Part shown: one piece after another, positions 1-64,000 of the stretch
Position numbering within the stretch: position 1 is the first letter of the stretch
Layout: each line of letters begins with the position of its first letter
Assembly (NCBI RefSeq): GCF_963506605.1
Contig: NC_083276.1
Location: 80,290,001-80,354,000, forward strand
Length of the DNA: 64,000 bases
From: Zootoca vivipara
Lineage: Eukaryota
Direction: 5' to 3'
Program-made: the position numbers and the translations under genes
The notes under the pieces: generated by a model
What the model saw: only the letters and a program-made list of their open reading frames with translations
Told to the model about the DNA's origin: nothing
Database searches by the model: none

Positions 1-845
1 TACTGCATTGTATGGCTTCTTTTCATTTTGTAACGATTTTGAATGCTGGGTGAGCTGTTTTCTAGAATCTCCACTAAATATGAGCGGGGGGGGGGCGGTG
101 TGCGGGGAGACCCTGATATGGAAAAGAAGATGGATAGACAAGACAGGTGCCATATTTTGGCTGGGTAGTAGCCCTTGTACAACCATAGCTTTATGTATTA
201 CTAAATTAGTTCCAAAACCACTTTATGTACACATATTAAAATGATTTTTAAAAAGCTATCTCTCAGTCATCTCCATTTAAAGGGGAGTGTCTGGTAGCAA
301 ACCAAGGAAAGATTTGAGACCCTTGAGAATGTCTGCCAGTGTGTAATCAGTACACTGAATGAAGATTCGATGCTCAGCATCATTTTAAGTAGCTCCTTTA
401 AAAAATATTTGCTCTGGAAAACATGAACAAAAATCACAGGTTTCATAAAAAGGGATAAGCGTTATGCTGAGCAGAGATAGGGAAATGAAGCCATGATGGA
501 AACAGATGAAACTCAAACACTTTGAAAGGGGATTGTGCCTTTCACGTGAAATTGAATATTACAGGCAAGGATGCAGGGAAATATAATAGTATATAAGGGA
601 TTTCTGTCTATGGCAGGAAAAGGTTCAGTTACAAGAATATTGTCCTGATTGCTAGTGGTATTCAGTGAAATGCTTCTAGGAATCATCTGCTTGCACAGAT
701 GGTGTGTGTTTCACCTTCCTGAAGGTTTGTCATAAAAGGGCATTTGCCTGTGACTGGCGGATGAGGTGGTAGTACTTTCAGAATGCAGCTTGAGTGGTGA
801 ACAGTCTGTGGGAGGGGCTTAATGCTGAGTGGGTGGGTTTACCTG

Positions 846-858
846 GTTGCTAGGTGAT
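846..858 (+). promoter_or_regulatory. RFX X-box-like motif upstream of fascin-like gene
   Basis: GTTGCTAGGTGAT (reverse complement ATCACCTAGCAAC) has one perfect TAGCAAC half-site and lies about 95 bp before the ATG. Confidence 0.4.
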
Positions 859-951
859 GATTGTGATCTAAGGGACCAGGATTAATCTCAAATGAGTCCA
901 GATAAGTGATCTGATGAATGGGTACCATTCAAGTCTCTTGTTATTCTCACC

Positions 952-3900
952 ATGACATACTCATTAGAATTTGGCCTTGTTAATGCGGCCAACCGGTACC
1001 TGACTGCTGAACCTTTCCGTTTCCAGGTGGCAGCCACAGGCAAGCAACTGAAGCCTCGCCAGTTGTGGATACTGCAGTTTGTGAGCCCACAGGGAGCTGG
1101 GGCAGCTGGCCCAGGAGAAGGAGCTGGCCAAAAGCTTCACCTGATCAGTGCACTGAAACGCTACTTGGCGGCTGACGCAAATGGAAAAGTCACCTGTGAC
1201 CAGGACAAACCAGGGCCTCAGACCTTCTTTCTCTTGCATCAGTATCCAGATGGCAAGGTGCTCTCTCTCACCCAGGCACAAGCATCCTATCTCTCAAGTG
1301 TAGCTTTATGTCCGATATTATTGGGCTGGAATTCTGGACAAAGAGGGCTAGGCAGAAATGAGGGCAGGTTTGAGCTCAACTTGCAGACTAGTTTGCTGTG
1401 GTGAGAAGCAGTGTCTTTTCTTAGTGTGCAAGTTTTTAGATTCTTGCGGGTAAGTCCAGGCAGCAAATTCCTGCACTCCAGTGCTGTAAAGTACATCAGG
1501 AAGAGTGCAAAATGTCCCTGGACACCCCCCCCCCCATGGTCTCCTTGGGAAGCCAGTCACGTGAGCCAAAGCTCTTTGCCCCTGTTGGCCAAACAGTATG
1601 ATAGTCAGCCACTATGGGCTGAAGGGGAGAAAATGTGTCTGAATAGCTTATTTGAGTCCCTGTGCTAAGAGTTGCCTGGTGTATCCTTCAAGGTGCCCTA
1701 GCCACTTCCCACCCACAACTGGAAACAACTGTAGCACAATGGAACTTGGGTGATCATGGCAACTCCATAAGCCCAAAGGTGTAACGTAATTGGTGTAATG
1801 ATACCTGAGTTTTTTCTGCCATGTTCTTTGCTCTCACTGAGAGTGTTCCTGCTTTTCTGGTCTTGGGCAATGTAGCTGACCAGACATCCTTCCCTCCCTG
1901 CAGGTGTCCTTGCAAAATGAACAGTCCAAGCGCTACCTGGGTGGAGCAGAGGAGAATGTCACTTGCTTTGCCCAAGCTGCCAGCGAAACCGAAAAGTGGA
2001 CCCTCCACCTGGCTGTGCACCCCAATGTTGCCATGTACAGCCCCAACAGGAAGCGTTATGTGCGGTGTGATGATAAAACTGGGGTGCTGCGCTGTGACCG
2101 TGAAATGCCCTGGGGGGCTGAATCAGTCATCACTATCTACTATGATTTCAGAGGTGGGTGGTGGCATTTTCCTATTTTGTTTTCAATTGATATGTGAATT
2201 TTTCTCTCTAATACTGTAACATCTTCCCCCCCCCTTTGTTGGGGGGGCGTGTTAAAGAAGCAAAACAAGCTTTCATTCTGCTGTAGGGTTACACACACAC
2301 ACAGTAATTCCTATTGCAGATGAGGACTTATAGCTACCATACTAACAAGAAAGTTGCTTCCTCTAAACTAAGGATTGTTTAAAGTTTTCTGTTATCCTCT
2401 CCAACTATGGAGCAGATACCTGGGGTAAGTCTGAACACCTGGAAAGGCTTGAGAAATTTGAGAGATGGAGAAAGTCTGTACCTGTCACAGGCTTTCTCCC
2501 ACAGTGAGAAAGTTGCTGCTTTATTCTACAGATATTTGCTTGTGATTTTTACCTGTACATGAGGATTTCTAAGTGCTACAGATAGAACAGGTGGGTGGGG
2601 TGGCCTGGGAAGGTAAAAGTGTTTCTAAGTGGGAGGTCTTAATTCAAAAAGTTTGAGTGACACTGCCTTATTTACACATCTCTATCCAAAAACCACCCAA
2701 GCACCTTCTAAGATAGTCCTCTGTTGTTGATGTGTGGAAAAAGTTCAGTTTGAGTCATTTGCATCTCCTCCAATAGGTCTGGAGTCCAATGGTGAGAGAA
2801 GGCAATTTTCCCCATACATACCAGGTGAATTCAAATTCTGTTTACCCAAGAAGTCACTGTTGCTGGCAGGAATTTTGATTTCCTTAACATCATTAATTAG
2901 CTTGGGTAATTCTTAGAACTACTAATTGCCATATGTAAGACTTTCTGGTAAGTTAGACCCCACTGCACACTTTCCAAATAAAGCAAGAAAGGGAATTGTC
3001 TGTGCAGAGAAGTTTCCAAGTTTTCCTCTTTCCTGACCGTATTGATGTTTGAGGTTCCCCACTCTCCCACACAAACTTTAAAGTGAAATTGCACACTAGG
3101 CTAAAGAATCTAATACAACCAGTTTTTAAAACACGCATGTAGTGTGGATAAAGGTGCAGATGGGAACATGACTTCAATCCCAATCTCAGCTTGCATGTGC
3201 CCATGGCACATCTCACTATACCTGGGTTGGGGCCATGGCCTCTAGCTTTATCAAGCACACACGTAAACCCCCGAAGTAACTATGCAAGAAAAATAGGATG
3301 TAATCTACAAGGAAACAAATGCAGTGTCAGCACCACCAATGCTTTACAAAGCTGAGACCCAATGAACCTCAACTTGCCTATCAGAACAAAGCACAGGGGG
3401 GCTGTTTACACAAATGTACAAATGATATATGAGATTCTAGGCAAGGGTAATACAATGGGAAATGTTAAGGGCGAACAGGACTAGAGTGCTTTAAAGGGTT
3501 GGTGTTTAGAACTGCAGGCAGGGTGGGTCTGTGTGGCAATTCTGCAGTGAAACAAGCATCAGCCCTGATGCTACTTTGTAAGACAGTTGATTTGGAGATT
3601 GTTTTCCGGGTCTGAACATTAAGCTGCTGTCAACCTATCATCTCTCTCGCCTTTGTCTCCAGCAAAGAAGTATGGATTGAGGAATGGGGCTGGCAAACTG
3701 TTGGCTTCCAATGGCTCACTGGTGCCAGATGTCACCCCACAAACTTTGTACTCCCTGGAGGTGCATGGCGGCTTGGTCGCTCTGCGGGATGAGGAGGGAA
3801 AGTACTTGACTGGACGAGAGGGTAGCATGAGAACTGTAAAGATGGACAAACCTGGACGGGAGGAACTCTTCAGCATGGAATCCAGCCCTGCCCAGGTCTC

Positions 3901-6900
3901 AATGCGCTCTACTTCTACTAACAAGTTCATTTGCTGCAGGCCAGGTAAGTCAGGAGAAAACAGCACTATCTATATTGCATTGCACTTTGTGAAGCCTCTG
4001 CAGCTGACTGGCTGTTCTGGTCTGATGAGGTGGAATGTTTTTGACCATTCCACCTGCTCAGAAAATGAGGCACAGTGCTGGTCCACATTCTGCGAGCAAT
4101 GGGACAATTGCCAGTTTGGCTGGATAAAACTGAGATAAGACTGACTTGGGAGGCAGGGTGAAGGCTGGGAGGAGTTCTTAGAAGGTAGGTAAGCTTAGAT
4201 GCAGGGACCTCAGAGGCAAGATGGCTGAAGAGAGGGTGCAGAAGTAAGAAGCAGGAAAAGGGCACATACAATTGAAGTAGCAAGGATCCAGTAAGATTAC
4301 GGTCCCTGAAAAAACCCCACAGCATTTCTTATTAAAAGTGGTGTGACAAAAGTGATAGGGAGGCTAACCAGAATACAAGATGGCCAATCGAAATGGGGTT
4401 AAGTAGGCTGTGAGCTGAAAAAGCAAAAACCTGAGGAAATGAATGGTGTAGCTATAGAACTGAGGCAAGAAGACTGGAAGAAAACCACACAAAGTGCTTT
4501 GACTAGAGAAACCCAGGATGGAATTCAATGTCACTTTAAGGCGATTGTTCTGCTTCCCAGATGAACTGATTTCACCTTTCCCGCACTGTTTGGGGGTTGT
4601 CTTGAACCTGCAGAGCAGATTTGGGGGACCATGGGAGAAGCCATGTAGCCAGAGATCTTCCATAGGGCTCCACTGGTGAGACAGGTTATTTGAATCTACA
4701 CTCTGCACTCCTTGGAAGAAATGAAGTACAGCAAGCCAGCAACTTATGGCACATTTAACTTGTGCACAATTAATCCAGATCTGAAAGAGGATTTGAATTT
4801 AGGCTTGCATGTGACGTTTTGTGCTCTTAAACCAGCCTGCCTCCAAAGATAAAGATAGGAAGGTCCAAATGATCCTAGGTCAGTTACACAGGCGTTTCCC
4901 TCTTTCAATCCATGAAGCACTGATTTCAGCCTGCAAGGAATGCAGAGTGGCATAATGCTAACCTAGGGTGTTTCTTCCCTGCTCCCTGCAGGTGCCGATC
5001 TCTATGCCAATGCTGTGGCTGTTGGCAACACAGAGATCTTCCAGGTGCTGTTTGATGACACCACAAAGAAGGTCTGCTTCCGTAGCCACAGCGGCGCATA
5101 TATGTCCTTGGTGAGTGTGCCTGCCATTTATGAGGAACAGCAGTGATCAGGCAGGACCAGCTATTTCAATTTGTTTCCTAACCATGGAGAAGGACTGTAG
5201 CTCATAGGTGGTAAAGCACCTGCTTTGCATGCAGAAAGCCCCAAGCTTTTTTCAGCCACAGCCACTCATTTTAGTCTTGTCCCCAACCTCCTTCCGACTA
5301 TATTCTACAATGGGCAACACTGAGACTAAGAAGGAAGGAAGCTGACAGGCAGCCCCACCCCACGACTGGTTGCAAGTGAGAATGTGGGGACTGATCAAGG
5401 GCAGAGTGAGGATGGTGGGGCAGGGCCTCCACTGGATACATCTGTGCCCAGATTGTGGTGCACCAACTTAATCTGGAGTTCTTTTAAATGTGAGCAAGAA
5501 GGTAGGTGAGCTGCATCCTCGACACTTGGCTGTGAGCATGTACAAAAATTATGGCCTGGTTCAAAAAACAAAATGACTTAAGCTTGAAACTTGATGTAGT
5601 AGAGGCTTTGCCACCTCTAGTATTCACCTAACTCTCCCCAGATGAAGAAGATATATCTGCACTGTGTGTGTATTAATACAGAAAGGCAGGCTGCAAATCC
5701 AGAGGATCATAATATAAAAAGCAGGGAACTGACAAAAGGAGGCTTGTTAAACAGCAGTAGATAGCTCTTGGTCCTGGACTTGTTTGTTAATAACTTGTTT
5801 GTAAGGGCTGTCTCAATACTTTTCCAAAACATTTTTGTCAACTTTAGTGTGGGCGAGTTACTCTATTCTACCAAGCAAAGCATGGCATTATACACAATCC
5901 TCCTTGTGGAAAAAATGTTTTTTTGTACACTGAGGATGGAGAACCCGAGGCTCTCGAGTTGTTGTACTCAAATTCCTATTGTCCTTGATAATTGGCTGGC
6001 AGTTATTACTCCAACATCCTGAGGGCTTCACGTTTTTATTCCCTGCCACAGATGAAATATGTAAGAGTGCAGTAGGAATGCACAACTTCCTGAACAACCT
6101 CTTCAGAAAAAGCTAACTGCTTAAGCCTGGAGGGCTGGAGACATCTTTTTCAGGTCTGCTATTCACTTACCTGGGAGTAAAAACTTGTTGAACTAAATAA
6201 AACTTATAAGTAGAGTTGAAGGTGGTCTTCTGGCTGCATTGTTGTTCATGGTGTGCACATACACTATCTGCTATGGACCCTGGTCAGAAATTTTGCAGAT
6301 TTTTGTTGTGCTTCAAAACCTACATTGTCTACATCTAACATCCATCTAGAAATCTTATAGTTTGGCTTCAGTCTGGGCTATGGTTCACATAGTGCAACTT
6401 GAAGTGTGAAGTCAACAAGAAAGTGGCTTTGAAAGATGGCTCCTGCCATCCCTATCTTGCTGATGCTAGAAACCCTCCCCTTTTGGAGGTAACTACTGCT
6501 GGACTAACCTCCCTGGTATTGAGATGCTCATGCATTGCTGTACTCTTGCATCACCCACCACAAAGGGATTCTCAGTCTTTATGCAGCACCAAATACCTTC
6601 CACTGAAAATATATCAACATGGATCTCAGAACGTAGCTGATAAAGGGACTGCAGCAGGAGGTTTCTATCAGACAAAGTAAGCCAAAAGCACAAAAAGCAC
6701 TTTCCAACTAATGCATCCTGTCTTTTGCAGGGTCCTAATGACTGTATTAACAGCAACACCAAACAGGACAGGAATGTCTGGTTCGACATCCAGTACCAAG
6801 ACCAAAAGGTGTGTCTCCGCATAGCAGACAAGCACGTGTCCATGCGGCCCAATGGACAGCTCCTGGCAATTCCCAAAGCTGCAGGTACAAGTCGGTAGAG

Positions 6901-8754
6901 AGCTTCTCTTACAAGCACCAGGGCATCAGTGTGGACAGGTGAACACAGCTAGGGTGGGAAGAGAGACTGCACACTGCCAGCTACAAATTAGCTATAGGTA
7001 GTTCTAGGGAAAAGGAATGGAAGCGACAGCCTTCCACTTAAGTCCCTAGATAGCCCTCTAGGAATAATGTGGGGAAAGTGTATGCACAGAAACCAAGCTG
7101 TCCCTGGATATAAAATTGGAACATGGGGAGCCAACCTTAAGTCCATCCTGTGAAATGGCTTTTTAGACACCTCAAGGGCTTCTTGTTGGAAAGCAGCAAC
7201 CAAAACTTGCATAATCTTGCTCTTGCAGGATGGAATGAGTGCTATTTACACTCCTTTTCTTACGCTTTGGAGTAGTAAGAAATCACTACAAATACAGCCT
7301 AGATGAAAGAGAAAAAAACACGCTAAGGCTCACTAAAACACTGCCCCTCTGTGCATATAATCCTGGCCCCCAGAACTGCATACCAAGTAGGTTGACATTG
7401 CTTCTGTAATATGATCTGGGAAGCAGTCAGAGAACGAGTTCCAGTTTGGGGGGGAGCCACCACCAGAAACAGCTATGCAGTTGTCCCTAGTGGTTACTTG
7501 GATGAACTTTGGAGCAAATGCCCCTGACAGTAGAAATCAGGATAAAACCCAAGGCAAGAAACAGTTTCACAGTATCTGAAGTCCAAGCCATTAAAGGCTT
7601 TCTGTGCCATAAGCAGCACCTTGAATCAAGTACGAAAGACTAGAGGGAGACATTGTGAATTCTGGGCCCCTGTTACAACACTCAGCCTGGCTTCTCAGTG
7701 TGGGGTGATTTCTCCTGATCTTTAGCACTGAAGTTGACTTTCCCATGGGAAATGTTTGCCTCTTGAGAGCAAAAGGAAGGGTGGCAAAATAGTTGTCCTG
7801 GAAAGCCAGGTGTGGCCAATGCTAAAGGTTTCCCTTGTAACTTCAGGGAAGTGTGAAGATTTCCTGCTGGTGCTGGTGAACCGGCCACTGCTCGTCCTGC
7901 ACAGTGATGCTGGCTACGTGGGTCTGAGTTCTGACACGAAGTTGGAAGGGAACTGTGTCAGCTATGTTGCCAGCAGCCTGTCACTCACCGAGGAAGGCTA
8001 CTACAACTTCCAAGTTGGTTAGTATGTTTCCAGGTGGGAAGAATTATATTCCAAGGGGTTGGGGTTTCCTAGTATCTGTTGTGAGAGAAACATGACCTAC
8101 TCACAAATGGGAGCTGCCATCAAAGGATTTTTATAAAAAACAAGCTTAGTTTATACAATAGCCATAAGAGGGAGCCAAAACTTGCTTTCCCAAACCAAAA
8201 CAATGCAAGAGTGCATCATCACTATTTCCCAGTTAATCCCACCCCCCTTTGCCATTTGTTTTGCTCCATGACCCCTGGACAATAGTTTTCTAGGCCCAAT
8301 TAAGGATAAACCACTGTTCAGGTGGGATGGCCATCTGTCATGGTTGATTTAGCTGTGATTCCTGTATTGCAGGGGGCTGGACTAGATGACCCTTGGGTCC
8401 CTTCCAACTCTATGATTCTAAGTGTCGGTCATGTTTTCCCTTTATACATGGTTTCTTTCTAAACCATACCTAGTGGTATTGCCATGACGAGCACATCCTA
8501 ATTACCTGTGATTCTTTTACCTTCCTTCCACTAATTCTGCCACTTGACCTGCAGGCAGCAAGTACTGGGCTCTGGATAAAGATGGACAAATCTTGGCAAG
8601 CAGTGACCGTCCCAGCAATTTCACCATCCAGTTTGCATCCTCCAGCTGCCTGATCATCAAAGCACCCAACAACAAGTTTCTTATGGCTGAGCAAGGAGGC
8701 CGACTGTGGGCAGGGGCTTCAGAAGCATCTGGAGCAACACTGTTCCATTTCTGA
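952..8754 (+). CDS. Divergent fascin-family actin-bundling protein (four beta-trefoil repeats), 7 coding exons, 493 aa
   Basis: Exons 952-1257, 1904-2153, 3663-3944, 4992-5110, 6731-6884, 7847-8017 and 8555-8754 are all GT-AG with compatible phases. They total 1482 nt (493 aa + TGA), and the ATG context is caccATG. Fascin motifs run throughout: FGLVNAANRYLTAEPF, KWTLHLAVHPNV, PWGAESVITI, PGREELFSMESSPAQV, GADLYAN, NGQLLA, LVNRPLLVL, KYWAL. It is too divergent to assign to FSCN1/2/3 by eye, and the exon 1 donor (AAG/gtgctc) is weak. Confidence 0.88.
5186..5245 (+). mobile_element. tRNA-derived SINE head fragment
   Basis: ggactgtagctcataggtggtaaagcacctgctttgcatgcagaaagcccca resembles an A-box plus anticodon arm but has no complete T-arm or acceptor stem. 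Confidence 0.5.
8320..8420 (+). mobile_element. CR1 LINE 3' fragment
   Basis: ...ggactagatgacccttgggtcccttccaactctatgattcta is a typical CR1 3' terminus. Confidence 0.75.
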
Positions 8755-8780
8755 GAGCATCTGACCCTGCTCTTCCCACC

Positions 8781-8786
8781 AATAAA
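8781..8786 (+). terminator. polyadenylation signal of fascin-like gene
   Basis: AATAAA lies 26 nt after the TGA and is followed by U/GU-rich sequence. Confidence 0.65.
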
Positions 8787-9166
8787 CTTTTTCTGTCTGG
8801 GCTTACTTTATGCTTATCTCAACTGATGCCCAATTGGCCCCTCTTGGAAATGACCCTTCCTCCGTAAATCCTCCCTCACACAGGGCATACTTGAACTCTA
8901 AATGAAAGCTCTGCTTCCTACAGCAGACCCAAGCCAGGACCCTTTCATGTGAATGTCCTTATGCAAAAACTTTCTGTGCCCATGAGCTCCCTTCTGAACC
9001 GCCTTCATGCAGTTAGGATGATTTGCAAAGCCTCAGTTATCTTAAAGATGTATACCTCTCTTCAGTCCAAGAGGGGTCCCCCATGCTTCTAGGAGCACTG
9101 CTGTTCTCCCAGTGTACCAATGTTTGTCTGAAGCTCCACATAGCTGCAGTAGTTTAAAAATAAATA

Positions 9167-9172
9167 TTTATT
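9167..9172 (-). terminator. probable polyadenylation signal of TMEM216
   Basis: AATAAA on the minus strand (tttatt on plus) about 600 nt downstream of the TMEM216 stop. Confidence 0.5.
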
Positions 9173-9776
9173 CCAAGGATGCAGTAGAAAACCAAGTATC
9201 ACAAACTCAATACACACCAATAACAACACTGATTTGGGGGGAAGGGGCACAAGGCCTGCTGCCTTTATCCCTACCCCCATTCAGGAAGAGGGCACAGGAG
9301 GTAACACAACAGTTAGGGAGGATGAGCAAGACTGCATCCTGAGTCACTGCACACATGCTAGAGTCTTGAGTTGTTAGAATGTACCACGCTGGGGAATTCA
9401 AAGGACACACCAGCTGCAGGCAAAGTCTGATTATTAGGTGGCATTCACTGGCCCATAGTCTTTTGACTTGTGAGAGTCAATTACCCAAGGTACAAAGTTG
9501 GAATGGATCAATTGGCGCCCTCCAGGAGGATTGCAAGCTTAGTTAGGGTGTGTGGGTCTGTCATCTCATGAAAACTCTTTCCAGACACTGTAGACCCTGC
9601 TAATGGTGCTCTACCTGAATGAGCTTGAAATGAGAAGCTGAGACGCCTTCTTTCAGCTTACTGGGGGAATTGGACCCACACCTCATCCTGTCCCGGCCAC
9701 AGAAATGGAGGGTTCATGCAGCCTCTCTCCAATCTGAAGAGCACATGGTTCCATACATTGCAGCCCACAAAGGTTC

Positions 9777-12700
9777 TCAGTAAGAGTCCAAACTGCAGAA
9801 AATAGAGAGCGAAAAGTGAGGATCTTGGCAACAGCGACAGCGAATACCTCTGCCTACTTACAGTGGAACAAACTGAACACCTATTCCAAGGATGGGGAAC
9901 CTGCAGCCCTCCAGATGTTGGAATCCAACTCCCACCATGGCCAATAGTGATGATGGAAGTTGTTGTCTAGCAACATCTGGGGAGCCCATGGGTACTTTAT
10001 CCCTGTTCTATTCCATTGATTCCCCTGTTTGAAGAAACAAGCCAACCGACATAAATATATGTCACCTGTGCAATTTAGCATTACATCGTTGAGCCTGACT
10101 CAATTAGAAAAAGAATGTCAAACTTGTATGCTCTCCCACAACAGCCAAGGGGGACTTCAGCAGGATTTTATGTTTTCTATTTAATTCTACTTTTAAAGAA
10201 TCCTAGCTTAGCATTATGTCTGAACCAGGAATCCTAGTTTAAAACTCTTGTAAGTACCATAATAAATCAACTTCAAACAATGGGTTATGAAGTTGGCTTC
10301 ATAACCAACAGTATACCAATTTCCAGAGAGTATAACAGAAAGGTTTGCATTCAACACAGTGCTAAGAAGAAAGATTTCTACTTGTGCAATCGAACATTTC
10401 CCCCACCGCATGCCCCTTAAATCTGCTCTGGGAATGGCATGGGGCACAGAAGTCCCAGTGTACTAATACTAGTCCTTGCACTAGTGTGGATATTTGGTTG
10501 AATATTGTCCAGTCTTTGGGGGACATTAAAGGCTAAACGAACACATTTATTACAGCTTAAGCTAGTCCATGAAAAATGTATGCCATAACTAATTTGTTAC
10601 TTTTTAATGTGCCACAGGACTTTTGTTGTTTTAAACCAGGATCCTTGGTTCCAACATGATGCTAAATGGGGGTTGTTTAAAAGTGAAAGTAAATCCTCCC
10701 AAGTCCTCCTCCCAGCTATAAAGGAAGAGGGTATGGGGACTCGCACACGAGCCTGAAACTTCATTTACTAAATCCAACATTACATGTATATACAGTGTCT
10801 TAAAAAATAAAATCTAATCAATGCACATAAAAAAATATTTCCCTAAAATGCCATAATGGTAAGCAAGTAAAGTACCTGGAGAAGGCAGCCAGAGTGAGAA
10901 CACCCAGTAACAGCTCCACAGCATAGAAGAGGAGGAGGATAGCATTAAGGATGGCCTCCAGCCGCAGAGCATAAGTCTGCAGCAGCAGATAGTAGGCTGC
11001 CATCACCGCTGCTGGGAAGGTTAAAGCCAGACTGATAGCAAGTGGCACTTTCCGTTGACAGAGGTTCCCTTTTGAGCCTGCCATACACAGACAATATGAG
11101 AAAGAAAATGCATAGACCTGTTCAGCATAAAAGCCACAATATTTGGAATCTGAGGGCACGAAATGAATAGTTCTACTTTTCAGAGATCAGTTCTCATTTA
11201 ACTCACTTAACTAAACAAAAAAATAAAAAAATTGTCCAGTAGCACCTTAGAGACCAACGAATGTGCATGCACACTTCTTCAGATACACTGAAACAGAAGT
11301 CACCAGACCCTTACATATAGTGGGAGGGTGGGGTAGGGTATTTCTCGGAAGGGCAGTAGGAGATGGGTGATTGACGCAATGGGTATGGTAGAACTGTTGA
11401 CTGTGAACAATTATATATTTAAAATAAAAACAATTTTTTTTATTTCGACTGCGTCAGACCAACACGGCTACCTACCTGAATCTAGAATCATTTAACTGAG
11501 AATAAGGAATGAGATTTTGCATTTAACATTTGTACTGTAGTTCCTAAGCTAGGCTCAGGTCAGGAAGGACAGCAAGACTGGATGAATGGGATCTCATATT
11601 TCCACCCACATAATCTTGTCTTGCCTCCTACCTACTCCCGAATTACGAAATGTAACACAGAGCCCCTTTTTCAGCCTTTGGGCATCATTTCAATGGAGGC
11701 ACCTATTCCAGTTCAGCAGAATAATTAGGAAGGCTTGGAATGACGGAGTGAAGGCACTGTCAGCAATTTACACTCTGCTCAACTACTCTACTCTCAAATA
11801 CCTTTGTTGTTGGAGAAGCAGAATTTATTGATGAACCACATTAATAATAATAATAATTATTATTATTATTATTATTCATATCCTGCCCATCTGGCTGGGT
11901 TTCCCCAGGAATCATCTTTTCAGGTCAAGTGCCATCAAAGATGCTCACAAAATGGCAGGTTAGTGCACTACTCGTGGGAACATTTTTATTGAATACTTAC
12001 CAAAAAATATCCGGGTTACTTCAATCCCAAGATAGAGAAAAAGCATTATCAGGTCCAAAGCCAAATTGGCAGAGGGGTAGGGCAACAGGAGTCCTAAGCA
12101 GGTACACAAATGGACATATGCATTAAGCGAACAGCAAAGGCAGATGCTTCTTTCCATTTAATGAATTCCTTAATAAAAGATGAGTGTCTGATGTTGGTTA
12201 ACATATAATGTAGCAGCTAGAATGACAACAAACACTGGGACATGGATGGTTCTGAAAAACGCTGTGAACTCTCAAGCAGCTAGGTGAGGAATAAATAATT
12301 ACCCTATCCACTGTGTTCTTTCACTTTCTTCAGGTGAGTGCTACAAGGTAAATGCAAAAAAAAATATCCTTCTGCAGGCAACCCAAACACATCATCCCTT
12401 CAAAGACTCACCTTTATAGACAAATATGAAAATCTCCAGCAGAAAATATGTTGCGTAATACCAGCCATTCAGGAACAGGAGAATCTCCAGAGGGGTGGAG
12501 GAGAGTTGGCGATCTAGGAGGTGAAACCAGAACATAATTATCTATGGGGTGCACATTTTGTGTTCCACTCTCACCTTCTCTCAAACTTTCTTGAGAGTTT
12601 ATGTACACTTCCTATTGTCCCACTGCCTTCCCCTTGCTTTAGAGCTGAATCAGAGCCAATGGCAATTCTGGTTTTCCCAGGACTGCCATTTGTTCCAATC

Positions 12701-13587
12701 TATCCCAAGGTGGGGTTTCCCTCAGAAAGGAGCAGGGCAAGGGGGATGCGAGTCAAGCAGAAACTGCTGCTAAGAAGCCAAGCAGCAATGAGACAAGTCT
12801 CAGTTCTGTTATAAACTCAGTCAACAGAGACCAGTGTGAGGTGAAGGCTGTCAAAATAGAAGCCCTGAGATGACAACAGCCATTAGGGGACGCTAATATT
12901 TGTACAAGGCTGGACAGGGGCACAGAACACAAGCCTTGGGTGCAGCCACTCTCCATCTCGCCTTTCTTGCATTTGGGGGTGCACTGGATGTTGTGAGCTC
13001 AAAACTGGGATGCTGCGGCCTCACCAGCTTTGCGTGGAACCTCAGCACATGGTCTAACATACCTCAGGCAAAGGGAAACCAACCAGCAGCAGAGAATAAA
13101 AACCCCAGCCCACCGATCATCTGAACCCCTTGGAAGGGTTCAAAACCCCGTATTTGGGCAGCTTTGCACTAGGAGAGGGTTGCGAAGGGACAGCCGCAGG
13201 AAGTGGCCCCGAGTCTGCCACCCTCCTCTGGCAGGATGGTTTTTCTGGGGGAGCTCAGCGCTAGGTTGAGCCAAGAGGCCCCGCATCAGGCTCTGAGGAC
13301 CCGGGGGCCACTCTGCCTCCCTCCCCTTCGCTCTGGCTATTCCTCCCGCCTGGGGAGCGCTTGGCGGGTTGCCGTCGGATCCCCGCCGTCGCTGCCGGGC
13401 TGCAGCCGGAGCCCGGTTCCCGTCTCTGCTCCAGGGTTCGGGGTGTCCTGGGAGGCGGGCGAGCGGGGTGGTAACGAAGAAGAGCCGAGCCTTCCACGGA
13501 CATCAGTCGCGGCCACGTGACCTCGCATCCCCCAGGGCCCTAGAACGCTGCCGGGACCCGGGACCCCGACTTACTCCGAGGCGCCAT
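9777..13587 (-). CDS. TMEM216: Transmembrane protein 216 (ciliary transition zone, MKS module), 141 aa
   Basis: Exons 13587-13575, 12513-12412, 12093-12001, 11077-10876 and 9792-9777 total 426 nt. Translation: MAPRNRQLSSTPLEILLFLNGWYYATYFLLEIFIFVYKGLLLPYPSANLALDLIMLFLYLGIEVTRIFFGSKGNLCQRKVPLAISLALTFPAAVMAAYYLLLQTYALRLEAILNAILLLFYAVELLLGVLTLAAFSSLDSY. Confidence 0.95.
9887..10005. mobile_element. degenerate palindromic hAT-type MITE
   Basis: ccagatgtt...aactccca and tggaagttg...aacatctgg form inverted arms related to the 136-bp MITE family. Other worn copies lie near 27101-27218, 31530-31661 and 33378-33435. Confidence 0.55.
11228..11484. mobile_element. Penelope-like retroelement remnant
   Basis: tccagtagcaccttagagaccaac...cttcttcagatacactgaaac and cagaccaacacggctacctacctgaatc resemble terminal sequences of reptile Penelope-like elements. 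Recognised from memory, not searched. Confidence 0.45.
11842..11908 (-). mobile_element. L2 LINE extreme 3' end with (AAT)n tail
   Basis: Reverse complement of ggggaaacccagccagatgggcagg followed by AAT repeats. The same sequence occurs at 49257-49308 and near 36670-36727. Confidence 0.65.
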
Positions 13588-13960
13588 CTTCCATCGCCAT
13601 GGAAACCGCTACGCAGGAAACCCACTTCCGGCGAAGCTCACGGCACGGAAGCGGGAGAGGGCGGAGTGGAGGGCGGAGTGTCGCGCAGCGTTCGCGGAGG
13701 CAGAAAGGTCTGGGTGGTCGGCTAAGCGCTCCCTCGCTCGCTCGCAACCAGCACGTTAGACCGAATGGACACAGAGCGGAGCCTCTTTGTGCCGGAAGAC
13801 CCGTTAGAAAGGCAAAAAGCTCCATTCGATACCGAATATCGAACCGCGTCTCTTTGGGGCGGAGGGCCAGATTCCGAGCGGAGACAGCGTCACCTCGTCT
13901 CCATGGTAACCCATGAATTCTCTCGTTCTCTCGCCTACTGACAAGGAGCGACACCTATTT
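13180..13960 (-). promoter_or_regulatory. TMEM216 CpG island promoter with X-box, YY1 and ETS motifs
   Basis: The region is CpG-dense. It has X-box-like GTCTCCATGGTAAC (13897-13910) and ATCGCCATGGAAAC (13593-13606), YY1-type CGCCATCTT over the start codon, and ETS ACTTCCGG (13624-13631). Confidence 0.75.
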
Positions 13961-14533
13961 CTTTGCTTGTTGTGTAACGGCCCCAGTTTTTCTTCCGCCC
14001 TTTCCTTACACGCACATTTTTATTTTAGATTTCACAAGTGCTTTTTTATCAGGAAGTGGAGACAACATACACACACGCACATCATACAAAGCACCTCGGA
14101 TTGCTCAGTTCACATGGCCCAAATGGCACCTAGCTCGTATAGCTCCGAAAATCCACTCGCAAATCTACCACTTAACAAGTTACCCAGCATCACATCCTGC
14201 CCTCGAAAGCATTTTTATTATTCTATCAAAGGCCCACAGCTTTCCACAATTAATTCTACTGTTAGGAGTCTTGCCCCACATTTTAGAGTACAGGTACAGT
14301 ACAAGATTTCCTGGGTATTGCGCTTTAGGAACAAGCTGTTCCCCCTCAGTGTTTATTTTTTCTGTGAATTTCATTACCTTACTCTAAACCACACGCATGC
14401 CCAGCCTAACGAAAACATCCATTTCTTTCCTATTGGCATGTTACTAAATTATATGGTTTATTTTTAATACCTCAACAGCACAACCCAGAGAACTGGTGGT
14501 AATAATCAAGCCTTGGAATGGAAAGAACACCCT

Positions 14534-14610
14534 TTTATTACCACACACCAGAGGAAAAACAATAAAGCAAGATCACCACTCTATGGTTTCTGAAAAAGAG
14601 CCAATTTATT
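14534..14610 (-). terminator. candidate polyadenylation signals of TMEM138
   Basis: Two minus-strand AATAAA motifs at 14605-14610 and 14534-14539, about 570-640 nt after the stop. Confidence 0.55.
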
Positions 14611-15177
14611 TTCTCACCATTTACAGTATAAAAATGAAAGTACAAAAGGGGAATCTAACAAGTCAATGAGAGTACATTTGCTCAGGCTGAATACTGCAAA
14701 GCCAAACCATAGTCTTTATGCCTTGTCACACTGTCAGAGGTACTAGTGAAGGCAGGAATCCTTTTCTGTCACGGGGAGTTTAGGGCATGGAAATATTCTC
14801 AAGGAGGAAAATGCAGCATTGCTACTCAGTGGGAGTTCTCAGCCAAATCTGTTTGGCACTTCAAATCGTTCCTCAGTAAGGCTGCAGCCAAATCCAGAGT
14901 GCAGTTTGCTGAACTGAAAGGAGGATTGTGGAGTGCTTGGAGACTGAGAAGCATATAGTAGCAAGCAGGGTATCCACAAAAGAGCAGTTTCATTTATGGG
15001 AGCCTAATGTGCACGAATGTAGGAAAGGGATGAAGTCATTTGATCACATGAGATTTAGAACTTGACTGTAGGAGACAATTGTAGTGGGAGGAGGGGAACT
15101 TGCTGCAAGATATTGGTAAAATCTCTGTGGACATTCTAGCAAGCTGGCCTCTGCTCCAAATGATTCAGAAGCAGCTG

Positions 15178-18100
15178 TCAACTGTGCGCTTGTGCAAACT
15201 CTTTCCGTAGCCAAAGAGAGTCCTGGTAGAAACGGGGATCTCCCAACTGCACAGCCGTCCTCTTATAGAAGTAGTAGTACAGCACAGCCACTGCAACCAA
15301 TCAGAAATAAGTCACAAGCCAGCAAGGTCAACATCTGTATCAACTTTACTGGTTTTCTTACATTCAGCTTCACCATTATCCCCCTAGCTACACTCCCCCT
15401 GCTCCCTGTCCCATCTACTTTCTGTGGGGAAGCACAGATGGAACCAGCCTCATTGATACATTTTTAAGCTTTGCTCAGCCGTCATGACACACGGGAGAAA
15501 TGAAACAGCCTCATACCCATTCTCTGGAAAACAAAAAGAGTCTGCAGCCCATCTGTCCACACAAAATAGTTGGAATTTTTCCAGCGGAGGTTCTGTGGGA
15601 AAGAAATGTATGAAACATTAAAGGCAGAAAATAGACTGTTCTTCCCAGAACAACACAAAACAATACCAACCATCCTTTCTGAATTTCTTCAGTGCCCCAT
15701 CTTTCTACCAAATTTCTTCAGAAACATGGCTCCAATTTTCCTACTCCCAATAATTTTTTTATATATTTGGGAAGCAGCAACATTCCTAACACCTCCTCTT
15801 GAAAGTTCAGAGATTACTACAATCTCAAATAAACATTCTAGAAACCATGCAACAATCCAGGACAATAAAGAAGGCCTGTGGTATCCCATTGATTGGTGTG
15901 CCCCCTTCCTATATCCCACTCAAGAAAGCTTCCACATTTTTCCCAAGTATGGTAAACCAGGACATGCGCAATTGTATCTATAAAAATATTTTCACAGATA
16001 AAATAAAAACCAAAAGTTGATCCACATTAAAATTAGACACAATATTTGTTGAGCTTGTTGGGGAAACAGAGTAATGATGTTAGTTCCACTAGAGAGTTTC
16101 CAAAACTCATGTTCCCAGTCATAATAAGCTACTCCCAGTCTTTCTTAACAGTTAAGCAACCAGACACCACATGGGATGGATGCCAGCACTAGGAGCAGCT
16201 CAGGGAGCAAAGAAAGGTTAATCGGATCAGCAGATTTATACAGAACAACCAGACCTATTCTAGCTCTCAACAACTGATCACAGAAAATCCTCTTAAATCC
16301 TCCTGCCTCACCAAGCAAGGTTTAGGAAAGCAGTAGTACCCAACTTTCAAGCTAGATTGGTTCATCTAACTTCAAAGATGAGATATTAATTCCCTAAATA
16401 ACAGATGACAAGATACTGGGACTTAATTACATTATATACCATTTTGTCCAGTGTATTCTAGGTAGGTTTACCATTTACAAATAATGGTGTGCAATCTTAT
16501 AAGAAAGAGTAAAAAAAGGAATAGGGAATGAAAAGGAAAATAGGCACATTGAGTTATTCAAAATGGAAATAAATCTTTTGTTAGACTCCGTAAAGCACTC
16601 ACTCATCTAAAGAGAGCCACAAAATTCCATAGTGAGGTACTAGATTATTGAGGCTGTAGAAATGAGAAGGTTTTTGCCTTCAATGCAGCGAATTCATATC
16701 AATGCAAGCACTGCTTTGGGATCTAAACATTCTATTCCAAGAAGCCAAGGGTGCTGTACCACGAACTTTTATGACTCTTTGGCAATACAGTGGTACCTCG
16801 ACAACCGAACGATTCGACTTCTGAAGGTTTCGACTTCCGAAGTCAACAACCCCAGAAGTCTTTTCACCCTGTGCGCAGTCGGCGCATGCGCAGAAGCACC
16901 GCTTCAACAACCGAAGACTTCGACTTTCGAAAACGGCCACGGAACAGATCGTCTTCGTAAGTCGAGGTACCACTGTATAGCCCATCATCAATGGTAAGTC
17001 ATTGCATGTCAATGACACCTGTTCATTGTAGTTGTTTGCTCCACTGAACTAAACTTGGACTGAATTGAAATATGTATCTTTCAGTTAGGCAACTGGATAG
17101 CAAGACACAAAGAACCAGGAATAAGGACCTAGTTTTTAAATCACAACATTTGTTGATATTTGAAAAGTAAATCACACACATTACAGATTATTGTGACAAC
17201 AGCAAAAAAGCTGAGTGTCAAACAGAAAATAAAGTTTGATCAACTAAAAGCTCATAGACCAAATATACTTCCTGGCCACTGTTCCAAGACAACTTCTGCA
17301 CAGCTTCCTGACGCTTCCAAATACCCTGGAAACCTACAAATCTTTTGTCCCAAATGCTTCTGTCCTCCTTCCCTTTAATTACCCAAATTACAGTGACCTC
17401 TGTTAAACTTCACAAATCTGTCTAGGAAAAAAGGTGAATGAAATAACAGTCATTAAAGCTCAAGATATGTGATATAGGACAAATGCCCAGGCACAGTGCC
17501 TAGAAGGACAAGACAAACCTAGGAGATAACTACAGATCCGAGCAAATAAAGCCAGAACAAAGAATATATTGCTCATTCTATGAGATTTCAATGATCCAAT
17601 AGGCTCACCCCAATCAACTAATAGCATAGCAAGATTAGTAGCAAGCATATAACATTTCAACCAGACTTCATTAGGACTATACTAACGCCAGTACTGAACA
17701 AATTAGTGAGACACATTCCAATACTCCATTTGTGTCCATAGCTGCAGCTGCAAATCAGCATGGGTAGTCATGTATGGCCACCTTTGACAAAACTGCAGAT
17801 AAAGTTTGGAAGTCTGTTATAAGAATCAAAATATAAATTTTCTTGTTGGCTCTTTTGAAAAAGACACCAGCCTTCCTTATTGTTGGGATTGTTTATTTGT
17901 TTTTGCTTCTTAAATAAGAAAGAGTCAAAAGATTAAGAAGAGATTATGCTGTAAGCATATTGAGCAGTGTAAAGGGATACAAAGTCTATACGTTACATTG
18001 AAAAGATGTGAAGACAGCATGAAGGTGAAATGTGTTGGTGCATGAAGCAACGAGAAACCAAGAAATTGGGTGGTGGTGGGAATCTGAAGGAGGACCTGTT

Positions 18101-20926
18101 GCCTACACAGCTTCCAAATCATAAAAGTGCCAGTAAACCAAGTCAAACAACAGTTAATAACCACTCAGCTTACACATAATCACATGTACACAACAAGCTT
18201 GCCCTCAGTAAAGACCATAAGAGGGCAACTGTGATGGAGGATGCAATCATTAACTTAGGGTGCTTTGTGTGATTTGCTATCATATGAATACAGTACATAT
18301 TAACAAAATGTACAATAGACCACTTAAATGACAACTTAGGCAATTATTGCAAGGCCAATCATTTTTCATGGATCTCAGACACAGATATCTAAAAATAAAT
18401 TAATGTGAGCAGAAGTCAGTGTAACAAGATGTCCGATGAAAACAAGAATAATGCAGCACACTGTAAATTATGCTCATCAAGAACAAAAGTATGCTTGTTC
18501 AAAAAGATATTAGAAAAAGAAGTGATTGGTATGTATGCAGGAAGTCCAGGGTGTGATGGTGAAGAATGAAGGACAGCTGAGAAAAACAGAACTGCCCGAA
18601 GGGGGAAACTGGTCAAAGAATACTGGTCAAAGAATACTGTAAGGCCTCCTGTATCCAGCTAACCATATCAATAGGAAATTCTAGCTTTATACTGACAAGA
18701 TTCTGAAAGGTTGGAAGGTGAATTAACATGCCAAGCCACAAGTATATATTGCGTTATAACAGTTGCAACAGCTAGGACCCCTTCCACTTTATCCTGTTTC
18801 ATCAGACAAGCTTTTAAATGTCTTAAATACTATTTGGTTTATCTAATCAACCTCCTTCCCAGGTCTTTATTCCTGGGAACTCCTCAGCCAACTCAATGAG
18901 ACAGCTACTGTTCTACAAATTCTGCACACATTATTTATCACACAGAAGTTGGTACAAAAACCTGAGCTCCTTTTAAAAATATAATGGGTGTTGAACTTTA
19001 GAAATGCACAGGTGGTGTTTGCAAGGGATTCCTAGGGTTCTATCTCTTCCACAGCTACCTGTCCTAACCTAACCTCTTAGTTTCTTCTATTCATCCCTGC
19101 TCTTGCACAAATTTCTTCCATTTACCATACTGCTTTTGTGTTACATCCAGACCTCCATATTAAAAAAACTACAGTGCTAAACCTGGGGGGAGCATAAAAT
19201 AAAGTTTGTTTCAATGTGTTTTCTTTGCTTGCACAATAACTCCTATATTCAGAATTTTGGCTTCCTTGATAACAATCCTCTCCTGCCTTACCATGACCCA
19301 GATGTGGAAGGATATGCTCAAAGCAAGGTATGCTGCTGACAGGACAATGGTCCCTTTAAATTTCTGGAACAGAAGATTAACCAGGCCAGCCTGGAAGACG
19401 AAGGTATTGAAGAACATGAGGAAGATGATGATGACATTGAAGAGGATGGCAATATCCTGAATGCTGTAAGACAGACAGACATTTTAATGAGAAAGAGATT
19501 GATGGATACCTTATACACAGAGGTGTACCTAGGCTCCTTTGCATCATACACACACCCTGGTCCCTTTCATGATTGCATTTCTCCACCGAAGCACCCACAG
19601 GAACCTGCATGCTTTGCCCAGCCACCCATAGTATTGGAAGAGCGGCCCAGGGAGCACACGAACAGGAGAGCAGGTTCCTAGCCACTCCAAGCCAGAGTGG
19701 AGAGGCACAATTTTTGTCCACAGACCCCAGGCCTGCACCCTTGGCAGGGGCCCACCTAACCAACTTCTAGATACACCCCTGCTTGTGGCTCTCCAAGTGC
19801 TACTGGACACCAGCTCCCCACCACCACCCATGGTCAGAGATAATGGGAGTTGTGGTCCATCAACTTTTGGAGGGCCACAGGCTCCCGACAATTGTGGCTA
19901 AAGCCTAGTACTTGGAGAACAAAAAGCACATTAACATAGCTGCAGAATTTTCACTGTCCATGCTGCCAACTGAGACGTTAGTGCACCAATTGCAGAGGAA
20001 AGGGAACCCCAAAACCCTTGCTAGAAGATTACAATGGAAATAATACCTGCTGCAGCTACCTCTATTTCGCCCCTGCTCATCACTCATTGGTGTAGAAGAA
20101 CTTTATGTAATGGTAATTGAGCTAACAGCTGCTAATACCCACAGAGAAAAGATAGAATGAATGGATTATAATAGCACCACCCTTTTAAAAATATCATTCA
20201 ACACAATACAGCCTATTAACTGCTGATGTTTCAGGAGTAGGGTAAGTATAATAATTTTCTTAGTATCTTTTATTCTACTTCATTGCTCCATTCATCTCTT
20301 CTCTGGCACTCTCTTCTTCCTGTTTTCCTGAATGAGAGTGTCCCAAGAAGAGTAGAAACAAACAGAAAGTGCATTTCTGTGCATGTTTACTCAAAAAAGT
20401 TCCACTGTGTTCAATGTGGCAGATTCTGTGCAATCCTAAACACATTTACTACGGATCAAGTCCCATTGTATACATAAAGGTTTAAGCTGCAATTCTATGC
20501 ACACTTACACAACAGTAAGCATGACTGAAAACAATGGGACTTCCTTTGGAGTCAACGAAATATAAAAGATTGCACTGTTGCTCCTGAGTAGACATACTAA
20601 CCATCTCTTCTCCATTCCAAATCACTTATTCCAGCACTAGTCTACAGTTCTATCCAAGGACCTGAAGAATAACCATGTTTTTGATCCCTACAGCTTATTT
20701 AAGATCTCATAGCACTGTTGAGCATCTTTTCAGAAACAAATGTATACAAGTCCTTAAAAAAAACCAGTGACAAGCACCCACTGTTGTGCCATACTCACAT
20801 GAAAAGCACAAGCTGGATGACGGGCGCCATGCGCAGCAACTCCGAGAAAGAGTTGACAAAGAGGTCATAGAACAGCAGTAGGAACTGCAAGGAAAGCACC
20901 AGGCTATAGTTGCTGGTTTGGAGCAT
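15178..20926 (-). CDS. TMEM138: Transmembrane protein 138 (ciliary trafficking), 162 aa
   Basis: Coding exons 20926-20799, 19463-19292, 15592-15517 and 15290-15178 total 489 nt: [18 protein letters not shown]...[14 protein letters not shown]...NLRWKNSN...[24 protein letters not shown]. The ATG exon acceptor is at 21064, and a non-coding first exon probably ends at 21670 (CAG/gtgagg). Confidence 0.96.
16788..16975. mobile_element. Tc1/mariner (Tigger-like) MITE
   Basis: Terminal inverted repeats (TIRs) CAGTGGTACCTCGAC / GTCGAGGTACCACTG are flanked by TA on both sides. The element is CpG-rich, so probably young. Confidence 0.85.
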
Positions 20927-21349
20927 CTTCCTTGCCTCGAGCCGTGGGACCTCAGTGCCTGCATCCCAGATGAGAGGGACACCTCATGCTCACACCACAG
21001 AGGGATACAAACGTTTTCCTCCAGCGTAATCACTCATAGCTCCCTTTGGGCAGAGACCTCAAACCTGCAGAAACACCAGGTGGGGGAAAAGAGGGAGAAT
21101 AAGGTGAGCAACACTTGCAATAATAGTGAAAAAGAGGCAAGTCTCAGGGGGGGGGGCGGGCAGGGCGGGGGGCATCACAAATCTGGAGCACACCACACAC
21201 AGTCTAGTACTAGAGAGCAAAGATAAACCAGTCAGAAATACAAACAATGAATAAGAATCCCTTTGTCGAAGTAAGACTGGATGCCCCATTAACTGCTCTT
21301 GCCTAGCACTGTTCTTAACACCTTTTGGTGATCTAAGAACTTTACTCTT

Positions 21350-22900
21350 GCTGCCCCTCCGTGGCTTTTCTCCTATTTCTACACAGGGGAAAGCAAAGCA
21401 CGAGGGTGGGTGGCGAGGGCTGACTGGTCACAGCCATCGCCATGGAGCTGGAAAAGGCGCTTTTTCTTCCAGGGCAACGCGGATCAAGCGCCACGGACCT
21501 CATCTCGTTGGTGATCAAGGTTTCGATCCAGGTACACGCGATCTCGTTCCGTGGGCTCCCAAGTGCCCTTGACCTCACGCTTCCCGTGTTAAGCAACAGG
21601 GCAGGGCAGGTCGCCGAGAGAAAGGCCAGGTCGCCGCTCCTGCTCGCGCTCTTTGCTCCCGGCCCTCACCTGGCGCCGCCGTTGCCCGTCCCCATAGAGA
21701 CGGCGCAGCCGCTCAGTAGAGCGTAGGAGGCAGACTGACCCGGAAGCTGCCGCGCTTGCGATCGCAGTCACAGAGTTGTAAATGACAGAGCGGACGGAGA
21801 ATTTCGTGCCCGGATAGGAAACTTCCGCCCTGCCTCTGGAAACCATTTATAAAGTCGTCCACGGGGCGGAAGTGAATGCATCTGGGAGAAACCCGTGATT
21901 CTACAGCGGCATAGAGGGGACTACATTTTTGATGCTTTGTTTTTGTTTTGTTTTTAAAAATTAAAACATGGACCAGCACACTCGGATCACATTTCATCAT
22001 CTCTAAATTGTGTGTGTCGGGGTTTGTGGCTTGGAGAGCTGCATATAACAGCCCTACAAGGACACTATTAATGGTGCAGCTCAGAAGTAGCACGAACGTT
22101 TGCATTTGCAGGTTACAATGTTACAGTAGTCTAGTTCATTTGCCTCTTCATCCAACCTCATCCACTAAACTCCGTAGACTCCACGCTACACTCGCAAATG
22201 TTTACAAGGGTGTGCGCGCGCCTCTTTCACCTGATACAAGACCCGAGTTAGAAAGATTATAGACTCCTCTCTTGGCTGCTACTTTTTGCTCGTTATGTGG
22301 GCACGGGCACCTGCTTCCCAACTATATCTAAAGTAAAATCTTCAATTTCTCCTTTGATTTCTATGAGCAGCTGAAATTCTGCGTGCAGACGACCACCGCT
22401 GGCGCTCTATTTCTCTATCTGTATGATACCTGGCGCGGAGGGCGTGGTCCCCTCCCCCTTTATTTACCCTTTGCCGCTAATTTGGCTTTTGAGCTTTTCT
22501 GGTGGATTATTACCACTTCGGTGCGAAAGAAATAATTCTCCCCTTCCTTTCTTCCTTCCCTTCGGTCTCCTTCAGCGCATTAAACTGGAACTTCCAGCAG
22601 CTGGAGCGGCATTCCACCATTTGATGAAATCAATCCGTGTTTACTGCCTCAATTTTAAAAATGCAGGCAGTCGTTCCAGTGGAATCAGACCACCGGAAAT
22701 CTATTTTTGTTTTGATATCACAGCTACAGAGCGAAATCCTGCAGGGCGATTTCAGCAGATTAAGGAGCACCTAACGCCGCTGCCAGTCTACAATAATAAC
22801 TTACTGGCGTGGAACAGGGAGTTATAGAAAAGGTTGCCAACCTGACAAAGCTCCTCCTTTGCCTTCAGCTCTTGCTGTGTGACAGTCAAAACTTCGTCAC
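21350..22900 (-). promoter_or_regulatory. TMEM138 CpG-rich promoter region
   Basis: CpG-dense, with ETS motifs CCGGAAG (~21740), ACTTCCG (~21821) and GCGGAAGTG (~21866) and a first-exon donor at 21670. Confidence 0.7.
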
Positions 22901-23024
22901 GTGACGCGTTTCCTATTAATACACCTGTATACATACCTGCAATATACCTATACCAGCTCAGTGGAATTTGCTACCAAGGAGTGTGGTGGAGTCTCCTTCT
23001 TTGGAGGTCTTTAAGCAGAGGCTT

Positions 23025-26000
23025 CCCCTTCATGGATCAATGCCTTGTCGTGGCGAAGGGGCTTGAATAACTCAGAGAAGCTATGAGCTATGCCATGCAG
23101 GGCCACCCAAGATGGACAGGTCATAGTGGAGAGTTTTGACTAAACGTGATCCACCTGGAGAAGGAACTGGCAAGCCACTCCAGTATCCCTGCCAAGAAAA
23201 CTCCATGGACAAAGACAACAGGCATATAAAAGTTATGACGCTGGAAGATGAGCCCCTCAGGTCGGAAGGCGTCCAACATGCTACTGAGGAAGAGCGGAGG
23301 ACAAGTACAAGTAGATTCAGAGCTGATGAAGCGGCTGGGCCAAAGCCGAAAGGACGCTCAGTTGCGGATATGCCTGGAAGCGAAAGGAAAGTCCGATGCT
23401 GTAAAGAAAAATATTGCATAGGAACCTGGAATGTAAGAACCATGAGTGGAGGTAAGCTGGATGTGGTCAAAAATGAGATGACAAGAATAAATATCGACAT
23501 CCTGGGCATCAGTGAACTAAAATGGAAGGGAATGGGCGAATTCAGTTCGGGTGACTATCATATCTACTACTGTGGGCAAGAATCCTGTAGCAGAAATGGA
23601 GTGGCCCTCATAGTCAACAAAAGAGTGGCAAAAGCTGTAATGGGATGCAATCTCAAAAATGACAGAATGATCTCGATACGAATCCAAGGCAGACCTTTTA
23701 ACATCACAGTAATCCAAGTTTATGCACCAACTACTGGTGCTGAAGAAAGTGAAATTGACCAATTCTATGAAGACCTACAACAACTTCTAGAAATGACACC
23801 AAAGAAGGATGTTCTTCTCATTACAGGGGATTGGAATGCTAAAGTAGGGAATCAAGAGATAAAAGGAACAACTGGCAAGTTTGGCCTTGGAGTTCAAAAT
23901 GAAGCAGGGCAAAGGCTAATAGAGTTCTGTCAAGAGAACAAGCTGGTCATCACAAACACTCTCTTCCAACAACACAAGAGACGACTCTACACATGGATAT
24001 CACCAAATGGGCAGCATCGAAATCAGATTGATTATATTCTCTGCAGCCAAAGATGGAGAAGCTCTATACAGTCAGCAAAAACAAGACCTGGAGCTGACTG
24101 TAACTCAGATCATCAGCTTCTTATAGCAAAATTCCAGCTTAAACTGAAGAAAGTAGGAAAAACCACTGGGCCAGTAAGATACAATCTGAATCAAATCCCT
24201 TATGAATACACAGTGGAAGTGAGGAACAGGTTTAAGGATTTAGATTTGGTGGACAGAGTGCCTGAAGAACTATGGATGGAGGCTCGTAACATCATACAGG
24301 AGGCAGCAACGAAAACCATCCCAAGGAAAAGGAAATGCAAGAAAGCAAAATGGCTGTCCAACGAGGCCTTACAAATAGCGGAGGAGAGGAGGCAAGCAAA
24401 ATGCAAGGGAGATAGGGAAAGATACAGGAAACTGAATGCAGATTTCCAAAAAACAGCAAGGAGAGACAAGAGGGTCTTCTTAAATGAGCAATGCAAAGAA
24501 ATAGAGGAAAACAATAGAATGGGGAAAACCAGAGATCTGTTCAAGAAAATTGGAGATATGAAAGGAACATTTCGTACAAAGATTACCATAATCAAGGACA
24601 AAAGTGGTAAGGACCTAACAGAAGCAGAAGACATCAAGAAGAGGTGGCAAGAATACACAGAGGAATTATACCAGAAAGATATGGAGGTCTCATACACCCC
24701 AGGTAGTGTGGTTGCTGACCTTGAGCCAGACATCTTGGAGAGTGAAGTCAAATGGGCCTTAGAAAGCATTGCTAATAACAAGGCCAGTGGAAGTGATGAT
24801 ATTCCAGCTGAACTATTTAAAATTTTAAAAGATGATGCTGTTAAGGTGCTACACCCAATATGCCAGCAAGTTTGGAAAACTCAGCAATGGCCAGAGGATT
24901 GGAAAAGATCAGTCTACATCCCGATTCCAAAGAAGGGCAGTGCCAAAGAATGCTCCAACTACCGCACAATTGCACTCATTTCACACGCTAGCAAGGTTAT
25001 GCTTAAAATTCTACAAGGCAGGCTTAGGCAGTATGTGGACCGAGAACTCCCAGAAGTGCAAGCTGGATTTCGAAAGGGCAGAGGAACCAGAGACCAAATA
25101 GCAAACATGCGCTGGATTATGGAGAAAGCTAGAGAGTTCCAGAAAAACGTCTACTTCTGCTTCATTGACTATGCAAAAGCCTTTGACTGTGTCGACCACA
25201 GCAAACTATGGCAAGTTCTTAAAGAAATGGGAGTGCCTGATCACCTCATCTGTCTCCTGAGAAATCTCTATGTGGGACAAGAAGCTACAGTTAGAACTGG
25301 ATATGGAACAACTGATTGGTTCAAAATTGGGAAAGGAGTACGACAAGGTTGTATATTGTCTCCCTGCTTATTTAACTTATATGCAGAATTCATCATGCGA
25401 AAGGCTGGACTAGATGAATCCCAAGCCGGAATTAAGATTGCCGGAAGAAATATCAACAACCTCAGATATGCAGATGACACAACCTTGATGGCAGAAAGCG
25501 AGGAGGAATTAAAGAACCTTTTAATGAGGGTGAAAGAGGAGAGCGCAAAATATGGTCTGAAGCTCAACATCAAAAAAACCAAGATCATGGCCACTGGTCC
25601 CATCACCTCCTGGCAAATAGAAGGGGAAGAAATGGAGGCAGTGAGAGATTTTACTTTCTTGGGCTCCTTGATCACTGCAGATGGTGACAGCAGTCACGAA
25701 ATTAAAAGACGCCTGCTTCTTGGGAGAAAAGCAATGACAAACCTAGACAGCATCTTAAAAAGCAGAGACATCACTTTGCCGACAAAGGTCCGTATAGTTA
25801 AAGCTATGGTTTTCCCAGTAGCGATGTATGGAAGTGAGAGCTGGACCATAAAGAAGGCTGATCGTCGAAGAATTGACGCTTTTGAATTATGGTGCTGGAG
25901 GAGACTCTTGAGAGTCCCATGGACTGCTAGAAGATCAAACCTATCCATTCTTAAGGGAATCAGCCCTGAGTGCTCCCTGGAAGGACAGATCGTGAAGCTG

Positions 26001-26246
26001 AGGCTCCAATACTTTGGCCACCTCATGAGAAGAGAAGAATCCTTGGAAAAGACCCTGATGTTGGGAAAGATTGAGGGCACTAGGAGAAGGGGACGACAGA
26101 GGACAAGATGGTTGGACAGTGTTCTCGAAACTACGAACATGAGTTTGACCAAACTGCGGGAGGCAGTGCAAGACAGGAGTGCCTGGCGTGCTATGGTCCA
26201 TGGGGTCACGAAGAGTCGGACACGACTAAACGACTAAACAACAACA
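23025..26246 (+). mobile_element. Full-length Bov-B (RTE clade) LINE
   Basis: About 3.2 kb with a single long ORF and a 3' end gagtcggacacgactaaacgactaaacaacaaca ((CAA)n tail). The 12-bp TSD AAGCAGAGGCTT is at 23013-23024 and 26247-26258. Confidence 0.95.
23205..26237 (+). CDS. Bov-B endonuclease/reverse transcriptase ORF (1010 aa from first ATG)
   Basis: APE endonuclease motifs GTWNVRTM, GISE, QVYAPT, GDWNA, IDYIL and SDH are present. RT motifs YRTIALIS, QAGFR, FIDYAKAFD, GVRQGCILSP and YADD are present. There are no stops or frameshifts. The ORF-track start at 23136 is a TTG. Confidence 0.95.
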   Translation: MDKDNRHIKVMTLEDEPLRSEGVQHATEEERRTSTSRFRADEAAGPKPKGRSVADMPGSERKVRCCKEKYCIGTWNVRTMSGGKLDVVKNEMTRINIDILGISELKWKGMGEFSSGDYHIYYCGQESCSRNGVALIVNKRVAKAVMGCNLKNDRMISIRIQGRPFNITVIQVYAPTTGAEESEIDQFYEDLQQLLEMTPKKDVLLITGDWNAKVGNQEIKGTTGKFGLGVQNEAGQRLIEFCQENKLVITNTLFQQHKRRLYTWISPNGQHRNQIDYILCSQRWRSSIQSAKTRPGADCNSDHQLLIAKFQLKLKKVGKTTGPVRYNLNQIPYEYTVEVRNRFKDLDLVDRVPEELWMEARNIIQEAATKTIPRKRKCKKAKWLSNEALQIAEERRQAKCKGDRERYRKLNADFQKTARRDKRVFLNEQCKEIEENNRMGKTRDLFKKIGDMKGTFRTKITIIKDKSGKDLTEAEDIKKRWQEYTEELYQKDMEVSYTPGSVVADLEPDILESEVKWALESIANNKASGSDDIPAELFKILKDDAVKVLHPICQQVWKTQQWPEDWKRSVYIPIPKKGSAKECSNYRTIALISHASKVMLKILQGRLRQYVDRELPEVQAGFRKGRGTRDQIANMRWIMEKAREFQKNVYFCFIDYAKAFDCVDHSKLWQVLKEMGVPDHLICLLRNLYVGQEATVRTGYGTTDWFKIGKGVRQGCILSPCLFNLYAEFIMRKAGLDESQAGIKIAGRNINNLRYADDTTLMAESEEELKNLLMRVKEESAKYGLKLNIKKTKIMATGPITSWQIEGEEMEAVRDFTFLGSLITADGDSSHEIKRRLLLGRKAMTNLDSILKSRDITLPTKVRIVKAMVFPVAMYGSESWTIKKADRRRIDAFELWCWRRLLRVPWTARRSNLSILKGISPECSLEGQIVKLRLQYFGHLMRREESLEKTLMLGKIEGTRRRGRQRTRWLDSVLETTNMSLTKLREAVQDRSAWRAMVHGVTKSRTRLND

Positions 26247-26359
26247 AAGCAGAGGCTTGACAGGCATATGTCAAGAATGCTTTGATGGTGTTTCCTGCTT
26301 GGCAGGGGGTTGGACTGGATGGCCCTTGTGGTCTCTTCCAACTCTATGATTCTAATTTG

Positions 26360-27620
26360 CCGGGCACTTAGGCACCCAGGAAGTCCTTCATCTCTTTGAC
26401 GCAAGGGAAAACAGTAATGACGGGTGCACCTAGGTACATTGCAAAGGCAGAAGCAAACGAAGAGGCTTGTAAAGCATCCTTGAATTAGAACTTTCCCGGC
26501 TCGATTCCCCGCTGTGTTCATGCCGAGCAATATACTGTACAGTACTGTACAGATCTTGCCAAGAAAACTACATTTCCCAGAAACCTGTCGTGGCTGGGGC
26601 GATAGCTGGGCAGCGCCATAAACTGCGCCTAGACTCGGTGGGTCTTGCGTGCCTCCTGTCATGAGCAGAGACGATGGAGCTGAAGGGGACCAGGAGCTTT
26701 GGAACTACTTTTCCCGGCGCTCCCCGCGACTCAGGCGGAAGCGAGGTGTGAGCTCTTGCTTGTATTTCTCGGTTCTTCGGGTGCGTGGCCGCAGCTGGGT
26801 CGCGAAAGCAAACCTTGATCCTTGTGTACGCGCAATCCCTCTTGCGGTTGTTCCCAGGCGCTTCCCTGCAAGGGGCGATCACGCTACCCATTTATACGTT
26901 ATGCCATCTAGCAAGTGTAACTTCCTTATTGCTCCTCATAGTTGCTTTAATGGCGCGGTCGGGGGTGTGCATTGGGCAGCAGAACCTGCAGTGCTTGAAA
27001 CTCCTTGCAAGTTGCTCTCTGGAACTGCTGTGGGTTCAGCTTCGCTCGACAGCCTGGATCCAATAGATGTTTCGTGTGCTAGTTGAACAGAGATTCGATC
27101 GGGGATCCTGCAGCCCTGCAGGTGCTTCTGGACTCCAGCTCCCATCAGCCTCATCCACAAGGGGGAGGTGGCCTGGGTGATGGAAGTTGTAGTATCTGGA
27201 GAGCAGCAGGTGCCCCAGTTGTGCAAGGTAACTGTACTGTAAGTTGCTTACGAAGGCTGTTGCCGCAGCAAACCAATTTATCGCTTAAATGCCAGCAGCT
27301 TTCTTGCGGCAGAGCACTGGACGTCATGGGACTTTGTGCTTTATTGTTAACTTTATGAGGCTGGAGTTGGTTCCTTGTTCAGCACGCATGAGGGAGCAGC
27401 CTGAATGTGGAACTGACGTTTGCACACTTCTGCGCCTCGCGGTAAGCTGTCGGCAGCCGCGTTTCACCGCCAGCGCCGCGCCACCCCGAGAGACTGCCAG
27501 CTATAAGTAGTGCCAGCTTAGCATTCTCTCCCATCCAAGGTTTTTTTTTCTTCCATTGGCTGCCGTTATGTTCATTAAACCGAGCGACGGTGAAATTCAA
27601 AGCTAAAAGACGGGGTAGTT
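26360..27620 (+). promoter_or_regulatory. CYB561A3 CpG island promoter / non-coding first exon region
   Basis: CpG-dense, with ZNF143/THAP11-type motifs ACTACATTTCCCAGAAACC (26567-26585) and ACTACTTTTCCCGGCGCTCC (26704-26723), ETS GGCGGAAG at ~26734 and a possible donor near 26746. Confidence 0.6.
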
Positions 27621-28069
27621 TGTCACAAGTTAAATCTGTTCACCAGTCGATGCCAGAAATGATTCTAACTTAAATATCGACCCACAAGTGCTTAAAGTCC
27701 TCCGTCTCTTTGGAAGCAAAGGAAAGCAAAAGCAGCAAGCACCTGGTGCGATTTTCAAAAGGAGCTATTTTGCCTGGTAGTGCATCAGTGTTTATTAGTT
27801 CTTGTTGCAGTGGCCATTTTCTGCTCTTCCGTTTGACCCTGCTGATACTTACGGTAGCAGTAAAGCTATGAGACTGTAAGTAAAAAGGTTGATCATAAAA
27901 ATAAACGATTCTAGTCAGGTAGCTGGTCAAAACATGTTAGCAAAGCCATATTTTGAGTGAAACATTTCCAAAGTTGGCTGTAGTTTCTATGTATTTCTTA
28001 TCTTACAACTACTAACCCTTGATGTTTACACTTCCTTTCCTAAGGGAGTTTTAATACTTTGTTCTAAAT

Positions 28070-28205
28070 CAGGCATCCCCAAACTTCGGCCCTCCAGATG
28101 TTTTGGACTACAATTCCCATCTTCCCCTACCACTGGTCCTGTTAGCTAGGGATCATGGGAATTGTAGGCCAAAACATCTGGAGGGCCGCAGTTTGGGGGT
28201 GCCTG
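28070..28205. mobile_element. 136-bp palindromic hAT MITE
   Basis: Long TIRs CAGGCATCCCCAAAC...; 8-bp TSD TTCTAAAT at 28062-28069 and 28206-28213. Confidence 0.9.
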
Positions 28206-28365
28206 TTCTAAATCTATTGATGGGTTTGTGTGTGTGTGTGTGTGTGTACGTTGTTAATTAATTTGTGGGGTGAGAGAAATTCGTAAGTTCTTGGGTCCAA
28301 TAAAAGTTAGAATTAATCAAGGATTGGGGAGCTAAAACTGTCGAGCACTGAACCACTGGAATATT

Positions 28366-28427
<62 letters not shown>
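28366..28427. repeat. (AAC)n microsatellite, ~20 units
   Basis: Perfect trinucleotide run. Confidence 0.95.
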
Positions 28428-28428
<1 letters not shown>

Positions 28429-30052
28429 TCTATACTGTCCTTCATCCAAGGATCACAGGGCAGTTTAAAATATAAAGGCACCAAAATGCATGCCATAGTA
28501 ACAAACAAAAACACAGTAGTTACTCTGTGCTGGACAGCAGAGGGATGTGAGCCCCTCCTCCTTCTAGAGAGGTAGGTAGTAAGACAAAAGGCCATTTTTC
28601 AGTCGCAGTGGACTGATGTAAGCAAGAGGGAAAATAGTTTTGGGTGGGAAGCAGAGTCTATGGAGAAAAGGAGGTCACAGCACAATGTGGGCTGACAGTT
28701 TGAATCCAACGTGGCAGCAATGGTAGAAACAGCCCTCCTGAACTGTAAAACTCCTCCATATAATTGTGGGAACTGTAGTTTGTTAAGGGTGCTGTGAATT
28801 GTAGCCCAGTGAGAGGCAAGCTACAATTCCCAAGCTTATTTTGAGGAAGCCATGAGCTTTGAATGTATGGTATGGGCGTGACCCCAAACTGAACTGGCAA
28901 CTTTAAACAATTTTTTGTGGGCTGTGCCCCCACAGAAATCACACAGGACACAGCTGCTTAGCAGCTTTCACTTTTGCATCAGCACATTTTCCTCTTGGTG
29001 TACATGGTGAGTTAATGGCGCAAATGTTTCAGTAGAGCTCTCCAGTTCATGAGAAGGTGCTAGTAGAAGTTGTCAGCCATCCAAACTGAGAGTCTGGCTG
29101 CAGTTAGACAAGAGACTTGTAAATAAAAAAAAAAAAGACCCTAGATTGTCATTCACTTAACTTCCAGCCCACCTTTGCACTGTGAAGAGCGATGTTTCAG
29201 TCATTGCCACGGTCTTTTAATGCGCACACTCTGCAAGCTTCTCACTTCTGTCTTGAAAGCAGAAGTTGGGGTGATCTTGTGACCGTTGTCTCCCTCCAGA
29301 ACCCAGTGGTTGCAGGTGCAGCATCTGTGCAGGGCTGCTGGGTTGGTATAAAAAGTCTGTGGTTTGCACCTTTCAGTGTGGGGAAAGTTCATAAATAAAA
29401 CTGAAAACTAATGTGGGGCTATTTGTTTTCATATGCAATTGGCTGCAGTGACCTTTATTTTTGTCTGAAACTCAGCTATGGCTCTTAGATCAAGTTGGAT
29501 CCAGTAGTAGCCCATCTAACTTCACTTTATGAGTGCCAGTGTTGCTTACACAAGTTTGCCTTGGTCCACAGAAGAGCCTTGGATATCAGAGTTGGACATA
29601 ACACATGGTATCTGCTGCCTAACTAGATTTAACTAAATTTGAGTTGCATCCTGCCAGATCATATGATTAATTCGTTGTAGGTTCTGGTTCCTGATCAACA
29701 ACTGTGGGGCTGTTTTGTTTCCCTGGAAACTTTCTCTTCAGTAACATGTGTACTCGTGTGGTGTTTCTGTGCGACTTGGCTTTGGGAATTATGGAATCAT
29801 CAGTACCATTTACTTTCCAAAGGAAGTCGTTGAGCCTCCTTCTTTTAGTGGACAGGGGCTGCAGACAGTAGAAGCCCCTGCCTGCTGACACAGTTGGATA
29901 TAGTCTTTGAGGTGTGTTATCCCATTGGACAAGCTGCTGGTAACTGCTGACCTTGACTTTTGAGAGAATAGTGGTTAGAATGTGAATTGCCTGCACCAGC
30001 CTGGGGAAATTCCAGATCTACCTTCCACTTAGCTGTGAAGTTTTGATGTTTC

Positions 30053-30521
30053 TTTCTTTTTTTATTTTAAAATAATCTTTATTGATTAAAAATAAAAATA
30101 AAACAATACATCCAACTCTGATAAAACAAAGCAAATACACAAATAATCCATCATATAAATCCAAATATAGTTTAACCTATCTTCTACAATATTCTTAACT
30201 TATACCTTTTCATAATCACCTATATTCTTATCTTCTTATACATTTCGACTTCCCCTTCTCTTCCTTCCTGGCTTCAAATTTATAATCGTTTTTGCTGCTT
30301 TTGCTTATCTTCCTCTTGGGAACTTTACAAGATATTTGTCTTAAACCCAAGTTCCTTTATTCCAAATTTTTCCCAATTTTCTTTAAATTTTTTGTTCGAA
30401 CCACCCCTTATCAAGTTTGTCAATTTGGCCAAATTGATGTAGCTGATTATTTTCTCCTGCCACTCTCTTATAGTTGGGACTTCCTGGCTTCTCCATAATT
30501 TAGCAATTAAAGTTCTTGCTG
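30053..30521 (-). mobile_element. 5'-truncated L1-type LINE
   Basis: An A-rich tail on the minus strand, an ORF2 C-terminus-like peptide LIAKLWRSQEVPTIREWQEKI, and a 16-bp TSD GAAGTTTTGATGTTTC at 30037-30052 and 30522-30537. Confidence 0.75.
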
Positions 30522-30783
30522 GAAGTTTTGATGTTTCATGGTCTGTGGTGGTCATACTATTGAAATCAGTTCCTCTGACCCAGCGTCTGGGACTCCACCC
30601 TATTTTGGGTTACAAAACTATGTGACAGAAAAGCAGTTCTCTGCTGAAGGGAGGAAAGCAGAACTAGGTAGTAAGGAAAGGGAGGAGGCAAAAACATTGC
30701 TGGTGCCGGAACCAGCAGATGGTTGGAGAGCTTTTACAGCTAGCTGGTGTCTTGCCTTCTCAGGTGTGCTCCCTGTGAACAGA

Positions 30784-32458
30784 ATGATGCCCAGAGTCTC
30801 ATTCTTGCTGCTCACAACCCTACTGGGAATTCTGGGGATCTTGTGTGTGGTGTTCACAGTCTACTGGACCCAACACTGGCTTGGTGGCTTTGCCTGGGAT
30901 GGTTCTTCTAAGATGTTTAACTGGCATCCAGTTTTCATGGTAACAGGCATGTTGGTCTTGACTGGTGCAGGTAAGTGAAAAGAGGATCCAATCCTTTTCT
31001 GATTTCCCCTCCTCCTGCCCCAGTATCAGAGCCGATATTAACATCCTATATCCTTTTAAGTGTGTTTGTGGGAAGGGGGGGGGGTTGTTTTATTATGTAT
31101 TTTGTGTTTTTATCTTATGTGAACCACCATCATCGGATGAAGGGCAGTATACGAAACAAGCAAACCTGGGCTAATCAGTGACTTGGCTATTTTGGGGGGA
31201 TGTGGGGAGGGTACCTGAGCCACCCTGGCTCTAGTGACTTCTCCCCCTTTCTCTCTTCCAGCAGTGCTAGTGTATCGCGTGCCCCTCTCTTGGTCGGGGC
31301 CCAAGCTGCCATGGAAGCTGTTGCATGCAGGATTGACCTTGGCAGCATTCATCCTAATTGTCCTGGGACTGGTGGCCGTCTTTGAATATCACAACAAACA
31401 GGGCATTGCCAACATGTACTCCCTACACAGCTGGCTAGGGCTTGGCGCTGTGCTGCTCTTCTCCTGTCAGGTGGGTAAGAACCTAAGAAGCTGTAGCTTG
31501 GTGGCAGAGCACATACTTTGCATTGGGTGTGGCGGACATTCACACCTCCAGATGTTGCTGGACGACATTTCTCATCATCCCTGAGTATTGGCCATCCTTG
31601 CTAGGGCAAATGGGAGTTGCTGCGCTGCAACATCTGAGGGCCAAATATCCCCCCACCCCTGTTTTACATGCAGAGGGTACTTGATTCAGTCCCAGTCACT
31701 TTTATGTAGGGCTGGAGCAGGGGAAAACCTGTCTGAAACCGCCGCTTTTAGTGTTTGGGAGGGATACAAAAAACTTCAGGTTTGTTGGATCTACTTTGTT
31801 TTTTGTTTGTTGGTTTTTTTTTACAAGAATCCCAAGAGCTACCAACCAGAGTTAGGTGCAAAAGACATATTTGGAATTAAATAAGGTGGTTGCTTCCTAG
31901 CACAATCTCAGCCCATGAATCCCAGTACTGGGAAAGTTGCCATTTGTAGATCTAACCTCCTTGAATTCATCGTCATACTTCTAAAAGCAAAGTATTTTGG
32001 TGTGTTGTCACCTGTGCTTTTTTTCTGGGGGGACGCAGGGATACGCATACCCCTAAACATTTTGTGAATTTAAGTTTGGCCTCATTGAGGGGCAGTATTT
32101 CAGTATGAGTAGGAAAATGAGAGTACGCCTAGGACTATGCAGAATTAGACAAAATGACAGGAAGAATTTGAATCCGGCGGGATCAGAAGTTCCTAGAAGA
32201 TTGGAGTAAATATATGAACTATTTGGAAAATCAATTGTAAACAATTGAATATGCTAGTGGGACTGCAATAAGTTGTAAGGAGGACTATATGAAATATTTC
32301 AGATAAAACTCATGAAAAGTACTAGTAGTTATGGAAGTTAAAGTAATAGTGAAAAATGAAATGCAGGACTAAGTGAGAAGATTGAAAATCACTAGACGTA
32401 GTTGATGGAAGTCCAAAAAAATGTTGTATAAGATAAGATGTTATGTGGAGTTTGGAAA

Positions 32459-32493
<35 letters not shown>

Positions 32494-35400
32494 AATGAGA
32501 GTAACCTTAAACTTTTTTTAAAAGAAAAAAGCACTGGTTGTCACCCACATTGCATAGAAGATATACTTTTGTCTTAAACCTGCTGCCTGACACTTCCTGT
32601 ATTTTGTGAGAGTGAATAATTTGTTGTAGCCACCCTTTTCATAAATATTAGGTTTCCCCCCTCTTGGGTAATCCCCTCCCCCTCCCCCACTTAATCCCTT
32701 CACCATGTGCACATGTGGTATTAAAAGTTTGTTTCAAACATTTTATTTATTTTATTTAAAAAGTTATCTGTAAAAGCGCAGTAGATATTTGAAAAAAAAA
32801 TTAACCTAAATTGTTCTCTGGTGGCTGTCTATCTCTCTCCCCCCCCAAGCTCGCCTAGCTAGATTTTAGATCATGAATATAATTAAACAAATACTTCTGC
32901 AAATCTGGTTGCCACATTACTTGTGCTCAGTCCCTGTGCAGATACCATGCTGGGCCCCTCCTCCAATATTTGTTTCTGAAAAGATCCCAATTTCTTATCT
33001 CTTCCATCCAGTGGGCCATGGGCTTTGCGTCCTTCTTGCTGCCTTGGGCTCCCACCTGGTTCCGAGCCTTGTACAAGCCCATCCATGTCTTCTTTGGCTC
33101 TGCCATCCTCCCTTTAGTTGTGGCCGCCTGCATCTCGGGCATCAATGAGAAGCTTTTCTTCAAACTGTGAGTAGCAGAACAGAGAGGGCTTGATACTGGG
33201 AGGAGGAAACAGTCCGCGCTAAAAAGACAATGGATAATATGTTGCTGGTTATTTATACTGGAGAGAGTTGGTAGTCTTCTGGGGTACAAATAATGAGGGG
33301 TGAAGAGGAAGCTGCTCAGTCTGGTCCAGATCGATAGCAGTCATTATAAAATTTGAAAGCAATGACAGCTTGTAGACCAGGAATGAGGAACATATAGTTC
33401 AGCAATATTTGGAAGGCCGCTGGTTCCCCATCCCTGTTTTAGAGGTACAGAAGGGAAATGTGTCCATGAGGCAATGGGGAACCTAAAAAGGCAGTTAAGC
33501 CGCATGTAGTAGCAGCAGCAGACAGGAATGAGGAGCTAGTGTCTGGAGGCTTGTAATGTGAAGATAATGTTCTGCTCAATAGGTCATTCTACCCGTTTCA
33601 TTGACTATAAGCTGTGCTCCAGCCTCAAGCCCAAATGCATTGCTTGGGTGTCTGGGACAGCAGAATGGCTGTTGGAGCAAAGCTACATATAGTGAAAGAG
33701 ATTACGTGGCTTAATATGGATTGTTGGCACTCTCCAGATATTTCCTTCTTCATGGGTCTCTGGGAAGGTGTTTGTGGTGCTATTGGCTTTTCATCAAGCA
33801 TTTTTGCTTTCTGTCTGTACTTTTAGAACAAACACAACCACACCCTACTCTCAGCTTCCTGCAGAGGCATGGTTTGCCAACATATTGGGGATGCTGATCC
33901 TGGTCTTTGGACTACTGGTGTTGTTTGCCCTTGCCATGCCAGCATGGAAGCGTCCAGATGTGAATTTCCAAGATACCCAAGAGGTGGTATTATTATTATT
34001 ATTAGCCTTTAAAATTTATTTATTTTACTACAACTATTTCCTGCCTATCCTTCAAGGCAGCACACAAGGTTTTCTGTCTCCCCCACTACAATTTATCCTA
34101 ACAAAAGCCCTGTGAGGCAGGTTAGGCTAAGAGCGACTGGCCAGAGTCACCCACTGAGCTACATGGTTGAGAGGGAATCTGAACCTGGATCTTCTTGGTT
34201 TAGTCTAGCACTCTAGTCATAGAATCATAGAATCGTAGAGTTGGAAGAGACCACGAGGGCCATCCAGTCCAACCCCCTGCCGAGCAGGAAACACCATCAA
34301 AGCATTCTTGACATATGCCTGTCAAGCCTCTGCTTAAAGACCTCCAAAGAAGGAGACTCCACCACACTCCTTGGTAGCAAATTCCACTGCCGAACAGCTC
34401 TTACTGTCAGGAAGTTCTTCCTAATGTTTAGGTGGAATTTTATCACTACACTATATTGGCTCAAACCCACCCAAGATGTATTGTGGATTGTAATTCATGT
34501 CTGTTGAGTTTGAATGGTAGTGTGTACTAGCTTGGACAAAGTAGCAGAGGGATGGGGGAATACTTTTTTTAAAAAAAATGAAACTCTTGTTCAACTGTTG
34601 TTAGGATGAGAGCAATGTATTTTCACTGTGTACACACAAGTTTCAAGTAGATTTGGTGCATCCCAAGTTTACATGTTTTTTTCTGTCATCCGCATGATTT
34701 TATCCTCCTTCAAGTAGAAACTTGCACCACCTCCCAATAATTCAGATTTACCTGATACACAGATAATGCAGTAAGGGGGGGAAATCCAACATAAAACCAC
34801 ATGCTACACAAATATGAATATACTACTGTAAAGCATATATGGTGACACCCATATATGTACGTGTGTGATGATGCTTTTCTGGGTGTCATGTTTTCATCAT
34901 CAACTCTACTTCTGATGACAAGGCAGTTCTCAATGGGCTTCTGGTGGGGCTGAGTATGACATCATATATGCTTTTTTCCTTTTCCTTTTTTAAAAAAAAA
35001 TCTGCTGTTTTCCGCAAATCTAGTATATCAGAAAACTTGTATCTATATTTCTTTTAATGGCAGTGCACACAAGTAAGCAAATACCTGTGGAAATGCTCAT
35101 AATGGACCACAGGTGTCCTTAAGTCAGAGAGGGGTTCTATAAGTACTAATGGGGAAGTACTAATTGAGGAGAGGGGGAACTATAACACATAGTATGAGTA
35201 TTAGGGTGATGACTTTTTTACAACCTCATTTCCCTGTATCATAATTTGATGAGCTTTCATTAAAGATTAGATAAAATCTTACTTTCAAAGAGATTTGATT
35301 TTAAAAAAACCTCACGCAGAAAATGATTTAAAAAATTTTATTTATCAGTTTTTTGACCAATTTTTGAAGTCATTGTAAGCAGTTATAAAATTGAACCCAA

Positions 35401-36695
35401 GCTTTAGAGTCACATATATACAACATTATTTAGGGTCATCAAACACACAAGGAAGCTTTTTTTAGCTGCAGTAACAGTATAGACGTCGCTAGAGGACGAT
35501 GTTTTGCTACCTCTCCTGTAGGTTATTTTCCCAGCATGCCCGGCGGGGTCTGCTGGCTGAGTTTTGAGGTCCCAAAAAGGGGCTTTTACCTTGCGCAGGT
35601 GTGACTTTTGTATATCCTATGTTGCTAAGAACACTCCCCATTGTGGAATGTGGTGTTGTGTCCAAATTTGATACAAAATATATATTGAATTGTTAATCCA
35701 GTTTTATGAAATGGTAGTAAAACGGCATACAAAAAAAATAAAAATGGTTTGTGCGTGACCTTTTTAAATATTTCAATGGAATATACCTAATTTTAGTCAT
35801 TAATAGGCAAAAGTTCATCCATTTGTGCTACAGGAAATAATTTTTGGGAAAAAAAGAGAAAAGGTCATCACCCTAATGAGTATAGCCCATCAAGAACTGA
35901 CCGATAGTATGGACAGGAGACATTAAACTTCATTAGATTATGGTTTGTGGGGTTTTTGGTTTTATTATATATATATAGAAAGAACTGAACAGTGGGGCGT
36001 GTTTATGAGATGTCATTATCGGTTAATGATAAGACATGTTCCTTGTGGATTAATTATTAGTCTGACTGGCTTTCATCCATTCTCTGTCCTCTTCCCCCAT
36101 AGCCTCCGTGGGTTTATATTACAGAACATTTGTTTTGACAACACAGACATAGAATGAGACGTGTGTATAGTAGTGGAACTTATCCCTGGCAAAAGGAGCC
36201 ACAGTATGGGAGCTAAATCCTAGAAATCTGGTCTGAATTTTCTCCGCAAGAGGGCTAGACTGAACATCATAAGCAATAGACAATATGTTCTGAGAGAGTT
36301 CAATATCCAAGGAAAAATTAACATATTAACAAAGACCTACATTGGCTCCCAGTACGTTTCCAAACACAATTCAAAGTGTTGGTGTTGACCTTTAAAGCCC
36401 TAAACGGCCTCGGTCCAGTATACCTGAAGGAGCGTCTCCATCCCCATCGTTTTGCCCGGACACTGAGGTCCAGCGCCAAGGGCCTTCTGGCGGTTCCCTC
36501 ACTGCGAGAAGCAAAGCTACAGGGAACCAGGCAGAGGGCCTTTTCGGTAGTGGCGCCCACCCTGTGGAATGCCCTCCCATCAGATGTCAAAGAAATTTTC
36601 TGGGAAGTTTTTAATGTGTAACATTTTAATGTATTTTAATTTTCTGTTGGAAGCTGCCCAGAGTGGCTGGGGAAACCCAGCCAGACGGGCGGGGT

Positions 36696-36730
<35 letters not shown>

Positions 36731-36815
36731 TAAGATAGAAAGCTTTTGGAATAAAGCTTTATTATTTACTTCTGGTGTTCTTTTTCTACAGCCCTTGCTA
36801 CAGGAAGATAAATGA
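30784..36815 (+). CDS. CYB561A3: Lysosomal ascorbate-dependent ferrireductase cytochrome b561 A3, 243 aa
   Basis: Exons 30784-30970, 31262-31470, 33012-33166, 33827-33983 and 36792-36815 total 732 nt. Motifs include FNWHP, WKLLHA, NMYSLHSWLG, KPIHVFFG, SGINEKLFF, WKRP and a C-terminal PLL. Synteny between TMEM138 and TKFC supports the call. Confidence 0.93.
32012..32536. mobile_element. hAT MITE interrupted by an L1-type 3' fragment (~32132-32492)
   Basis: Ends c(t)gtgcttttttt / aaaaaagcactg with an 8-bp TSD GTTGTCAC (32004-32011 and 32537-32544). The inner insert is bounded by duplicated aaatgagagta. Confidence 0.7.
34075..34461 (-). mobile_element. tRNA-derived SINE interrupted by CR1
   Basis: The reverse strand reads agccaatatagtgtagtga...tagagtgctagacta...ggttcagattcc...cctcacagggc...taggataaa. 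Its tRNA-like head is split by the CR1 at 34217-34440. Confidence 0.65.
34217..34440 (-). mobile_element. CR1 LINE 3' fragment
   Basis: tcatagaatcatagaatcgtagagttggaagagacc... is the reverse complement of the CR1 (ATTCTRTG)n terminus. Confidence 0.85.
35202..35875. mobile_element. 674-bp non-autonomous hAT DNA transposon
   Basis: TIRs TAGGGTGATGAC / GTCATCACCCTA; 8-bp TSD ATGAGTAT at 35194-35201 and 35876-35883. Confidence 0.85.
36320..36732 (+). mobile_element. L2 LINE 3' fragment with (CAAT)n tail
   Basis: Encodes ORF2 C-terminus-like LHWLPV and FKALNGLGPVYL...RAFSVVAPTLWNALP. It ends about 60 bp upstream of the last CYB561A3 exon. Confidence 0.85.
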
Positions 36816-37533
36816 AACAGCAAACAGGAAGGATTGTGATCCAGACCTGTGTGGTGGCCTGTTCTCCACTGAGATCTTCAGCCGTTCTTGCTTCTGTTTT
36901 CAGTGCAAGAGTTGAAACTTTAATTGTGGCATTGAATTGTCTGGTCTTCTGGGTACTTGATTAATTCCCCCCACCCCACCCCCGGCTTGCTCTTGTTGAG
37001 TTGCTGAGCTGCTGGAAATCCAGGTATCTCTCAACAATTCATTTCTTAGTTACTATTGTGCCATTATGACAAGTTCCCAGATTTTTGTAATTCATGGACT
37101 TATTAGAAACCTAAATTATCAGATGAAATAAAGGATTCCTTCTAATTGTTTTACTGTTGGATTTACAGGTGCTTCCACACTAGGTGTTTAGTGTGGAATT
37201 GTCATGCTTCAGGCATTCACTTCTGAATGGGGCATCCATACAGTACTGACATCCATGTATTGTCCCTCCTGTGTTTTCTTGTGACTCTTGTCAGGTATTT
37301 GTATGTGTTTAAGAAAAGAAAAACAGCACAATTCTGAAGGTGTCTGCGGCCTTAGCAAATCCATCTTCTTAAAGGGTTGGAGTTTCAATGAGTGTGTCCA
37401 GATGAGGGTCTACTGCTATCAATCATGACTCTCCCATTACAGTATAAGCAGAAGTGCAACTGATTATCCACCTGTCTCTGGTGCTTTGATGCAGTGTCAT
37501 TATATTTTGTCCACATGGTGGCCATGACATAAC

Positions 37534-37623
37534 CATAGCTGCCAAGTTTTCCCTTTTCTCGCGAGGAAGCCTATTCAGCATAAGGGAAAATCCCTTTAAA
37601 AAAGGGATAACTTGGCAGCTATG
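37534..37623. mobile_element. 90-bp hAT-type MITE
   Basis: TIRs CATAGCTGCCAAGTT / AACTTGGCAGCTATG; 8-bp TSD GACATAAC. Confidence 0.85.
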
Positions 37624-38066
37624 GACATAACTGTATGGAAAAGGTTATATCCTTCTGTTTCTTCACCTGTCGTTTGGCTGTCACACGTCTCCTTTTCCTT
37701 ACATTTTGAAGTGGGTGCTTCTTAGCACCATTTTAACTCCCTGCTTTGTGAGCCCTCCTGTGTGACTGTGTTTACACAATTAGCATAATTGCAAAAAAAA
37801 CACCTTAAGTAAAAAAGAGTGCTTGCAGTTTACTTCCAAGTAAACATCGTTAGAGATCAGGCTCTATATCCCGTGGATTTCACTTGAGAATGACTAATCC
37901 CTAATTCAGTCAATTTTATAACCAGATCCAATTGGACAATCCAGCGTAGTCAGTTCAACAACCCAGCTAGAAAGCATGCTAAATTGATTCCCCGCCCCTT
38001 TCTTATTGGTTGCAGTATTTTACCACAGCACAATTGTTAATTTTTTTAATAGAACAGGGACTGGAG

Positions 38067-38202
38067 CAGGCATCCCCAAACTTCGGCCCTCCAGATGTTT
38101 TGGACTACAATTTCCATCTTCCCAGACCACTGCTCCCGTTAGCTAGGGATCATGGGAGTTGTAGGCCAAAACATCTGGAGGGCCGCAGTTTGGGGATGTC
38201 TG
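38067..38202. mobile_element. 136-bp palindromic hAT MITE
   Basis: Same family as 28070-28205; TSD GACTGGAG/GGCTGGAG (7/8 match). Confidence 0.88.
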
Positions 38203-38339
38203 GGCTGGAGGATTGTGGCCTTGCAGGATTACTGCTGAAACCTACACCTTGGTACTTGGAAGTTAGCACTACTCTATCTTAATGCAGTTTACTAATAAAA
38301 TAGCTAACTGAAGTGTGTAGGTTAAGGTAACCTCATTCT

Positions 38340-38423
38340 TCTTGTTGTTGTTGTTGTTTAGTCGTGTCCGACTCTTCGTGACCCCATGGACCATAGCATG
38401 CCAGGCACTCCTGTCTTCCACTG
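38340..38423 (-). mobile_element. Severely 5'-truncated Bov-B copy
   Basis: Reverse complement of the last ~85 nt of the Bov-B ending at 26246, with a (CAA)n tail and flanking duplication CCTCATTCT (38331-38339 and 38424-38432). Confidence 0.85.
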
Positions 38424-41400
38424 CCTCATTCTAGGGAACAATTTATTAAGGCTGAAAGCTGGTAGAAAGGAGGTGGGGTGCAGCACATGAAATGGTTTTT
38501 AAACCAGACGTACGTGGTGGCAGGCCTTAGAGAAAGGAGCAGTCATCTCCAACATGTCAGCTACCTTCCTCAGGGAAAACAACTCCCAGTGTGTTTCATA
38601 CGGCAAAAAAATCTGTATGTGCAACCTTAAAACCTTTTTTTAAAAAATAGCTATTATTTATTCAAAAGGAAAGTTACACTGACCAAAATAAACGTGATCT
38701 TGAGGGGGGGGGGAAGATGTGACTTTTTCTATGCACAACTGCAAGGAGATTGCTGTGCACTTCTGCTCTTTCCCTTCTTAACAGTAAGAAAAAAGATGGA
38801 AGAAGCAATGGGAAAGCATGGGAGAATTATACTTGGCTTACATTCAGATGCCCTGTAAAACTGCATGGCGGAGGCATACCAAATACACATTAAAAGCTTC
38901 AGAGAAGGCATAATGAATACATATACTGAAAGCCTCATATGGAAGCAGCCACTGTGTGCTGTGATCTATAAGCATGGACAATCTCTCTTGCCATTCAATG
39001 TACCATTATTATCTTTCTAGTCGGAGTCATTACATCAACCCCATTCATTTTTTTCACTCATCGTTAGATTAGCTCTGTAGTTTATTTTGTATGTATATTT
39101 CTAACATAGGACTCTGGTACACCGTGGTGACTGGTAGGATAGAAAGCTAAAGATAGAGCCAGAGCCACCTTCATCTCTGCTGAGTTGTACAAGCAAAATT
39201 GAGACTAAGGCAGCCAGGACCAATCGCTGGACTGGATGCTAAAGTAGGATGGCATGCATTTGGGGGCTGACTGGGGGCAGACTGGGACTGGTGGGGCAGT
39301 GCCCTAATTCATACCTCCACTGGTGCTACACAAAGTGTTATGCCTTATTTATTTATTTTTTACTTTGTTGCAGCTACCGCCTAGTAAGAGTTCCTTAATA
39401 CATCTGGGTCATCTGTCATTAGAGTCAAAGCGAGGGACACTTTGGCCTTGCTCTCACATGGGGCTACTTCTTGGTGATTCTACATTGGTAGCAGCCGATG
39501 CATAATATGTCTTGGGGTGCCTTGTCTTGTCCGCAGAATGCCCACCGCTTTTTCAAGATGTCATGCGTTTATGTTTTTATTATATCCTCCTAAATACTTC
39601 TTGTACTTAACCCAAATCAAAGAACAGGTGATCTGCTTATTTTTCCAGTAACAAATGGACATAACCGTCTTTTGGGGAGGGGAGCCATTCCCCCCCCCCA
39701 TATACTGTACTAGAAATCTCATGGCAGCATGGGATATATAGAGGTACAAATCAGAAGTGATATTCAGGTCGATGTTTGAATGATTCCAGAACTGTTTTAC
39801 CACATCCCCTTTTCCAGCATTCTTACTAAACAGCTCATCTTCAACTAGCCTGACATAAGCTGGCAAGTAATTATTTAAATTTTTATATGGAGATTTCGAT
39901 CCTGCCATTCTAGTAACTAGGTATGAGATCAGCTCTCCTAGTTCAAGGCCAAGCATTTATAGGATACTTGTGACTTCTCTCTCTTGTTTTGTTGAGTCAC
40001 CTCCTCTATCATTTTTGGAACTATAAACTATGTACTATAATGTCAGTAGTGTTTGAGAGTGCTTATGAAAGACAGCTTGCTTTCTCCATGGTTAACCACA
40101 TAAAGACTCCCATACCGAAACAAGCAGTGGGAACTGGTCTCTTCCTGGTTGAGAAGTATTTATTGGCATGAAGCTAAATTTGCACTTGAATAACACTTAT
40201 TGATATCACCTGATTCAGAGTACTGGTATCTGGCTTAGTTATTCCTAGCATATGGTGCCTGCTGTTTTTTTTTTGTAGACTTCAATCTGATAGAACTGGT
40301 AAAAGGTCATCACGGTCTAATATACGCTGATTGGTGAAATAATCCTCCCCACCACCCCACACCCATCTATAAACATACATAATACTCTTTCAGTCATCAA
40401 CAGCTCCTCCTAAGTCTCCACCTTTTTAAAATAGGCAATGATTTATTATTATTTTGGTTTCAAATGTGTTTCAGAACTCTTGTACATGCTGCCTCTATAT
40501 ATGAAACTTATGGCAAACAGTAGAGAATGCTGTTGCTATCTTCAGGGGGAACTGAAAACTAAGTTTGTGCAATTAAAGTTGATTTGATACAGCACGACCA
40601 CAAACCTTTCCATCAACAATCATACTTTTGTGATAATGAAAGTAATAGGAAAAAGCACTGGAAAGGGTGGGATAACACATGCTTGATGGATTGTACAAAG
40701 AAATTGAATGTTCAATAAGCAGGTCGTCTGGAGGCGACCTTGGTTGGGTAAGGGTTGGGGCATGCCTAGTCTTCTATTCCTAGACCAAAAAAAAGGGGGG
40801 GGGAGCAGAGTACTCAGTCTCTTGTCTTAAACACTTGTTTGGCATTTTTACCTGAAAAGGACTAATAGCACTTCTGCAGTGTTGCTATTTTGTGGGCGGA
40901 TTGTGCGAAAGCACCAATTTCACTTTTAGTGTTTACTATATTTTGTACATTGCTGTATATATCAACATACATCCACCCCCAAGTTGGACTTTTTGTGGCA
41001 AGAAAAGGAGGGAATGTCCTATAACGTATGAAGTAATGCTTGCTTGAACAACATGCGGTAGTACAGCACAACCTCCTGGCAAACAAATGCTCAGTAACAG
41101 TGGATATAATGTAACTCCCTGCAAACTTTGTACAGAAAGATGTGGGTAAGTGCTCCTTAAAAAGGTGATCTGGAAGCAACCTGAGAACAGTATATTGTCT
41201 TGCAGTGCAATCCTAACCATGTCTAAGGCCAATAAATCCTATAGATCTGAACAGGAATTACTCCTAGGTAAGCAGGGTTAGGATCGCAGCCTTAATGCTG
41301 TTTAGAAAGTTCCATTCAGTGATCTGCTTCTTGACAAATGTTCTTTGCAAATAAAGTGATTAGCTCCTTAGTACAGTAATCCTAATACCATTTCTCCCTG

Positions 41401-41800
41401 CCTAGACAAGCCATTCAATATCAGGTAAGCTTTCTATGAAGAAATTGGCTGAGTTGTATTATTCCAGTATTTGTCAACTAGATATTAAGCCACCGTTCCC
41501 CCTTTTGAGATACAACAGGAAACAGCAATATAAACTTACCAGGATTGTCACACAAAAGGGAAGCAATTTAGCAAGCTAAGAATGAACATTTTAAAAGGTG
41601 CAATATTTCTAAGGCCTGAATATTTCTGTTTTCCTATTTGGGTATGTATGTGTGCACATATCATTCTCCTTAGTTACTGCCACTAGTACAAACCTGGTTT
41701 ACTGAGGACAGGGATTACCCCAAGCCAAAGATGAGCTTATCTATTCCCATGAAACTGTTTTGTCAATGTAGTTTCAAAGGAGCATCCTCTTTGTATAGAG

Positions 41801-41935
41801 CAGGCATCCCCAAACTGCGGCCCTCCAGATGTTTTGGCCTACAACTCCCATGATCCCTAGCTAGCAGGACCAGTGGTCAGGGAAGATGGGAACTGTAGTC
41901 CAAAACACATGGAGGCCGAAGTTTGGGGATGCCTG
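41801..41935. mobile_element. palindromic hAT MITE (opposite orientation)
   Basis: Same family as 28070-28205; perfect TSD GTATAGAG. Confidence 0.9.
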
Positions 41936-42974
41936 GTATAGAGGGCTAGGGAACCTCAGGGCCAGGAGCCAAATGGAAACATCTCCCTTGGCCATGTCTC
42001 ATCACCAGCCTTGATCCATGCTCTCCTTGAGTGCTTTTCCTAGCTGGAGTGTGTCCTTGAACTAAGATAATACTGTCTCCTGTTTACCTGGATGGAGAGG
42101 GTCTATGTGTAGAAACCTCTGACAATTGTGTGTCCATAATGTAAACAAAATGTGTCCAAAATCCATTGCTCTGCTTACTTTTGCCTCTAGCCCCACCCGC
42201 CATTAACATACTAACAAAAGAAAAACCTGCTGGATCAGACTAAAGGCCCATCTAGTCCAGTGCTGTGGAACTGGGCACAGCCATATTTTCCAGCTTGTGA
42301 TCCCCAGCCCCTGCTATTCAGAGGCACTATCTCTGATACTGGAGGTATTATGGTCATCATGACTAGTAGCCATGAATTATCTTATCCTCCACAGATTTAT
42401 CTGAATCACAGCTCTCTTCTGTGAAGTGTTATGAAAAGAGCCCATCCTGGCTTTATGAGCAGGGTGGTGTCTAGAAACCTGTCAGCATAGCTGAGAAACA
42501 GATGTACAAACTTCCTGTTTTGTTAAATGTAATCAATGCATGGCTTTAATCAAAGATCTCCAGGAACAGCTCCTAAGTGGGGAGGTATTGCTGCAAAAAA
42601 TTGTGAAGTAGCAGAGTGACAACACAAGCAACTCCAAAGATAGGACTCTTTATTACAGCCAAATTTCATAAAGTACAAAGTAATGATCTCAAAACTAAGA
42701 ATATAAAGCATAGACCTGTACTTATGCATGGGGTTACAGAAACACCAGATACTATTCACTGCAAGGATGCTCTTGAGCCTGAAGTATTAGAAGCAAGGTA
42801 CTATAAGAACATCATGTTGCCATTCTGAAGCTACCTCGATTCAGTGGAAAGCCCTGCACAGGAGAGGAATGGTGATACAATATTTTAGCAAGTCTTGAAT
42901 TATGAGCTGAATCAAAGGAAGGAGGTATCACTGCACCCAGGACCCCTCCCAACCAGCTTTTGCTGGAAGCTGGT

Positions 42975-43712
42975 CACATCATTCTAAGAGTTCTGTCCAC
43001 ATCATCAGGCCATATAAACTGAAATTGACCCCAGAGTACTGCAATGGGCACCTCAACTAGAGTTGCAGTAACAGTGACATGCAAGGCACTACAGAGCTGA
43101 GTGATTTTATCCCCAAAGGATTGTGCAAATTGCTCACAGCATGCTGCCCAAGGTTCCAGAGGCCCATCTGCTACTTCTGGTACAACCTGACTCTGGAACA
43201 CTCCAAACAATTCTGCTGCATGACTCTTTGAGGATACAATAGAGGCAGCAGAATAATCTCCCAGCCTGCTTCACTACAACTTAGGTACCACTACAACTCA
43301 AGGGTACCTCAGAGAGCGCCTGAACCTTTATATCCCTCTGAGATCAGTAGCAGGAGTGTTCCCTAAGTTGGTGAGGCTCATTTGACAACAATGAGAAACC
43401 AAGCCTTTAGTGTCATTGGTCCAGTCCTTTGGAATACTCTGCCAAGAGAGTTTCAGCAGGCACCTTCTGTGCCATCTTCTAAATGCCTGCTGAAAACCTT
43501 ATTTTGCCAGGCTTTTGCAGACAATTTAGAGTTCATCCTCCACCATGGTTTATTTATGCTTGTTTTAAACTTCTTTTTCTTTTAAATTAGTTTTTAAATT
43601 TGCTTTTTAAATGTAGTTTTTATCTTTTAAATGTTGTAAACCGCTTTGATATGTTTTGTGATATAGTGGTATAGTGGTATATACTTTTACTTTTATAAAT
43701 ATATACAATAAA
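42975..43712. mobile_element. old L2 LINE remnants (minus-strand internal piece plus plus-strand 3' piece)
   Basis: The minus strand gives CEQFAQSFGDKITQL...FQFIWPDDVD. The plus strand gives AFSVIGPVLWNTLP...LLKTLF and a tgtaaaccgctttga 3' UTR. Confidence 0.55.
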
Positions 43713-43727
43713 TTAACCACCACTAAA

Positions 43728-46700
43728 TTAAATTGTTTTAACCTGCAATCCTTCCATCACTGCACGAAGAATAGCTGCAGCTGCTACAGCACCAGGGTCT
43801 GGCCGATCTAGGCGGGCTGAGCCAATGTAACTGGCCCTGCCTGCAGATGCTTCCATATGTTTTGTAGACTCAGCAGCAGCCTCTGCCTCCTGCAGAAAAA
43901 AGCAAGACATTATAAGAGGAGAAACAGATACCTATGTGCTCACCATTTGCAATGAATTAAGAGTAGATAGATACCACCAAAAGCTTTCATATGCTTCTAA
44001 ATTTGAAACCATAAGCCCTCATCTGGACACTAGTCCTCACCATTTCTGTTGTGATGTGATGCCTTTTAGTCCTAATGCTGCAAACAAACCACTTTAGGAT
44101 TTTGCCTAATGATTTTAAGGGTTTGGTAATTTTTCAGATTGCAGATGGACTACTAGTGAAAATGATACTGTGTGCCTGATAATAAGACTTATGCTGATTA
44201 GACAATATGAGAATGCACAGAAATACAGATACAGGATATATACTACATATCTATAGCCTGAGAAAACTTGCTTATAGTTCCCTGCTCTCATCTTCCTAAA
44301 TGATGCAAAAGGGTTGGTTTTTTTTACACTTTGGGTTGCAGGTATATTAATATACTCACTTCTACAGCTTTGGTCAGAACCTTCAGTGGATTAGTCTGTG
44401 GGTTCTTCAGAGCTCTGAGTTGCTCAGCAGCAGCACAGAGTGAATCCAGCTAGCAAAGAGACAAAGAATAATTAAGAGGACAATAGTTCTATCAGGGCTA
44501 GTTATGGACAGTCATTATCTTGACAGGGATAGTCTCCTAACTGAACCTTGAAGACCTGGAAACGTTTGCTGAAACTGAATGTTATGGGAAATATTCCATA
44601 CATTCTGGACAAGGCAAGTTAATGTTGGTAACTATTGTTTAGATAAATTGTGCTAACTTGCTAGTGTCGAGTGTCTGGCATGTGCAGATGTGTGAAGCAT
44701 TCTAAGGTAACCACAGTTAGGACTGTAAGCCATAACTGCTAAGTAAAGCCAAAAAATAAGTGGTGTCACTTTTGCCATGAGTTAGCTCCATGGCAGAAGA
44801 AGAAATTTCAGGTGCTGCTCCTGATTTCTTTCCCTCCTCATTCTGCTCTTATCACAATATAGGATAGCATGACGCTGCTCATACCTTTCTGAATTTTGTG
44901 TTTTTGCATTCATGGTATCCCATCTGCACCATGTCTGAGAGTACCCATTTTCTTCGAGCATAGACTCTCCTTTCTCCATACTTCACATCAAAGCAAGAGT
45001 AACAACCTTCCACGGCTGTTCCTTGAAATACAATGAATCAAGTGTGTCCTCCTCTGCCAAACCACAAGTGCATAGCTGCCAAGTTATCCCTTATTTTAAG
45101 GGATTTTCCCTTATGCTGAATAGGCTTCCTCGCGAGAAAAGGGAAAACTTGGCAGCTATGCAAGTGAGGCAGCATGGCAGTGGAGCGACCCTCAGAAGTG
45201 CCATAACACCCCAGAAACAAACTGTCTCCAAAAATTCAAAGTCATACCTTTGGAATTTTTGCATCTATGCTGGTATTAACAGTAAATCTGAATTAACAAG
45301 GTGACAACTCAAGCATGACATTGTGTGGATACCCCCTAAAGTTAGTTCCTGGGGCACTGCAGATATCCAGTAAATAGCTGGAATGGAAGGGCCCTTAATG
45401 AAGGACAGTGCTAGGGCACATTACTCACCATGGTTCTGTCTCCAGGTGCAGCTCCTCCATACCTGCCAGATGAATACAGTTAGTAGTGTAGGTTCCACAT
45501 GTGCATCCCTCCCACTGTAGAGACAGTCTCACTCATATAGCAAGGATGGAAGTAGCAAGGGAACACATGTATAATTACTCTGCTGTAGTCATGTAAGGGT
45601 CACACTCACCGCATCATGGCATCAATACCAGCATCCACGGCCGCTGACCAAGTTGCCAATTCATCATCAGTCCGTAGGGGCTGAGCAGCTGCTGTTAGAA
45701 ACAGTCCATAGAGCTGTAAGAAAACAAAGTGATTTCGTCTCTGATAAAGTCTAGGGTAATAATACAATAATCAAATGCAGTATTTCTCCTTAGCATATTA
45801 CAATTTCCACCCTACTCCTACAGCTTGAGGCAGAAAATAGTTTAAAACGCAATAACATCTAACAAAATAAGATGAATGGAACTTCTTTTTAGCAAAAAGC
45901 GTCTTAACAAAGAACCTTTTAATAAAGTTTCCATAATCAAGGTAGTCTAAGAGCTATCAGATCAAATCAGAATTCAGTGGCCCTAGTAAAACAAATTATT
46001 ACACCCCACCCTAGTTCCAAGGTCTATGGCACATCTTTTCTATCTGCATATCTGCCATGTTGTGAGACTAACTAACCACAAAGGCACCCACTGAGTATCA
46101 GACAAAAGGGGATATAAACCTGTGTCTCCTTTGTGCAACACTGTTGCTTCATGAATTCCCTTTGTGAAAGCTGTTGACCTCTAAACACAACAGAATGAGA
46201 TGGACTAGAGTCCTGAGGTAGTAAAATGGATTGTAGCACATCTGACTATAGGCAAGAGATCACATTTGTGCATTTTCCTCTACACTAAAAACATTTTGTA
46301 AGTAGAAATTAGCCTAACCATACCCCTTTTATGCTAGAACCTCTTTCCAAAATGTGTCCCACCTCTGAAGTAGCACAGTCTATTCTACTACAACTGTCTG
46401 TTGCATAAATAGACTACATTTAAATTTCTCAGTGGAAACAGTTTCAGTGTAATTTGGAACTACTACATGCATACAGGTTTGCTCCAATTTAGTAAAAGCT
46501 TTAATTTTTATGTTATGAGAATTTGCCAGTTCTGTATGTTAGATATTATAATTAAAAAACTTAATTTCTCACCAAAAGAGCATTTATTGATGAGAAAGTG
46601 AAACAGTATTGCACTCTAAAGAGTTGCTTGTTGTAGGGCTAGTTTAAGTCTCACAACTAGGAAGCTCCCAGTTTCTCCACGTGAAAGTGTTTAAAATATT

Positions 46701-49700
46701 CTGATCATCTTTCACCCCGTATCCTAACATGAGCCATTTTTAGAGAATATGTGTCAGCAATAAAAATGCTTATTTGCTACTTTTTCCTAATTGTTGCTCC
46801 TTCTCCCACTACACACACAAATTCTAGTAGTACCAATCACCCTTACATAATAGCAAAGAGCAACCTTAAACAAGTTATCCAAATTCTCCTAACACTCACC
46901 GCCCCCGAAGAACCCCCCATCTTCTCCAGCAGTAACTTTGCTAGGCCAGAGAGCAGCTGAGAGGGGTACAGTGGTAGAGGTTTTGACTCCACCCATTCCT
47001 GGATTGCTGAGGAAACAACACTCACTGGTTAAAATTGACAATCTCCCATCTGGCTAAGGGCCCCTCCAGACTGGCGTTCATTGCAGGTGTATTCTGCAAA
47101 ATGTTTTTAAACACGGTAATAGTGCATAAATGGCGGATTAATTCTGCTGTGATGCTTCTCTAATGCTACCACATTACTGATGTCTGGAGAGGCTATCATG
47201 CAACAAAGAAGAACAAAAATAAACATTTTAAACATTTTTTAAAAAGAGCTACAGGTTTTCAGCACAGAATATGCACTGATTGGAACTGAAGCAGTATGAC
47301 AATCCCAAAGCTTGGGACAACTCTATTAGGACCAAGAACACAAATAATCATGAATATACAATAAAAAGGATGTCTGGAGGGGCCCTCACTAATTTTGCAA
47401 TCAATTGCATTTTTCAACAACACAGGTCCCAAAAAGAGCTAAGACTAAGTCTATAAAGCAATTCTGCAGATATGTCTCAATTAGTATGGTACCGTAATTT
47501 GAAGCATCAAGGGAAAAGATCTCAACAACCTTTTTCAGTCAGGGTACATAGTTTCCCCACACCAACACCTTGTTATCATATTCAATCTATGGCATATCTG
47601 AAGAGTCCTTTAGCAGCAGGAAGATTCAGAAAGGCATTTTACGTAGGCCACCAAGTCTACTGTTCCCTCCTGAGCAGGAACAAATTTAGCACCTTTCAGC
47701 ATATTCTTTGCTCTATTTTAGCTTAACAATATTATTATTATTTTAATTTATTGCCCACCCTTCAACACCCTGGGATGATTTACAACAATTTAAAGTGCAA
47801 CATTAAAAACATTTAAAATAGCAGGGGAGTTGTTGGAAGAGCACTAACCTCTGGCAGCTCGTGCATGTGTGCTGCCACAGTCTCCATCACCTGCAGCGCG
47901 ATCTAGATCATTGAGCTTCTCTTGTAGGTTCAGCAGTGTGTTGCACACCTTCTCTAGAACTGCTCTCATGTAGGGGGTGGCTGGTGCTAAATGAAATGGG
48001 AACAGCTATTTCATTTCAATAGCGGTAAGACTCCCAGTTTCACATTTTGTCTTACAGAGCAAGTACTGATGTTGCTATGCATTTCCCTTTCATATAATGT
48101 GCGAGTGCAAGGGTAAACTCTGCCCAAACATATCACTTTATCAGCAGGCTATTTCAGTTCATGCTGGATTTTTCATCTCTTGTTTACTCAGCACCTGATG
48201 AAACAGCTGAAAACCTGTAATGATTCAGCTGAAGAGTTCTGTATTTGAAATGAATAAAATAATATGAAACATTCTGCATGTGATATTTGATCTACAAGGG
48301 CCCAGTCGTGTGTATACGTCACTTTATGCTGAAGTCATCATGAATATACATGGATTAACTGGTGCAGAAACAGAAAGGCCAGCTCACAGATAAACACATC
48401 CAATTGCTTGCATAAGCAGAAAGAAATGCTGCAAATACTACTACTTAGGAATCTATTATCATTAACTTACAGATGGAGAAACTGGGGTATGAAAGGATTT
48501 TTGTTTTATATGTCATAAAGATAGTGAGAGAACAAGAGTGAAGCAAAACAGAAGGCAACATTTCTGGCAAAAAGGCATTTACTGTCCTGACCATCCTTTT
48601 GCTCATCCAGTCCTTCAAACAGGACACAACGGCTCCTGTTGGTGCTGCTTGTGTCTCCAGATTACTTTCACTCTCAATGCTCCTTGAGAGAAGGACATTC
48701 TGCCATCACAAAGCCAGAATCACAGTCTCAGCGGACAGGGTGAATCTGGTTACAGTATGGCAAGAAATTTCTCTGAGAGCGAGATGATGCTTCAGCCTGT
48801 ACCTCTAAATGGAAAAGACTCCTCTTCCTCCTCCTCTTCCTTGGGTGCTACTGACTCTCTCACTCTTTTCCGGCCTGACACATGCACCTTGGAAGGTTGT
48901 GACCACGCAACAGCTGTAGTGTCAGAATCTAGAATTTGGAATACAAGACTGTGATATACAATTGCTGATAGTTTCACAACACCATTGGTTCATATCCATG
49001 AAGTCATCAGCACATGGACTCTTGAAAATCATCAGCATTTTTCTTAGCAGAAGCCACAAATGTCTGGTTATGAACCCCAAATAACCAAGCCCAACATAAC
49101 AGAATTGGGCAGTCTGACAAGACAGGACTTATATTATTAATGAGATTTTCAAATTTGTTTATTTTGGAGTTATTGTGTGTCATCACAATAGGGAAGTTTT
49201 TAATGTTTGATGCTGTACTGTTTTTAATATTCGGTTGGAAGCCGCCCAGAGTGGCTGGGGAAACCCAGCCAGATGGGCAGGGTATAAATAATAAATAATA
49301 ATAATAATTATTCACTGGGCTTGTAGCAAGCTGGAGACATTCGGTCAAACTGTCAGGAAATGCTGCCATTTGGATCAAAGGAAAGAATGTAATTTGTATT
49401 ATCTATTTTATCTGTACTGGAAAGAGAATATACTCATTATCAGGAAGAAAATGAGCCTCCAACAGGTAATACATATTTTCAAAACATATACCCCCCGCAC
49501 CCTGATCAATTAAGTCAACATATTTTCAAGTTGCAATTTTGAGAAGAAAACTGATTATCTCAAGAACTCACCAATGAGAGTCAACAGCTCATCATCTACA
49601 AGCAAAAGAGTAAGGGAGACACCTGCCATTTCCAGTGCAGTCATAAAGGAGCCAACAAAAACTCGTGCAATATGGATGCCCTTGCTCTCTGCAATGATGA

Positions 49701-52700
49701 AGCAAGAGAAACTAAGAAGCATGATTAGGAACATTACATCTCTGCCAGGGTGGAGCCAGATGGATTTATGAAAGGTATTGTGCATTTTTTTCTTGAACAT
49801 CTGTGTGATCCTCTGATATCATAAAGGTTCTTCCCCATATATCCCAGTCTTTCAGAACATGGCATACTGATGTCCCACAGTGATATAATGTTCGGTGGAG
49901 ATACACCAGATTAAGCTTCAATGTTCTGCTGTCATATTTGGAGTGTGAAGCTACTGTCCCCAGTAGCTGATTGGTGCCATGTTTTTTTATAGTGTGTGAT
50001 TTATTATATACATTTCAAGCCATATGCTCTGTTTTCTTTTTCTTTCTTTTTTACATACTGCACCTACTCTTAGCTTGTGGCATACTAGTCTGGACAGCAT
50101 GTGCTCGACTGCTGAACCATCCTGCCTAGGGTGTTGGAAAAGATGAGTTTTTCTAAAGCTGATCTAATATGTAAAATGTGATGAGTTTTATCAAACTACA
50201 TATAATCTAAACTTCTAGGCATCACGATAAACATTAAATGGTACAGTAGCTTTCCAAAATGAAGCATGCTTCCAAATTCTGTTCTCAACTTAGAGGTATC
50301 TAGATGATCTGGTATTTTACAGGCCACATTTATGTAAATTTGCATAGTTTTTAATTCTACACAACCCCACTTAACCAATATTCTAACAAGGGAAACTTAC
50401 CAAGACAACGCACAGCAGACCCAGCCACTACACTTAATTCAAGGTAGGATAACCCACCCAAATTGTTCACCATCAAGACTACAGAAGCACCTGAAAGCCA
50501 AAACAAAGTGAGTAAGATTGAAGACACTATACTTAATATGCAAAAGGTGGTGTAAAAAGCTTCTGCATGGCTATTTCTCCACATCTGGGCTAACATCTGG
50601 ATCTACTGATCAATGACTGCCCAATCATACAGTAAATCCCCATTCCAGCAATTGCTGATATTGTAGAAACTCACTCCATGACTGATTTTACAAGCATTTA
50701 TATATATATTGTACTGTATATATATTACAGCTCAGATATAGAAAAACAGTCGTACCTTGGGTTACGAACACCTCGGGTTACGAACTCCGCAAACCCGGAA
50801 GTATTTTCGCTGCGCGTGTGTTCTACACATGCACAAAGTGTGAAAATCGCAGAAATTGTGCTTTGTGCATGCACAAAATCGCACTTTGGGTTACGACCAT
50901 TTCGGGTTACGAACTGCGTCCCAGAACGGATCGTGTTTGTAACCCGAGGTACCACTGTAGCCACAGAAAAAAATATTCCCAGATTCCTCAGAGTAGAAGG
51001 AATAATATATAGGCCAGCCTCAAAATTGTTACTCACCAGACTTGAGTCGCACACGTGAAGCATTGGAGTGACTGGTCATGTGATCCAGCATTATTTTGAC
51101 AACCTGATCTGCTGATGTTATCTGTGAAGAGAACATGTGTAAGGGGGCAGGGTTATATTTCTTCATCAGCAAAAAGGCGACAGGCTACTTACCTTCATCC
51201 TGCGCACACCTGCTTCACCATGGATTCCTACAAAGAGAGCAAGATATCAGATATCAGTTATGGCACCTGCCATGACAATCTTCTTTCTAAATAGAAGATG
51301 ACTGAGTTTAAGGGCACTAATTGATGAAATCCTAGTTGTGCTAGTCAGTGATATATAGTCAGTGAACTACACACAAAAGAAAAATAGTAAAAGAACATAT
51401 CTGTGCCCTGATAGTGTCTGACTGATAATGGATACCCATGCATCACAGGCAATAGCACCTCAGACTGACCCCTAAATAACTCAGAGCATGGACAGAGTCC
51501 CAAAGCAAACGGCATGCAGTCCCAAAGAGACAATGCTCATGAGGACCTTCTAGAGAAGTGGATGGAAACGCATTCCTCACCTAAGCCTAGCTCAAGTTCA
51601 TCATCAGCAATCTGGAAGGTAGGTCTAGATCCAGGAACACTGCAGGGTGATAGACTAATTCCAAGGGTGCCTGTGCAAAAAGAAAATGCCACCTTCCATG
51701 CAGATGTTTCAGCATCAGTACAAGAAAATAGACAAAAGTGTATGTTCCGCTTATGCCCTGGGTTACAATGCACAACTCTAAATGATACTACCGTACAATA
51801 TTGCAATGTAGTTTTGGACTGAAAGGTGCAGTCTTGAGGATCACCTGCTAAACTTATACCAAGCTATTTTGGAATCCCAAGGCATCTGGTTGGGAACTTA
51901 AGGACCACATAGCTGGACAGGTAGGTCTTTGATCTGACCCATCATTGCTCTTCTTAAGTTCTTATACCTCACCTTTTCCTCCAATGACCTGAAGGTGGTG
52001 TACTGTATATGGTTCTCCCCACTTAATCCTCACAACAATCCTGTGTGGGAGGCTAAACTAGGCAATGGTGAATGCTGAGTCCAAATCTAATTATACACTA
52101 ACCACAAAGGTTCAGCCACACAATTGGGGCTCTCTTTCTTTCAGGGATCATTAATTTAAATCTTCAATACATTCACTGCATATCAAAAACATAAACCCTA
52201 TAAAAGACAGCATAAGAAGTTTAGCCAGCATGACCTTGCTAGACTGCTTGATTTGCCATGTGTCAAAGAATAATGTAGCCTTTGGCCAGATGCTTACCTC
52301 CCAAAGAGAGCTACTTAAATACTTACCCATTGAGTGTGCAACAGCAGTAACCTTGCGAGCAATTGCACTCAGACCACAACCTGCCTCAGACAGAGCCCCA
52401 GCGACCTAAACATAAACAACTGTAAGGAAAAATGTTGCTTTGATTTCTCAACAAAAGGATTACAGAAGATTAGCATACATTCCTTCACTTTATACTACAG
52501 GGACAAAGCCAGGTGTGTCAGGACTAAAGGAGAAGAAGAATGGCTGTGTGAAGAATCATGTTTTTATGTGCCTAGGAGTTCATGCACAATATGCAGGGAG
52601 GAATGCCTATGGGCACCTCACACTCTATAACATTCTTAGGCCTCAAAGCATTATTTGCACTTTGGTAATACTACTGTACAGTGGGGTCCTGAGTCAATGA

Positions 52701-55700
52701 CAATGTTGGTTCTGAATTTGGGAATGGATGATTCCTACCTTGTGTATTAACACTGTGCCACATAGTCCTCTCCTGCCAGCCTTCTTCTGTTTGGTAAAGG
52801 CACAGTCGTCACCAATAACCACCATCTCCACAGAAGCGCCTTCTGCCCGTGCTTGTTCCAATGCCAGCCCAAAGTTCAGACGGTCCCCAGTATAGTTCTT
52901 CACTATTAGCAGCGTCCCAACTACAGAAGAGAGAATGGTTTGAATTCTGTGATATTCCTCCCTCAAGAGAGATGTTCATCTACCAAAAATGATGCCATAC
53001 CTGCACCAGCTTGCTTCACAGCCCGAATTGCTGCTAAAATGCTACCCACTGCAGGTGAAGTGAATACTGGACCAGCTACCACTCCAGTGAGCATTCCCTT
53101 CCCGATGTACCCTGAGGAAAGAAGAAAGGCATGGCGGTATTGCATCTGCTTTGGGAGCATCTTGCTCACACTCTAGTTCTGTGGCTGTTTATCTTAACTC
53201 CAATAACTGAATCCTACAACTGCCAGGAGAACTGTGGCACAAAAGTTTTCAGTTCATGATGCCCTCTTCTCTTTGTATTCATGAAATGCCAGTGTTAAGT
53301 GAAGGGGGGGGGGACAGATTGAAGCTCTCTCCCCTAGGCTCAAAGCTCCCATAACGTTGATCCCACTAACCTGCATGTGCAGGCTCATGTCCTGAACCAC
53401 CTCCAGAAATAAGTGCCACTTTGCCCCGCAGATTCTCCAAGTCAGCACGTAATGCCACTCTGTGTCCATGCAGCATTTGGAGATGAGGATTACAAGCCAC
53501 TGTTCCAGCCAATGCATCGTCTGCGCAACCCAGAATTGTGTTCACTAGCTTTTTTGAACCCTAGAATAGGAAAACACAACAAAAGCTTCTCATATGCACA
53601 CCCTTCCGCATGGAGGTAGCTTCTTGTTCATGACTGTCCAACCAGCTTTGGACACTACAAGTGCTTATACCGTAAGCAATTGTACCAGTGATGCATGATT
53701 TTGGTGTAATATCTGAAAAAAGAATTCTTGCAAGAGACACAGGCAAGCTGTGTATAATTCTTGAGCCCATGCATTTCCCATGTCAAACACCTCTGAATAG
53801 CAGAGTGAAAATGCAGAACACAAAAGGAACTAGCACACCCGTTCATTAGTATTTGCAATACCACCTGATATTGCTTTCAAAAAAATATGAAGATAGGATC
53901 ATTCAGCTTCCATGCTTTCTGTCATGCCACAGACAACCATTACATTGTTAGAATTTATTAGCCATCCATGAAAAAACTGTTCCTCCACCTTAGCAAAAAG
54001 AGCAGCAGCTGTGAATCAAAACTGAGTTTTATGTAACAATGAAAGCATAATTTTGACACGTTCACTCTTTGTCTAAAGTTGTACCCTATATATTTTCCAT
54101 TAATGTAGTATTATTATTACTACATTGACTTCCACAAATGTCAACAGGTGTACAAATGCAACAAAAACAGCTAAAAACACATAATATAACAGATAAATGT
54201 AAAAACAATCCAACCAAACATGCAGATAGCAGGTGTCTGTCATAGCCTGACAGGAATTCTGTTCCACAGAGCAGGGGCAGACACACCAGTTACTGTGCTT
54301 CAGAGATCTTTAGAATATGAAGGGAAGTACAGTAGGTAACAATATGTTAGCCATTTAACAGTATGGTCATGCAATTGCAACAGTATTAGTCTGTGACAAC
54401 ATCACTTGACACGTCTCATATTCCCTCCTAGTCCCAAAGAGCTGCACACTCTTAATGGTTGAGAAATACCCACACCCAGTGTTCAGAATGTTATAGATGC
54501 TGCACTTGCTGCTTTTTTTGTTTTCCTTTTAGCTTTGGGAGACGCGGGTGGCACTGTAGGACGTGGGTGGCGCTGTGGGTTAAAACACTGAGCCTCTTGG
54601 GCTTGCTGATCGAAAGGTCGGTGGTTCGAATCCCTGCGATGGGGTGAGCTCCCGTTGCTCGGTCCCTGCTCCTGCCAACCTAGCAGTTCGAAAGCACGTC
54701 AAAGTGCAAGTAGATAAATAGGTACCACTCCGTCGGGAAGGCAAATGGCATTTCCGTGTGCTGCTCTGGTTCGCCAGAAGCGGCTTAGTCATGCTGGCCA
54801 CATGACCCGGAAAAACTGCCTGTGGACAAACATCGGCTCCCTTGGCCAGTAAAGCGAGATGAGCACTGCAACCCCAGAGTCGTTCGTGACTGGACTTAAC
54901 TGTGAGGGGTCCTTTACCTTTTTAGCTTGGGGCTAGAAAGAACAAAACCATGTGTGCAGCTTTCCTAGTGTTGCTTCATGTTTGTGCAGCTGGCTCATTC
55001 TAGCGCAATATCTGGTAGCCACTTCTAAGGCCAGAAGGAAGGTGAAAGGGTTTCTTTATGCAGTCTCCACAGCATTTTTATGTAACAGACCCTGTAGAAG
55101 TAGATATTTCCCTGTAACTCCTGGGTCTTAGACTTAAACCTTTGAAATCATATATACTATGGGCCCCAAAGTCACATCCAGGTAATGCAAAAAGGTTCAA
55201 ATGGTCACAGCTGAGACATAACCCACCAAAAGAAAATGAGAAATTGACAATTTGCTGCCCAGGCAGATGTATCTAGCTCCCTCCTTGCTCACTTTTAGGC
55301 ACCAAGTCAAACTCCTACTGTTAAACTTTAAGCAAACACCTGGCATGGGTAGTAGCCGAGTTTGGACTCTGGTCCTGATTTTCTGCTTCAGTGCACTTAA
55401 TTATCTGCTGAGTCCTCTGACTGCATTATTAATTGATAATTATTAGCCAGTATGCCCTTCAGAGCTATACAAGTGGGAGCTGCCACAAAATGTTGCAGTG
55501 TAGAATATCCCTTTTTAGACTTTCAGCCAGCTATGCCTTCTTTCAGGATACTCAATCTCCCTGTCTGTTTTTATGTCTCCCCGCATCAGTGGGATCCTGT
55601 GGCCACTAATCACATGCTCAGTCCCTCCGTCCTCATTGAGTTGTTTTCCATCACCCCAATATATTTTCTACTTCTGCAAACCTTCAGGTCCCCACCCCAA

Positions 55701-56234
55701 GCATTCTGACACCTCTCTCTTGTTAGCCCCTTTGGCTTCACAGTCATTTGACTAGGCTTCTAACACTGTATATACGTGCTTTATTATTTCTTTGTACCCG
55801 AAGCTGCCCTGAATATTCCCGAGTGAACAGAAAGGCAGAATACAAACACTGCATGGGACCGATACAAAGAGACTGAAGTTTGACTCCCAAGTCACAGGTT
55901 ACCCTGCTTCGGATGCTTTCCCTCATTCCGCAGGGCTTCAGAGACTTAATGGAAGGGACTCTTTCCCTTGCTTTCCAGTGATCCCACAACCGCAGCTGAC
56001 CAAAACCAATTCTCTGCTCTGACTGAGGCAGAAACAGTGCAAGGGCAGCAGTGCTGGATCTGAAGCACAGTTTTCTAGCTCAAGTCCCAAACTCAGCCAT
56101 GGGCCTCATGGGTCAATTGGGGCCACGCTAGCGCCTACCTCACAGGGGTTTTAAGAGGAGCGGGACAGAAACGCAATAACATCCCCCGCCCCCCAGCCTC
56201 ACGGAGACCGGACGTATCTGGGTCTCACCGGCAT
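43728..56234 (-). CDS. TKFC: Triokinase / FMN cyclase (dihydroxyacetone kinase), ~581 aa
   Basis: Exons 56234-56229 (ATG CCG, tentative), 53560-53371, 53111-53001, 52920-52739, 52405-52327, 51670-51581, 51227-51193, 51121-51037, 50490-50401, 49688-49572, 48928-48803, 47986-47849, 47006-46900, 45713-45610, 45462-45429, 44449-44360 and 43889-43728 total 1746 nt. Motifs include [52 protein letters not shown] and DPGA. Confidence 0.95.
45071..45160. mobile_element. 90-bp hAT-type MITE (second copy, inverted)
   Basis: Near-identical reverse complement of 37534-37623; flanking duplication CAAGTG. Confidence 0.85.
47058..47385. mobile_element. PIF/Harbinger-like MITE
   Basis: TIRs GGGCCCCTCCAGAC / GTCTGGAGGGGCCC; flanks TAA / TCA. 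Confidence 0.65.
49190..49310 (+). mobile_element. L2 LINE 3' end
   Basis: ggaagccgcccagagtggctggggaaacccagccagatgggcagggtataaataataaa; same family as 36600-36730. Confidence 0.8.
50747..50957. mobile_element. Tc1/mariner (Tigger-like) MITE
   Basis: TIRs CAGTCGTACCTTGGGTTAC / GTAACCCGAGGTACCACTG followed by TA; related to 16788-16975. Confidence 0.8.
54537..54919 (+). mobile_element. Sauria SINE, full length
   Basis: tRNA-like head (gtggcgctgtgggttaaa...ggttcgaatccc), body ctcctgccaacctagcagttcgaaagcac...ctggccacatgacccgg, (ACCTTT) tail and TSD TTTTAGCTT. Confidence 0.9.
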
Positions 56235-56915
56235 GCTGCCCCTCTGGAGCTGCGACTCCGGGCTACCAAGCTCAGCAGGATGCTCCGAGAGCCTCAGGCC
56301 GAGGCGAGGAGGGACACCTCCTGCTCCTGAGAGAGAGAGAGACGGCGGCCGCTCAGGGGCGAGAGGCGAAGTCGCTTCTGGCTCCCGTGGGGGCCTGTCA
56401 CTACTGCCTTTACGCGCCTCCCTTTTCGAAGGCGAGAGAGACTTCGCCCTGCAATCCAAACTCCGCCAGGCTCACAGCATCAACCACGCGCGCCCTGCCT
56501 GACAAGGGGCGGGGGGAAGAAGCCGATTGGCCGACGGCAGCGCGAGCTCCGGCAGTTGGCGGTAGCGCGCAGGGCCAGTCGCGCTCCGCACGGAGTCAGA
56601 CGGGAGGGGGTGAGGAGAGTCTCTCCGCCCCCTTTTCTTTTCTTTTTTTCGGAGGAGAGTGGTAGGGTTTACTCCCCTCTGACCAGAGGAGGGCGCTGCC
56701 ACTGCCGTGCGCGCCTCGGCAGCCCCTCTCGTCCAATTTCCCGTGGTGCCCGGCGCCACGCGCGGGCGCTCTAGCGCTTGTCTCTCTGGTGCCGGAGGCA
56801 GTGGTGGCCTTTGGAGGGTGTGCTACCCAGCGCTTCCCCTCCTCGTTGTCCTCCTCCTCCTCCTAGCCCCGTCGCCTTCCGCGGGTCTTCAACAGCCCCG
56901 CTCCCGGATACCGCC
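56235..56915. promoter_or_regulatory. TKFC/DDB1 bidirectional CpG island promoter
   Basis: Head-to-head start codons about 680 bp apart; CpG-dense; GC box GGGGCGGGG (~56506); CCAAT boxes (~56526 minus, ~56733 plus). Confidence 0.85.
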
Positions 56916-62245
<5,330 letters not shown>

Positions 62246-62569
62246 TAGACACTTAGAAATAAGCTTGCGGCTTCCTGCAAGCATTTTTTCTAATTTCAGA
62301 AGCCAACTAACTGTGTATACTTCTCGAGAATATTCCCTGTATCTTCTCCTGCAGTCATCTTGTAGCGCCTGCTTCCCATTCTCCTGGTGGGATTCATGTT
62401 GCAGTGGAGCATCTTTCCTACTCACTAATTCTCCATATTTGTTACCTTTTGTGCCCATTACTTTCTTGCAGTAGTTAGCCATATATCTCTGTCCTAGTAG
62501 GATCTTGTTTCAGCCCTGGTAAATTATCTCTAGCCACTGCTCAGGCTTAACGATTCCAGCTGCCTAGAG

Positions 62570-62705
62570 CAGGCATAGGCAACCTTGGCTCTCCAGATGT
62601 TTTGGAACTACAACTCCCATGATCCCTGACCACTGGCCCTGTTAGCTAGGGATCATGGGAGTTGTAGTTCCAAAACATCTGGAGAGCCAAGGTTGCCTAT
62701 GCCTG
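62570..62705. mobile_element. 136-bp palindromic hAT MITE with perfect 58-bp TIRs
   Basis: CAGGCATAGGCAACC...GATCCCT is perfectly inverted at the other end; TSD GCCTAGAG. Confidence 0.92.
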
Positions 62706-63659
62706 GCCTAGAGGTTAAAAAAAAAACACAGTTGCTTCTTGTATAGCAACCATCAGGTACAATGTAATGGGGAAGCTCTGTGCACCAGAGCCTCCAATTT
62801 TCTTGATTAATAGTTCAGCCCAAATGAAATCACATAAATCCTGCAATTCATTGACGTGGCTTATAAGAGCATCGTGTTCTCCCCTCTTGTACAGCTTTGC
62901 AAATGATGACATCCGGAGCATTAGTCACTGTGTTGTTTCTCCTTTCCAAATCTGGCTCCATGACACTGTAATGGCTTTGCTTCTCTCTCTCCCCCCCTCT
63001 CTCTGTCTCTGTTTTAAAAAATGTTTTTAATGGTTTTCAGCTTTGCTTCTCATTTAACAAGAAGTCCAAAAGCAACTTGGCTTTTGAGGCTACAAGAGAG
63101 AAAATGAGCCGCGTGTGTCTGCATCAGCCCTACCCAGTATACTTATAGGGCAAACCTGTAAATTGTAACACATGGCTTGTTTTCCTTGTAGACATAACAT
63201 AATGGCACATTCTGGTGGGTGTGTTAACACAGCATAGTGGAGCATGGAGTCCCTGTAGCTCCTGAATATTTCAGGTGCTTGCTTGTTTTAGGATTTGAAT
63301 GTCTTTACGATTCTATCTCTCTATGGCTTTCTGAGAGAGAAAGAGAGGAGAAGGTTAGAAAGAGAAGCTTGAGACTTAGAAACTCTGTTTGGTTGTTTAC
63401 CAGAGTACATAAAGGCTCAAACTGCCTCCAGTGTCCCCAGGATGCTCTTCAGATTTACCCATGCTTAGGAACATCCCCCCTGAGTGCAAAGATCTGAAGA
63501 AAACCACATGCCCAGGGATATTGTGGGTGGGACTTGTGCATGTGCACCGGGCCATCCCCCAGTTTAACCCTTTGTTTGATCAGGCAACTTCCTAGACAAA
63601 GCTACAGAGCCAACTGGACGTGCAAGTTGATAAGTATCTTAAGGATAGACCAGGATATA

Positions 63660-63828
63660 CTGTATTTTTCCGTGTATAAGACTATATTTCCCCCCTATTT
63701 TTTCAAGTTTAAAATGGAGGGGTCGTCTTATACATGGATAGTGCATATGGGGGGATTTCTTTATTTGGAGTCCCAAAAATTAGGGTGTGTGTTATACACG
63801 GGGGCATGTTATACATGGGAAAATACGG
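63660..63828. mobile_element. Tc1/mariner-type MITE
   Basis: TA|CTGTATTTTTCCGTGTATAA ... TTATACATGGGAAAATACGG|TA. Confidence 0.75.
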
Positions 63829-64000
63829 TAGGTTCACCTGGTAGCTTTGTGAGAGGCCTGCAAAGAATATGTAAACTTAATTTATTTTCTTGCCAGCCTT
63901 TATTTAATGTGGTGTAATAAGGCTGTCCAAAAGTGAATTCAGTTGCAAGATGAAAAACTCATTGTGAAATAAGAGCTGCACTTGTTGCTGCTAATAGATA

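Follow-up and report, generated by a model that had tools for sequence, protein, structure and literature searches.

The question raised by this locus is whether the fascin-like reading frame at positions 952-8754 of the window (the whole stretch of 64,000 nucleotides of Zootoca vivipara that was analysed) is a working gene, and to which vertebrate fascin it corresponds. Reviews of the family count three fascins in vertebrates (PMC7698196, PMC10046292), and the preliminary description had proposed a candidate fourth paralogue here. Very probably the window carries a functional, transcribed gene of the fascin family, which is the lacertid orthologue of the proteins named "fascin-like" in RefSeq (hereafter clade X) and is predicted from its sequence to bundle actin.

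The coding sequence is built from seven exons on the plus strand, which join to 1482 nt (493 codons and TGA) without any internal stop. All splice ends are of the GT-AG type, and the introns follow amino acids 102 (phase 0), 185 (phase 1), 279 (phase 1), 319 (phase 0), 370 (phase 1) and 427 (phase 1). Exon 1 (952..1257) starts with the ATG at 952, encodes amino acids 1-102 and thus most of beta-trefoil 1, and ends at a GT donor; its start methionine is shared with the Lacerta agilis RefSeq protein P0148. Exon 2 (1904..2153; AG/GT, phase 0 in and phase 1 out) encodes the end of trefoil 1 and the first half of trefoil 2, and exon 3 (3663..3944) the second half of trefoil 2 and the start of trefoil 3. 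Trefoil 3 continues through exon 4 (4992..5110) and exon 5 (6731..6884), the latter colinear with the orthologues and with FSCN1. Trefoil 4 begins in exon 6 (7847..8017) and is completed by exon 7 (8555..8754), with the TGA at 8752-8754. A short 3' UTR (8755..8816, plus strand) follows, in which the polyadenylation signal AATAAA lies at 8781-8786.

The RNA comparison covered a 6000-base stretch starting at 2850, and the junctions between exons 1 and 2 and between exons 2 and 3 lie outside of it. Of the four junctions examined, three are supported by RNA. Contigs from run X1 contain the joints 3944/4992, 6884/7847 and 8017/8555, each with GT..AG at the intron ends, and thereby the acceptors of exons 4 and 7 and the donor of exon 5; both joints of exon 6 are found within one contig. 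That contig covers 8554-8816 and ends at the latter position, downstream of the polyadenylation signal. In the raw reads of run X18, six reads cross the joint of exons 3 and 4 and one crosses that of exons 5 and 6. The first mates of these junction reads are all on the minus strand, which fits RNA from the plus strand in a usual stranded library. The junction of exons 4 and 5 was seen neither in the RNA contigs nor in the raw reads, and expression looks low, with few reads in one of the two RNA-seq runs. The gene is intact, spliced and transcribed. The uninterrupted 493-aa frame from seven exons and the polyA signal reported in the preliminary description are thus borne out by frame, splice sites and RNA, and its proviso that spliced transcripts might not exist is answered by the RNA of runs X1 and X18.

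All seven exons of that earlier model hold, but an eighth, alternative one had been overlooked. A candidate cassette exon of 48 nt lies at 2776..2823 (plus strand), likewise upstream of the stretch compared with RNA; AG precedes and GT follows it, and it is in frame and adds 16 amino acids after residue 185. In tblastn its translation matches the insertion in Lacerta agilis P0148 with 83% identity over 18 aa, and insertions at the same point are present in the proteins of Python (P0149), Eublepharis (P0151) and Erythrolamprus (P0156). This suggests a conserved, optional cassette of 16 aa at the junction of exons 2 and 3 and a candidate second isoform; with the cassette, the 493-aa model becomes the short isoform.

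The gene is under purifying selection, as had been suggested earlier from its open frame. Exon 3 differs from that of a related organism (B) at seven positions, six synonymous and one non-synonymous, and its divergence of 2.5% is lower than that of the flanking introns (6.0% and 4.9%). Between Lacerta and Anolis the clade X proteins are 84.9% identical and those of FSCN1 89.0%. Tail to tail with the fascin-like gene lies TMEM216 (10821..12541, minus strand), of which three coding exons were seen, with Pfam Transmemb_17 matches at 12395-12541, 11963-12157 and 10821-11186, in agreement with the placement given before. The surrounding block consists of TMEM216-TMEM138-CYB561A3-TKFC-DDB1 and resembles human 11q12.2.

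For the local alignment and the tree the joined 493-aa model was used; family assignment, database searches and structural work were done per exon or with orthologues. The Pfam Fascin cut-off (PF06268) is reached by exons 1 (7.6e-10), 2 (7.3e-05), 3 (3.9e-09) and 7 (1e-07) singly, and exon 4 alone gives a weak match (0.03). Since the orthologues P0148 and P0146 each contain four Fascin stretches, the four beta-trefoil repeats described earlier are confirmed. Exon 1 aligns with residues 11-100 of human fascin-1 (E 9e-18) and exon 3 with residues 185-269 (E about 1e-17), and the joined model is colinear with FSCN1 over 477 columns. P0146 has 86% identity to the window protein, and its alignment with human fascin-1 spans the full length (3-494 against 10-493, E 6e-99). 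The structure prediction proposed in the preliminary description was run on this orthologue: its AlphaFold model (pLDDT 90.7, pTM 0.88) has a fascin-1-like fold and matches human fascin-1 structures in Foldseek with TM 0.84-0.91.

A maximum likelihood tree was calculated with care from 21 rows of clade X together with FSCN1 and FSCN2; FSCN3 and the coelacanth clade X sequence were not part of the set. Clade X is recovered with support of 100/100, FSCN1 with 96/99 and FSCN2 with 100/100. Its members in the tree are squamates, turtles, alligator, the frog Ascaphus and six cartilaginous fishes, and the window protein is sister to the fascin-like protein of Lacerta agilis. Sharks are represented separately in FSCN1 and in FSCN2, and a further Lacerta protein belongs to FSCN1. 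Identity of the window protein decreases from 96.5% (Lacerta clade X) over 84% (Anolis), 57-61% (alligator and turtle) and 49% (Ascaphus) to 44-45% (shark and chimaera clade X), and is 36-38% to FSCN1 and 33-36% to FSCN2. Clade X has a crown depth of 0.70, against 0.21 and 0.29 in the other two clades. It is one old gnathostome lineage, apart from FSCN1 and FSCN2, and predates the split of sharks and tetrapods.

A position of the window protein within FSCN1 is ruled out, as the FSCN1 clade excludes it and separate FSCN1 genes exist in Lacerta agilis (P0245) and in Zootoca itself (P0246). The same holds for FSCN2, whose clade also excludes it and which squamates possess as separate genes, e.g., in Sceloporus (P0361) and Ahaetulla (P0367). 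The earlier claim that the protein falls outside FSCN1 and FSCN2 therefore stands. The tree places clade X as sister of FSCN1 (100/100), a relationship that we do not claim; the AU test permits an FSCN1 + FSCN2 clade (delta lnL 0.98, p 0.41). P0019, a JGI metagenome protein, was rejected as an FSCN1 sequence: the match to mammalian fascin-1 (99%) is confined to its first 56%, and the protein is probably a chimera that derives from contamination by a mammal, possibly human. All alignments and trees exclude it and use Panthera P0218 in its place.

The gene is already known: dozens of RefSeq genomes carry annotated "fascin-like" orthologues, and a study of 2018 described the lineage, so that the candidate fourth paralogue is no discovery of this window. 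Hara et al. (2018; BMC Biol 16:40, PMC5901865) list "fascin-like (LOC102565591)" in Table S10 as kept in reptiles and coelacanth, and treat it as an "elusive" gene (AmnPhylome_0002944_sub_003) without mammalian or avian orthologue and with FSCN2 as the closest "non-elusive" paralogue by BLASTP score. Our word-index search, with a reach of roughly at least 45% identity, found no bird or mammal member of clade X among 38 matches, which agrees with that table and with the loss in mammals proposed earlier. Retention "in squamates or sauropsids" turned out to be too narrow, since sharks, chimaera, coelacanth and Ascaphus have the gene, and also too broad, since none was found in birds by that search. 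The lineage persists in cartilaginous fishes, coelacanth, Ascaphus, turtles, crocodilians and squamates, with none found in birds and mammals. No use of the names "fascin-4" or "FSCN4" was found in the literature search.

Several residues that matter in fascin-1 are altered. The equivalent of Ser39, the PKC site, is Gln in 11 of 11 squamate rows, Val in turtles and alligator, and Ile or Ser in cartilaginous fishes, and among the tetrapod rows only Ascaphus has Ser; in the alignment it is kept in 20 of 21 FSCN1 rows and in all 18 FSCN2 rows. The window protein thus lacks the Ser39 regulatory site of fascin-1 and fascin-2, and Ser274 of fascin-1 is Cys. Eight basic positions of FSCN1 are non-basic (K313, K359, K379, R389, R398, K399, K460 and K471). 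The C-terminal W-E is gone throughout clade X; in the window protein W-E-Y of fascin-1 reads F-H-F. Further characters found across clade X are a 2-aa insertion at FSCN1 Q182 (the junction of exons 2 and 3), F at 50, C at 306 and S at 458. Many basic surface residues are kept, and we would expect F-actin binding and cross-linking to be retained, with a regulation that probably differs from that of fascin-1, as both Ser39 and Ser274 are missing. The changed basic residues in trefoils 3 and 4 may alter the geometry or strength of bundling. With eight basic positions and the C-terminal W-E gone, bundling could even be weakened or lost.

For the relation of clade X to FSCN3, the two readings of the preliminary description, a fourth paralogue or a relocated FSCN3-like gene, have nearly equal standing. 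It is possible, with slightly less than an even chance, that clade X is a true fourth paralogue, which arose when fascins duplicated early in vertebrate history and has since disappeared from mammals and birds; we give the same standing, just short of even, to the fuller version in which it is a genuine fourth ohnologue, perhaps the sister of FSCN3, so that the ancestor of jawed vertebrates had four fascins that were reciprocally retained. Cartilaginous fishes are represented in each of the three clades X, FSCN1 and FSCN2, which are separate from one another. FSCN3 is located on human 7q32, away from the TMEM216-DDB1 block in which clade X is found. The FSCN3 locus is mentioned in PMC3235846. 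The consensus of 13 orthology engines finds no FSCN3 orthologues older than platypus and does not unite them with the reptile and coelacanth genes, and the phylome and in-depth search of Hara et al. (2018) gave zero mammalian orthologues of clade X. In the Atlas features the "fascin-3" cluster ranks only 6th for the lizard and 10th for the chimaera protein of clade X. In FSCN3 the ancestral C-terminal W-E-F and the L-R-G motif are presumably retained, and it is not known to carry the 2-aa insertion that all of clade X has at the junction of exons 2 and 3. The cost of a fourth paralogue is a series of independent FSCN3 losses in cartilaginous fishes, ray-finned fishes, coelacanth, amphibians and sauropsids, required as reports of FSCN3 are confined to mammals; moreover, no species is known with both genes, and the ML tree covers clade X, FSCN1 and FSCN2 without FSCN3.

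This cost disappears if clade X outside mammals and FSCN3 within them are orthologues (or clade X a pro-orthologue), one gene that the mammalian line relocated to the PAX4-ARF5 region and that there became testis-specific and fast-evolving; we regard this reading as only a little less likely than a fourth paralogue. The ranges are perfectly complementary, with FSCN3 only in mammals and clade X only outside mammals and birds, and the Callorhinchus member P0165 carries the name "fascin-3" in nr. Clade X is also loss-prone and fast-evolving like FSCN3, for which 28-29% identity to fascin-1 and -2 is reported. Human FSCN3, we assume, likewise has seven exons, compared with five in FSCN1 and FSCN2, and resembles the shark clade X proteins in part of trefoil 4. 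However, the two have different chromosomal neighbours, resources that infer orthology from trees do not unite them, no special affinity between them emerges from the Atlas, and the profile search with exon 1 gave FSCN1, FSCN2, lamprey, hagfish and invertebrate fascins and no recognisable FSCN3; the presumed ancestral motifs and missing indels of FSCN3 would need reversals. Papers on Pax4/6/10 synteny make no mention of fascin, and FSCN3 is absent from one gene-age supplement. Finally, it is most improbable that the gene is a young copy of FSCN1 or FSCN2 made within squamates, a pseudogene in decay or a product of wrongly joined exons: the low RNA read counts are the sole point in favour of this reading, and it is refuted by the open frame, the canonical splice sites, the spliced RNA, the 6:1 ratio in exon 3, orthologues that reach to sharks and a clade with full support outside FSCN1 and FSCN2.

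If clade X is a fourth ohnologue and distinct from FSCN3, four fascins is the ancestral number and the family offers a clean case of reciprocal loss, in which mammals kept FSCN3 and sharks, coelacanth, some frogs and reptiles kept clade X. "Three vertebrate fascins" would then be a mammal-centred view. If it is the FSCN3 orthologue, vertebrates have three fascin lineages and not four, the history of FSCN3 extends over 450 million years, and its slower-evolving relatives could explain the original role of a testis fascin that is dispensable in mouse. On either reading the gain is modest: annotations exist in many genomes, and the lack of the gene in mammals and birds is in the literature; what the lineage adds is that non-mammalian jawed vertebrates carry an unstudied, divergent fascin and putative actin bundler without the Ser39 phospho-switch, whose trefoil-4 surface is altered and whose conserved micro-exon is optional.

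Among known systems, the window gene belongs in one fully supported clade with the RefSeq "fascin-like" proteins of Lacerta agilis (P0148), Anolis carolinensis (P0145) and Alligator (LOC102565591). It agrees with P0148, its 96.5% identical relative, in length, start codon and an optional cassette of 16-19 aa, and does not differ substantially from the set, in which it represents the short isoform from another lacertid genome. With fascin-1 (FSCN1; 1DFC, 3LLP, 8VO5) it shares, judged from the orthologue model, the four-beta-trefoil fold over the whole length, and K22 (R), F29, K41, K43 (R), R149-K150-R151, K247, K250 (R), R271 (K), K353, K358 (R), R383 and K464 are kept. Unlike fascin-1, to which identity is only 36-38%, it falls in a separate clade, has Gln and Cys in place of Ser39 and Ser274, and shows the disordered Gly/Ala-rich loop in trefoil 1 of the clade X protein, encoded at 1084-1128 in exon 1. 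Two extra introns fall within what we take to be the exon 1 region of FSCN1. Fascin-2 (FSCN2), the retinal and hair-cell protein, has family and fold in common with it at 33-36% identity, and again forms a separate clade (100/100). Fascin-3 (FSCN3), from mammalian testis, is like clade X the divergent, fast-evolving third fascin of its host, with a complementary taxonomic range; it differs in chromosomal neighbourhood and in its reported 28-29% identity, compared with 33-38% of clade X to FSCN1 and FSCN2.

The fascin gene at 952-8754 (+) is real, intact and expressed. Positions 1-9500 were read and the exons joined by script; the seven plus-strand exons (952-1257, 1904-2153, 3663-3944, 4992-5110, 6731-6884, 7847-8017 and 8555-8754), with AG at all acceptors and GT at all donors, add up to 1482 nt and give 493 open codons followed by TGA, with a poly(A) signal (AATAAA) at 8781-8786. 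The intact 493-aa fascin with poly(A) signal of the preliminary description was thus confirmed. Single exons or orthologue identifiers served as search queries, whereas the joined 493-aa model was used inside scripts only. Tested singly, exons 1, 2, 3 and 7 each reached the curated Pfam cut-off for Fascin, and exons 1 and 3 match human fascin-1 residues 11-100 and 185-269, respectively (E about 1e-17).

The four fascin beta-trefoil repeats claimed from the sequence are present as well. The orthologues P0148 (fascin-like protein of Lacerta agilis) and P0146 (86% identical to the window protein) carry four Pfam Fascin stretches each, P0146 aligns end to end with fascin-1 (E 6e-99), and its AlphaFold model (pLDDT 90.7, pTM 0.88) superposes on fascin-1 structures with TM 0.84-0.91. 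Disorder in the model is confined to residues 48-56, a Gly/Ala-rich loop; the corresponding stretch of exon 1, SPQGAGAAGPGEGAG (1084-1128, +), is the sole low-confidence loop of the predicted structure and is longer than the matching loop of FSCN1.

Although the seven exons were borne out, a 48-nt exon at 2776-2823 had been overlooked. P0148 is 510 aa long and has 16 additional residues after position 185, precisely at the exon 2/3 junction, and 15 of these 16 are identical in the translation of 2776-2823 (+), which lies in intron 2, in frame, with AG before and GT after it. The proteins of Python, Eublepharis and Erythrolamprus show related 19-aa insertions at this junction, which are absent from other RefSeq isoforms. 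The segment is a candidate alternative cassette exon, conserved across squamates, that would add 16 aa.

A search of sequencing runs returned DNA runs with the stretch, small runs with 0.10-0.15 of its words (the exon share of the searched stretch is 0.19) and raw RNA-seq runs under the same species label. Four runs were mapped onto 2850-8849, a stretch that starts downstream of the cassette exon and leaves junctions 1-2 and 2-3 outside. RNA contigs of run X1 span the joints 3944/4992, 6884/7847 and 8017/8555 (3-4, 5-6 and 6-7) with GT..AG ends, and the 3' end of one of them is at 8816, 30 nt beyond the poly(A) signal. In the raw RNA run X18 six reads cross the exon 3-4 joint and one crosses exon 5-6, the first mate always being on the minus strand. 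Run X17 had next to no reads on 2850-8849, and junction 4-5 was seen in none of the four runs. The gene is therefore transcribed from the plus strand and spliced, though the depth is low and the tissues are unspecified. In intron 6, at about 8340-8420, a short dispersed repeat attains depths that add up to thousands in RNA-like contig sets, with many reads continuing into unrelated sequence; a SINE-like element with expressed copies throughout the genome is the probable explanation.

The downstream genes were called by Pfam on stop-free segments of the window. TMEM216 (10821-12541, -) adjoins the fascin gene tail to tail. The fascin RNA stops near 8816, and the final coding exon identified for TMEM216 occupies 10821-11186 (-), which leaves at most about 2 kb between the 3' ends of the two genes. 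TMEM138 (15.5-21.0 kb, -), a cytochrome b561 gene (from 31.2 kb, +), TKFC, a Dak1-domain gene (exons at 52697-53560, -), and DDB1 (exons at 56775-60442, +) follow in the human 11q12.2 order, which the TKFC and DDB1 exons carry up to the window end. CPSF7 was not seen within the 64-kb window and is presumably located upstream of it. The interval from TMEM138 to the cytochrome b561 gene holds a 1033-aa ORF (23136-26237, +), and the DDB1 start coincides with a GC-rich island (about 56-57.5 kb).

In a profile search exon 1 found six near relatives at 58-99% identity, of which those with names are turtle and cobra proteins annotated as 'fascin-like'; identity then falls to 49% or less, the next groups being fascins of lampreys and shark and chimaera proteins that are likewise called 'fascin-like'. 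The turtle protein P0125 as query matched 38 proteins, from squamates (Lacerta agilis, Podarcis, Anolis, Varanus, Hemicordylus, Tiliqua, geckos and snakes), turtles, Alligator, Ascaphus, sharks, rays and Callorhinchus, plus one invertebrate protein; no bird or mammal was among them. FSCN1 genes separate from this lineage were found in Lacerta agilis, Anolis and Zootoca, and separate FSCN2 genes in Sceloporus and Ahaetulla; sharks likewise have separate genes for both. A metagenomic protein, P0019 (JGI, contig of 1954 nt), aligns with mammalian fascin-1 (99%) over no more than its first 56%; it is probably a chimera that stems from contamination by a mammal, possibly human, and was left out of alignments and trees.

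A maximum-likelihood tree (76 rows, 495 columns, LG+C20+F+G4, no FSCN3 rows) places the window protein with 13 reptile rows, Ascaphus and six cartilaginous fishes in clade X (support 100/100, stem 1.13 changes per site, crown depth 0.70), apart from FSCN1 (96/99, crown depth 0.21) and FSCN2 (100/100, crown depth 0.29), with cyclostome and invertebrate fascins outside all three. The window protein therefore falls outside both FSCN1 and FSCN2, and its lineage split off before sharks and bony vertebrates diverged. Clade X is united with FSCN1 (100/100, branch length 0.063), but an FSCN1+FSCN2 clade is not rejected by the AU test (p 0.41), so that either branching order may be right.

The closest protein in a local comparison is P0148, with 96.5% identity to the window protein, which assigns the window to a lacertid lizard; identity is 84% to Anolis, 57-61% to Alligator and turtles, 49% to Ascaphus and 44-45% to shark and chimaera members of clade X, against 36-38% to FSCN1 and 33-36% to FSCN2. 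Between Lacerta and Anolis clade X retains 84.9% identity (FSCN1 89.0%), between Lacerta and Callorhinchus 44.5% (FSCN1 78.2%); the divergence is therefore mostly old and clade X well constrained within squamates. An unspliced contig of the related organism B (run X3) covers intron 2, exon 3 and intron 3 (3414-4565) at 2.5-6% divergence: exon 3 has seven differences (2.5%), six of them synonymous, and the flanking introns differ by 6.0% and 4.9%.

Reviews count three fascins, and the name 'fascin-4' was used in no paper found in the literature search. The lineage had nevertheless been listed by Hara et al. (2018; PMC5901865, Table S10) as the 'elusive' gene 'fascin-like (LOC102565591)', with FSCN2 as its retained paralogue, present in two alligators, two turtles, two geckos, anole, python, garter snake and coelacanth and absent from human, dog, opossum, chicken, zebra finch, Xenopus, gar, zebrafish and stickleback; their wider search gave no avian or mammalian orthologue. 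The proposed lack of a mammalian counterpart agrees with both searches. That this lineage exists and is missing in mammals and birds had thus been published, even if the fascin literature never discusses it. The preliminary observation was correct and its interpretation reasonable, but the gene is not a new discovery.

Clade X may be a fourth fascin paralogue separate from FSCN3, a reading that we place just short of probable. Its chromosomal neighbourhood differs from that of FSCN3, which counts against orthology, as would the ancestral motifs that FSCN3 presumably retains and its presumed lack of an indel common to all X members. Neither the consensus of 13 orthology engines (PMC8570013) nor the Hara phylome (PMC5901865) joins the two, and in the Atlas the fascin-3 cluster ranks no higher than 6th for lizard X and 10th for chimaera X. 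A separate FSCN3, however, would require about five independent losses. The same consensus assigns FSCN3 to the platypus stratum (PMC8570013), so that the distributions of FSCN3 and X are complementary; this, and the nr name 'fascin-3' of the Callorhinchus member, make it possible, and only slightly less likely, that clade X is the FSCN3 orthologue, against which the neighbourhood, the engines, the phylome and the Atlas ranking stand.

Compared with FSCN1, the window protein of clade X keeps F29, K41, R149, K150, R151, K247, K353, R383 and K464 and has conservative changes at K22(R), K43(R), K250(R), R271(K) and K358(R), whereas K313, K359, K379, R389, R398, K399, K460 and K471 are non-basic. 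The titles of fascin-1 mutant structures (S39D, K41A, R149A/K150A/R151A and K358A) point indirectly to the importance of some of the residues compared; the others are regarded as functional too. At the Ser39 position all squamate rows have Gln, turtles and alligator Val, cartilaginous fishes Ile or Ser, and Ascaphus Ser. Position Ser274 is occupied by Cys in the majority of tetrapod X rows, while the majority of cartilaginous-fish rows retain Ser, and the C-terminal W-E is gone in 21/21 X rows. From these residues we infer that the window protein may be an actin cross-linker that has lost PKC control and has an altered trefoil 3-4 surface.
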